The notes: generated from the sequence alone by a model not told the origin. 64,000 bases of DNA from Cirrosporium novae-zelandiae (GCA_026023565.1 JAPETS010000007.1:868001-932000), one strand, 5' to 3'. Numbered from the stretch's first letter, positions 1-64,000 are shown. Numbers and translations: made by a program.

Positions 1-88
1 TGTAGATCCTGGGGCTGATAATGAGGGTCCTGGGAGGGAGAGTATTGAGGTTAGGGCTTTGGTGTTGACGCCGGAGGATACTGAGTAG
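1..88 (+). CDS. 3' end of AsaB/CmcJ-like (GA4-desaturase family) oxygenase, partial
   Basis: Frame from nt 2 reads VDPGADNEGPGRESIEVRALVLTPEDTE* (TAG 86-88). RESIEVRALV is the typical C-terminal motif of this family. The rest lies upstream of the window. Confidence 0.65.
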   Translation, partial: VDPGADNEGPGRESIEVRALVLTPEDTE

Positions 89-774
89 AGGGAGTGACGT
101 TTTTGGCTGTTGTTGGATGTTTTTTTCGATTAGACTAAACTCTTTTAGGCATTCGTTTTGTTTTCTAGTTGTCTTAGTTGATGATAATTCATGCTCGTTA
201 TTTTCAAAAAAGCAAGCACCTGAGAGATGAACACTGATACCAGGATGAACAATCACTAGCGCTCTTAGGAATCAAACCCAACCTGGTATTCATGGCATTC
301 AACACTGAGGCGTTATCTATGCTAGTCAGAATATGAGTTTGTAGAAATGATGCAGCCAAGGCTCGTACATGAACCAATAGAATGAACGGAAATCAGATTC
401 ATCAGCAAGCCATCCGGAATCGTTTGCGTCCTTAAGAATAGGTAAGAAAGATGCACCTAAATTTAGGTGCAGCACGTTTGTCTGATAACTTTGTCTGATG
501 TTGACTATTCCAGAGTACGACTGGTATCTCAATCCACCTATGTACTGTACTGTACATTCGTACATGAAGCAAAACTGATGTGCTACTTCAACCCATGCAA
601 TTGCGTTATCCCAACGGTTGACGAACTCCCCAGCTCTCGATTGCGTGCTTAACAGAGAAAAAACGACTAGAGCTGCCAATTTTCACGCTGTAGATAAAGT
701 GCATCCATAGCTACAGTAGATAGGAAGAAATTCGCGATTCTGGATATGATAGTCCTTGTTTTGGGTAAATAAAT

Positions 775-2638
775 ATGGCACAATTCCTGAACCACATATA
801 TAAGAAAGTCTTCTCCACAGTGCACAATAGCAAGGAGAATGTTCCAATAAATGCTAACGACAACAAGAAACGCGTCGCCATAATTGGTGCAGGTGTCAGT
901 GGTGTTGCAGGTGCCGCACATTTAAAAGCCGCAGGGATCGATGTGGTGGTGTTTGAGAGAAATAGCGTTGCCGGTGGGGTTTGGTAGGTGATTTCTCTTT
1001 AATCGTCTTGATTCTTCAAACATTATCTTCTGGAAAGAGTGTAATATAAAACATATGAACTAATAAATTCGGTTGAATAAAGGGTCTTTGACGAGAGAAA
1101 GCCCATCGAGCCACCCTACCCTTCTGTGGATGCTTCTTTACCAGAAAGTGAATATCCTGGTCAATGGGGTGATAATGCCGTAAAAGAAAGTGCGCCTACT
1201 GATGGGTACGATATTGATGAAGTCAATCTTCGGCATGCACCCCCTGGGTTTGTGTGCTCCCCCCTCTGTAAAGTCGTTAATATTGATAATGTGCAAGGCC
1301 TTGCTATGCAAGTCTTATGAATAATATATCCACACCTCTACTACAATTGAAGGTCAACTCGTTCCCACCTAAAACACCTGATTATGTCAACCATAAGGTG
1401 CTGGAAGAATATATTCAGGACACCGCACAAAAAACAGGAGTGGATGAGCTAATTTTATATAATACTAACGTGGATAATGCGGAGAAGGAGGACGGGAAAT
1501 GGTGGCTTTCAACAAGCACATTGAAGAGTGGAAAGAAGGTTGCACAGAATTGGGTTAGTGGACCCTATTTGATTAAGGGTATTGACGATTGATTTCATGG
1601 CTCTTCATATAGAAGTTTGATACGCTCGTCATCGCTTCGGGGCATTATCATGCATGCAATGTCCCTGATATACCCGGATTATCAGAGTGGAAGGCAAGGT
1701 GGCCAGAAAGGATCCAACATTCCAAGGGATACAGAAGACCTCTAGAGTTCAAGGATAAGGTCTGTTTCCTTTCATGGTTCCTGAAGAATGAACCATCTAA
1801 TCTGACACTGGGCTGTATGATGTAGAACGTCCTCCTTATAGGGGCAGGGGTTTCATCGACGGACATTGCTCGAGATGTCGCCCCAATTGCAAATCAGATT
1901 TACCAAGTCTCTCGCAATGGTCCTTTTGACCTACCTGCTAGCTTTCTTCCAGTTGGTGCAACACGCATTGGGGAGATTGCATCATTCGAGAAGCCTCCTG
2001 GAAAGGTAGATAATTCTCTGGCCACTGATCAAGCAATCCCGTCTAGTGTTGCCCTGAAAAATGGCACAAAACTTGAGAATATCCACAACGTTATTGTCTG
2101 CACAGGGTACCACTGTTCTTATCCCTTTCTCCGAACCTACCACAGCAATAAAACTCCCACCGAGCCAGCCTCTGACACCGTCCTCGTGACTGACGGGATC
2201 CAGACACACAATCTCCACAAAGACATTTTTTATATCCCTGATCCAACTCTTGCGTTTATTGGTGTCCCATATTTCACAGCCACTTTCACGCTCTTTGAAT
2301 TCCAGGCCATTGTTCTAGCGGCAATTTTATCCGGGAAGGCGAGTCTTCCAACAGAGGAGGATATGAGGACGGAGTATCGACAGAGGATGGCGGAAAAAGG
2401 GACAGGCAAGGCATTTCACTCCCTAAAGAACCAAGAGGTAGAATATGTGGATCAATTGATGGATTGGATCAACACAGACGGTCGGAAGCTTGGAGTAAAG
2501 CCAATTGAAGGGCATACGAAAGAGTGGCATGAGGCGAATGTTGATAGAATGGAAAAGTTAAGACTGCGAATGGAGGCAAAGAATGGCGATGAGGTTGAGC
2601 GCCTGAATAATTTGGCCAAGGATAGACATATTCTCTGA
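775..2638 (+). CDS. Flavin-containing monooxygenase (FMO-like), multi-exon
   Basis: FAD motif VAIIGAGVSG..AGGVW; FMO motif region ASGHYH..HSKGY; NADPH motif LIGAGVSSTD; VCTGY; DIFYIPDPTLAFIG. First intron 984-1082 (GT..AG), several more follow. Confidence 0.9.
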
Positions 2639-3581
2639 CCAGTAACCGGCCGGTAAATAGTAATTCGTGATTGTTGAGTTGTGCGATGAAGTGTGTGAGC
2701 AGTGTTCGTGTTGGTAGGACCAGAAGCGAGATTAGGGCATGCGCAGTAAGCAGCTTTCAAGGTTCTAACGCCCAGATGATTAGAAGAAACAACTTATCCA
2801 TGTTATATTTCAAGACATAAGATGAAGTCAGCAAAGATTAAAGGTAGTTGTATAACACCTGCTGTGGGAAATTTATAAGTCCGATATATCCTAGTGCAGG
2901 ACAGCTACAGCGAGAACTCGAGAGAGCTCTCGCACTCGATCCTTCGGAGGTTTGCGAAGATTACTCACCTTTCAGTTTCAGGATACATATTTTAGTCACT
3001 CTATGTGTCGTGGATATGGTGTTTTCACCAAAGAGATCCTGAGGAACAGTCTTTCGGACCGGTAAGGCTTGAGCTAAATTCCAACGTTACTGGACCTTTC
3101 TCGTCTCTTTCAGCCTACCCCGCTTTAAATCCTCCTATCATAGCCATCATGGTTGCAGTATTGTGATTGTGAACCATCAATTCATATTCATATTGGTGGT
3201 CTTTCCTTGAATGGTCCCCGGGAGCAAATAATATAAATTCATCAACTACTTATCTGAGCCTGAAATGCCGACCATGCATGTACACCGATGACAAAGCCAG
3301 CCATAAGATGACTGTCTACCTTTCTATGCACATTAGCGTCTTGAGAAGATAGGTATGCATCCAGAATATGGAATGGAAATACGTATGTGGCAGATTTCGG
3401 ATATCATCAAGTACTGTCTCGTCCGATACTTTGCACCTCATAGATATGTTATTCTTGCTAGATTGGAGCTTATGGCTTCCAAGAGATAAAAGGAGCCCAT
3501 CTTCTTTCCCAATTGCTCTTCAAAACATCCAAGTGCTTCATCTTTTTGTCAAAGGACTTGTTTTCCCATCTACTTCCAGCT

Positions 3582-6500
3582 ATGACTGAGCCGATTCCCA
3601 ACGGTCCTCCGGGACTACCCCTCGTAGGAAACGTTTTTGACGTTGACCCTCGCGATTCGCTACTGAGCATAATACACCTCTGCAAGATCTATGGTATGTT
3701 CATCTTGTGAGGCCGAGCGAATATATTGACTTTCAAAGGCCCTGTCTTCAGACTACGCCTCCCAGGCTCGGATGAAATTGTCATTGCTGAGCACAGCCTT
3801 TACGACGAGTTATGCGACGAGAAGCGATTTACTAAAAAGATTGGAGCAAGCTTGGATCAAGTTAGAAATGGGTAAGCATAATATCCTATAACCTGTCGAG
3901 AACGTTTAAGGCATCTGGAAATTAACATGAAAAGGGTTCACGATGGTTTATTCACCGCGTATCCCCATGAACATAATTGGGAGGTTGCCCATCGTATCCT
4001 AGTGCCAGCATTTGGGCCTTTGAGCATCCGTAACATGTTTGATGAAATGCATGATATCTCGATTCAGCTAGTCCTCAAGTGGGCAAGATACGGTGATGAG
4101 AACGTCATCAATGTGACTGATGATTTCACACGACTCACACTAGACTCGATTGCCCTTTGTGCCATGGGTACGAGATTCAATTCGTTCTATACCCAAGAGA
4201 TGAACCCATTTGTGACTGCAATGGTGGACTTTCTCCTTGAATCCGGGAGACGAGGCCTTCGTTCATCTTTTGTCAATTCGTGGATGCGTTCATCAGAGAA
4301 AAAGTACTTTGAAAACATTGAATTGATGCGATCTATGGCGATGAAAATGGTGGAGCACAGAAAGGCCAATCCGAATAACAAGAAAGATCTAGTCAATGCA
4401 ATGCTAAATGGAAAAGATCCCAAGACTGGAGAGAAAATGTCAGATGATAGCATCGCATATAACATGATCACATTTTTGATTGCAGGTAATATCACTAATT
4501 GAAAAACGCCAAGTTATGTCAAGGTGCTAAGCCAATATAGGCCATGAAACCACCAGCGGGACGCTCTCTTTCTTATTTTATCGCCTTTGCAGTGACCCTC
4601 GTATTATGGAAAAGGCCCAGAAGGAAGTCGACGAAGTGGTAGGTAAGGGACCGATCACAGTTGAACATCTTTCCAAATTGCCTTATATAAATGCTTGCTT
4701 GAGAGAGACTTTGCGTCTTACCCCGACAGCCTCCCAGGGCTTCATGAGTGCATGGCCAGAATCCAAGGAGGATCCTATTATCATCGGTGGCAAGTATAGG
4801 GTTGATCACAATCAAACATTCCGACTGGTACTACCTATGATTCATCGAGATCCAAAGGTCTACGGTGACGATGCGGAAGAGTTCAAACCAGAACGCATGC
4901 TGGATGAAAACTTCAAAAAATTGCCAAAGAATGCTTGGAAAGTAAGTACCCGTCAAATATCTTTCTTGAGCGAAATGCTTCTGCCCAGCTTCCTATATAT
5001 TTTGGCAAGGATCATGGCTTATTTGAGTCTAGCCATTTGGAAATGGCCAAAGAGGCTGTATCGGTCGGGATTTTGCTTGGCAGGAAATGCTGCTCTGTAT
5101 TGCGATGCTACTTCAGAATTTTCACTTTCGCCATTATGATCCGAATTACAAATTGTCCATTAGGCAGACGCTCACCATCAAACCGAAGGGGTTCTTCATG
5201 TACGCTAATTTAAGACCCGGTATTGACGTCTCTACCTTGGAGAAAAACCTTAGTAATGCTCAAATGAAACATGAAGCCACACCCCCTTCCACTCCAATCC
5301 GGGGGACTTCTACCGCAAAGAAGCTAATGGCTGTCTTCTTTGGTGGAAACATGGGGACATGCGAAAGTCTGGCTCAAAAGATTGCCCAATCCGCAGCAGA
5401 TCACGGCTATCAAGTTGATATCAAACCTCTTGACGACGCGACTAGTGATCTGCCTAAAGATGTTCCTATTCTAATTATATCATCTAGTTACGAAGGAGAG
5501 CCACCAGACAATGCAGGCCAATTTGTGCACTGGTTGGAAGATCTAAAGTCTTCTGGAACCCTCAAAGGAGTGAAGTATGGCGTTTTTGGATGCGGAAATC
5601 GTGACTGGAAAGCTACCTTCCAGAGAATCCCTAAATTAATTGATTCTCTCCTTGAAGAGAATGGGGGAAAGAGAATTGTCAATAGGGGTCTTGCAGATGC
5701 AGCAGACAACGACATTTTCAATGATTTTGAGAAGTGGGAAGATAACTCCTTCTGGCCTCAGATTTCCAAGTATTTCGGTGAAGTGAAGTCGGAGGGTCCT
5801 GTTGGGTTGGATGTTGAAGTATCTACTACTCTAAGATCATCTCATCTTCGCCAAGATGTCAGGGAAGCTATCGTGCTCAAGAACGAGGTCTTGACATCAT
5901 CTGACGACCCTGCTGCTAAGCGGTATATGGAGCTGAAACTACCAACTGACATGGAATATAGAGCTGGCGATTACTTGGCTGTTTTACCAATCAATACCAG
6001 CAAGACTATCCGACGAGTCTTCAAGCGTTTTGGCCTTCCATGGGATGCCAATATTACGATCAAGTCGGGGGCCACCGTCATCCCAAAGGATAGGCCACTT
6101 CCTCTCCGTGATGTGCTTTCTTCATATGTTGAGCTTTCTCAGCCAGCTACTCGAAAAGTAAGCGTTTCTATTTTCTTCATATTCACAAAATCAAGTTAGT
6201 TTGTTAGACCAGTTCTCGGTTTTGCTTGACAGCCTTGTCAGATGCTACATCTCTGACATTCCTTCCGATGTCATTTCAATGTTATCCTGCTTGAAGCCCC
6301 CCGGAGACAGGTGGTCTGGTATTCTGAACACAAGAAAATATTTTATACAGTTGTCCGTGAGAGCTGTTTCTAATCCCTTTATTTGGCAGAACGTTCGAGT
6401 AATCGTACAGTCGATCCCAGACGAAACAGTTCGCCATGAAGCAGAAAGCCTCGCCGGCGACTCATTCGACTCCGAAATCACAGCCAAGCGCACCAGCGTT

Positions 6501-7265
6501 TTGGACCTCCTCGAAAAATACCCAAGCTCGACTCTTACCATTGGTGATTTCCTCGCTATGCTCCCTCAACTCCGTCTTCGCCAATACTCTATTTCTTCAT
6601 CCCCACTTGTAGATCCGGGCACCGTCTCCATAACTTGGAGCGTTTTGGACGAAGAATCCTACCAACATCAAGGGAAACGTTTTCTAGGCGCAGCCTCGAA
6701 CTACCTGTCAAACCTGGAACCAGGTGACCACGTCCACATCAATGTCAAATCAAGCCACGCATCCTTTCATCTCCCTCTAGACATCGAGAACACTCCTATA
6801 ATTATGATAGCTGCCGGAACAGGCATCGCTCCCTTCCACGGCTTCATCCAAGAGCGTGTCAAGCAAATCGAAGCGGGTCGAACCCTGGCCCCGGCACTCT
6901 TATTCTTCGGCTGCCGCGATCCCAATATCGACCTCCTTTTTTCCACCGAGTTGGATGAATGGTCCAAAAAGGGCGTCGTGGATCCCCGCTACGCCTTCTC
7001 TCGAGCTAACGATAAGTCTAACGGTGCTAAATACGTGCAAGATCGCTTCTGGCAGGACCGAAAAGAGGTTGGAGAGCTGTTTGGAAAGGGGGCCAAGGTC
7101 TATGTGTGCGGGCACTCAAGATGTGTAGAAGGGGTGGCGGAGGCCGGGAAGAGGATGAAGAAAGAGTATGAAGAGAAGGCTGGGAGAAGCATCAATGATG
7201 AGGGTGCTGATGAATGGTTCAGGGCTTTGAGGAATGAGAGGTATATGACTGATGCTTTTGACTAG
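3582..7265 (+). CDS. CYP505: Bifunctional cytochrome P450/NADPH-P450 reductase (P450foxy/BM3-like), multi-exon
   Basis: [29 protein letters not shown], heme motif [11 protein letters not shown] after splicing, flavodoxin [33 protein letters not shown], ends RYMTDAFD*. Confidence 0.95.
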
Positions 7266-7713
7266 TTATTGAAATTGGAAACAGTTGGAGAGTATGTAGG
7301 TAAGGCTTCTTATTAGCCACATTCATTAACTGGATTTTTTTTCCTTCTGATGAGAGAGATAGAGTTATTGTATCATATTAAGTAATTGCTTTCAGTATAA
7401 TTTCGTATCCGGACGATCTTGAAAGAAAATGGCCGGTAGATGCATGCATCGCACATTGAAATTGCACCGCCTAGACAAACCGATAGGAGCAAATTATCTA
7501 CCTAGTTCAGCCCAACTCTTGTCACAGCTACATTTACGATACTAGGCCCATTAGTGGCCATTATCTTTGGTACTAGACTGCATTACCTAGCAAGCACACA
7601 TCGGTCATTGAAAGCCACGTTGATTCGGAAGATGTCGTGCTTGCATTACTCCTCAAAACGTCCATTCGGATTTGGGTTTTTATATCACTTGCTTCATAGC
7701 AGATGTTCAGCTA

Positions 7714-8922
7714 CTAGTGCCACCAATTGGCAGGACTCTTTCTTGCTTGTCTCAGGCTTTGGAGGAGGTTCATGCTTCCGTTGTATTGCAGGCTCTCCAA
7801 AAAGTCATATGGAAGATAATCAGAGACAGTTTCTGTCAAGCCGGCGGCAGTCACAGGTTCATCGAGAGTGATAATATTGTTGTTGTGCAAGTCCGTTTCA
7901 AATCTGCTTCGAATTGTTGGATTGGGTGCCCCTATGTCAAAGGGCTTTAGAAATCCCTCACGGCAGATGGCTGTACTGCTCAATGCTTTCCATTCCGGAG
8001 AGTCTGGCGATTCCCCGTCGCCGACGTCCATCCAGCGAGATACGCAGAGGATCATTTCACGTTCTCTGAGCAACCTCGGAAATGGTCGGGGGTCTGCGAT
8101 GACTTGGAATTGAGAGGCGGGGCGTAGCTCTACGAGATACTCGGACGGACATGAAGGGCAGCGGAATAGAGCACTGCGGTAGCTGTAGTTCTTTGCTTGT
8201 TTCCAATTTCGAGGCAGGTTATCCACTGCCTCAAAGCATGCGTTCAACAAGGGCCATGGTTTAAAGAGATGGTTGCAAGCACACAGATTCTGACCGATAA
8301 CGGCGAGATTTGCTACAGGTCTTTTGGGATCGATCAATGCACAGTTTTGTACTTTCAGGAACAGATGATCGTCGATGATTGAAGCTTTCGTTTCTATCCA
8401 GACATCCTGTCCCCTGTTTTCGACGCAGCTCAGGGCTTTTAGACCTACTCCATAACGCGGGCCGCATCGATAAGCCCTCATGACCAGTTGTATCAGCCAC
8501 CAGTCCAGCTCAAGCGACCAGGAGATACGTGCAGTCTCGCGATGGCGGCAGCATCTTTTGATGTAGTTGAATTTCTTGCTAGCTTGCAGGGTCTCTGCAT
8601 ACTTATATGTTCGCCGTCTCCGATGGAAGATTTTACACGATGAGCATAAAAGATATTTGGGCATGCTTACATCCAGCAGTCTAAGGAAAGCAAGCTTTTC
8701 GGGCCCAGGGTTGCGGAGATTATACCAATATTCATGACCCAATGTGTATGCCATATGACGGCAGGTGAGGGCGAGGGAGGCGGTAGAGATGAATGGTAAA
8801 TACGAAACAATCATATGCCATAACTCGGGTGGTAATTTTTCAAATATGTTGGGTGGGGTGGGAGATATTAATGACTTGATTCCACGAGGGAGCGCACGGC
8901 AGAAATTAAGGCAGCACGCCAT
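7714..8922 (-). CDS. F-box domain protein
   Basis: 402-aa single ORF; N-terminal FEKLPPELWHMIVSYLP..SLALTCR F-box; CxxC..FH and C-terminal RCPSCPSEY/RWMDVGDGESPDSPEW typical of fungal F-box families. Confidence 0.85.
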   Translation of the reverse strand: MACCLNFCRALPRGIKSLISPTPPNIFEKLPPELWHMIVSYLPFISTASLALTCRHMAYTLGHEYWYNLRNPGPEKLAFLRLLDVSMPKYLLCSSCKIFHRRRRTYKYAETLQASKKFNYIKRCCRHRETARISWSLELDWWLIQLVMRAYRCGPRYGVGLKALSCVENRGQDVWIETKASIIDDHLFLKVQNCALIDPKRPVANLAVIGQNLCACNHLFKPWPLLNACFEAVDNLPRNWKQAKNYSYRSALFRCPSCPSEYLVELRPASQFQVIADPRPFPRLLREREMILCVSRWMDVGDGESPDSPEWKALSSTAICREGFLKPFDIGAPNPTIRSRFETDLHNNNIITLDEPVTAAGLTETVSDYLPYDFLESLQYNGSMNLLQSLRQARKSPANWWH

Positions 8923-8973
8923 CGAGAGAGATGGACATGTAACTAGAAATCCATCATACTTGTAGATATAAAA

Positions 8974-8993
8974 TGTGTGTGTGTGTGTGTGTG
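8974..8993. repeat. (TG)n microsatellite
   Basis: About 10 TG units just upstream of the F-box start. Confidence 0.85.
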
Positions 8994-9399
8994 TTCTGGA
9001 AAAGATGGAATGACCAGCGAGCTATGGTTTAACAAAATATGGTAGCTAAAAGCTGTTGGGCTATATGTGGCCATGGGTAGCATTAAATATATTCTAGTTC
9101 CTGCACCTAATCAATCGTACAGGCCCACGTTGTCACGTGAACGCCCCGATAAAGGACACCCCCAATGAACTTCACGAACCATGAACGACACCTCTGAAAC
9201 AGAGAAATGTCACTGTGTCATGCTATATTAAAGCCAATCAATTTGGCTCCGATTTGTGGAGACAGGTGAAACCGATTGGATACATGGGGGAATTAGGAAC
9301 GTGAACACAGTTTTCTTTCATATGACTCGGTTTGATTATACTTCATGTGTTGTCATGCAAGACAAGCAAGGCCATGACCCATAAGTGAGAGGAATAAGA

Positions 9400-9689
9400 A
9401 CTACTGTAACCCGACTGGACTAAGGCCTTTCAGTCTGGTCGGTCTATAAGATTAAGGATATTCAAAACACCTTAATTCTCTTATCTCCCACGTGGTCTTT
9501 ATCTAATCTTTTATCTAATCTAAGCGAAATACAAAATATATATTTCCCTCAGTAATATTCTAAATATCCTAGGTATTCCAAATACCTGGTGTGTATGTTT
9601 TATATCCACGTGATAGACCAAATAGGCTTTCAGAGATTAAGGTCTGGTGGGTCTGGTGGGTCTGGGCTATTTCGTCTAATCTAACCCCT
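9400..9689. mobile_element. Degenerate hAT-type non-autonomous element remnant
   Basis: Repeated GGTCTGGT/AGACC motifs; ends GTCTAATCTAACCCCT, the reverse complement of the CAGGGTTAGGATTAGAC end at 11196; related to the MITE at 13073. Left boundary approximate. Confidence 0.45.
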
Positions 9690-9699
9690 TCCCTTCCAA

Positions 9700-10802
9700 G
9701 TACTGTTTAATCATCACTTTACCCTTCTTTATTCTCGGGGACTATTATAATTCCCAAGACCACCTTGAGCCAGAAAATATCCTCAGAATTTCTAACCAGC
9801 TGCTAGAGGCCATTGCCTTTATCCATAACGCTGGTCTGGGACATGGAGGTAAGGCCGGGTCTCATCACTATTTTCATGCTTTCAGTTAAAGCTATTTCCT
9901 CCATCCTGTTTTTGATTGCAGCTAATTGGTAACAGATATAAGTAACAGAAACGTCGCCTTTAGTTGCAGTAATTTATCGAAGATGACAGAAGAAGCCCTC
10001 TTTGAAATCCTTGGGCCTCCAGAGTCGGAAGAATTGGCTCGTGTGTATGGCAAGCCATTGGACAAAGGCTTACCCAAACATCTAGTAAAGGCGAGAGAGT
10101 GGGATGACTGGGTGGATGAAGATGAGGAAGATCTTCGGATAATCGACTTTGGTGAGGCTTTTCTCCAAGAAGCAGAGCCTAAAGTCCTTCCTCAACTAGG
10201 GCAGTTACAGGTACCGGAGATAATTTTCACAGAATGCTTTGACTATACAATTGATCTATGGTCTGCAGGCTGTATGGTGAGGAGCCCCGCTTGAACTTAT
10301 AGAGAGGAATGTTAACAGCTATTTCCATAGATTTATTCGTTCATATTTGGAGTAGTTCCATTTTTGTACCTAGGGGACGATGATATTCTGGTCGCACAAA
10401 TGATCGGTTTTGTGGAGAAGTTGCCCACAGAATGGCTGCCAAAGTGGAACTGCATGCGACTAAGCTCCCAACATATATTAGAACCTGAAGAAAGTAAGTT
10501 AGAAGTTTTAATGTTTTGATAAATTTATCTCAAACGTAGACCAAGTGTTCACAATTTGCTCTTAAAAGACCAATAAAGCTAATTTGTTTAAAGATTTTCA
10601 ATATCCACTGTCAAAACTAGAGCAAAAATTCAACGAAAGAATCCACGAACCGACTCTTAGACCTCTTCTTTTAGTTATGCGGGAGCTAATAAGATTTATG
10701 CCCTCAAATCGGGGCTCAGTAGTTTAGGTACTTGCTCTCCTTAAATCTGACAGTGACAAGGTTGAAAATATTGAAGAGGTAGCAGACGGGATAAATCTCT
10801 AA
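9700..10802 (+). pseudogene. SRPK/CMGC-like protein kinase pseudogene, 5'-truncated
   Basis: QLLEAIAFIHNAGLGHG / intron / DISNRNVAF (catalytic loop), IIDFGEAF, QVPEIIF..IDLWSAGCM. No N-lobe visible upstream; likely in-frame TAG near 10725. Confidence 0.75.
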
Positions 10803-11099
10803 GAATTGCTGGCCGAGAAGTGAGTGGTTCTCAAAATGAACCAATTCCCTCATCCTTACTTACCTAAGTAATCCTAATTTCTAATTACAATTTATAGCAA
10901 CGTGACAACTGAACTATTAGAATAGCATATTTTCATATACATCCAGTGAAGAGACTTTTGTAGTATTGGGGAGGGCTTTAGAGTATCAGAGCTCGGGGCA
11001 AAGGGAGGCAATGAAAGTCACCACCAAAATTTCCGCCACAATCTTGATTTATATATTATATCATTATTTACTAACCAATCAAACCCCTATTATATCACA

Positions 11100-11290
11100 T
11101 GACTGACGGTCTATAGTCTGACTAGATCACCCCTCTCGTTTGGTCGGTCTCATCGATTCTCTTTCCTGTTATATATCATCAAATGGGAATATATTCAGGG
11201 TTAGGATTAGACTAGACCAAATAGACGGTCTGACGTACATGTAGACCGACCAGACCTTGATTGCCTAAGGGTTATCCGGTCTATATAATC
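11100..11290. mobile_element. hAT-type MITE remnants
   Basis: CAGGGTTAGGATTAGACTAGACC at 11196 followed by AGACCGACCAGACC, and TGGTCGGTCTCATCGATTCTCTTTCCTG ending near 11168; both resemble the ends of the element at 13073-13172. Confidence 0.5.
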
Positions 11291-11639
11291 ACGAATTAAG
11301 GTGACCGTAGTGTCGGGTAGTGGTAGGGTAGTGGTGAAAAAAAATCACCACTACCCTAGAAGTGTAAGGTCGACACTAGTGAATACCCAACACTTGCGGC
11401 CACTCTAGTAGAAGGTAGTATAAAAGGAAAGAAAGCTGATAACATATAAACCCCCCCGACACGCTTTATATAGACTATATACTATGACACGGAATAAAGA
11501 AATCCCCTGGGGTTCCGGTTAAATGAAACCCTCGCTTGGCATCTCTCTCCGTGGTTGCTTGGTTGTGCAGGCAAGTAGGGTGGGGAACCCTACTCTACTA
11601 GAATATATAACTGTTTTATCCTAAGAAATCTATATCCAT

Positions 11640-12480
11640 TTATTTCCTATATATATGTGTGTGTATATGTGTATGTATGTATGTATATATATATATATGG
11701 CAGGACCAGACAGGACAGGACAGGACAGGACAGGATAGCTAAAGAGTCATCATTCATCATCATTATTGAAATAACATATTTTCCTTTGCCCCCCCCCTCC
11801 CCCCCTACCTTCCTTTCCTCTCTCTCCTTTTCTCAACTCAGAAATGAAATTTGGAAACCACATGCATCGTTTTTTTTTTCTTTTCTCCCGGCGAGTCGAG
11901 ATTGAGGTTCAAGTTAAGTTTGGGTTCTCTTTCTAATTACTGACTACTCTTTACTCTCTACCTCTTGTATGCGAAATTAAATACCCTCTTAATCCCAACA
12001 TATCCATATCCAAAGCTCAATTATCAAAAAAACGTTATTTTGTTATTTAATATATTTAGTAGTACTGTACAATAAGGCGCGCGTTTTTACGCTTTGGCGC
12101 TTTACAGGAGAACCCTTGAATGGAATAAATTGAAGGGATAAGTTGGGAAAAATTGAAATTGAATTGTTGATTTGTTTTATGTAAAATATAAAGATTTTTG
12201 AGGGTGGGTGGTGGGTTTTGGGATTTTGGATGTTTGGATGTACGTGTACATGTACTGGGGTTGAATGGTAAATGGTAAGATTTTCTTGGGAGGGTGGGGA
12301 TGAGGGTTTGTGAGTAGGGAGAGAGGGAAGTAGGAAGGCATGCATATTGTTGGGATAAAAGATAGTAGGAGTAGGAGTAGAGTTGTTTATTTAGGATGAT
12401 GGGAAAGAAAGAGAAGAGAAGGGGAAGGGAAGTTGGATCGTGGGATTTTGTGTTTATTTATATTAGGGATGATGATTCAC
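11640..12480. repeat. Low-complexity/microsatellite block
   Basis: TA/TG dinucleotide runs, (CAGGA)n at 11701-11735, poly-C and poly-T tracts, then a G/A-rich half. Confidence 0.7.
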
Positions 12481-12735
12481 TTTATTGTCCGCATCTCGCT
12501 TTTATGTTATGGCGGACATATTATACCAAAGTATTAGTGATAATTAGGGGGCTAGCTAATCAGCTACTTATGGTTCAACGCATTCAAGGAAGGTAAGGGG
12601 TTGGTTTCGCTCATATGAGATCTTTGAGCGTCCCGGAATCTCAAAGGATATCTTTCGGCTTCGGATAATTATAACATAAACCAAATTTCGGTTTTGTTCA
12701 TATTTTTTGAAATTTCTAGAGGTACATACACCGTA

Positions 12736-12978
12736 CTCTGTCAATCCTAGAATATTTTTTAGCACCCCCCCCTCCCCACTTTGATAGGGATCTGAACTAC
12801 CTGTATTTTAACCTGTTATTTCAATTTTCGTTATTTTTCTCTCCCGTCTTATGGCTGTCAAGGTACTCTAAGTCAGTAAAATATTGAAATATTACTACGG
12901 AAATTAACTGTATAAAACTAGAGTGCACGAGCCGTGAAGTGGGGGGGGTACTAACAAAACATTCTAGGATTGACTGAG
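12736..12978. mobile_element. Tc1/mariner-type MITE, family A copy 1
   Basis: TIRs CTC(T/A)GTCAATCCTAGAAT..ATTCTAGGATTGACTGAG; TA at 12734-35 and 12979-80; second copy at 26282-26508. Confidence 0.9.
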
Positions 12979-13072
12979 TAGTTACGAGACTGATAGGTTG
13001 AGGTACGCTAGAAACATATTGGAATAATTTTGAAATGTTCTTCATAAGGTGTGGTTATGACTGTTGTTCTGT

Positions 13073-13172
13073 CAGGGAAAGGAATAGATTAGACCGACCA
13101 GACCAAGGGGTCCGGTCGGTCTAGCCCGCCCACGTCAGACCTTCCATTTGGTCCAGTCTATTCCTTTCCCTG
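13073..13172. mobile_element. 100-bp hAT-type MITE
   Basis: 23-bp TIRs CAGGGAAAGGAATAGA(T/C)T(A/G)GACC with 2 mismatches; exact 8-bp TSD TGTTCTGT at 13065-13072 and 13173-13180. Confidence 0.92.
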
Positions 13173-14841
13173 TGTTCTGTTAATGCTAAGAATGAATGTA
13201 CGTTTGAGTAGCTAGCTGGATTAGATGGTACTTTGAGACATTCATGTCCTTCGAGGCTGGAAGTTTTGAAAGTCGTTACTAAGAAACCAAGAACAAACAA
13301 ACAAGCAAGATTCTCTCTAAAGATGGAAAACAGGGATAGACAGATTCGTGACGTATGATAGTTACCTATCTAACTTGCTCAGTAAAACGCATAACAGAGT
13401 TAGAAAAGTTCACGTGTGCTGGAGTGCTAAAAACGCATAACCCTTAGGTTGTCATTAGTATGGCTCTTGGTCATCTGGCCCTGGTAATTACTGCCAGCCC
13501 TTAGGCCCCGGAACTCGAATCGGGCAAATGCTTTGAGGAATCACGGGCTAATGTAAGCCCAATGGTAGCCCAAAGCAAATCCACTATCAAGCATGCGAAC
13601 CACCCTCGAGCATCTAGAGTTGAGCTCTAGTCTCGCAAAAAGCCAATCACTGACCATCTCAGATACCAAGTATGAGGGCCTGGGCAGACCGACTTTCAGG
13701 TAGGGATAAACTCCATAGAGATGGCTTACATTAGTATTCATAGTCCACCTCGACTTTTTTTGACCCGATGACTGAATCACCTTAGCCTCGGACTTTCTGT
13801 TTGACACATGCTTGCACATGACCCATCTTGGCATTCTTTTGATAAAAATGACTTAATTGGAGATTGACCTGCCTGCAAGACGTCTATCTTCGACCCGATG
13901 AGGAATTGGAGAATCAGGGTAGTATCTCTTATTGCGAGGATGAAGTGGGGCTGATGATGCCAGGGATGGACACTGCTCTGACTATCAAAGTGCATAGAAA
14001 CCAAGAGAGTCTTCGAGAAGTCACTAAAGCGCTCCCGTTGTAGGTTAGAAAATAGTGTATTGGCTCAAATTTAAGGTGATGTTGTCTAGTTGTTTCCATG
14101 AGGAGGTGGGGAGGGAAGCAGATAAGGGCAGGGCGGTAAGCGGCTGGCTTGGCTCCTTTTCATATCGTGGTCGGATTTTGAGAGGTGCGATGCGGGGATA
14201 AATTTCAGGGATGTTGATAGTCTGATAGATGATTGGTGCACCATTAGGGTCGAGACCGAGGTCAATATTCTCCTACAGGGAACTCGCTGCATCAATTGTA
14301 ACATGATACAAAGCTGGACCAGAAGTTAGGTTTATTCTTTCATTTAGTTTTGTTCCTCCTCCGCTGCTGTCCGACCGCGAAACCAACTTAACCATGATGT
14401 CAACAGAATTAATTCGACGTGCCTCACCCTTGATAGTGCTTTGCGTTGACCTAGTTCTGTACCCTGAAAGTTCTGTTTACGCGGAGCAGTCATGGAACCT
14501 GGGGCGCATGTGTAACATAGAAAATGCTTTCAAGGCTGGCTCAGTTGATTGAATTTGATATGCTTAACGTCTAGACCCCTCCGCATTCTTCTCGAAGTAA
14601 ACTAGAGCAAGCTGTCTGACCCTTCCAACTCAAGTAACCAATTATTGTTTTGCACGTTGCTATTTCATGTAGAAAAGAAGCAGTCAGTATATGGGAATGA
14701 AGCTTAGCAAGGGTTTGAGCAGCTTATATACAGCTAATACTTCCCATAAGGGTTAAGCAATTTGTGTCGATTCTTTACGCTCCTGTTTGACATCTCTTGT
14801 TCAGTATTTTCCCCAAACCCCTGAAAATAATCGTTAGTATC

Positions 14842-15303
14842 ATGGCTGAAGAGATAGTCTATTCCGCCAGTCCCCTCAAATCTGCCGTTGACTGGATAAC
14901 AGAAGGAGGTACGAGAAATTGGACCTTCACTATGTGGACGGTATCCCGTTATTCCATCTTCCCAACACTCCCCAACAGCAAACTCTTTCGGTTATAGAGC
15001 TTACTCTGTTTCTGTCAGACCGCCATGCATTATCCGGAAAAGAAGACGGGAATGAGCGGGGTCCTCGCTGGCGGTAATGGTATCCCTTTCACCATTCGTC
15101 ACGACTGGGACGCAAACAAGCACTACCATGTCAACGCCGTTCGTGGCGCGGGCAACACGGCTATCCGTAGAGCGTACTGCTACCAACAGGTTACGGCGTT
15201 TGATACCGAGATGCAAGCTATTCAGAGGTATGATACGTTGACGGAGAATATCAATCGTCATGGGGACCAACAAGCTGCGGCGCAGTTCATGAGTCTTGGA
15301 TAA
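14842..15303 (+). CDS. Small hypothetical protein (~127 aa) with toxin-RNase-like motif
   Basis: TATA-like TTATATA near 14724; exon 1 14842-14940, intron 14941-15018 (GTATCC..TCAG), in-frame exon 2 to TAA 15303; motif IRHDWDANKHYHVNA. Confidence 0.7.
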
Positions 15304-15989
15304 GAGGAGGAGAAAGATTGACGAGTGGAAGGTGTCTTGGGTCTCAATCAAATAAAGACACTGGATCGATCACAGGACTGAGCCGAAACTTGTGAAGTAA
15401 AAGCTCGAATGCTAGCATTGTTGTTTTGCGTAAAGATGAAATTTTAGTTTTCACAAGGGTATTATATATATATTACGGAACCGATTGTTACAAGAACGTT
15501 GAGCCTTTGTCAAAAACCACAATGCTTAAAGCCATTTCGTGAGAAAACCAATTATAGGAAATTTCCTATCAAATCCACTATTGCTATAGATATTTGTTTA
15601 TTGATTTTCTATACTGAACGTCGGCATCAGCCCTACCACAATGTATTTATAATTAAAGGGAAGAAAAGACATAAAAGGCCGTTCAAAAGCAGATTCGATG
15701 GTTGAAAAGTCATGGTAGGAGGATGGAGGCTACGAATACTCGTGCAGTTCTAATATTCATTGAGGTAGAAGCAGACAGCGTGTGACGTGAGTGATAGGAG
15801 AAGGGAAGCTATTTCTAGCTGCTGGATTCTAGACTTTGGGATGCCCTGGTGGGCTAGCGAGATTTAGGATGAAAAGCAGAAGATTTTGGGGAGGGCTGTG
15901 GTTCTCTAGAGATCGTTTGCACCCGATGATGAGCCAACCAAGCGAACGAGGGCACGTCAGAGATGGGCAGGTTTAGCGAGTAATCGAGG

Positions 15990-16951
15990 CTACGTCAAAG
16001 AGTGATCATCACTCTGCTGGATTTGGCAGTTAGGATCGTAGAACTTAGACATGTTGTATAATATAGGGATATTATTATCATGTTCTCTTAAAGCCCCGTT
16101 CGTACGAAACAAATCACCTATCCAAACTCCCATGCCTCCTCTCCCTCCACGCCGGCGCCCAAACCAGCCTTGCTGCCTTCATTCTCTCCCGGTGATATAT
16201 CAACTCTCCGGTACAATCTCTACACCTATCATCTTCTCCCGTGGCTTCGTCTCCCTATATAGATTCCCAAAAGAGATTTATAATTAGTGAAAAGATGAGT
16301 AGGAAAGGTAAATAGTAAAATTAAGTAGTAGACTAACCAATCAACCGATTGATGAATTAAGCAAGCATGCAGGCGGGCAATCATGACCCCCGTGATAAAG
16401 AAAAGCGGGAAGAGGGGGAGGTACAGCACAACTTGAGGAGAATTAAAACATACCAGCTTAAACTCCCCACACCAACCACATAGCAGACCCCCAACCCCAT
16501 CAACCACAATCTTCTCCCCAGGCCCATACCGATGACACTGCACACCACATTCAATGCAGAACCGACTCGCAGCCTTCGTTCCACCCCTTGCCCGCTTGCC
16601 ATGTTTCTGCACATCCGAGAATTTCGACGCTGCCAGTTTGCGTATGCATGTGTAACAATACAACTTCTCCTTCTCCTTCTCCTTCTCGCTCTCATCGAGG
16701 CTCCAAAGGGGAGTAAGTAGAGGCCAAGACTCCTCAAAAACAAGATACGAGAGTCGTTGTCTGCGGGTCCAAGGATGAGGCGGGTTTTTGATGAGGAGGT
16801 TTAGGAGGGTGTAATAGTGGTGGTTTAGTTGACGTAGTGTGAAAAGGGTGGGGTAGTCGGGGCGAAGGAAGAAGATGACTTGGTCTTCAAGTTCTTGGGG
16901 GAGAGGGAGGCGGAGACGGAAGGGGGGGAGAGAATGGGAGTATGATGGCAT
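15990..16951 (-). CDS. F-box-like protein with Cys-rich C-terminus
   Basis: LPQELEDQVIFFL..LRQLNHHYY; CYTC, FCIECG and CGWC motifs; intron 16453-16255 (GTATGT..TAG) joins in frame to an exon with CRDC, stop at 15990. Confidence 0.7.
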
Positions 16952-17389
16952 CGTTGGATTTGAGGAGATTGTGGTTATTATGAGTGTCGCTCATGTAGTA
17001 TAAAAGAGAGGATAAATATAGTTATGAAATATGGAGCATATATACTAAGAGATATAGATATATAGGTATAGGAGCCTAGCAACGCAGAAAGAATAAATAA
17101 GATCGAGCGAGCTTGATTGCGCGGTCTTATTATATTTTGTTAGATTCTCGATAGCTATACCAATAGCATAGACCCAATAGACTAGGCAGCGAGAACTACA
17201 AATGTTAAAAAAACATGGGATAGATACAAGTTTGCATTTTGTTGTTGTTGCCTGTAGCTACCGATCAATGAAGGTTGGTTTGTTTACGCCAGTTGGTTAG
17301 TTTTAGCTTTTTTTTAGCCATTGGTGAGTTTCTAAGCTAAAATGAACGACCGAGCAACGATGCCTGAGGCAGCGAACTATAGAACTAGA

Positions 17390-17467
17390 ATAGTGACCTT
17401 AGGGAGGCCTTCAAACAAAATCAATTTTCAATAATAATTCAATTGAAGGCCTCCCTAAGGTCACTAT
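17390..17467. repeat. Perfect 25-bp inverted repeat (mini-MITE or collapsed element)
   Basis: ATAGTGACCTTAGGGAGGCCTTCAA (17390-17414) and its exact reverse complement (17443-17467) around a 28-nt AT-rich spacer. Confidence 0.85.
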
Positions 17468-17643
17468 GCTAGTTCTATCTTTGGGTCTCGTCGCCTTCAT
17501 TTCTACCCGTCGAAAGTGTATAGCAGAGAGTTCCGTTATTACTGGGCTGTTCGTGTTTGTATGTCGACATATATTCCAGCCAAAATTTCCGGAGTGTCAT
17601 GCACCTTCCATTGGCATTTGCGAAAAAACAAACGATTCTTTCG

Positions 17644-20002
17644 TCAGCTGGATCTCGTCGCATACCCCATTTCCATCGGTGTATCGTCAAAATCAGAATC
17701 ACCTGAAGCGGCAATGGGAGGATCCCAAGTAACCTCCACAGCTTGATGAGGCTTGTTACAAACTTCGCCCTCCTTCGTCTCTAGCTGAAACTTAATATCC
17801 GCCGGTCCCAAAATAACCCTAATATTGAACTCCGCAAATATATATTTCTGTCCCCGATTGTACCAGTGCCTGTTCCTAGGTTTCATACCGATGGACCCTT
17901 TGAGCTTATATTCGATGTCGCAGAGGCTCCTAACGCCATTTTGCTTTAAGCTACGTGGAAGCTGGTCGCGCTGCAGTTCTGACGTCACGAGGGCGAATTT
18001 TCGGGGCCGGCCCTCCTCGCCTGCGGCTATTTTCAAGCCGTATGGCTTACAAATGCCATGAATAGAGATGCTTTGGCCCTGATTTTGTACACGGGTCATT
18101 AATAAATATTCGTTGACGGAATTAGATGCGTGGGGGCAACTTACCTGCTTAATGAACCAGTCGATTTGGTCATTAGCCCACATCTTTCTATCGCGAGGAT
18201 CGCAGATTACGTCGTCACCTATGTGTCTTAATCGATCATAAGGTTCACGGCAAATAACGCCGTAGCTCATGCGAGAACACCGTTCGTCGAAAACTACTGT
18301 GTTTTGATTAATTTCCTGGACACGACTCATTACGAGGCCGTTGACGACCGCGAGCTGCCTGTTTTATATTTTAGCGTGGCGATCTCATGCTCCCCACTGG
18401 ATCGAAACTGCTTACGGCTGCTCCGCGAGAATAATACGCATGTTTTGGGTGTTTGGCCACTTCGTCTCCAGCTTGTAGTATGAGTTGAGCTGTTTCCTAA
18501 CATACTCCGAGCTTCCAAGCCCGCCGGACACGACCAAATGTGTCTTGTATACGCGTTAGCTATACGTCGTAGATAGGACAGACATCAAAGCTACTGACAA
18601 TTTTTTCTGAAGGATGAATTTTCTCCATCTTTTCAATTTGTTCATTTATGAGATTGATCATCTTTTTGACTAGGCCGTCAAATATTCGTTCCAGGTCTTC
18701 GCTAAATAAAGGCTCAGTAAGTGGTTCACATCTTTTAGGAATAACGAGCTTACCGGTTTATCATCAGTTTCGAATTCCTAATTCCGAGGTCTAGATAATC
18801 GCATTCTGGAGAAAGCCCAGGGATTGGGAGAAATAGAGTGGGGACGTTCGATGCCGGGTCGCCAAAAGAACACTTGAACCGTTCAAATGGACCTTGCATC
18901 ATTTTTTCTGCGCATTCTCTAAGTTCTTCTTCTGTATGAAGGAAATTTGGGATCGTTTTCAGTTGTTTCATAATCAATTTTGTAACTCGCATATTGATAA
19001 ATGCAGAGCCTATCGGGCGCCCTTTATACATTTCAGTTCCAACACATCTTCCCACTATAGCAATTTGTTAAGAGGTACTGACCTTCAACCCAAATTAACT
19101 GCTTCAGGCGTGTAGGATTTTCCGGCAAAGAAATCACCTTTAGGACATTTACATCCTGGCCAACTGTTCCAGTAAATTAATCTAGCTTTGGTCTGAGTTA
19201 ACATACCGTAGTGCCTCCACCAGCGTCACAAACCAGCATAACATCGTCCTTCTGCATGTATAATGTCAGATAGTAGGCAAAAATAGTCTGGTTCCTGAAT
19301 TTATTTCTATAGAGAATTGGCTTACCTGAAGCTGTTGGTTGGAGACATATACCGCAGCAGCTTCTGCCTCAGTCAGTCCAATGTTAAAACGATGCATATC
19401 CCCATCTCCACCAAACCCAGCTCTTTCAATGATATCCTCTAGATCGTTCATCATGCCTGCGGATTTCCATGTCGTTGGAACACTAAAAATGAATTCCACA
19501 ACCTGGTATCTCCATTCTGAGAACCTATCATCGAAAAACTTTTCGATATGGCTATGGATGCAAGAAATATAATCTTCAAACGCGCGTCTTGCATCTTTAG
19601 TGCTCATGTGGCCCGCATCTTCGTCCCGGTATTGAGGATCAAGATGCAGCTTGAAAAGCTCTTTGATGTCAAACTCCTCGTCATCTTGAATAGGTTCACA
19701 AAGAAAACCCCATGTTTTTATGTTTCTCGAATTTCCATAATATGCTATGGCGGTAGGAACCTTGTTGACGGTTTCGTACACAAGTTTCCCAGGCCAGTGT
19801 TGGATTGGTTTAGGATGAGACCAGTCCCGAGCCCTTGAATATGCAACGGCTGGTAAACATCAGAAGAGAAGTCAGTGAAAACGATTGGGCTATATAGAGA
19901 GCTATATCAATACAGACCTGTTTGTGTCATGCCGAAATCAATACCAATCACAATGGCAGGGATACCATCGTTCCCGCCCTCCAAACCCGCAAAGTCTGCC
20001 AT
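17644..20002 (-). CDS. Atypical Hsp70 (HSPA12-like actin-fold ATPase), multi-exon
   Basis: IVIGIDFGMTQT, QHWPG, KVPTAIAY, FIFSVPTTW, LTEAEAAAVY, LVCDAGGGTT, IGSAFIN, FERFKCSFG, VVSGGLGSSEYV, SYGVIC..IDWFIKQ; introns restore the frame. Confidence 0.9.
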
Positions 20003-20905
20003 TGCTATTGCCGCTTCTCTAGTTTAAAAACTGGTATTGTGGTTGTTATCCCGTACGTAATTTAGGAGCGGCTTCGATTTTAGAAATTTGTATGGAGTCT
20101 AATTGTCTATTGCAGCAACATTTGACTTCTCCTTAGCAGCATCTGATATGACGGTGTCCCCGTTTATGTTTAATGAGGCAGGAATCTGGTATAACAATTA
20201 TTTCCTGGTTGAATCCTTAGAGACGGTCTGACAATTGGCCTAAAGACGTTAGCTAGGAGCATTAAGCCCTAAAACGGCAGATCTCACATGTTACTTATAT
20301 CGAATCACATCGATACTACCAACCAAACCCAACTGCTGCGGACTAGATAGAAGTTTAGTTTAATAGGAAGATCGAAGACGTGTACCTTGTCCCACCAAGG
20401 GTACTTGAAATCTACTGAGCCTTGCGGGGATTTTAACTGTTCTTGAAAATCAACCTTTAGTGACTGGAACTTTATATCGCGAGCCTTGCCTTCGGTAGGC
20501 TATCGGGTTGAAGTCTCGGAGTTTTTCGCGATTTAGCGAATATGCCCTTTTTGCTCGGTGGTGGCAGTAGTCTAATCTTTTGAACATTTATTGAACAGGG
20601 GTTTGCCAAATGAAGTCCCGTCTACGCAGCTGACCGTCGTTTTCAGCTTCAGCCCATAGCTGAGTCTGGGCCAATGACGATTTAAAAAAAATCAAGTATT
20701 CCCATAGAGCCAAAGAATGCATTATTACAAGGTTCTATGATACTATTGAGTTACCATCTGTGATTGTGTTGGCGTTTTTTGTCACATTCTTCTAAAATAT
20801 TAGGCTGAAGCTGCATATAAATATAAACTTGGCTGTGGGTGTGTTTATCCTTAGACCAAAAGTCTCCAAAGTAAAACGGTTTCAACATCCACCACCTTCA
20901 CAGCT

Positions 20906-22252
20906 ATGGCAACTACCTTCACCACCATATTTACAGGTACAACTACAGCCACAACTACAACCACACTTAAAATTACAATTACAACCACACCTATAACTAC
21001 ATCTTCATCTACAGTTACAACCGCATCTACAGCTGCAACTCCGACTAACAGTACACCTCAAAAAGGATCTTATACACCCCTTCCAGCTAGAACCGTCGCT
21101 GGTATTGTCATTGGCACGGCAATTGGTCTCGCTTTCATCACATTCGTTGCAACTTATATGTGGATGAGGTGTCGTTCAAACCGTCGTCAAGAGTTCGATT
21201 CCACACACGCCCTTCAGCATCGACCAAACCGACCACACAATACCTCTACCGCATCCTCTCATAGCACCTCAGGACAAGGTGACTTCAATTTCCTCCCACC
21301 AACCATAGAAGATCGGGCTATTAGCAATAAAGTCTGGACTCTTCTAGAGCAGATCTCACTGCACGTTGAGAACTTCTACTCTGATTCCATACAAGATGTA
21401 ATGACCACAGCAGCAAAAGCAGAACTGGCTGCAAGATTCAACTCCCCATATCTCCCTAAACCAGTTGAGGCATTGCTGGAAAGTGCACGACACCCAAGTG
21501 TTGTCATTGAGCATTGTCTTTGTTTCGATATCCTCCGTGCCATTTCTCCCTCATCGGATCCAGGTTTTTCATTCCTTCCTCGAGAATTCGTCCTATTGCC
21601 CAGCCAGATGAAAGATATCAAGAACCCAAGCGAAAGAAGCATAGGTATGTAAATCTACACGTTCACTTGACCAATTATCACAATATCCAATCAGTCTAAA
21701 GGGGTCGATTCCTCACCACTCATACTGAAGGCCCAGCCAACCACACAGTATCAATACCCAAATAAAGTTTTCCACTTGACATGACACAACCCGTCCTCAA
21801 CCACTAACATCAAAATATCCCCAGCACAACGATCTCTTGCCCTCTCCAGTTGGCGGACCCTGAGCGTCTATCTTCGTCCACAACCTTTCAACGATCGCAC
21901 CTACCTTACCTTCCTTGACGAGGCCATAGAACAGGCGGTCCAGTCCGCCTCGCTCGCCTTCGCCGCTTTTCAGAATCACCGCCACAAGAGCGAAGATCGC
22001 ATTTACAACCTCACTGAAATCATGAAGAGCGCCGCCGAGATCGGAGTACTGTTGTTTTCACAGCCAAACGGGTTTTTGTGGGAATGGGGGACAGCTGGCA
22101 ATAGGGAGGATGGAGGGACCTCGAGAGATAGTAGACAGTCGACGGTGATGATGGTAGTTGTGAGTCCGAGCTTGGTCAAGGAAACGGACGAGAAAGGGAG
22201 AAAGGTGGACAAAAAGATTGTGTTGGTTGAAAAGGTTCGAAGGAGAATTTAA
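20906..22252 (+). CDS. Single-pass membrane protein with Thr/Ser-rich N-terminus and conserved helical/beta C-terminal domain
   Basis: Thr-rich start; TM segment VAGIVIGTAIGLAFITFVATYMWM; intron 21645-21824; exon 2 SWRTLSVYL..NLTEIMKSAAEIGVLLFSQP..VVVSPSLVKETDEKG..VLVEKV, stop 22252. Confidence 0.85.
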
Positions 22253-22729
22253 GGGAATATTTAGATGGCAGCAATCTTAGACCTGACGTTAATATTTTAT
22301 CTCACCTAAATCAGCTATTCTCACCCCTTGGAGTTTTTCATTATAATATTTTACACGATACGAGTTTTGCAATCGTTACACAGGAGCTGTATAATGTCTG
22401 TACCTTCTAGCACTCCATTCGTGATGGCTATCCTTGAACCTCGATGCGCCGAAGATAGGGTCTGTCATCTTGACAATGCGCAACGCTTAAGTGCTGTACG
22501 TGCTTTAAAGCCTACTGTGTAGAGTACAGTAAATATCTGCAGCTCGGACGGAACGGGCCCTTTGTTTCTAGGCCTTTAACTCTCTACTTAAGTACCTAGA
22601 TAAGGTACATAATCTAGCAGAGTTTTCGCACGATAATGCAGTACCCCGGTACGAAGCTGATCAAAAAAGAGGCGCCCACAAATTTGATTCCTAAGATATT
22701 GATTGGTTCACAATTTCTTAAAATAATTA

Positions 22730-22912
22730 CCTGTTGACCTGTCCTCGGATGGCTACCTCTAGTAGGGGTGTCATGTAAAGATTAATTAAGCAGAATCAGC
22801 TATCCATTTCTTTGCTGAATTAATTATTGAGCCTCAAGATCTTATCATTGGACCAATTGACCTTATAGCGTTACCCCTCTGCTAGCGGTAGCCATCCGAC
22901 GACATTTCAGGT
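22730..22912. mobile_element. MITE family B, degenerate copy
   Basis: Imperfect TIRs TGTCCTCGGATGGCTACCTCTAG / CTAGCGGTAGCCATCCGACGACA; core TTGAGCCTCAAGATCTTATCATTGGACCAAT shared with the copies at 25849 and 57535. Confidence 0.8.
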
Positions 22913-23229
22913 GATGCTTGTGTCGTGATGGAACTCATGCATGTATTAACTACCCCTGGTACAATTATTGTGTGAGGAAAATGCTGAGAACCTTTTTGAG
23001 AGTGAGTGTGTCCCCACACATCGAACAACCAACGCATGGACCTGCTGCTTCTAACTCACAGCTAGCCTCTTTAGACCCTTGAGAGCCTTGCCAGTCTCAG
23101 CTATCACAATATTCTGGAAACTTATTGAAGCGATCGTTCCTTTTGCATCGTTGGGCAACCCTCATCGCTATGGACGATTCTGTCCGTATTCTCCTGTTCT
23201 ATTGATGCCCTAGAGTACTTATGGTTTCC

Positions 23230-24225
23230 TTATGAGGCATTCAGAATCGAAGGAGGATCTGATTTGGATATTTCCATCTTTACTGGAGCGCAGAAGAAAT
23301 TATTGATAATGGTGGTATTGGAAGAATGCTCGTATTTTTGTGAAGCAGATTCTCCATTTGGATATTGGGTTTCGGAGTTTTCGCTGCTCTTGGTATGTTG
23401 TCGGCATTTCCATCCCCGTCGCCAGATTCGGAGGCTCTCGAGATCATCCTTAGACGAAGAGTCCGGGGTAAGCTCTGATGGCCCTTTTGAGACTCTTGGA
23501 GAAGCAATTTCAGTACCGTTATCCGTGTCCATTGACTTAGACCTGACCGCAATCATTAATGGGGGTTCACCAGCTGTTGCTGTACTTATAGAGGGAGACA
23601 TAAGGCTGGTAGCTGAAGAAATAGCTTCTTCTTCAATACATGTCCTCCCCTGTACCCCCCTTCTGCCGTTAGTGAGATCATTCTTGCTCTTTTTCTTTGC
23701 AGAGCGCTTCCAAGTCAATAGCTCGTTCTCTTGGTAGACTGGCGGCGGACCCCACATTTCCCCTCTTATGGCCGCATCACCAACGATGCTCCCTTGTTTG
23801 ATATAAAGCGTATTGATCACAGTTCCTAGGGAATTTGCGCAAATTCCCAACCTCCTATGTTTGTCCGCGATTATGTCGGAATCTCTGAAAACCCAGAGTG
23901 CCCTATTTCGGATGCTCATGCCCCCATTCATAGTCTGCATATCCACTCTTGCGGGTTCAATGACTCTCATAATGTTGCGAACGGCAGCCGTCGTATCGGA
24001 TATCACAAAGTCGATCCATTTGCATTCATCCTCCGTAAGGATGGTCGTTTTCAGGCTCCGAAGGCGCAGGGCCTCGTGAATTTGGTGTTCGATAGTCCCT
24101 GTAGTGGAGATGAGGTCGGCGGTTTGTTCAGATGCTGCCTTGAGAGCAAAAGTGATTTCAAAGAGCTTAATTGTGACATTGACTGCTGGGCCCACACCAG
24201 ATATGATATGTGTTATAGGGTCCAT
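23230..24225 (-). CDS. Hypothetical protein with fungal STAND-N/SesA-like helical N-terminus and low-complexity tail
   Basis: Long ORF; MDPITHIISGVGPAV.. start followed by amphipathic helices and RNRALWVFRD..KHRRL, resembling N-terminal helical domains of fungal NLRs. Start chosen at MDP (24225). Confidence 0.7.
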   Translation of the reverse strand: MDPITHIISGVGPAVNVTIKLFEITFALKAASEQTADLISTTGTIEHQIHEALRLRSLKTTILTEDECKWIDFVISDTTAAVRNIMRVIEPARVDMQTMNGGMSIRNRALWVFRDSDIIADKHRRLGICANSLGTVINTLYIKQGSIVGDAAIRGEMWGPPPVYQENELLTWKRSAKKKSKNDLTNGRRGVQGRTCIEEEAISSATSLMSPSISTATAGEPPLMIAVRSKSMDTDNGTEIASPRVSKGPSELTPDSSSKDDLESLRIWRRGWKCRQHTKSSENSETQYPNGESASQKYEHSSNTTIINNFFCAPVKMEISKSDPPSILNAS

Positions 24226-24816
24226 GGTCTTTGAAGCATTCCGGATGGATCGATTAAAATTGGTAGACATTCTACTGCTTTGTAATGAAAAATAAAGCTG
24301 GGGTAAAGAGGGGAAAATGCATGGCCTCTTATCTTCTTGCAAGGATGTTGTTTGCTGTATTGTCCACAAGTAGGATCCAAGGCTTTTCAGCTGGGGCTGA
24401 AATGGTGTCACAAGTCCTAGATTTGATCATTCACATGCGAGTCCATTGTATGCAAATACAGTAAATTATAAATAGATTAATGAATATTAGTGTGGCGGGA
24501 GAATTCATTTATCTCATTCCATATTCATTACCTGGTTATCACAAGGCGTATTATATCTCTTCAGCCCTTAATAGACCATAACCTCCATCAAAAAAGGATC
24601 TTATACCCTATGGAAAATTTCACCATCGGATAGATAGACGAGTCTAGCTCACGAGTAATAACTTTAATGTTAAGTTCAAGAACAAAATGATTCTCCATAT
24701 AGCTTAACTACACCTCCGAGTGATCTGATCATGGTGCAATTACCCAGCAGACAAGGCTGATGGAAAGATATGTAGTGTTCTCTCAAAGCTAAATAAGCTT
24801 CACAAACAAATCCATC

Positions 24817-25460
24817 TTAACTCAAAGTTATCCTTTTCATCGCCCAATCAGCGACTTTCCATGCCTCGACAAGGACCTTCCCTACGGCAATTCGTTCAAC
24901 CGCCTTATCATCCTTACGACTGACCATCATAACATTGAAGATTGGGAACAAGTCTCCACTAAGCTTGTCCTCCAACTTGGAGGAATAGATGTCAATGATA
25001 CGACGACCCGGTGTCGACTTCATAGGATCCAGATACATATCCCAAGATTGTGACTGAGAAAGCATGATAAATTCCTGTGGCTGGTCGCCAAGCAAGGCTC
25101 GAACTCTCTTCTCGAGGAGAGTAGAACCAATCCATTTACCGTCTTGGTCTATAATCTTGAAAGGCTGAAGGTAATTATGCATTGAGGCTGCGATCCCCCA
25201 TGGAAGTTCTTCCCCTAGCCTGAAGCCTGCTGACGCCAACCAGAAGTTAAGAAAATGGGCTAGCTAAGCAGGCTTATAAATTTCCATATCCGCAATAGCT
25301 TCTAGATCTTCGTCTGTGTCGCTAGTGTCGCCAGTGTCGAATCCAATCCCAAGTGACCCCTCCAATCCAACCCACCCAAGACCACGTCGGAAATACATTC
25401 CCAACAGAGCATATCCAGCGTTCTAGTGGCTCTTGAGGATCCCATAAGAGAGACTTGCAT
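24817..25460 (-). pseudogene. C-terminal fragment of a HET-domain protein
   Basis: FPTWSWVGWIG near 25395-25361; FNVMMV..ERIAVG..AW tail; in-frame TAG at 25264-66; 5' part replaced by Tc1 sequence. Confidence 0.75.
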
Positions 25461-26280
25461 CGTTAGCTCACCCCACCTTGACAGGGGTCTTAGCTGTCTG
25501 CCTTTTAACTGCTACCCCTACAACCTTCTATGTGATTACCCTAAAATTTTGTATGTAAACCTCCTGCATCTAAGACAGCCTGACACCTTTTTCCCGTGTC
25601 CTTGATTAATTCCCTCAACACCTCAGGTGTCGCTCCTGCTTCCTAAACTTCTGCTATAATTGGTCGTAACCTCGGTGATATTAATTTATAACTTTGGGGG
25701 TAATGTTCATCCATCCAATCTTTCAATTTATCCCATAAAGTCTCAATAGGGTTCAAATCAGAGGAATTCGAAAACCAATATATAACCGGAATTTACCGTC
25801 GTTCTAATTCGGCTTTCGTTTTGTGTCCTCCGTGCGCAATCGCGTTATCTCCTAAACCGTCTCCCAATGTCGCACGCTTGTAGGGAAGGATGTCATGTAA
25901 GGATTATAATAGGTCAGATAACTATTTTCAGGCAGAGCCAGGCATCAAGTTCTTTGATGAATAACATTGAGCCTCAAGATCTTATCATTGGACCAATCAA
26001 CCCCCCTGAATCAACCCCCCTACAAGCGTGCGACATTGGGAGACGGTTTAGGAGATCCTGCATTAATTGAAGCTCCGGATGCCTGCTTATCCATTCATGG
26101 ATAACAGGCACAATATGAGCAATATAAGAGTCCTAATTTATATTACCCCAATCCTTTTCCCAGAATACTGAAGGTCCTTTTGTACAGCCTACAAATAAGC
26201 CCCAAAATATCCAAGCCCCCCTAACTCGTACCCTATCTATAATATTAATCTCATTCAATTCTTCCTCTCGGCCGAATAGT
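25460..26280 (-). mobile_element. Tc1/mariner transposase remnant interrupted by a MITE
   Basis: Minus strand: WIFWG..KGPSVFWEKDWGNIN*..LQLMQD[MITE]NAIAH..YWFSNSSDLNPIETLW..RCQAVLDAGGLHTKF* (stop 25541-43); several premature stops. Confidence 0.9.
25849..26054. mobile_element. MITE family B variant with perfect TIRs
   Basis: 39-bp perfect inverted repeat 25847-25885 / 26018-26056 (including flanking AT); removing it restores ATGCAGGATAACGC (MQDNA) in the transposase. Confidence 0.92.
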
Positions 26281-26281
26281 A

Positions 26282-26508
26282 CTCAGTCAATCCTAGAATG
26301 TTTGTTAGCACCCCCCGCTTTGACAGGGTCTGAACTATCTGTATTTTAACCTGTAATTTCAATTTTTGTAGTCTTTCTTTCCCCTTCTCTGGCTGTCAGG
26401 CACTCCAGGTCAGTAAAACATTGAAATATTACGACAGAAATTAACTGCATAAAGCTAGAGTGCACGAGCCCTCAAGTGGGGGGTACTAACAACCTTTCTA
26501 GGACTGAG
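26282..26508. mobile_element. Tc1/mariner-type MITE, family A copy 2
   Basis: CTCAGTCAATCCTAGAATG..TTCTAGGACTGAG flanked by TA at 26280-81 and 26509-10; collinear with 12736-12978. Confidence 0.9.
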
Positions 26509-27787
26509 TACATGTATTAATTAGTCCAACGGGCCCCACTCTTTTAAGCGACAACCATGTGCTAGGGAATTTAATTTCGACGACGATAATAGCTGTGCGA
26601 ACTAGGAGATTGAATGACAACTTTGATAGAGACAATAACGAGCACAGCGTTGAGTTCGATACCATTAATCACCTTGTGGTTTGATTTTAGACCTGCTATG
26701 CAAATTAAAGTGCTATGAGACCATGCCACTTTGTCCGCCATCATCTTGGCTTTCAATTGCTGGCTTTTTGCGGATGGTGATAAGAAGCAGAATAAGGAAG
26801 CAGTGAACACCAGAATCAAAAAGAATTCGATACCGCTGATGCTAGCGATACTAGCATGTCTGTCAGGAACGTTCATGTGAGCAGTGGAGCATGGGCTGTG
26901 ACTAACCTTGATATTTGTCTTGATAATTCTAATGGTTAGGGTTGGAAGATGAGTATGCTAGATAACCATCCTTTCTTTGCTAAAAAGTTATGTTGCTCAG
27001 GGCCGGCCCAGAAAATAACGAAGGTCAAAGGTATTTAATGCATCACCGTTTAGCCTACATGTCGGACATGAAAAACCACTGTTAGGCCAACCTGGCAACT
27101 AACCATAGCTGATTTCTTCGTATGTTAGGTACCATACTGCAATACCGCGATTTGCCTTAATGTGATAGATGGGCCTCTAGCTGTGCCTCTCTAATTTCCC
27201 CATATGCTCCCGGAAACTTCGCCCAAGATCGCTCTTGTCTCCTTCATGTCTCTGTTAGCTCCCAAAACACACTCTCTGGCTTCCCCTTAGACAGCTATAA
27301 CATGTAAGCTCTTCATCCCCATTGACATCCATAAATATAGACGTCAGCCATGTCTCTGCGAAATGCAGGTAATCCCAAATTTGCACTTGGTTAAAGTTCT
27401 TTGTTTCCTCAAGAAGGAGGTTATGGAAGTAAGAGTTGAATTATCTGAGGGTAGGCTCATCTATCGGGTAAAGAAATTTGATGATGTTATCGAAAAGTTC
27501 TTGAGGGAGACCAAATAGGTAATTCGGAGATGTGGAATGTTTTGAAATAGATATGGTGAGTAGTTTTGAGTTACTTTTGAACTTGAAATTAATTATCTAG
27601 GCTGTCAACAGGTTAGGAATGGATGTGAAGATGACTTAGATGAGAAGAGTTGAGAAATTTGGACTAGCCAATACGAGAATGGGTTTGGGAGGGTAAAAAC
27701 ACTCGGTAAGTTCTATTGACTACTTTGGCCTATCACGTGGAGCTGGTTGTGTTGGTGGTCCTAAGGTACCTTATATATTCTATTACA

Positions 27788-27999
27788 AGCGTTGTCATCC
27801 AACGAGTGCGGTGGCAGCCTGACCGGGCGTATGGCGTCAACCACACAAGCTTAACCACACGTCGTTGTTCATGGGGCACCTGGGTTCGATTCCCGGACGA
27901 GCAAACCGCTTTACCTCCCTTTGACTCAAAGGACCAAGAGGTAGAGGACTGAGTTTCTGCAGCCAAATTCCTGTCGAAAGACACGATGGTTGTTCTTTT
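27788..27999 (+). ncRNA. Candidate structured Pol III-type ncRNA (tRNA-like B box, not a complete tRNA)
   Basis: TTATATA at 27771; T-arm CTGGG-TTCGATT-CCCGG at 27880-96; three further stems; TGTC-GAAA-GACA tetraloop; T-tracts from about 27996. Ends approximate. Confidence 0.55.
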
Positions 28000-28844
28000 G
28001 CTTCCCTGATATATTTTTTATTTTTTTTATTTTGTACTGAACGGCTGTTGGAAACAATCTCTATTCTTTTTTAAATGACCTTTCTTCAAATAGTCTTGTA
28101 GCGTTGGTTCTTCCAGCTCAGGTGGTCCAACGAGGCCGAATACCCAGTTGGTGCTGGTGATTTGTCCTTTAGATAATCGCCACTCTCATTAATGGTCAAG
28201 GAGATGCCAATTTGAACCCGACCTTAAGTGTCTCACGTTCCTGCTAGGAGAACAATGTCTATTCTAGATGATTTTTACATGATGCACACCTAATAGCGTA
28301 TCTGAACCTTTTCCTCATTTTCTTATTTTCATTTTACTAGCAAAGTATTTTTTTTCCACACGTACTACTGTAAAAAATATCCTTTCAGCTTTCAGGTCCA
28401 GTCGAGTAGTAGATGAGGTTCGTTCTTTGCTAAGCTAGCAAGAACTAGTATCCCAGACTGATTCAAGCCCAGAGTTCAACTTCGAATCTATCCTTGCCGA
28501 GGCCCCCTAGGTCGACACGTACCACTTATTTTTTCTCCTACTTTTTCGCTAACAGCATGATATTATGATTGCAATCGAGTGAGTCTCTCCTTGGCTTGGG
28601 TCCCCTCGTTGAATTACTACGACAGCGTCGCGCCGACCGTCACAACATGCATTTTTCTAGCGTGTTCGCCAACTTCTGGAAGAATCTACTCTATCTGAGA
28701 ACTAGAAGGGATACTGTACTCCTAGACTACTCTAGAACCTCCATGTTTCCTATTGTCTTACTTATTTAACTACAGCCAAGGATCGTCTCGCTCATCCCAC
28801 CTTTCACCTTTCACTCGAAGTACATCAAAATAACCTAAGCAGCT

Positions 28845-29642
28845 ATGCAAATTGAGGCAGGAGACAACGTCATCCTCGAACACCAAGACGATGTTCAATG
28901 CAGGAGTGGATCCAATACCTTACTGCGAGACGAATCCCTCCTAAAAGCGACACCCGACCTTGCGTCCAAGACTCAACCTGATCCTAGTAGCACTAAGAAA
29001 AAGCTAGGCTCTCAAAATAACGGATCCACATCCGAAAAACGAAAGGAGTTAAACCGCGCCTTTGGTCGGGAATATTACTGGGGGCACAGAGAAAAAGTAC
29101 TTGCCAAAAGCGCAGCGTACTATCGTCGCAAGCGTCAACGTCTTGGGGCCCCTGCTCTTGTCCAGAGAAGAAGAGAGGATTATCTACGTAATCGAGACAG
29201 GAAGCTTGCTACAGCGAGAGCGTATCAAATACATCACGGCGATCGAATCCGTGCTAGGGTCAGAGAGCGTCGTCTACGTAATGGTGATAGAATCCGCACT
29301 CAACAGCGAGAGTATTATCAACGTACGCGTGAGCGGCAATTGGCCAATGCTCGTGCTAGGTATCAACCAAAGGGGGCGAGGGGAAGAGGACAGTCAAACA
29401 CACGACAAAGCAAAAATAGAAATATGAAGGAATGTAAGAATACGTTGGAGCAAGAGCCCATAGAAGATGACGATGATGATGACGACTACCCTCCAATAAA
29501 AGTGGAAGAAATCGAAGACGAATTTAAACACATAATGCTCCAGATAGACGAATACGACAATGCCAAACACATTGGTCCTTGGGTGGATGAACCAGCGAGG
29601 CGGATCGAAGAAGGGGGGGAGATCCTCTCGAGGGCTGAATAG
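28845..29642 (+). CDS. Arg-rich repeat hypothetical protein
   Basis: 265-aa intronless ORF with imperfect repeats (YYWGHREKV, YLRNRDRKL, HHGDRIR, RNGDRIR, YYQRTRERQL) and an acidic tail. Confidence 0.6.
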   Translation: MQIEAGDNVILEHQDDVQCRSGSNTLLRDESLLKATPDLASKTQPDPSSTKKKLGSQNNGSTSEKRKELNRAFGREYYWGHREKVLAKSAAYYRRKRQRLGAPALVQRRREDYLRNRDRKLATARAYQIHHGDRIRARVRERRLRNGDRIRTQQREYYQRTRERQLANARARYQPKGARGRGQSNTRQSKNRNMKECKNTLEQEPIEDDDDDDDYPPIKVEEIEDEFKHIMLQIDEYDNAKHIGPWVDEPARRIEEGGEILSRAE

Positions 29643-29779
29643 GAACAAGCAGCAGGACATATAAAGTAATAATTAGAGCAAGCCCGAATAATACTTACTG
29701 TGGAAGAGTAAATGCGCAAAAGAGGATGGGATAACTTTGCATAAATCACTCACTAGAGGGTTATTTGTAAGAGAGCTTC

Positions 29780-30700
29780 TCCATACAAATATATATATAT
29801 GAGAACCCCCCCTCTCCCTCTCCCTCTCCCTCTTTCTATATATTTATTTTATATATTCTATTAAAAATCTCACTTAACTCCTTACTACTATAGAAAACTA
29901 CTTATAAGAAATTACAAATTCTTTTTGTTATTTTTTTTTCCTTTTTCAAAGTCTAAGCCTCTGTGTATTTGTTGTTAGTTGTTAATATGTATTGGTGTTG
30001 AGTTTGGGTTGAGGAGTTGTATATTTGGTGGGCTTGGAATAAAAAAAAAAAGGGTGGGGGGGGCTGTATTACTGTATGTATGCAATAGAAGAGGATGGAT
30101 GTAATGGACATGAATAATTAAGGTCGTGGGGTTTTACTAGATGTAGGGTAGGTAAGTGTATAATAAAGTGTTATAATAAATAGTAAATAGTCTAGGGAGT
30201 TTGAACGAAGTAAGGTAAGGTAAGGGTATGGTATGGTATGTATTAGATATAAAATCTATCTATCTACACTGGTTTACTACATACATACATACATATCCTA
30301 TCGTATATTAGCTACTCAGGTTATTTTACAGCAAATCTTACAGCCTTTATAATATACCCTCCCCAATTATATACTATATATCCCCTTTCTCTCTCTCTCT
30401 CGGGTTGAATTTCTCTATATAAATATCCATATAAATACATCTAGTAAAGCTCACTCCCTACTCACTCGCTCTAAACTCTAATCCAGAACAGGACAGGACA
30501 GGACAGATAACAAGGAGTGGGTTCTTGAACTTGAACTTAACTTTTGAATATGTTTTTGGCAAAGATAGAGAGATAGAGAGATTTCTTTTCATTACAATAA
30601 GAAAATAGAAATAGGAGAATAGGAGAATACAAAATGAAAAATTTCTCCATCTTTTTTTTTCGTTTTTGTTGCGTTGTTTTTGCGTTTGCTAGTTAGTCAA
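29780..30700. repeat. Low-complexity/microsatellite block
   Basis: (TA)n, (CTCTCC)n, (GTAAG)n, (GTATG)n, (TACA)n, (CAGGA)n and poly-A/T tracts. Confidence 0.7.
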
Positions 30701-31563
30701 TCATCTACCCCCCGGCTAATAAGATGATTTATTGCTTGTTTATATCCTTTCTATTGAATATAGATACGTATCAACTTTACTATAAAGATATTTCTACCAA
30801 GGGTGTATACATATGTATACTTTCTATAGCCTAGTCGGACATGAGATAAGATTCTTTTTTTCCCTAGTTCTAGATATAGCATGGCCTTGAATCTGACTGA
30901 GTAGGTGCCGCTTTAACCTGATCGGAGCTTAAGTAGACTGTGCGGAAGCAAGCTTGAGCATGAAGAGAGAGTTCCGTTCCCAGATCTAACCCCAGGGGTA
31001 CGTTTAGATCTAAAATTGTCTGCGAACCACTCGATAGACCTCATCGACAAAATCAGGTCATTGATGTTGAAGTCTTGGAATCGCCTACGAAAAATCAAGA
31101 CATTCGCTTCTCTGGGAGCTTACACATTGGCCCGGGCGGGCGGGCATATGTCGCGTGCTATACACTCCCTATCACACAATATTATAGGAACTGCTGCGGT
31201 TCAAGGCTCAAGCTGAGCTACACGTAGCGAAAGATTCTTGAATAAAAGAATCCCACTAGTGAGTCGACAGAGCAGTTCAGTTAGTATGAGTTAGAGTTGC
31301 AACAAGAGCTGCTGAAGGTAGGATTCACAAGTGATATGTTAAGGATCGATTAGGCTGAGTCAAATCCATATTAATGGTTTCTGTAGCGAAGGCAGGTGTA
31401 TGATATCCTCACCGTCATATTCGACTTAATAATGGGATGAATTATTTTATTAATCCTTTGATTGTGTGTAGTAATGAGCTATGAGAAAAGCAGTCTCTTT
31501 TCTAGCTAGGAGGAAAGGTGGCAATTAACAGCGTTGCTGCTTGCGCTTGCTTCCATGTCGCCG

Positions 31564-33822
31564 TCATATCAACCATAGTTCCGCTCTACTCTTGTTTCGA
31601 CTTTCTTGCCATGCAGTCTTTTTTAGTTCTGTCATGCCCCAACGGCTAAACTGGCCGCTTCCCTCATCCTTCAAGAGCATGAACGGTCCATACGCGCTTA
31701 GAGATAGAAGTTCCCATGTGATTGCGTCGTCCAGTAGCTTCTGGCAGAAGTCGTCTTTATCGTCATTACCAGTGGTTAGATAGGAGCCTGAACCACCACA
31801 AGACGGATAGAGTTGCCAGCGAGTCTGATTTTTATCTCTTTTCACATAGAATGAGTCAAAATGGCGCTCGATTTTTGCCTTCGTTAACCAGCCTTTGATT
31901 CTTAGTCTTCCGCTCATCGAACCTTGTGTGCGTAAGATAGTTGCAGCATTCTCCCAGCTATCCCAAGGCCACAGCCGTCCTTCAGCATCCTCTACATTAA
32001 TCTCGATATCATTAGGCGTATCCCACGGTGGCTCTAAGCTCCAGGAAACTTCCCCTGTCCAGCCCAGCCACGTCCACGAAGGGAACATCCACCGTCGATT
32101 TGCTCCTCTCTTTTTTAAGGAGCCCGGTTTGTGATGCCAATTCAACGCACCTGCAAACACACCATTGGCCCCAAGGTGTTTTGGAGTGTAGTCAATCTCT
32201 CCACCAGCATGTCCTCTTGACTGTAGTATTTTAAGTGGAAACGCGCATGAATCTTGAATAGGAAGTCCGTAGAACTGATGAGCCCCTGGTTGAAGTCTCT
32301 GTAAACGTTGGAATATCCCCAAAATGGCGTTGAGAGCATCCTCCTCGTAAGTAACGTTCCTGCTGCTAAATTCTTCAATCTGGAGACTGATGTCCAAACG
32401 CATGCCCATGGGATCATCAGAACTTTCTAGCACCGGAGAGATGAGGATGTTGCTATCATGTTGAAACTGCTCAATATCGACATCAGGAGGATGATCAAAG
32501 ATCTCTGTGAAAAGAGATTCCTTGCATTCGAACACGACTTGATGGTCCGTAAAATACAAACGTCGTTTGGGGAACGCTGACTCTTGGTAAGTCCAACCTC
32601 GCGTTATCCATGTTGAGCGGCGGATAGTGTAAACCGGATTTGGAAGCGTAGAACGTAAAGTAATTCCCTTGATACTGATGCTAGGTTGGTGAATCCGTGG
32701 CCGAGAACTGACTCCAGGAAGCCCAAAGGAGGAGTCATCGCCCACTGCAGCAACTATCACCAAAGTACAGCATTCGTAGATCTGATCCATGCATAGTATC
32801 TGCAATTTTTTCTCTGACGGGTTATCTTGATCTATGCAGTACTTGTCAATCCAAAGGTATTTGAAACCTAACCGACGGACGACTTCCATAGCGTCCCTAA
32901 CCACCAATGGAAGAGAGTCGGGCATCATCACTATCGCATCTCGCTTGATAGGGCCAGGACTACATTCCTGGGTGCGACCCCAAACATAGCTCAACGCCAA
33001 ATATTGGCAGTGAAGTGGAGTTCTAACGATCTCTCCAGTATCACAATCGACAACTTTCAGGCAAGGTGGCGTCTCAAAGGAAGGCACGTTACACATCCCC
33101 TCGTGGTGGTTGGTACAAATGCTAAGCCATGTAGCTAGAAGGTCGTACGGGATCTGGTTTGGCACAACCTGCCTGACTCCGAGGGTCCAGGGTGCTCTCT
33201 TTTTCTTCTTTTTCTTCCTTTTATTCTTCCTTTCTCCAACGCTAGAATATATGTTTTTGGTCTCAGAAGCAGAAGCAACCATACCCGCCCTATACCAGCA
33301 ATGATGCTTCGTCCCGGGATTACCATCGGGCAACTCATCAGAATGGAGCTTTGGCGCAAGGCCAAGCATCATCTGATCCTGCAGCCCATCAACGTTCTCC
33401 TTCCTAGGTTGATTCACCCCTAGGTAGGCATCCGAAGCGGTCATCGCCAGAAGTTGGAATGGTCGCAATTCAAAAGCTCTAAGCGGGAAAGAGTGCAGGT
33501 TTTGATCTAGAACGCAGTCGCATGTTGCGTCGGTCTGCGGGCCAAGCGCCATGCTACCGAAAAACCGGCAAAGTGGGCAGGAGGATATTTCTATAGTCTT
33601 AATATCCTCGAGATCCTGAACGACATAGTATTCATAACCCCGTGACGCTGCTTTCCGGTGTTTTGCCGATATAGCTGCGAAGTCGAAGTTCTGGCAGCGT
33701 GGGCAGAGCTCATGTGGCTCGGGATCTATCGTTGCATTTTTGGGAGCCTCTTCGGAGTCTGTTATAGAGATGTTGCTGATGCCTTGAATGTCTTCAAGAT
33801 TAGGACTCGTGTTTTTTGCCAT
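31564..33822 (-). CDS. Heterokaryon incompatibility (HET) domain protein
   Basis: YLALSYVWG, LPLVVRDA, YLWIDKYCIDQ, MDQIYE, WITRGWTYQE, DALNAILGI, FPSWTWLGW; N-terminal CPRC/CPLC; intronless. Start may lie up to 33885. Confidence 0.93.
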   Translation of the reverse strand: MAKNTSPNLEDIQGISNISITDSEEAPKNATIDPEPHELCPRCQNFDFAAISAKHRKAASRGYEYYVVQDLEDIKTIEISSCPLCRFFGSMALGPQTDATCDCVLDQNLHSFPLRAFELRPFQLLAMTASDAYLGVNQPRKENVDGLQDQMMLGLAPKLHSDELPDGNPGTKHHCWYRAGMVASASETKNIYSSVGERKNKRKKKKKKRAPWTLGVRQVVPNQIPYDLLATWLSICTNHHEGMCNVPSFETPPCLKVVDCDTGEIVRTPLHCQYLALSYVWGRTQECSPGPIKRDAIVMMPDSLPLVVRDAMEVVRRLGFKYLWIDKYCIDQDNPSEKKLQILCMDQIYECCTLVIVAAVGDDSSFGLPGVSSRPRIHQPSISIKGITLRSTLPNPVYTIRRSTWITRGWTYQESAFPKRRLYFTDHQVVFECKESLFTEIFDHPPDVDIEQFQHDSNILISPVLESSDDPMGMRLDISLQIEEFSSRNVTYEEDALNAILGIFQRLQRLQPGAHQFYGLPIQDSCAFPLKILQSRGHAGGEIDYTPKHLGANGVFAGALNWHHKPGSLKKRGANRRWMFPSWTWLGWTGEVSWSLEPPWDTPNDIEINVEDAEGRLWPWDSWENAATILRTQGSMSGRLRIKGWLTKAKIERHFDSFYVKRDKNQTRWQLYPSCGGSGSYLTTGNDDKDDFCQKLLDDAITWELLSLSAYGPFMLLKDEGSGQFSRWGMTELKKTAWQESRNKSRAELWLI

Positions 33823-36434
33823 GACACAGATCCTCGTGTTTTGGAACTCCCCTAGGATAAGCAGTCTCTTTGTAGTCCTAAGCAAGATGTCTCGCTCTTA
33901 TCTCTGTCTTCCCTAGTCACTGCCAAGAGAGCTCATCCACATGAATGCCACACATCAGCCTTCTATTTGTCCTAACGAATGTTACTTCCACATGAAAGAC
34001 GAGGAGAGAGGCGAGAGGTTTCAGCTGAGCTAAGTGCTGGTGTGTGGGTGTCCACAGTGAGGTGGCCTTGTAGTCTTGTAGTCTCTGCTTGTTGGCGCTA
34101 AGGGAAATAGCAGGCAAATTAGATGGATCATTTTTGAATGTTGATTTCAATTGTAGCGCAATTCTTTGGTGTAGTTCTTACTAGTGGCCATTTGCGAACA
34201 CAAGGCTGTTCTCGGAGAAGCATACGGAGGCTTGATTTGCGAGAAGACAGACAGCAAAAATTGAGGCTAGGCAGCAATATTGAGAAATCGCGGGGTGTTC
34301 TCTTGATAGTGGGTCCCCGTAGATCCAATTCAAACTTATGGATTCTACAATCTACCCCACTCTTCATCCAACAACTTTAGTAGGTAGCGGTTGTTTGACT
34401 TGATATTGAAGTTGCAATTCTGAACACACAAGCGGCAAGGTGGGGATACCCTAATCATCATCGCCTGGACTTGACGATGAGACAAACAGCAGCCTAGTGG
34501 GTTCGAAAGCTATGAGAACTACGTTGGGAGAATCAAGAGAAAAAGGCAAAGGAAATGGGATTGAAAGGGGGAACTTGAGCAGGAGAGTGGGCAACTAGCG
34601 CCTAACCACATAGAGGCCTCACTATATAAAAATTTTGTCTCTTAATACCATAGTGTATACACAAGGGTTCATTGAGTATTAGACATCGATATTTTATTAT
34701 GTGTGCACCATGTTATCGCTATTTGTTGTCTTGAGGCGTCGATATATTTATTGAAATTTACTCGCAACCACTTTCGGTGCATCAATTCAATAATTACGTA
34801 CTATGGGAAAAAGAATCCTCTTAGTACTGGTTATATTTCTTAGGTCGAAAGTATTACAGTGCCATCATGAATTCATCATCATCTGAAGCTTCGGACTCTC
34901 TAAAGACTAGGATCAGGAATCGGGAATCCCGCTCTGTTGCTTTATTCCCGTAGCCTATAGCAGATCCCATCTTTAGGGAAATGAATGTAAGGGTAGTAAG
35001 GATCTTGGATGGTGGCTGGTGGGTGGCTGCATGTTTTTGGCCATGTTTGCGACCTGCTTGCGACCTGGGTGTTGGAAACGGGTTTGTTTGTTGTTGTATT
35101 TGATTTCCGGTAGGTATATTGGAATATTACAGGATGAATTTACGGGTCTTCCTAGGGAAGAGAGGAGTCGTAACGGCGTCGATCGGTCGGAAGGGGTGTT
35201 TGAGATTCTTGTAGGGAAGGACGTGTCATAATATTCAAGAATGCAGCTTTTTTTTATCTTTGTTTTTATGATATTGCTGAGACCAGGTATTTAAATGGCT
35301 TTAATTCAATAGGAGCTCCCTTAAATATTGATTATTATATCGGTGAATTGGTGGATGCCACAGAGCATTAGGATGAGGTTAAAATAAAATGCTAAGCTAA
35401 CATGTAGCCTAAAGATCAAGAAAGGTGGAAAGTGGCAAAGAGACTCATAGGATATATCAATTCAACACTAATCACGACGAGAAGAACAACGGGAGATTCA
35501 TAATTCTGTATTGAGGAATATCATTCTTGCCTTTGCTTTGTTCTTGTAGTGATAACGTGAAGCGGACACCAAGCTGGTTAACTACAGGTTCTGCAGGAAC
35601 TCGATCGTTTGAAATAATCGTATATCAAAAATGACTCCTCATGTGTTCACCAGCATCTATATGGACAGGGATGCTTGACGATCAAAGCAGGGCACAGTAT
35701 TTAACCAGGGTGTCCCATCCTGAAATAACAACAAGCAAACATAGTGCAACCAATGATCTCTTGAGATGAACAATGCGATGACTAAAAACACATTCTAGGT
35801 TGTGGTCGACTGGGGGATCTATCGAACTTCGGAAAATTATTCCATGGTCAACATCGAATGGTTAGCAAAATAAGACATGTTCGATATGTCGTTAAAAGTG
35901 AAATCCGGAGAGGAAGTATATCTAGCATATATCAATATGAAGAAGACGAGAATTGAGAATGTGAATACATGTAGTCCTCCTTCCTTTGGATGTTGTTACC
36001 TGCCAAGAGACAAAAGGAGACCAGATGTCTAAATAATTCTGGTAGGCAATTGAGTTTACTAAAAAGGCATGAGCACGAATATTCAGCATTGTATTGTCTA
36101 TCTAGAGTAAAAATAGAGACTATATTATATGTAAAAGGCGATAACCCTAAGAGGCGCATCGCGCCCGTGTCATGTTAGAGCCAATGAGATTGTATTCCTG
36201 CTATTTGATTATCGATGAACTTTTTAGATATTGGAGCAACCGTGTCAAGTTGGACGATTTATTTTTTCCAGCAAGCTGCAGGCTCCCTTCATACGTTAGT
36301 CTATCACATATATTATAAGATAGGCGATCTTTCTTTGTCTTCCAAAATCCGTAGCGAGACGTTCGGGATAGGATCAAAACTTCTTAATCATTTAGCAATT
36401 CAACCCTTTCACTCTAGTTTCTATAATTCCAAAA

Positions 36435-37829
36435 ATGTCAGCCTATCGACGTCAATTGATATTCGATCATAACTCTGCAAAGCCTTCACGTCAGCTCACG
36501 AGGAGGCAATCCGTATCCACTAAAGCAATCCATGGCTTTTATTTTGATTTCGAGGTTGAGAGTACAAAACCTAAAACAGTCCAAGAGAACAAGGCCACAG
36601 AAACGGAAGATGAAGCTCCAAAGGCCCAAGGGGTTATCGTTGGGGAAGACTTTGACGGTAGCGTAATATCCGGCTTGCCGATCGAAGGTCCAATGAAAGA
36701 GGATTCTGTAACGACAATTACAGACCGAGACGAAGACGTCGACGAGCCTCCACCTAATATTGAATCACAAGAGAGATCAGAGGGCGCTGTTGGCGAACCT
36801 TGGCCGATCCGTGCTGTTAATGAACTCGGACTGGATGACGAGAGAATCAAACGCCAGGTGATGAGCTTGCGATCGAGAATCAAAGCTTGGGCCGGTCACA
36901 CCTTTCGAGCAGCAGAGCCGAACGGACACAAATTCCGGCGCGACAAGTTCTCCCATAGCTTATACCACCAACCCTCGAGTCTTGATATTTTATCGTTGGT
37001 AACACCAGAATATCTACGACTAGCACGTAAAGAAAAAATTGTAACGCTAGCTCAGGCTTTTGTCTGGAAATGTCTAGTTGACTCGGTATTCGGTCAGTCC
37101 ATCTGGGCTGGTACGCCTTGCACCGAATCTTGGAGGGCCAAATATTGCCCATCCCACAAAGCATTCAGAGCTTTTCAGAGTTCTCTACGGCCATGTATGT
37201 GGAACTATTTTTGCGAATGTGAAAGCATTAGTATCTAACTCCGATTGATTTTAGTGCCGGACGCTTCAAACGAAGAAAAAGAGAGGTTTAATGAATGGCA
37301 GTCTTTGACTGCCAGGCTATTGGGCAAGAAGACGCTTGAACACCATTCGAAGTGTATAAATCATGGGATTTGTAGGATCACCGATCAAATAGCAGGCTAC
37401 CTAAAGCCATTTTGTGAAGACAAGAAAAAGTTTCATGTTCAATGCGTCGGAAATAACTCCGCAGACGACTCGCTTCAACGAATCATAGCAAGTGCTGTCA
37501 AGTTAGATGCGCTTCTCGCGAAGCAAAAGGCATTCTTTGCATTCTTCCCTGTCTTTCAGTATCAGCAAGTGCCAATTCTGATGTACGATTCCCAGATTAT
37601 GAAGGGCAGCTTTGATATGAGAAGAGTTAAAAAGGCAAAAGCGGCTGGTCGTCAAATAGTAGTGGACCTCGTGGCAGAGCCTGGTTTGCTGAAGCGAGGG
37701 AACTCTGAAGGAAAACAGTTAGAAGAACAGTCCGTGACATTGAAGGCTACTGTCTTCGGACCCAGAGACAGGGAAAAGTCTGATTTTGTGAGAGATTGGG
37801 CACTGTGCAGTCATGATTGTATTAGGTAG
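36435..37829 (+). CDS. Hypothetical protein sharing its C-terminal domain pattern with the 20906 gene
   Basis: Two ORFs joined in frame by intron 37195-37254; EWQSLTARL..SLQRIIASAVKLDALLAKQKAFF..LVAEPGLLKRGNSEG..TLKATV. Confidence 0.8.
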
Positions 37830-38797
37830 TTCAACTTTTAAGGGCCCGTTGCTCCAAGGTTCTTAGGGGCTAGATGCAATGTCCACCATATAAAAGGTAG
37901 CCACCACTTTGTAATTGTCACGACGCCTAGGATATGATGAATATCTAGGTGTGACTGTGTGGATAATGTATTGGTTGAAGATGCTAAGCTAGGGTGGAGG
38001 CTCACTTTGTAAGGTGAGTCTAGGGTGCGTGCCCTAAGGTCTAGCCTAATAGGGAACCGCAACAGTAATATTAACATATATGCATACCAAATTATACGTA
38101 AGATTCGTCAGCACACTCAGGCCTGATTCAAGGCTTTAAATATCTTATTAAGAATCACACATGGTAGTTTTGGTCTCCGGTGCTGTTATCTTAACACACT
38201 CGCTAGCTTTCCGGAGATCCTCATCCTTGTGCATGAAAGGACGAGGAGCCCCTAAAAGTCTCTTCAATATAATCTTGTCCCCTGCGTCGATCATCTTCTT
38301 GCATAAGGTTCACCTTAGTCTCGCAGGAGGTCATACCTAGCCATGTATACTATTGGCTGAGGTGGACGTGATTGTTTTGGGTACTATGGATAACGTAGAT
38401 ATTATAAAGGTCGATGAAGATAGGATCGAGGTAGGCCAGGAGGGAAGGATCCATAGGATTGTGAATTTCGTACTTGCAGCTAGGTATAGCTGATACTATT
38501 TCGAATATCATCTTGAAGTTAAAAGTTTGACGTTGGAACTACAAAGTATGAATTTTCCCTATGCCGCAGTATTATTGCATCATCGCTTATCACTTATCGC
38601 CTATCGCCTGTCGCTCACTTACATCCCAAGTTCTCGACCATTCCTCGGTTATTAAAAAGAAGTTTCATATGTACCATTTTAGAGAATTAATATGTCCCTT
38701 GCGCTAGTACAAGGTGAGTTGATAGTAGTACCATTCCCGCTCTTTCATATCTCTCGTTTCTCCTCCCCATTCCATTGTCCCGCCAACAGGTATCAAA

Positions 38798-40193
38798 ATG
38801 ACGACAGAACCAGCTTCTGTTATAATCATTGGAGCTGGCGTCGTTGGACTGACATTGGGTCAAGCTCTTAAGAAGGTGAGATGATCAGTATCTCATGATT
38901 ACTTTGATGCCTCTTCACACAAGCATTACTCTGATGCTATAGTTCGAACCAGCAAAATATTCCTTTTTGTATTTATGAACGAGATGAGTCTCCCTTCTCT
39001 CGTGGCCAAGGTTGGGCTATTACGCTGCATTGGGCTCTTCCCTACCTTTACAAAATGCTCCCCGCCTCTATCATATCTCGTATAGAGTCCATTCAAGTCG
39101 ATCCTAATAATTCTGGAGAGAATGATAAGGGTAATTTCCTGTTTCTAAACCTGCAAACTTGCGAAATCAAGTGCAAGATTCCACCAAACCTTCGATGGAG
39201 GATCAGCAGAGAGAAGATGAGGCAGGCACTGTTAATGGGATTGGAAGATAATGTAAAATGGGGGAAGAGGGTAGTCGATGTGAAAAAGGTTGAAGATTCT
39301 GAAGCAAATAAAGTTGGTTCTACGGTTAGAGTCAACAACCCGCGGATAAAGGTTATATTCCATGATGGCACCAGCACAATGGGCTTAATTGCACTGGGGA
39401 TTGAGGGTAGTTGCTCAGTAATCCGACAAATACTGCGACCAGATGCCTACAACATGAAACAACTTCTTCTGCGTTTTACCGGTGTTGCCATTACACTTAC
39501 CCCAGACCAAATAAAGCCACTCCGAGATCTTGATCCTCTGCTCTTCCAAGGATGTCACCCTGAAACTGGGACGCACCTGTGGTACTCTGTTTTGGAGACA
39601 CCATCGACAAATGGAACAAAAGGGAAAGAGCAGGAACTCTATAAAGCACAAATATGTATGTCGTAGCCTATAAAAGGCCCTAATGATGAAGTTTCGGAAA
39701 CAGATGAGGGGAGAATCAAAAACATGAAAAGGAGAGCACAATGCTTTGCATCTGTGTTTAGAGATGCGGTCAATCTAATACCGGAAAATAGCTTATCGAT
39801 GGAAGTCAAATTAGCGGATTGGGAATGCTTAGATTGGGATAACCACGGTGGAACACTAACCTTGGTGGGAGACTCGGCACATGCAATGACCATGTGTAAG
39901 ACTTGCCCTTTCTTCCCTCCCTACCAGCGTAACTAATTTTCCTTTTAGATCGTGGTGAAGCAGCGAACCACGGACTACTGGACGTATTCAATCTTCTTTC
40001 TGTTCTCTTGGATATATAAATTGGCAAATCTAGTCCTAAAGAGGCGATTGACGCATACGAAACAGAATTGAGGAAGTGAACAAGAAGAGCTGTATTGCTC
40101 AGTAGATAGGTATGCATTGGCGGGCATTCATGGAAGAGATTGAATGAGGATAGTCCCGTTCTGATGAAGAGGGCTATTGATACAAAAGTCTAG
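38798..40193 (+). pseudogene. FAD-dependent (FAD_binding_3) monooxygenase pseudogene
   Basis: VIIIGAGVVGL, IYERD..QGWAITLHW, TLVGDSAHAMTM/RGEAANHG; in-frame stops TAG 39664, TAA 40017, TGA 40077, TAG 40107. Confidence 0.88.
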
Positions 40194-40412
40194 GTTCTCT
40201 CATGTTGTTGGCCTTAATACTACGTGTAATGTTTAGTCGATGTAAAAATATAAAATGAATTACTTAAGCAAGAAAACTAATTAAGATATATAGCACGTGA
40301 CTAGATTATTATGCCGTAGCCGCTTCTGAGCTTCCGAATACCGGCTTCCGGTTTCCGACCTCCGACGGAGTGAAGTTGAGGGAACCATGTCGGTGAAGCT
40401 CTAGCTAACAAA

Positions 40413-42458
40413 ATGTCCACCCGCTTTTCACGTCAAAGGATGCAAACCTCCAACCAAGCCTTGTCTTCTTTTTCTCAGTTCAGCATAAAAACAACTAATA
40501 ACAGCCCACTAGAATCCTCACGATCTCGCAAAAGGGACCGAAGAGTCCTATCTTGCGAACCATGTCACCGTCACAAGGTCAAATGCAATCGCCGCCAACC
40601 CTGTGAGCGCTGTACAGTTTCTGGTAGAGGAGACAAATGTGTTTATAAGCCTTTCCCTTCTGCTGAGGGCCCAGCATGTGAGCGGAACACTAGTTCCCCG
40701 AGTGTTCTAGTGCGGCCACCGAGGGTGACGTACTATAGCAATGGAAGGGCTAGGATCAGCGGCGCGACACATTGGGCAAAGCTTGTACATGAGGTATGGG
40801 AATTTTGATATTTGATAATTTTTGCTAAATGGTATGTAAAACTGCAGTTTGAGGAAGCTAGACCATATGCATTTGGTCTCGTTCCTGAATATTCAGACAC
40901 GTTTCGACGGGTGAAGGACCTGAAGTATCTGTACCCTCCCAGAAGAAGCCGTAACTTCCCGTTCGGGGACTCAATCACAGGTATGTGGTCAAAGTCCCTA
41001 GTTCTCCAGTTTCTACCCAATCGCGCTACGGTAGAGATGCTTGTGGAGAACTATATGAACACCTTCGAACGGACCCATCGCCTTTTCCACCCTTCTACAT
41101 TCCGAGCAGAATTATCTAAATTCTGGGATAACCAAGAAGAGACTAGCGATGCCTGGCTCTCACAGCTATTAATGATGCTCTCTCTCAGCTGCCAGTCTGC
41201 CCCCCAAAGTGCTTTCGACGGTTTGGATGACGACCGGACAGGTCTAGCGGAGAAGTGCCTCGATGCAGCCGAGGCGACCTTTAAGCGTTCGCCATTTATG
41301 ACCTATCCTGATGTTGCTGTTGTAAGAACTCTGTGTATGATGGCGGTTGCGAAAGCGATGGATATTGTTACTCTCGACGATTCTGGTAGTCTGTGGATGC
41401 TCATGGGCTTCATCGTTCGACTAGCGATGTCGATGTCCTTACATAGGGATCCCAAATGGTTTCATGGAATGCCTGCTTTTGAAGCCGAGATGCGCAGGCG
41501 TATTTGGACAACAATTGTCTTCCTAGACTTGAGCGTTGCGATCCAATCTGGAATGTCATTTGTTATCAGCCCCAGCGATGCCGATACCAGTCCTCCATCA
41601 AATCTGGATGATTTAGGCCTAGATGAACCAGGTCGACTCGATCCGCCTACCCAAGAGGAGATCAAGTTTACCGATTCCACCTTTCAGATCAAACTTGCGC
41701 AATCATTTTCAATTGTTTCATTTGTCATTAGCAATATGAACTCTGCAGAACCAGGCATGAAATATACAAAAGTTATTGAATGCGATACTAAGATTCGAAC
41801 ATTACTTCAGGAAGCTCAGCTAGTATTCGCAGTCGTACCGGACAACGGAAGTGATCCAATCCGGTCTCGAACAGCTTTGCTTCAACAAACGATGTTTGAA
41901 ATATTTTTACGTCGTACTCTACTTGCACTGCATCAACCGTATGCATTAGATTCTCAAAGTTTGTTAAACCATCAAACATCTCATTGGGCCGTCCTGGAGT
42001 GTTCTTTAGCACTCCTACATTGCCAGCAAAGTCTACAGGAGCTTCTTGCTGGACGAACATCTATCCAATGGTTTGCTGAGCTGTTCAAGGGTGATTTCGC
42101 CTTTGCTATTCTCTACGTGATATTGGGACTTCGACGGAAGGACTTTTCGGACAATCCCGATGGAAAAGCGGGCCGTCCAGCCAAAGATACTGTTTGGGCT
42201 GCTTTGAGAGCTTGTGTTGATATATTACAGGGACAAGTCGGGCGCTCTGTCTACCACTTTAAAATCTACATGGGGATCATGTGGCTGGTAGCGGCTCTCG
42301 AGGCTTTGGATTCTGGTTCCTCAATGCTTGACTGCATGGAACGAGCCGGGAAAACCATTATCGAGACCGTACAGAGAAGCAGACCTGCCCCAGCATCATC
42401 CACTACCTTCCCAATCACCACAGACCTGGTAGATGACATATTTTCTACATCTCCCTAG
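40413..42458 (+). CDS. Zn(II)2Cys6 transcription factor with fungal-specific TF middle domain
   Basis: CEPCHRHKVKCNRRQPCERC..C; SGATHW; AMSMSLHRDP..AEMRRRIWTTI; intron 40794-40847. Confidence 0.93.
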
Positions 42459-42851
42459 CCATTACCGCCGGTGCTCTACATACATCAAACTACTTTATAG
42501 ATGATCCATAACAGATCACGGCCGTCCGATCTAGCAGACCGTGGGTTCAAATAGACTAGGCTAGACGATAAGCATTCAGTCAATAAATTGTTTGAATATT
42601 ATCATAGGGCAATACATATTTAGAAAGCCTAGGTAGTGAATTTCGTTGAAATTTGCCAACAGTTTGCCTTTCTCCTCAGATGTATAGGTCGAAAATCATT
42701 CTCACTATGAGCTCTGCAAATAAAAAGGACTGTATACTCTATATAGTCTATTAGTCTAATATTCCAAAGTCCAGGGTCCTGCAATACTTCTAGCGTCTAA
42801 CAAAGTGAACGCGAAAGATCGCCGTTTATAACGCTTATAATGCACCACCCG

Positions 42852-44299
42852 TCAGACAATCAACCTCCCTTTAGCATACGAGAACCTTGCCCACAACATC
42901 AGAAAAGACCCAGCCATCACCACCGAACCGCTGAATATGATGGCTTGAGAGTATCCTCCATAACGACTGATCATGGCGCCAGTGATTGGAGTCCCCGTAA
43001 GACCAGCTAAACCAAAACTCCCTGACGCCATTCCGATATAAGTGCCAATTTGGTTTGGGTGTGGTGCAACTTGGCCAAGGGTCGCAATCATAAGTGCAAT
43101 AATGGCTCCAGATGTTGCTCCGTAAAGAATTGTTAGAGCTATGATTCCTGCTGTGGAGGTGATATGCAGCCAACTGAATATGAGGATAGCAGAGGCGAAG
43201 CACGCCGCTACCACCACATTAAATTGACCAGCACGCAAAGAAAGAATTCCACCTATCATTCGTCCTACCAATGATCCAGCGTTGAGCAGAGCGACGAGGT
43301 AGGTGGCCAACTGGCTACTCATGCCATGTTCTAATCCGTATGTCGAGAGGTAGAAGAAAGGCGTCCACATGCCCCAAATGATGAGGAAGAGACCGACAAC
43401 CTGAAGGCTATACGCGGGATCGAGAAATGCTTTTGGAAGAAGCCATGTGCCCTTTCTTGGCTTGACACCAGGCCGGATGGTCATGCATGCAGCAATAGCC
43501 AAGCACATCCCCAAGAATCCGACGATCCGCTGGGTCCAGCCGAAACCGAGTGACGATCGGTTGAGGAGTCTAGTAAGCACTACCGGGATGATGATGCCGC
43601 CCATTGTAGATCCTGTCGAAGCAACGGACATTGCCATAGGCCTTTTTCGATGGAAATAATGTCCGACAACAGCAATGGCTGGTGCGTATATCAGACCGCT
43701 TGACATGCCAAACAGTACCCCCTGGCACAATAGGAATTGGTAATATTCTTTGCATATGCTTGTGAGCATCAAGGAGGCGACGAGCGTGACCGAAAACGGC
43801 CAGATTACGACCTATTTTGGGCGGCTCAGTATTCATTCAAACCGTCAGTGTGGTTGGAGGAACAATAACTCACGCGTGGCCCGTAACGATCACAAATCGG
43901 CCCGGAGATGATGGTAGCCGAGAACTGAGAGAAGGTTTGGATTGAGCCGATCCAAGCAATATCTGAAGCCGACTTGTGACGAAGAGTGTTTTGCAGGTAA
44001 AATTCTTCGTAAACACTATCCAAAACAATTAGAGACGGCCCAGGCGATTCCAGGGTCTGGAAGGGGAGAATGCAATACCCAAATGAAGTCACATATCCAA
44101 ATGTATAGAAGAGGGCACACCAACAACCCAAGACGGCCATCCATCCTTGCACACCTCCTTCGGGGGCAAGAGGTGGTATCGACGTGGAAACATCCTCGTC
44201 GGTATCGCCAACCTCGACAGAAATTCTTTCTGGAGTTGGTGGTAGTTTCACCTGCTGCTGCTCTGGATCGACAGATACCTTCTCTGTAGTTTCAGACAT
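42852..44299 (-). CDS. MFS monocarboxylate-porter-family transporter, multi-exon
   Basis: PEGGVQGWMAVLG, IAWIGSIQ, GPICDRYGPR, YQFLLCQGVLFG, HYFHRKR, multiple TM segments; start MSETTEK at 44299. Confidence 0.92.
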
Positions 44300-45149
44300 G
44301 ATCGGAATGATTAACAGAGCACCAAATAAATAGCAAAGGCGTGAAGAATGTCGATGTTCCAAAATCCATTCTTGACAGGAGCACTCAGGGAGGGTTATAT
44401 AGCCTTGCCACAGCTGAGGATTCATGCATGTTTAATATTCAAGCTTTGTTTAACAGGCAGCTCGCCACGGTAGTTACTTGCTAGGAGATAGAATTCGGTG
44501 TTAAATTCTGTAGGTGGTACTATGGGAATTCTAGTCCATCGGCGATATTCCTTCCTAATTAGGAAATATCGGCGTTAGAGATTGCACTGACTAGCCCTAC
44601 CCACCAGACTAGTCCCAAGTAGATCCTGGAGATTAGATTAGATGGCATATCCCACACGCTAGCTGGAACTTGGACCCCAAAAGGCAATTCATATCTATGC
44701 ATTAACAAATCACCTTCTCCCCTCAGAAGCAAAGCCAAAAAGATGACGGTCGAGCTTATGGCCTTAAGCGAAACAATGCAGGTGGGTCATAAATTAGTCT
44801 ATGAATCCCTTAGACTAACACCATATTTTCCTAATCGAGGTTGAGTATCACCGACCAACTACAATTTTGATATAAATTACAACATGCGCCATCCACCAGC
44901 AGGTAGAGATTTTCAGGGGCCAGTGATGGTTGAGGATTAGCCAAAGAAGAACTATGAATAGTAGTGAGATCGATCCAGACTAAGTCGTTTTCGAATCTTC
45001 CCGGCTTTCGGTAAGGCATAATGAGCTGTCTACGAATTTATAAGCTCTAATGTGCCATGTTCTCGCCTGCTCTCTTCCGAAGAAATACATGCCCAAAGGT
45101 TTCATATCACTCTTTTATTTCGTCTTCTAGTACAATCATTACTATGCTT

Positions 45150-46150
45150 AAGGAATCTTCACTTCACCTAGCCCTATCCCCATCCCCACTTTCCACAACA
45201 TCATTTATTTTTTTTAAACCAAAAACACTGTCATCATTGGCAGTAGGCTCAGGAGAATTATTCTCTCACAAGTACTTGCTTCATAACTCCCAGATTCCGT
45301 TCTGGATCTTCAAACCATCGATCCTAAAGCCGAACGAAACGACAACTCCCCCCCTCACTACTACTATTACTACTAGGAGTAAAAAAAAATTTAGAAACCG
45401 ATGATTTTAGGGAGTTATGGAGACGGAGGGGGGGGGTATGAATGGGATTAGGATATTGAGATGGGATGGTGGATTGGGGAGGTGTGGAGGTGTGGAGGGT
45501 GAGAGGGAGGCCGGGAAGTGAAGGAAGGGGGTGTAAAGTATTAAGAGGGACGATAATGTTGATGCTGATGGAAAAGGGGTTTTACCGTATGTGTATGTGC
45601 CTGTGTATTTTAGTATTTTAGTTAATTCAAGATAGAATATGTATACCCCACCTAACACCTCTCTCACCTGAATCAATACTCCAAAATTCAGTATTTTTTA
45701 TTTTTATTCTTCTTAGACTATTCCCCATTTACTTATCCGTGAATAATAATATTAAACTAAATATGGTGTTTCAAGTTGTTTTTTTAGTTATGGAGCTCGG
45801 ATTTCTTGGATTTTGATTGGATGTTATGTTATGTTCAGTTATTTGGGTAGTTTGTATATAATGTTACAAGGGTGTTGTGTGTGTGTGTGGATACCCCGGC
45901 CTTCCTTCCCCCAAGAAAAAGAGATGGTTTTCTGGTTGAGAGTCAAGGAAATAAGGGAAAAGTAGAGAAATGGAGATAGGGCCAGATTTCACAAAGGTCC
46001 TGGTTCCTGTCCCTGGTTTCTATCCCAGGGATGCATCTCTTTGCCTCTTTTTCCCTTGACTGTTCGTGTTGAATTGTTGTGTAATGTGTGAGTGTGTCCC
46101 GGGTATCTCAATATTCCAAAATCTCAAAAAAAAAAAAAAAGTCCAGTATC
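45150..46150. repeat. Low-complexity block
   Basis: Poly-A/T, (TAC)n, (TG)n, G-rich and C-rich tracts between the MFS and ADH genes. Confidence 0.6.
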
Positions 46151-46189
46151 ACCCAATCACCATCCACCCACTTTCCATAATTAATTCAT

Positions 46190-47667
46190 TTATTTACTCG
46201 TATCGACAACCACCCGTCCGACAATCTTTCCTTTTTCCATCTCCTCAAAAATACTCTGGAGCTGACTCAATCCCCTAATCTCGAATGGTGCCTTGATGAG
46301 TCCTCTTTCGAAGAAATCCAACGCCTCGGCCGTATCGCGTCGGTTACCCACATAGGATCCCTTGATGTTAATCATTTTGACCACGGAGTCGAACACTGGT
46401 GCTTGGAACTGTGCGCCCGCTGGCATTCCGATCATGACAATAGAACCGCGGGGACGGACATATGCTGCGGCCTGCTTGAACGGGCCTTCGTTAACGGCGA
46501 GGAGAAGGACAGCATGTGGGCCAAGACCATCCTTGGCTGTAGCTTTCACGTCCGCAATGACATCTTTGGAGGTCGTGAAGTCGATAAAGTGTTCGGCGCC
46601 AAGTTTCTTGCATGCTTCTTCTTTGGCCCTTCCACCGTCAATAGCTACAATTCGGAGACCCATGGCTTTGGCATATTGTTGCGCGAGTGAGCCGAGCCCA
46701 CCACCGGCGCCGACAATGGCGACAGTTTGTCCTGGCTTGGCGCCGGATTCCTTGAGACCTTTGTATACGGTTATGCCGCCACATAGAATGGGGGATACGG
46801 CGTCAAGGGGAGTGTCGGGAGCGATTCGGGCAACATGAGCGGCTTTGGCAATGCAGTATTCTGTAGTTTGTGGTTAATGGTGGGATTGGATGGGAGAAAC
46901 TGGGAGTGATAAGTACGTTGGAATGTTCCATCAACCGTGTAGCCGGAGAGAAGTGCATCTTGGCAGAGGGACTCATCGGATGCTTGGCAGTAGTCGCAGG
47001 AGAGGCAAGATCCGTTGAGCCACTATGGGATTATGATTAGTCGTTATCAGAGATAATAATGTGAAGTGATAGGCGAAGAAACTCACTTTCACGCCAGCGT
47101 GATCGCCTATTTCAACATCCTTGACTAGATCTCCTCGGGCTACCACAATACCGGCGCCTTCGTGACCACCGATAAACGGCATTTTAGTTGGGAGTGGCCA
47201 GTCGCCGTGAAGTGCATGCAGATCGCTAGTAACATATGTATGTTAGTTTAATCGTATTTCATTTATCCTCCGGTGGAGGTTGAATAGAGTTGCTTACGTG
47301 TGACAGACACCAGAGAATTTAATATTCACCAATACCTCGTCTGGTCCTGGTTTTGGGATGGGAACTTGTTTGAAGGTGACAGCTATTCAAGAGAAACATG
47401 TCAATATTCGGATCCTTATCCCGATGGAACTTTAACATCACGTCTCAACGTACGTCCTCCATGTTTCTCGCACACCTGGGCCCATTGCTTATCCGGTAGT
47501 GCTGGTGCGGCCTTGGCGTAGAATAGTGAGTTTGTAGGGTGGTAGAATCGGTAGCCAGATTGAATCTTGAAGGCACTCTTGGAAGATTGTGTGAGGAAGG
47601 ACTTGGCGGGCATCCGGAGAGATGCGGTACATCCAATCCGATAGGACCTTGAAAGTAGGGACGCCAT
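46190..47667 (-). CDS. adh1: Zn-dependent alcohol dehydrogenase (ADH1-like) with N-terminal extension, multi-exon
   Basis: [73 protein letters not shown]. Confidence 0.93.
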
Positions 47668-49901
47668 GGTGAGTGAACTTGGACTGACGGTATATGGTGG
47701 GTGGAGGTTGGTGGTGGTGGTGGTGGTGGTGGATGAGTCAAGTAGAAATACAAGGTCAATTGAAGTAAAACGGATTGGTCAACAACCTATTCCTTATATA
47801 CCAACTCCTCATACAAATGCACTCAATGTCAGTAAGGAAACATAAGACAATCCAAGAGAGGCATCTCCTCGGTCTTATATGCGACGCTCATGATTCCCTG
47901 TGATTCTTGTCCTCTAACCTCAGTGGTCTGATCACTGGGTGTAGCGTCGAGTCAATCTGCCATGGTGGATTATTTACTCCGTCCAGAAAGTCGATTAAAT
48001 CCACTTATGGGGACTCGAGGTAGATTGGTTTGAGGTCTTGGGGGAAGGTTCGTATGTCGACAAAATATCAACCATCGGCTATCTCCGCCTAATGCCACAG
48101 CCGCCATGAACACATTGCAGGTCGTTTTCCTTTGAGAAATTTCTAGGAGAGACATGGTAATTTTCGGGTATTTCTGATTCATTCAGATGTATTATCGTAT
48201 GGATGGGTGAATTTGTGGAATTTTTCAATTGATTTTATTCCATCTTTAATCCCTTTCGCCTTGATGTTCTGTGACGCAGACCTGTTCCCTTCTGGTTCCC
48301 TTCTGGTTCCCAAGAGCTTATTCCACAGTTTGCGGACCAACGGGTTACGTCGTAGTGCAAATGCTAGCCAACCTCGGTTAATGCTATCAGCATTACATCC
48401 CACGTCCGTAAAACACTTCCATCATGGTGGCATCTGATTCAAGGATATTCGTTGAGCAAAATGAGAAATAATAGTTTCCCTTAGCTTCAATCCAGTCCGA
48501 ATATCGAAGAAATGTAGAATATTCCGCAGCCCCCGTGACAATTTTCCTGAATCCTATTTAGCTACCTAGCTATCTCACCATCCTCCCAGCTTCATCGGAT
48601 TTATCTTGGAGCTTGTTGCCATGGCTCTAGCAATAGCAAAGATTCCAGGAACTGCAATGATAGGAATTCTGCTGGTCAAAGAGTCCTGGGTTGGAAAATG
48701 GTGGTACCTCCTTGTAAAGCTCATAGCTCATAGCTCGCAGCACACCCCATGGCACCCCACTCCATACCCCAACTTTCTACCTTTCCCGTCACACTGTTTC
48801 GGTGATGCCATCAATCAGAGAGCGGCCGTATACGCGGTTCGGTGCAAAACATGGCTATTTCGGTGCAACCTCCGCTCTCTGCCACCCTAGCATATTGCTG
48901 GGTTACCATTCCTCGGCATAGTCTGTAGTCAGATCCATTTCCCCATTTCTGCTCCAGATGCTTGCCAATGGCCTTCCCCGGAAGGGTCATAATTGATCAA
49001 GTTTTTCCAATTGGCTTCGTGCCATTTGTATTCCCCTCACCGTTCCATGCCAGCTATTGTATATTGTATGCACATGGTACATGGTGTTTAGTTGACGGGA
49101 TGGACAAGCCAGTTATATACCGCCAAGAGCCAACATGCTCACAATAGTGGAGAAAAGTTTCACTGGGTCTTGGAAATACTGAGTGCTGGGTTGTTGGTTA
49201 GTTAAAGATTCATCATGGCATTGCTAGCTGGATAAAAGGAATGATCCAACCCTGAAAAGATTTTTCATAATTTCGTCGCTCCAAGGATCGACCCGCCACC
49301 TTTAAAGGTTCCATGCTGCGGATCAGACAATTATAATTTACATGAATGTTTGAAAGGGTTAAAGTTTAAGAGTAACAGAATGACAGTGAAGAGAAGGGTA
49401 ATGAGTTCGGTTATTGTATGCCTGAGGCTCCATATATTTGGCACATATCCCGACGTGACCGAAGTGGCCGAATCCGATGGTTCTGTGGACCCCCCCCAAA
49501 CCTTTTCTCAACGACAACCCTGTCTACCTGTATGATAAAAATGGACAGTTTTCCGGACAAGTTGCCAGCATATATTTACTCTAGCTACAGTCTTCTAGAT
49601 CAACATAGCAGGATAACTTTCATCTTTTCTCCAGACCAACAGTCGTTCGATCCTTGGTACAAGTCCCAAGGGCCTAGTCGACTTCCTTCCAGCTTCTACG
49701 TTTGCTCCACTTGTTACCTTTTGCTATGGAGTTTTTACTATGGCCGTCTGCTCTTACCCTTTTCAGGGTTTACGTATTGGCAGTCTCTTCGTCTTCTTAA
49801 ATGGAGTTTAAGAGTTCTAATATTAGATACTATTTCATAGTCATCGAATTAACTATCTAATTAACTATCAAATTAACCATCCACCCAAAAGGACTATCAA
49901 A

Positions 49902-50602
49902 ATGACGACCGAAGTTGAGGCTAAAATGGAGGCTCAATTTGAATGTCCGATATTCCAAGAAGCCGACCTGCTCCCTTGGCACCTCCACCTGACCGTCACC
50001 GTATCACCATTCAGTTTTCCGCACTCGGGATTTGTCAGATTTCTTCCTGGTTCTAAACTACCGAGTTTTTGACCGATCCCCTATTAATTTGCACTAACAG
50101 CTAACCGGTATATTAGATATTCCAATTCTACCTATCTACTCAGTATCCGGAGGGCAAAATCGGGTATCTAAAGATCTTACCTGAATGCACCTGCTTCCAG
50201 GACTGTGGTCCAACAAGGTTCTGGCCCCCTCCCTGGGCGGAACCTAACTGGATCTGCATGTACGAAATATCAGGGTTCGTCAATGCCAAGCAGTGGGAAA
50301 AAATGACTTTAGCTATGCATAACTCCGCCGTTCCACTCAAGCGAATGAAGAAGGTAGGCATGTCTTCGATAGTATGGGCTGCGGATGCCCTAAAGAAGTT
50401 CGCGGCCCTAGGTTGCGTTGACCTCCGCGGGGTGGAACCTGAAGAGTACATTATGGAGCTGAAGGGATTCACGGAGAAAGAGATTTTGGCACCCCTTCGC
50501 TTAGGACAGAAGCCGGCCAGGGTTATACGCTATGATCTAACGACTTGGCTGATGGAGTGCAAGAAATCTCGTGCTGCACGTAACGTCCCTTTGAATTACT
50601 AG
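49902..50602 (+). CDS. Hypothetical protein (two exons)
   Basis: AAAATG start; branch CTAAC and acceptor TAG at 50114-16; exon 2 from 50117 is open to TAG 50602. The donor could be 50001 or 50034, both in frame. Confidence 0.5.
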
Positions 50603-50819
50603 ATGCTGTCGTTGCTGTTGTTGTTTGTCACCGTCACCGTTATGTTTATGGCTCTATTTCACGGGAGTCCTATTAAACCAAGTCAGTCCCTTGATTCTTT
50701 CTAGATCAGGCATCATCTGCTTTTGCACAAAAACATTATCATGTTAGAAATTATAATTGAATAAAACCTCGTTTAAATTTGCTTTTCTAGGATACTTGAA
50801 TCCAACCCAGTCGTGGGTA

Positions 50820-52540
50820 ATTTGCTATCCCGAGAGAGAGGGAGGGATAGTTTTATATTAACGGGCATAGATAAATAAATTAGAAAATTAGATACAGAAT
50901 AAATATTGATGCAATTAATGAATGATTAGAACTACGACATAGAGGGGAAAATATTGTGTATGGTAGATGACTGCTTGTTTAATATTGCTGTTGTCATGAG
51001 GCACTACTGGATGAATAGCATCTGGTGATATATCCTATCCGTTCTAAATACCTAGATATATAGCATCACCAATCCTTATCTCCATTTCCATCTTCACCTC
51101 CATCCTCCGTACAAACCAATACAAGCAAACTACCACTACCACCACCATCTTACCTACCTCAATACTTGGTTAAAAAAGGACAATCGAAATCCAACCACAA
51201 ATCCAACATGAAGAGAAGAAAAAGAAATAAGTACCAAGTCAAAAAAAAAATTTCTTATTATTTATTTTTCTATCTTTCTGAAAAAAAAAAAAAAGAGGAA
51301 TTGTGAGTAACTTTTTCCTTTCTCCCCCTTTTTTCTTCTTCTTTGATTAGAGAGATATTTATGAGGCGAAATACGGAGGAGGAAACTTTGGAGGTTTGAA
51401 GAAGGGTTATACGGGTTTATACTGTTAAGGATATTTATGAGAGGTGTATAATATGTATAATGTATAATGTATAACCCTCTCTCCTAACCTCTCCTTCCCT
51501 TTTTCCTTAGCTCACAAAATCACAACAAAATAACATAACATAGCATAACCCTACTCCCTCACTTATTTATACTACTCTACTCTTCCACAACAACAAAATC
51601 ACACAAACAAAACTTCCCAAAAACCAAAAAAAAAAAAAATAAGAATTAAATAATCAAACTATCAACAACGCCTTTACTTCGATTAATTAATTAATATCGC
51701 ATCTACGTGTGTGGATAGAGAAGAAGAAGGGAGGAGCACTCTATAGAGCTATTGAGAATGGAGCATGGAGGATAGAGAACGGAATATGATATGAGTATAG
51801 AGAGACTGGGAGAGAGTTGTTGGATATATACGTAGATGGGGATGGGAATAGGAATGAAAATTGAAATTGATAACTCCCCTAATCCCCCTTACCATCCTAT
51901 CCTATCCCCTCTCCCCACGCCCCAGCCCCAACCCCAATCTCAACCCCACCCAATAACAACAACCATAACAATCATAACCATCATAACCCTCCCTCCTCCC
52001 TCCTTTATTACAATAGTCTCTCAAAGTCCTAGCTACTTCCTTTCCTTCCTCCCTACCCTTCCCCCCCTTCCCATCAACAAGAGGTCGCATCAAGCGGGGC
52101 ACAACAACAAAGTCCGGTATTCGAGTCTTCGATAATTTTATCCGTAGCTATGCAGATTAGATCGTCGCAGGGGTATTCCGGGTATGTCGTCGATGTCGTT
52201 GTCGTTGTCGAAGAGGCAGAGGTGGTGGTGTTAGCGGGGAGGGCGAGAGCGATTGTTGGTAAGGAGAGGATGAGGGGGAGAATGAAAGTGGGAGTGGAGA
52301 ATTTCATTTTTTAGGGGGCTTTGTTTTTTTTTGTTTCGGTTTTTTTTTGTTTGGGAGACGTAGGTGGAAGTGGAGGTGGATTATATGGTTAGAAATTTGA
52401 TTTGAAGGCGGAGTTGCACTTGTTGTACTTTGTTGGTTGTGGTGGTGGTAGTAGTAGTAGTAATATCCGATAATCACCTTCGTATGTATGGGGAACAGTG
52501 AAGAAGAGAGGACCCTTTTTATATTCCCTTCCCTTCCTCT
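50820..52540. repeat. Low-complexity/microsatellite block
   Basis: Poly-A tracts, (TAATGTA)n, (CATAA)n, (GTA)n, C-rich and G-rich tracts surrounding the small secreted peptide gene. Confidence 0.65.
52074..52307 (-). CDS. Small secreted cysteine-rich peptide (77 aa)
   Basis: AAAAATG context; signal peptide MKFSTPTFILPLILSLPTIALA; Thr/Ser spacer; six Cys including CCC; TATAAA-like AATATAAAA upstream near 52516-52524. Confidence 0.7.
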   Translation of the reverse strand: MKFSTPTFILPLILSLPTIALALPANTTTSASSTTTTTSTTYPEYPCDDLICIATDKIIEDSNTGLCCCAPLDATSC

Positions 52541-53298
52541 CAAGTAACGTTAGAGCTGAGATTTCCAGTGGCTTAAAGATTTGTCTTGGAATATACTACA
52601 CCGCTTGACACATTACGGGGTTAATATTATGGGTGAGAAATTGTCTCTGTCACGAGGTCAATTAGAGAGAAGTTGCACAAGAATAAGCCATGTGACTTTT
52701 GTTTTGTGGCTTTGGTTCTGGCTTACCCGCTTAGCATTCGAACATGCAGACAATAAAAGTGAATCATCATCATAACCCGCTCGGCATTCGTTACTTCCCA
52801 AGTGTACTGTACCCTAAGTCAGTTAAGAAGTTGTCGGGAAGGAATATTCGTTTGAGAACGTCTCAGCCTTTTTTTGCTGCAAGGGAAATCAAATGAAAAG
52901 AAAGGATGACGTTCCCTGATGCTGGATAATATGCCAAGGGCCAAGAAGCTTGGAGGGCTTTCAGCTCGGAAATCCAATCCTGTTGCCTGAACTTGTGTTT
53001 GTGTTCGTGTTTGGAGACATTTTTTAAAAAAGACCTTGGTTCTAGATATATAAGGGACAAAAGAAAGTAGAGAAAATTAGGGGGAGGGAATCAAGTAATA
53101 ATGCGACGGGATGAAATATTTTATGTTTCGTCTTCTTTTCGTTGAAGTTGTCGTATTGATCGGATCAGATTGGTAATACCTATTCACACACACACAACAT
53201 TGCAATCATCATCATCATTCACAAGTTTCTATCTTATTTCTGCTAATCTTTCATAACCTAGCGAATTGCCCATTTGCTTTTATTTTTCCTTGGTTCAT

Positions 53299-55195
53299 TT
53301 ACCGTCTTGGCATACCCCTTCCCCTGCCCCTTCCAAGCGCCCTCTGAGCGGCCCCCGGCGGCAATGGCTTATTGGGCGCCTCCGGCTGCTTACTCTCCTG
53401 GTTTCGGATTGTCTCGTCAACGCTAAGGATCAGGCACGCAGCCTCGGTGGCGCTGCTGACAGCGTTAACCTTGACTAGGCTGGGTTCCCACACAAAGGAC
53501 TTGAAGCAATCAACTACGGTCTCGTGCGCGAGATCGACGCCAGCCCATGTGTTGCCGCGCTTATGCTCGACGCGCAGTTTGTTGAGAATAGCGATGGAGT
53601 CGATTCCAGCATTTTCGCAGAGCTGGCGGGGGATTACTTCAAGGGCTTTGGCAAAGGATTTTATGAGGGGTTGAAGTTTCGTGCGAATGTGTGTATCGGC
53701 ATAGGTGTGGAGATAGGAGGAGAGTTCCATCTAGGTTGGGGTCTTTGGTTAGTTTGCATCTGGGAAGATGGGATCCAGGTAGAATTTACCTCGACGGCAC
53801 CACCTCCAGCCACAATGCTGTGGTTTTGAATGGCACGCTTGACAATCATAATGGCATCATGAAGACTTCGTTCTACTTCGGCAATAAATTGTTCTGCACC
53901 TCCTCTTAGAACAAGAGTGCATGTCGTCGCGTTATGACATCCCTCAAAAAAGTTGAACCGCTCGCCACCAATTTGGCGCTCGTCGAAACGTTCACAGGTT
54001 CCTAAATGTTCAGGGAGAATATCCGAGCATGTTGATTGAATACTTGCACCAGTAGCTTCGCAGACACGATCGAGATCATCCGCAGCAACTCGCCCAGCAC
54101 AGAAAATATCACGGTCAGCGAAATATTGGGTTGCAAGATCACCAATGGGTAGTTTGCTCAAGACAACTTTTGCACCTGTCTTATACAGCGCCTCCATTTT
54201 ATTGTAGATAATCTGCCATTCTGCATCCACGATAGCTTGATATTCCGAGACCTGCTCAACGCGAACCTCGGCATTGTCTTTCTCACTCTTGAGTTCGAGC
54301 TCGACGTTCAGGCAAACAATTTTAGGATCGGTGAAACTTTTAGGCTGTTGTTCAAAACCAGCGTAAGAAAAGGTCTTCTTGAAGGCAACGCCATTAACAA
54401 AGAGGGAATCCTGAAGAGCACCACCAGTAATCTTTTTTATGCCAATCAATTTTTCGTTTAGGTCAGATTGGTCCAAGGAGAGGACAGCGTCAACGACCAC
54501 TAGATTTAAATATGTTAATGGTGAACTCTTTATCAAAAGGTTATGGGAGATACAAACTTTTCGTAAAAAAATCAGAATTTCTTGATATCAGCTTGCTATT
54601 CATAGCCGTAGCAGCCAGCTTTCTTAGTGTGTCATATTTATTTCCTTCGTTCGTAGTGACTGCTATCTCGTTGATCTTTTCAATGGCCATTGTAGATGCC
54701 TTTCTCAAACCCTTGATGATTGTTTGGACGCTGACACCTTGTTCTACGTGATCCTTCATCTCTTTGAGTATTTCACCCGCAAGGACTACGACAGAGGTGG
54801 TTCCATCTCCAACTTCTGCATCTTGTGATCGGGCGATGTCTGTGAGAACTCGAGCGGCGGGGTGGACAATATCAAGTAACTAAAGAAATGTTCAGCCTTC
54901 TAATCCACATGATGTACTCGAGAGATATACCTTCATAACAGTGGCTCCGTCATTCGTTATAGTTTGTTTTCCCTTGTCATCTACCAGAAGTAAATCTCCT
55001 CCATAAGGGCCCAAGGTTCCTCGAATAGTATCTTGAATGGCTATACAAGCATTGATGTTTGTAATAACCTGACCTCTGCCTTGAGAAGCGTCGGTGCCTA
55101 GTAGCAGTTTAGCAATCTGGCCATGAGAAAGATGAGGACATATATTCACCCTCTTTGAGGACAATGATTGTGGGGGTTTGTCCTCCGAAGGACAT
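53299..55195 (-). CDS. CCT7: T-complex protein 1 subunit eta (chaperonin CCT7), multi-exon
   Basis: [64 protein letters not shown], ends [11 protein letters not shown]. Confidence 0.97.
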
Positions 55196-55626
55196 GATTG
55201 CGGCGGTGGACTGCGCTCAGAAATATTTTTCAAGGCAAAGTTTGTATGATTTCCAGATTACAAGAGTCTTTTTGAACAGTCTTCTGCCAGGAGGTGAGGA
55301 GGGGAGGGTGGTTGGCAGGTTATTGAAGTTATTGCGACTGATTATCCAAATCTCAAGTTTCCATCTCAAAAATGATGGAGCTCCGCCTTCGGTAAAGATT
55401 GCCGGACCTCCAAGCTCCGCTCAACTCAACCCTATCACTATCATCGTCAATACATCACTCCCCTCCATTAATTTACAACAAGTCGAAATAAACAAGTTGC
55501 AACGACATGGATTGAATTCTGATAGAGGCTTTAAAGAATTGATGAACTCCCACCTCCTAAAAAACAAATATTACAGATGAGATACTGAAAAAGGCTCCAA
55601 GTAGCATCTTGGCTTATCCTGTTGCA

Positions 55627-56659
55627 ATGCGCCCACGGCCGTCATCATTCTTACCACAATGGCGATCCTTTCAGCAGCTACGTTCTAATGCGACGCAAGC
55701 AGCTCCCTCCCTAATAAACGTCAAGAATATCCCCGCTCCTCATCTAGGCATTATACGTATCCTGTCATTAAACCGACCAAAAGCCCGCAATGCGATATCC
55801 AAGCAACTGCTTGCCGAATTGAACTACCATGTTGATTCTATATACGAGGAGAAGGGAGTTGGGACTACAAGAGCGCTGATATTGGCTAGTGAAGTGGACT
55901 CCTGCTTCTGCGCCGGTGCGGATTTGAAAGAGAGAGCTGGGTTTACGCAGCAAGAGTAAGCCGTTTTTGCTTCATTGTCATATCAGATATCCCATACCAT
56001 CTACCACCTTATGATGATTATTCATTTCATCTACCACTTCATAACCAAGACCCGAACCCCCCAATTAACGACACCCACCAAGAACAACCCAATTCCTAAC
56101 CTCCCTCCGCCAAACCTTCACAAACATCTCCAACCTCCCCATCCCCACCATCACGGCCCTCTCCTCCGTGGCCTTCGGCGGCGGGCTCGAACTAGCCCTA
56201 ACAACCCACCTCCGCGTCTTCGCCTCCACCACCATCGTCGCCCTCCCAGAAACCCGTCTCGCAATCATCCCTGGTGCAGGAGGGACATACCGACTTCCCG
56301 CCCTCATCGGCATAAACCGAGCCCGCGATCTCATCCTCACCGGACGGAGGGTCTCCGGACCGGAAGCATATTTCCTAGGACTGTGTGATCGGCTGGTGGA
56401 GGTTCTGCCAGAAGAGGAGCTAGAAAAAAATAGGGGGAAGGCGAGGGAGAAGGTGTTGGAGGAGGCTGTGAGACTTGCCAAGGAGATTTGTCAGGGCGGG
56501 CCAGTGGCGACGGGAGCGGCTTTGAGGGCCGTGGATCAGTGTGCCCGTGGCCAGGAGGCTGAAAATGAGGCTTATGGTTCTGTGGTTGATACGGAGGATA
56601 AGCATGAGGCGTTGAGGGCGTTTGCGGAGAAGAGGTTGCCGGTCTTTAAGGGGAAATGA
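55627..56659 (+). CDS. AUH: Methylglutaconyl-CoA hydratase (crotonase family), likely mitochondrial
   Basis: LNRPKARNAIS, FCAGADLKER, AFGGGLELAL, LPETRLAIIPGAGGTYRL, AFAEKRLPVFKGK; intron 55956-56082; Arg/Ser-rich presequence. Confidence 0.92.
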
Positions 56660-56799
56660 AATAGTATTTGGTTTTGTAAGATAGGCAAGTTACTCTATGT
56701 AAGCTTCATTATGGATATAAAATATGTGGGTGAAGCACGGAATGAAATCGACGCCCTGCGATCTAGCGATCCATCGGCCTATCAAATCGGCTTCATACA

Positions 56800-57430
56800 T
56801 CCATCCCTCTTCCTTTCCATCAACTAAACCGCATCTATCCTCACATCCCACATCTCACATCTCCCATTTCCACCCCCCCCCCCGCCCCAAAGCCCTAAAA
56901 CACCACACTACACCTCTAGACCATAACCCCAATCACAATTATACCGTCAACCGAATAAACAAAAGAAGAGAGAATAAAAAAAAGAAAATCGAGAGTTTCA
57001 TTGATCTTTTTTTTTTGCCGTAGTTATTATTATTGTTATCGTTATTTTACTGTGGTACTGTATACTTTGAATATGATATGGATATAGAGAATGAAAGGAA
57101 CGTAGATGTTAGAACCTAACCCAACCCAACATTCTTTCTTACCCAACCTAATCAAAGGGGACATGCAGATATCTATGTATCCCCTAATTACTTTGAGCGG
57201 GATACCATACCCCAGTTGTTAGCTACACTGTCACAGCCCAGGGAAACAAGAAAAGGTAATTTAGGAAAAGGAAAGGGGAAAAAAAGGGGGGGGAGGGAAT
57301 TGGTGAAGGTGAGTGAATGAGTGAGTGAGTTATTATAGAGACGGGATGGAAAATGTGTGATATATTAGGGCGGGGGGTTAGTCGAGTCGAGTCAGCACTG
57401 GTTAGGAATATAGAGAGAGATATAGACTAA
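56800..57430. repeat. Low-complexity block
   Basis: C-rich then G/A-rich tracts, (TTA)n, (CCCAA)n, (GAGT)n, (GTCGA)n. Confidence 0.6.
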
Positions 57431-57534
57431 AAGCTTCTAATTAAATTCTTTTTGAGGGCTATCCAAGTGCGGTATTTACTTACTTTATTATAGGATGATA
57501 GGTAGGTTTATCCCCTTAACATCGAATTCAAATA

Positions 57535-57737
57535 CTCCTGAGCTGTCCCCGGGTGGCTACCACTAGGAGGGGAGATAAAACTGAAAGGTCAACGATAAGA
57601 TTTTGAGGCTCAATATGATTGATTCAGCAAAAAAATTAATACCTAACTCTTGCCTGAAAATAGTAATCTGATCTATCATAATCCTTTGCATGACATCGCC
57701 CTACTAGCGGTAGCCATCCGGGGGACAGTTCAGGGGG
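57535..57737. mobile_element. MITE family B copy (opposite orientation)
   Basis: Imperfect TIRs CTCCTGAGCTGTCCCCGGGTGGCTACCACTAG / CTAGCGGTAGCCATCCGGGGGACAGTTCAGGG; TA at 57533-34 and 57738-39; core GATAAGATTTTGAGGCTCAAT is the reverse complement of the family B core. Confidence 0.85.
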
Positions 57738-60118
57738 TATAATATTTTTTCCTTTCCTTTTCTGTGGCAAGTCTGGTCTAGGGCCCTCGGCCCATGGGGT
57801 TGTTGGATTGGCTGGGTGAGAAACTCTTCGTTCTGATCCGAGGTGGCGACGTGCAGGACGCTTTTGTTAACTAGCAACTTGAATTTTTCTCTCTCCGGCG
57901 ATCTTCGTGCTCAAGCCGAGGATCTAGTAGGATTAGTGATATTCTATATCTATATCATGATTAATATCTATTTTATTTCACCCTGGAAAAAGTGTTGATT
58001 CATGTTATCGGTTTATGCGATTTCTAGCTAAGGGCTTCGTTTGATAAGTAGGATGAACTTTAACCAACAACCATCTAGATGACTGTAGTCACCTTGAGGC
58101 CTGCGAGGCAGCAGACCTACGGGTAGGCACTTGATAGATGAATCAGAGAGTCCACCTAGCGGGGCTGGACGAGCCCGGTGATTATATGCGTTAGATGCTA
58201 TGCATTTATGACGTAGATTAAGGTGATTTATCCAGTAACTCGAGAGGTCTGGGAGTTCTGGAGGTTGTGTAACATACAGGGAATGCACCATGTATGTATA
58301 GCGTTTCTGGGTGGTTGTTATATGGGACCAGAATAATAACCGACAATTGCAACAGGAGAGCAATGTAGCCAAGGTTAGAGAGAAGAGATTGTAATCGAAA
58401 AGCTTTTCCGTCATTAGTACTGGAGCTCAGGGGTATTTTGGTGTAGCGTATCTAATGATCGCAAGCTCGTCGTACAGTACATTGGATCCCGAAAGATTAG
58501 CCCCTGAAGCCTCGCTCATCTACTCAACTACCCCCGTTTTTGTCAATTATATAGATGCTAGTCCAGCTCAGAGAAGAAGAAATGTGAAGCTAGACCGTTG
58601 CGTCATTTCTATCTTCATAACTTCTCTTGTACAGTGTAGCGTAGATGACAGAAGCCTGATCCCATCGGGTGGCTTGGGCAACTACCTGAGGTGAAGGTCA
58701 GATATATGCTCAAGAAGATTCAAACCAGAGCATTATCCTTAGGGAGTTAATTCCTGGACGGCACGGGCTAAGCATCATGGCAGGTTTGTTATACAACATA
58801 TTATATTGTCTTAGCAGGTTCAAATTGTGTTTTGGCGGTTGAAAGTCTGATAACTGCAAGACGTCGTATCCTTGCTTATAGGATCGATAGGCAGACAAAG
58901 CTGAAAGAAATGGACGACTCTCATGGTGTTAAACTTGCAATATTGAAAAATGATAGCTTGTCATTGGGAACAAGCAGGAAGTGGTTATTTTTTTTCATTT
59001 CTTGGTGCTTCGGGAGATTAGCAGAGTACATTGATACTGTCTGGTGAAAACTCTACTATTTGAGAACTTGAGAGTAAGCCAAAGACGATAGACAAAGAAA
59101 CCAAAAACACCGTGATTCAAATTCACGAGTCATAAGGAGAGCTAGAGATGCGAGAACATATTGAAACAAGACTGCATCTCTCAGGAATAGATGTTGGCAA
59201 AAGCAAGACAATTGCTATATCTAGCCATATCACTCTAGAACCTGTGGCACTGCTAATTCTGCAGGACTTGAAAGCATCCTCGTTAGTTAAACTATTTCAA
59301 AAAAGGAGAAGGATTAGGTTAAATGTGCTTGACTTGACCATGGGCGTTGGATGGCGAGGTTTGGTCTAAAAATAAGAATCGGGAGTGGCTGTAAGGTTAA
59401 GCGAGGGTAAGCCATAGCGGATAAATGCAGGGATCTCGATACCATATTAGGTAAGAATTCATTCCTTAGGCATCAAATTCTCCGTTTAACTGGTCTGTCC
59501 TCTGATGATCTTGCCCCGTGATGTACCCTAAACACACTTAACACCAACCTAACACAACTTAGCTACCTAGTAACTACCCAGGTACTAGCTTTTCATTGTC
59601 ACAATGCCCACCCAAAACTTTCTGAAGATCCTAACTATCAGTTTAGCACCCCAGACCACCCAGTCTCGCACTTCTAGTACCTCCCGTTAACCCTCGTCAA
59701 CCCCAATCATGCGGGTCATATCTCAATCCCCAACTTTCGGGCCTTTCCCCCTTCTTTCACTGCTCATCTGCACAATCAGGACGTACGCCCTGACAGCCCT
59801 TTTCATTTGCCCTTAAATCAAATCCATTCCACCCGGCGCGTGGCGCAGGCAGAAAAGCTTTAATAGGCAGACTATATTCGTAGGTTGAGACATACAATGT
59901 GACTGCCTGGCAGCTCCTATTAAACCCAGCTTGCTAATACGTTTTTTCTCGAATCAGAAGACATAGACCGTTGATAGATCTACTGTATCATCTTTATTAC
60001 TCCTCTTCTTCAAAACCACATTTCTTTAATATATATGGAGGGCGCCCATATTATATTTTTCATGATCCACTGATGTATATGACCATTATACGGCCCAAAA
60101 ATTCCACTTTCGACCGAG

Positions 60119-63100
60119 ATGTCCAGATCTTCGCCAGCTAGTGGACTCAATATCAAACAATTTGGATTAAGCGAAGTTTATCGCCCGGAGCATCCGCTTG
60201 TCGAGTATGTCCATTCTATTATCCATTTTTTACTACATATTTCGGAGAGAGCATAAAGCATGTGTCTATCATTTCATTCGTAACTTAAAGATTTATGACC
60301 GGAAATTTGCATCTAAATACTTGAACTCTTGCGCTTTGACTATGCGATGCCTAAAAATCATAAGGCATGATCCTTGAAGACATTGCTAACGGTTGCCTGG
60401 TTTTATAGTGTTGTCTTCGTCCATGGCCTCAACGGACATCCCGAGAAGACCTGGTCAACGAAAGATACCTTCTGGCCTAAAGATTTACTGCCGATAGCTG
60501 TTGAGGATACAAGAGCAAGAGTTTTAATGTATGGATATGATGCGAATGTAACAGCTTTTACAGATGGAACCTCGAAAGATCGAATCCACAATCATGCAGA
60601 ACATCTTGTTGCTTCGTTATATGCCAATCGCTCTCTGCGAGAGAGACCAAAGGCTACTGAAAGACCAATTATATTTGTGTGTCATTCCCTAGGAGGATTG
60701 GTAGTCAAAAGAGCTTTGATATACTCCAGTGGTCTCCATGTCAAGACGGCGCATTTGCGCTCTATTTATCTCTCGACATATGGCATCTTGTTCCTGGGCA
60801 CTCCACACAAGGGTTCCGATATGGCGAAATGGGGTGCCATGTTGGAATCTATTTGCAGAGTTTCAATGCCGACAAGTCTTGTCCATTCTCAACCACAGTT
60901 GCTTGAAGCATTGAAATCGAATAACGAGACCCTTCAGAACATTGATCGCCTTTTTGTAGACATGATGAGCAGATATCACATATTTTTCTTTCACGAGGCT
61001 AAACCAAGCAGTTTAAAGATTGGCAAGAAATTCATCGTGGAAGAGGACTCCGCCGCTCCAACTCTCGAAGGCGTGGAGCGAATGGGAATCGAAGCAGATC
61101 ACAGTCATATGTGTAAATTCGATGATGTCGATTCTCCTGGATATGAAGCTGTTGCAGAAGCCATCGTTCGTTATGCCGAAGCAGCACCAAGCGTCATAGC
61201 ACGTAGATGGAGGGAAGAACAAAAGCGTCGTTCAGACATGGCAAAGGCTGCGGCAATGGAAGCACTAGGAAGTATGTTATCCCAAGTTCTGATTTGTGGT
61301 ATTTGCAGGAGGTCTTCGTTATCACTAACAATCTTTTAGTTGATGTGACGGATCACCAATCTGCTTCCGAAGCTGCGCCCACGCCTTGGAATATATCTGA
61401 ACCTGGCACTACTGGTAAGAAAAGAAGACCAACTCTACCTGCCCCTGACCACAGGAATGATCTGGATCAGTATGAAGTTGAAGAACCTGAACCTGAATTT
61501 GTACGACGAACGTGATGGTTGTTCTAAATTGCCTACTTGCTTTACATACTTGATCTAGATCAGCCTATTTGTTCAGTTTTGCATTAAGCATACTAAAATT
61601 TTTACTTTACTATTGATATGTTAGGAGGTCAGTGTGCTGACCGGAATTCATGTTCGTAGGTAAAATAAAATATTCTCCGAGCCCCGGCTCTACGCCTTCC
61701 TTGATTACTTCCAATATTCAGACCATTGCTTCAATTGAGCCTGATCCTTTGACGAGTGCCCCTCTGCTAGTCGCTCCCGATGGATTTCGTCCAAATGATG
61801 TATTCTTTGGAATGAATAGAGAGCTTGCGAAACTTCATAAGAAAATTTTTACATTAAGGAAAAGAGAAGTTGGAACATGCGCTGTCCTCATATGGTCAAG
61901 AACTGGAGCAGGCTCGGGAAAGACTCATTTGGCTAGACAATATGTCTTCACTCATCGCATGGATTTTCCCACTGGTACTTTCTGGGTTAACGCAAGGACG
62001 CGCGAATCCCTCTATAAATCTTATTGGGATATTGCACAACAGACTACGTTTCAGGACCTCCGCTCTTCGCCCAGTGGAACCAACCAGCAGATCGCTACAA
62101 ATTTTATCGAAACTACCAAGAAGTGGTTTGAAAGCCGCGATAACTGGCTTCTTGTAATTGATGGTATTAGTCTTGAGACTGACAAAGATGTAGCCTTGCT
62201 ACAAAGATTCCTGCCTGACAGCAAAAATAGCAGCCTTATCTACACTTCGCGTGACCGAAGCCTAGCTGGTATGCACCGTCTCCTTAATCCACTGGCTGTT
62301 AATGTAAAACCACTGGGAATAGAAGATGCTCGTGCACTCTTATTTCATGGTCTAGGCTTAAAACACCCGAATCAAGAGCATATCAAAAAGGCGACCGAAA
62401 TCGTCCAGTACGTGGAATGTCTGCCACTAGCAATTCATGCAATCGCACATCGCCTCAACGCAACACGAAGACCGCTTGAAAAGTTTAATATCCTTTCTTA
62501 TTCAACTGATGCAAGACTTGCCGTACTTTACCAGGGAATAATGCAAGATCTTTGGTCGTCCGGACACTATGAAGCACAGAGTCTAATTCATCTTCTCAGC
62601 TTTTACGACCACGAGGTTCCAGTAGCAATGCTGCAATTAGGAAAAAGGGCGTTGAAAGATTTGGAAATAGACATACGATCCACCGAACATGGTGGGCTTC
62701 ACAAGGACATGGAAACAACATTTGCAATTTTGATTAAATATGGCCTGATAGATCGCACGGCGATGAAGTATGAAACACCAGACCGCAGTGCGACAGGAAG
62801 TAGTCTGCACCAAAGCCTCGACAACTCCTCTACAGCGTCTGTTACCAGAACAATCGATATCCTCAAAACGCATTCTGTTGTGCAAGGTTTCTTTCTCGAC
62901 TCGCTGAAAGCTTCAGGCAATTTCTATGAATGGCTGAAAATTGCTACAAGAGTATTTTGCAGATCCTTTCAAAAGGCTACTTTGGATATTGAAGAAAGAG
63001 GAGGATCAGGACTGGTCAAAGATTATCGCGAATACGAGATCCATGGTGGCCGTTTGATGAGTCATTATCCAAAATCTGCCAAAGTTATTCTGAAAGAGGA

Positions 63101-64000
63101 CCTCCGCGAATACCAAACCCGGCTAGAAGCAGTCATGCACAAGATTAGCGAAGAGATCTCACGAGAAACCCCACATTCGTCTCAAGAGAATGTACGTAGC
63201 CAGACATCCGTCTTTGATCGAACAAGCAGCATCTCTACGGGAGGACCTGATACCCCTGATAACATCAAGCATCTTTGGGACTCCACCCCTATCTTCGATG
63301 CAGATATGGTCCAAGTCGATTCACCTGGAAGTACTATTGACTTGGAGCACAGTATCAATCGAGGCAAGTTTCTGACAGCTCCTGTTAATGAAGATAAGGG
63401 GTACGAGTCCGAATGGGATGTTCCATCCGAAAAGGGAGGCAAGGAAAGTTTGTCAAATAGCATATCCGAGGATTTAAAACGCTATTGGTTGCAACGATCC
63501 CGTCAGCCCAAGGACCTTGGCAGCTTCAGACCATCTCCTCTAAATACTCAAGTTACGAAGACCGTTGCATCTGGGGTACTAAACCGGTCACAGTCAGAAC
63601 CAACCCAAGGGGTATCAGGAATATCACCTGCCGAAACTGTCCTTGCTGCGATGCGTCATGCAAGTCCTCCACCGACACGAGGTGGTCGCAAGGTCTCGCC
63701 TGGTAGCCATGGAGCTATGGGTTCCATTCGGCCGCTTGGGATCTCATCGCCTTTGAAAGAAGAACTTGAAGCTAGTGACCCGGCCTTACGCAATGCTAGG
63801 AATAAGTCCTCGCCAGCACTCACTCAAATAGCTCCGACCCATCACTCTTCTCCTAACTTCAGACCTTTGGATATATACCCTACTTCAGCTCTCCCGGAAG
63901 TTTTGATTTCCGATGACCAACCCCACTACTTTCACCACATTCGTCACGCCTCTCACCCCCCACAACCACCACTTCCCATTGAAACAAACATTTCTATAAG
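60119..64000 (+). CDS. NLR-like protein: SesB/DUF676 alpha/beta-hydrolase plus NB-ARC P-loop domain; continues beyond the window
   Basis: VVFVHGLNGH, YGYDA, FVCHSLGG, FLGTPHKGS, DHSHMCKF; after intron 61415-61659: FFGMNREL, Walker A GAGSGKTHLARQY, Walker B WLLVIDG, CLPLAI. I saw no stop in the parts translated, and the ORF track's omission fits a frame open to the window end. Confidence 0.9.

Follow-up and report, generated by a model that had tools for sequence, protein, structure and literature searches.

Is an Hsp70-type gene that stands head-to-head with the gene of a membrane protein served by that protein, and if so, is the membrane protein an exchange factor of the GrpE kind? A locus of Cirrosporium novae-zelandiae raises this question. 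The window, by which we mean the whole stretch of 64,000 nucleotides that was analysed, carries between positions 17,644 and 24,225 a trio of genes: A (minus strand), B (plus strand) and C (minus strand, convergent on B). A preliminary description of the locus had proposed a chaperone module here, consisting of an Hsp70, a membrane-tethered exchange factor of its own, and a third gene resembling the N-terminal parts of fungal STAND proteins.

Gene models and recurrence of the trio

Gene models place all three genes where the preliminary description had put them. Gene A starts at the ATG at 20002 (minus), and its exons, read by hand, give the 635-aa protein P0002 letter for letter. Gene B starts at the ATG at 20906 (plus), and its spliced exons are identical to the 388-aa protein P0001, whose C-terminal end is ...VVVSPSLVKETDEKGRKVDKKIVLVEKVRRRI. 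The divergent spacer, put earlier at about 900 bp, measures 903 bp (20003-20905), and the third gene, C, is indeed convergent on B, occupying a single uninterrupted reading frame (24225-23233, minus). The features are as follows.

17644-17646, minus: stop codon of gene A (from the exon reading)
17647..20002, minus: gene A, multi-exon coding sequence of an Hsp70-superfamily (actin-fold) ATPase, 635 aa, P0002 (hand-read exons equal P0002)
19022..19054, minus: 33 nt, coding in the database model of A (11-aa insert VGRCVGTEMYK), probably an intron (homolog alignment)
20003..20905, no strand: A-B divergent intergenic region, 903 bp, presumed shared promoter (from the gene starts)
20906..21644, plus: gene B exon 1, residues 1-246 and the first base of codon 247 (identity of P0001 to the model)
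21645..21824, plus: gene B intron, 180 nt, GTATGT ... CTAAC ... AG (GT at 21645, AG at 21823-21824; removal yields P0001)
21825..22249, plus: gene B exon 2, residues 247-388 (gene model, structure model)
22250-22252, plus: stop codon of gene B
23233..24225, minus: gene C, 331-aa open frame (homologs downstream of B in 12/12 testable loci)

We read 19022..19054 as a probable intron because the later AG restores the family consensus VE-GRPIGS and because the insert is missing in 24/24 aligned homologs.

The proposal that these genes form a recurrent module, for which a synteny survey had been suggested, is borne out by such a survey, which covered 26 metagenome loci that each hold a homolog of B. 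A was counted as testable where at least 2.3 kb lies upstream of B (15 of the 26 loci), and C where at least 2.4 kb lies downstream (12 loci). An A homolog stands upstream of B on the opposite strand (divergent) in 14 of the 15 testable loci, and all 12 loci testable for C have a C homolog on the downstream side of B; when loci whose B genes are at least 90% identical in DNA are merged into lineages, the counts become 12/12 for A and 9/9 for C. Identity of B to the window copy across these loci is only 30-44%. C and B share a strand in 5 loci; in the other 7, as in the window, C is convergent on B. The sole exception among the testable loci (L022) has no A within 9.4 kb; its upstream stretch holds few ORFs and 1.2-kb inverted repeats, and its near-identical twin (L006) does have A. 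Among the 14 related loci with A, the gap from the start of A to the first match of B is 5.1 kb in one that carries an insertion (L008) and 0.7-2.0 kb in the other 13.

Named genomes tell the same story, with consecutive locus tags for A and B in 5/5 checkable cases: Xylographa soralifera (MMC17_004481/2), Bacidia gigantensis (two adjacent pairs, KY384_007960/1 and KY384_002388/9), Polytolypa hystricis (AJ80_02009/10) and Meristemomyces frigidus (LTR08_002761/2). To these comes the window's own genome (M1834_008919/20). The listed A and B copies of Aspergillus navahoensis sit on separate contigs. Within the 5-36 kb part of the window, which has 102 ORFs, matches to related loci fall only at A, B and C, so that the HET and F-box neighbours, which the preliminary description had drawn into its functional reading, are not members of the unit. 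The arrangement of the trio is far beyond chance, and the region holds a single instance of a three-gene cluster conserved among filamentous ascomycetes (Pezizomycotina). That moulds and lichen fungi only distantly related to each other have this trio too suggests that the three products work jointly at a membrane.

Linkage of this kind might also reflect co-regulation, that is, a bidirectional promoter and perhaps a common pathway for products that do not touch, in which case the complex model presented below would be a false positive. We consider this quite improbable. The named genomes with adjacent tags represent, together with the window's genome, four fungal classes, the A-B arrangement is also kept in multiple paralogous copies, and retention on both counts argues against neighbourhood as the whole explanation. 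(A tree of 84 A sequences, rooted at its midpoint, has B-linked A genes on either side of the root.) The A-B promoter regions yielded no heat-shock element, and the A-B spacers no shared promoter word exceeding shuffled controls; there is therefore no sign of classical stress regulation.

The three protein families

The product of gene A has the phosphate-1, connect/catalytic Glu, phosphate-2 and adenosine motifs of actin-fold ATPases. Invariant in its family are GIDFGMT at residue 20, LTEAEAAAV at 187, DAGGGTTD at 212 and VVSGGLGSS at 381, and a comparison of 25 members shows no variation at D22, E189/E191, D212, G214-T218 and G384-G385. The A1 profile matches the nucleotide-binding domain (NBD) of DnaK (1dkg_D) at E=1.5e-4 and mortalin at 8.5e-4, and A matches NCBIfam HscA at E=1.6e-8 (under the family cut-off) and, as a single sequence, Pfam HSP70 at E=0.039. 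Since all its single-sequence scores fall under curated cut-offs, A is a distant member of the Hsp70 superfamily. Profile matches to full-length DnaK (2kho_A) span positions 178-386 only; the last ~190 residues of A gave no match in the profile comparison, and a conserved domain of about that length follows the NBD. Judged by sequence, A appears to have no canonical substrate-binding domain. The family counts 519 matches at E<=1e-3 among 1001 candidates; the precomputed family PF27033 is found on ~47 of 120 listed relatives of A, and fungal relatives are named at source "Hsp70 family protein" or "actin-like ATPase domain-containing protein".

Gene B was described as coding for a single-pass membrane protein with a Thr-rich outer stalk, and the single pass and the Ser/Thr richness both stand: the model has one transmembrane (TM) helix, and the 62 residues ahead of the aligned TM segment are 53% Ser+Thr.

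20906..21085, plus: B residues 1-60, Thr/Ser-rich, predicted disordered (pLDDT ~50), presumed extracellular stalk
21086..21178, plus: B residues 61-91, single transmembrane helix (model helix), followed by basic RCRSNRR
21278..21644, plus: B residues 125-246, part 1 of the presumed cytosolic domain (pLDDT >90, conservation)

The TM segment is aligned in 44/55 members of the B family, the stretch before it has a median of 41% S+T over a median of 96 residues, and the 12 residues after it contain a median of 4.5 K+R. Under the positive-inside rule the basic stretch RCRSNRR would put the C-terminus of B in the cytosol, and the stalk is probably extracellular and O-glycosylated. What follows the membrane segment is a 260-residue alpha/beta domain with pLDDT >90 over most of residues 130-388. 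Its first part contains the helix LPxxxDD...LHVENFY (LHVENFY at residue 152), and exon 2 supplies helices at 243-263, 271-291 and 302-325 and strands at 329-333, 356-360, 362-367, 373-381 and 384-387. The family has 755 cluster representatives at E<=1e-3 (352 at E<=1e-10). No Pfam family covers B, matches being restricted to TM/juxtamembrane families (e.g. TM_ErbB1 in 18/55 members); phmmer of B against the PDB found nothing relevant, and searches by phmmer, Foldseek and VIA found no relative of solved structure. The domain represents a family without a name, with a confident fold and no solved relative.

Gene C encodes an N-terminal helical bundle of ~145 aa; beyond it come a PPxY motif, a patch of basic residues and a tail that is disordered.

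23734..23745, minus: C residues 161-164, PPVY, conserved PPxY motif (aligned homologs)

The pattern [PL]PxY is found in 8/9 aligned C sequences that cover the site. The earlier label "STAND-N/SesA-like" is not upheld: PigL_N or SesA Pfam matches occur in 0/11 C members, HeLo matches 1/11 at E=0.095 (under threshold), so that C does not classify with PF17107, PF17111 or PF14479 (SesA / PigL_N / HeLo), and its Atlas feature scores to PigL_N-bearing clusters, 0.86-0.88, lie under the 0.9 bar. The N-terminal helical bundle of C recalls the SesA / PigL_N / HeLo domains of fungal STAND proteins; C has no fused NTPase and carries instead the PPxY motif and disordered tail. A reading that we hold to be rather unlikely would make the trio an immune-like, non-self (conflict) system, with B as surface sensor, A as NTP-driven switch and C as an executioner of the HeLo/SesA type that attacks membranes once released. 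Going by its four-residue motif, we infer that C may be an accessory adaptor.

Predicted docking of B on A

The preliminary description supposed that the Hsp70 and the membrane protein interact, and modelling predicts that they do. A complex model of A with the cytosolic domain of B, built without alignments in 3 runs with 3 controls, scores 0.76 in each run, with the best control at 0.26; at least 93% of contacts are common to the runs, and partner pLDDT is at least 83. The mark used in this test is reached by 51/78 solved complexes vs 2/108 mismatched pairs and, in a eukaryote benchmark, by 39/65 solved pairs with no like older complex vs 2/126 unrelated pairs. Since no relative of B has a solved structure, it is improbable that the pass reflects recall of an already known complex.

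The predicted interface takes in B residues 128-156 (the main contact, in the LHVENFY helix), 300-315, 328 and 365-378, the last of which belong to the C-terminal beta-stretch that had been singled out earlier. On A it has two parts.

19764..19826, minus: A residues 37-57 (DWSHPKPIQHWPGKLVYETVN), first predicted B contact, just past the phosphate-1 motif (interface list)
18831..18893, minus: A residues 297-317 (GPFERFKCSFGDPASNVPTLF), second predicted B contact (interface list)

A 297-317 aligns to about DnaK 264-281 (1dkg_D), which we take to be subdomain IIB; A 37-57, placed by motif offsets and the boundaries we assume for DnaK, is presumably a lobe-I element. Interface residues of B are conserved above the rest of its domain (0.542 vs 0.411, permutation p=0.0012), while on the A side conservation at the interface (0.632) does not exceed that of the remaining protein (0.637, p=0.53) or of the NBD taken by itself (0.664, p=0.76). 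Binding of the cytosolic domain of B to the NBD of A is supported by the model.

The lack of special conservation on the A side would suit neighbours that are only co-regulated, as would the passing of the same complex test by 7/44 blind-drawn neighbouring genes, not all of which will be true binders. Against that, the four mismatched pairs that reach the mark score 0.34-0.59, far short of the 0.76 of A-B, and the contact residues of B are its most conserved. Another possibility is that B is a client, with A as a chaperone dedicated to the folding, assembly or extraction of B (or of a complex nucleated by B) and with C directing B through its PPxY to ubiquitin-dependent turnover, so that the linkage would be that of a chaperone with a single substrate. 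Linkage and predicted binding fit this equally well, the PPxY is conserved in C, and the ~190-aa conserved domain after the NBD of A could hold a client. Hsp70 clients, however, bind the C-terminal domain, whereas the predicted contact lies on the NBD lobes of A (37-57 and 297-317), and the surface that B presents is a folded, conserved face (pLDDT >90) and not an extended peptide. We regard B as an unlikely client.

In our judgement B is probably a dedicated partner that serves A from a membrane tether and is not itself a GrpE, with C as accessory member of the conserved trio. A would be a cytosolic Hsp70-superfamily ATPase with the full set of catalytic actin-fold motifs, and B, transcribed divergently from the spacer of 0.7-1.3 kb that it has in common with A, would dock its cytosolic domain on the NBD, bridging A 37-57 and A 297-317. 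In this way the ATPase would be kept at the membrane, and B would probably govern the nucleotide cycle of A from the position of an exchange factor. It is this position that would make B a functional analogue of a membrane-tethered co-chaperone, as distinct from a GrpE homolog. The soluble C might most simply be an adaptor that recruits a WW-domain (Rsp5/NEDD4-type) ubiquitin ligase to A-B, and the physiological input may be the state of the surface or cell wall.

GrpE, MIEAP and other comparisons

Exchange factors act on canonical Hsp70s at lobe I / lobe IIB, and GrpE at lobes IB and IIB. Like GrpE on DnaK, B is predicted to sit on an Hsp70-type NBD by means of helices and a C-terminal beta element, and to contact a lobe-I element by the phosphate-1 loop together with lobe IIB. 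Of the idea of an Hsp70 with its own tethered exchange factor, the tethered partner at the NBD survives as a prediction; homology to GrpE is not supported. P0001 has no match to GrpE (PF01025) at E<=0.1 or at E<=10. At E<=10 the 55 B members match 58 families, and GrpE is not one of the 25 hit most often. No GrpE chain is among the matches listed by Foldseek or VIA, and phmmer of the PDB found none. That the C-terminal domain of B is a divergent GrpE homolog, as the preliminary description read it, would accord with its run of helices into a small C-terminal beta-sheet and with its predicted binding to the NBD; the missing profile matches and the PDB search without a relevant match make this extremely improbable. 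In these searches B showed no relationship to GrpE in sequence or fold, and it differs from GrpE further in its membrane anchor and presumed outer Ser/Thr stalk.

When the cytosolic domain of B is compared by structure with the ESM Atlas, the best neighbour from another family is a mostly molluscan cluster of MIEAP (PF16026), the other protein to which B had been likened. The alignment takes in 186 residues between 129 and 388, with a TM of 0.49 by query (0.39 by target), flagged as under the bar. P0001 has no match to PF16026, which also lies outside the 25 families most hit by the 55 members at E<=10, in searches whose HMMER filters drop most very weak matches. The likeness is a lead only. 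MIEAP is a soluble, condensate-forming animal protein (PMC10845071), and B is a membrane protein.

HSPA12A/B-type proteins of animals resemble A in having an Hsp70-superfamily NBD, many paralogs and, as far as the sequence of A shows, apparently no canonical lid. PMC13580251 terms the function of the HSPA12 family unknown, with no known mechanism or partner, and reports a massive expansion of HSPA12 genes in bivalves. A B-like partner of HSPA12 is not described in the literature searched.

Tim44 with mtHsp70 and Sec63 with BiP are cases in which a membrane protein positions an Hsp70-family ATPase via a dedicated domain, and B would share this logic by analogy. The domains are unrelated, B having neither a J domain nor the Tim44 fold; the ATPases in those systems are canonical Hsp70s, and we know of no clustering of their gene pairs. 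The cell-wall stress sensors Mid2 and Wsc share with B a Ser/Thr-rich outer stalk, one TM segment and, on the presumed topology, a cytosolic tail. Mid2 (PF04478) matches over stalk and TM occur in 4/55 B members at E<=10, all under threshold (best E=0.036); P0001 scores E=0.78 (9.9 bits vs a cut-off of 23.2). The cytosolic tails of Mid2 and Wsc are short and unstructured, whereas that of B is a folded domain of 260 residues.

The MIEAP domain may conceivably be a true, very distant homolog of the B domain, and the pairing of an HSPA12-type with a MIEAP-type protein ancient and opisthokont-wide. We think this unlikely, and set beside it the expansion of HSPA12 in bivalves and the mostly molluscan make-up of the nearest MIEAP-domain Atlas cluster. 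If true, the fungal cluster would keep as neighbours a partnership that also exists in animals, a MIEAP-type domain would supply the regulator of the nucleotide cycle, or the membrane/organelle anchor, that HSPA12 proteins have so far been missing, and both orphan families would gain a mechanism.

For the families themselves, B defines a large unnamed family, and C a third one with a putative ubiquitin-ligase docking motif. The cluster offers an atypical ATPase, putatively of the HSPA12 kind, a concrete candidate partner, one specific membrane protein predicted to bind it, and a likely site of action, the membrane facing the cell surface. Should the MIEAP lead hold, the result would extend into animal biology.

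The three genes and their proteins

The DNA is of fungal origin, and proteins A and B are each identical to a database protein (NCBI tags M1834_008919 and M1834_008920, hypothetical proteins of the metagenome-assembled genome of Cirrosporium novae-zelandiae, class Xylobotryomycetes).

Gene models of the cluster
20002 (ATG) to 17644-17646 (stop), minus strand: gene A; hand-read exons yield the 635-aa P0002
20906-21644 and 21825-22249, plus strand: the two exons of gene B, yielding the 388-aa P0001
between these exons, plus strand: gene B intron, 180 nt, with GTATGT, CTAAC and AG signals
24225-23233, minus strand: gene C, one 331-aa open frame, convergent on B

A and B are divergent, with 903 bp between their start codons. 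The coordinates, strands, spacer length and C-terminal peptide of the preliminary description are confirmed. P0002 contains an 11-aa insert, VGRCVGTEMYK (19022-19054, minus strand), that is absent from all 24 aligned homologs and whose beginning coincides with an exon start. Moving the acceptor to an AG 33 nt downstream would restore the family consensus VE-GRPIGS, which makes the annotated 3' splice site a probable error.

Protein A carries the invariant motifs of the actin-fold ATPases: phosphate-1 GIDFGMT (residue 20), LTEAEAAAV (187), phosphate-2 DAGGGTTD (212) and adenosine VVSGGLGSS (381). As a single sequence it scores under every curated threshold (Pfam HSP70, E=0.039; NCBIfam HscA, E=1.6e-8, under a cut-off of hundreds of bits), whereas a 25-sequence profile of its family matches the nucleotide-binding domain (NBD) of DnaK (1dkg_D, E=1.5e-4), and mortalin too; on these matches A is classed as a distant Hsp70-superfamily ATPase. 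The profile search found no match for the last ~190 residues. The family numbers 519 matches at E<=1e-3 among 1001 candidates, with relatives named at source as "Hsp70 family protein" or "actin-like ATPase domain-containing protein". The available text of a survey of Ascomycota Hsp70s (PMC3879978) treats seven yeast-type subfamilies only, and a 2026 review (PMC13580251), in the portion available, states the function of HSPA12, the atypical animal Hsp70s, to be unknown.

Protein B matched no Pfam family and no PDB sequence, NCBIfam had no match for B or C, and PADLOC had none for A, B or C. Despite the lack of a Pfam or PDB match, B is not an orphan: exhaustive phmmer finds 755 cluster representatives at E<=1e-3, 352 of them at E<=1e-10. 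The protein begins with a Ser/Thr-rich stretch (62 aa, 53% S+T; family median 96 aa, 41%), followed by one transmembrane (TM) helix, a basic stretch, a disordered linker and a conserved domain of ~260 residues with the motifs LPxxxDD...LHVENFY, WRxLTAYL, LFSQPxxFxW and VVxPxxVKxxDExGxxL. An AlphaFold2 model built on a 55-sequence alignment (mean pLDDT 82, pTM 0.70; most of residues 130-388 above 90) gives this domain eight helices and then five strands. By the positive-inside rule, the basic stretch after the TM helix would make the domain cytosolic and leave the stalk on the outer side. Pfam hits at E<=10 on 55 B members touch the TM and juxtamembrane part only (TM_ErbB1 in 18 of 55, Podoplanin in 9, Syndecan in 5, Mid2 in 4).

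The first ~145 aa of protein C form a conserved domain whose model is a helical bundle (helices 4-58, 65-97, 105-114 and 116-142; mean pLDDT 55 over the whole protein, 77-95 across residues 31-90), and the protein ends in a basic patch plus a disordered tail. After the bundle comes a PPxY motif; nine sequences span this site and eight of them keep it (PPVY, residues 161-164, in the window). The WW domains of Rsp5/NEDD4 ligases classically bind PPxY. C had at first been likened to STAND-N/SesA domains. Among 11 C members, Pfam gave PigL_N/SesA in none and one weak HeLo match (E=0.095); feature scores against PigL_N-bearing Atlas clusters were 0.86-0.88, below the tool's bar of 0.9, and fold searches returned generic helical bundles only. 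An immune-like system in which C would be the executioner is a quite unlikely reading of the trio. Several weak Foldseek rows place C residues 30-145 (window ~23791-24138) on the alpha-helical lid of the DnaK substrate-binding domain (for example 1dkx, 3dpo, 4r5k and 4jnf, E 0.14-0.8). A lid is said to be missing from HSPA12-type proteins, and we regard the likeness as a curious coincidence, not as evidence.

Recurrence of the cluster in other fungi

An alignment of nine B sequences, run against metagenome contigs, yielded 26 loci with B identities of 30-44%, whose neighbours were then sought by tblastn. A homolog of A lies upstream of B on the opposite strand in 14 of the 15 loci with at least 2.3 kb upstream (the remaining 11 have less than 900 bp upstream of B and so are not judgeable for A), and a homolog of C lies downstream in all 12 loci with at least 2.4 kb on that side, on the same strand as B in 5 and convergent in 7. 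With loci grouped at >=90% DNA identity of the B gene, A is present in 12 of 12 lineages and C in 9 of 9. This synteny bears out the module that had been proposed from a single sequence. The sole testable locus without A is L022 (span 1-9372). Over the part that starts 600 bp upstream of B it is 98.7% identical to L006, which carries A at 6664-8962; farther upstream, L022 has few ORFs and 1.2-kb inverted repeats at 85% identity, and we take this for a putative insertion or rearrangement. A comparison of L008 with L007, contigs 92-99% identical, reveals an insertion of ~3.1 kb inside the A-B spacer (L008 5212-8298), so that the head-to-head pair is sometimes pulled apart.

The unit appears to consist of these three genes. 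Of 102 window ORFs (>=70 aa, between 5 and 36 kb), none matches any locus apart from the ORFs at the three genes with their antisense shadows. The preliminary description had mentioned two neighbours of the unit:

31567-33897, minus strand: HET-domain ORF (E=9e-35)
7717-9021, minus strand: F-box ORF

Neither recurs beside the trio in the other loci, which makes both bystanders, and membership in the unit was rejected for the HET, F-box and NB-ARC neighbours alike. Elsewhere in the window, a DUF676/alpha-beta-hydrolase ORF stands directly before an NB-ARC ORF that runs past the window end (60371-63998, plus strand); together they make up an NLR-like gene whose N-terminal domain is of lipase type. 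Successive ORFs with P450, flavodoxin, FAD-binding and NAD-binding domains (3882-7262, plus strand) look like an intron-split gene for a self-sufficient P450-reductase fusion.

Locus tags provide independent support for the A-B linkage. We looked up 30 B-family representatives, 17 of them with an NCBI name, and compared them with 120 listed A relatives. Wherever the same assembly occurred among those 120 and tags were positional, A and B tags were consecutive (5 of 5 cases).

Consecutive A-B locus tags in named genomes
Xylographa soralifera: MMC17_004481/2
Bacidia gigantensis: KY384_007960/1 and KY384_002388/9
Polytolypa hystricis: AJ80_02009/10
Meristemomyces frigidus: LTR08_002761/2

The count leaves aside ten named B genomes that fall outside the listed A relatives. 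In Diplodia corticola, A and B lie on contigs of equal length (748,166), and the listed copies of A and B in Aspergillus navahoensis are on different contigs. Bacidia gigantensis has at least two separate A-B pairs in one genome, which indicates that the module duplicates as a unit. With the window genome included, the pair occurs in Xylobotryomycetes, Lecanoromycetes, Eurotiomycetes and Dothideomycetes. A tree built from 84 full-length A relatives (560 to 700 aa) has B-linked copies on either side of the midpoint root, so linkage to B is probably ancestral to the sampled A family.

Neither a three-unit heat-shock element nor an Rlm1 site was found in any of 15 A-B spacers; the best shared 7-mers occur in 9 of 13 spacers (shuffled maximum 9) and the best 8-mer in 7 of 13 (shuffled maximum 6), which is not convincing as a shared promoter word. 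With no such element and no convincing word, nothing in the spacers points to classical heat-shock control. That A, B and C are co-regulated and nothing more is very unlikely.

Predicted binding of A by B

A complex of A (635 aa) with B 125-388 was modelled in three runs, with three controls and family alignments unused. Each of the three runs scored 0.76, with the best control at 0.26; the runs have at least 93% of contacts in common and a partner pLDDT of at least 83. Among solved complexes, 51 of 78 reach the mark applied, as do 2 of 108 mismatched pairs; for eukaryotes the figures are 39 of 65 solved pairs without a like older complex and 2 of 126 unrelated ones. The mark is also passed by 7 of 44 neighbour pairs drawn blind. 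The score is a model confidence, not a measurement; a pass from the model's memory of a known complex is unlikely, since B is without a solved relative. The interaction suggested in the preliminary description is thus supported as a prediction.

B would contact A through residues 128-156 (the LHVENFY helix), 300-315, 328 and 365-378, the last a hairpin within the C-terminal stretch that had caught attention at the outset. Conservation is higher at this interface than across the remainder of the domain (0.542 vs 0.411, permutation p=0.0012). The surface predicted on A (37-57, 297-317 and 338) is not more conserved, either against the whole of A (p=0.53) or against the NBD (p=0.76), which somewhat weakens the case for binding, though A is conserved throughout. 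Segment 297-317 corresponds in a HMMER alignment to about DnaK 264-281, which we take to be subdomain IIB, and segment 37-57 lies at the same offset past the phosphate-1 loop as the DnaK segment holding loop 28-33, presumably a loop required for GrpE binding; both mappings are tentative. A predicted contact of this kind might also arise if B were a client of A and not its regulator, which, with the contact on A falling on the NBD lobes, is unlikely.

That B is itself a GrpE homolog, as first proposed, is extremely improbable: P0001 has no GrpE profile match, and GrpE is outside the 25 families most matched by 55 B members. Fold searches brought nothing clear either way. Of the earlier interpretation, then, the module and the predicted interaction stand, and the GrpE homology is not supported. 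The likeness to MIEAP (SPATA18) is a lead from structure comparison. A MIEAP-domain cluster, mostly molluscan, is the first Atlas structural neighbour beyond the B family's own clusters, at a TM of 0.49 over 186 aligned residues, under the tool's bar (own-family clusters, 0.73-0.80). Pfam search of P0001 gave no MIEAP match; nevertheless, the guess of MIEAP was not random. In such literature text as was available, we found no paper naming both MIEAP and HSPA12, and the five that name SPATA18 together with HSPA12 are gene lists.

A proposed role for the cluster

A literature search confined to the articles themselves found no description of the A-B-C cluster, the B family or the C family, and AN3519, AN3520 and AN3518 returned drug codes only. 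PMC7159879, in its available text, deals with conflict systems of prokaryotes in which HSP70 and GrpE are recruited; these are different from the fungal trio. It is already known in principle that an Hsp70-family ATPase can have a dedicated partner bound to the membrane; new here are the partner family B, the third gene C and their conserved clustering.

We propose that B sits in the membrane with a glycosylated stalk outside, and that its cytosolic domain would grip A by the two lobes flanking the nucleotide cleft. GrpE, BAG and related factors govern exchange in canonical Hsp70s, and they do so from the side on which B is predicted to hold A. The order of the genes, the size of the families and the fold are shown here, and the A-B contact is predicted. 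The membrane topology, the nucleotide exchange, the part played by C and the physiological signal are what we infer beyond that: B would localise the ATPase and probably set its ADP/ATP exchange, and C, through its PPxY motif, would couple the A-B pair to ubiquitination.
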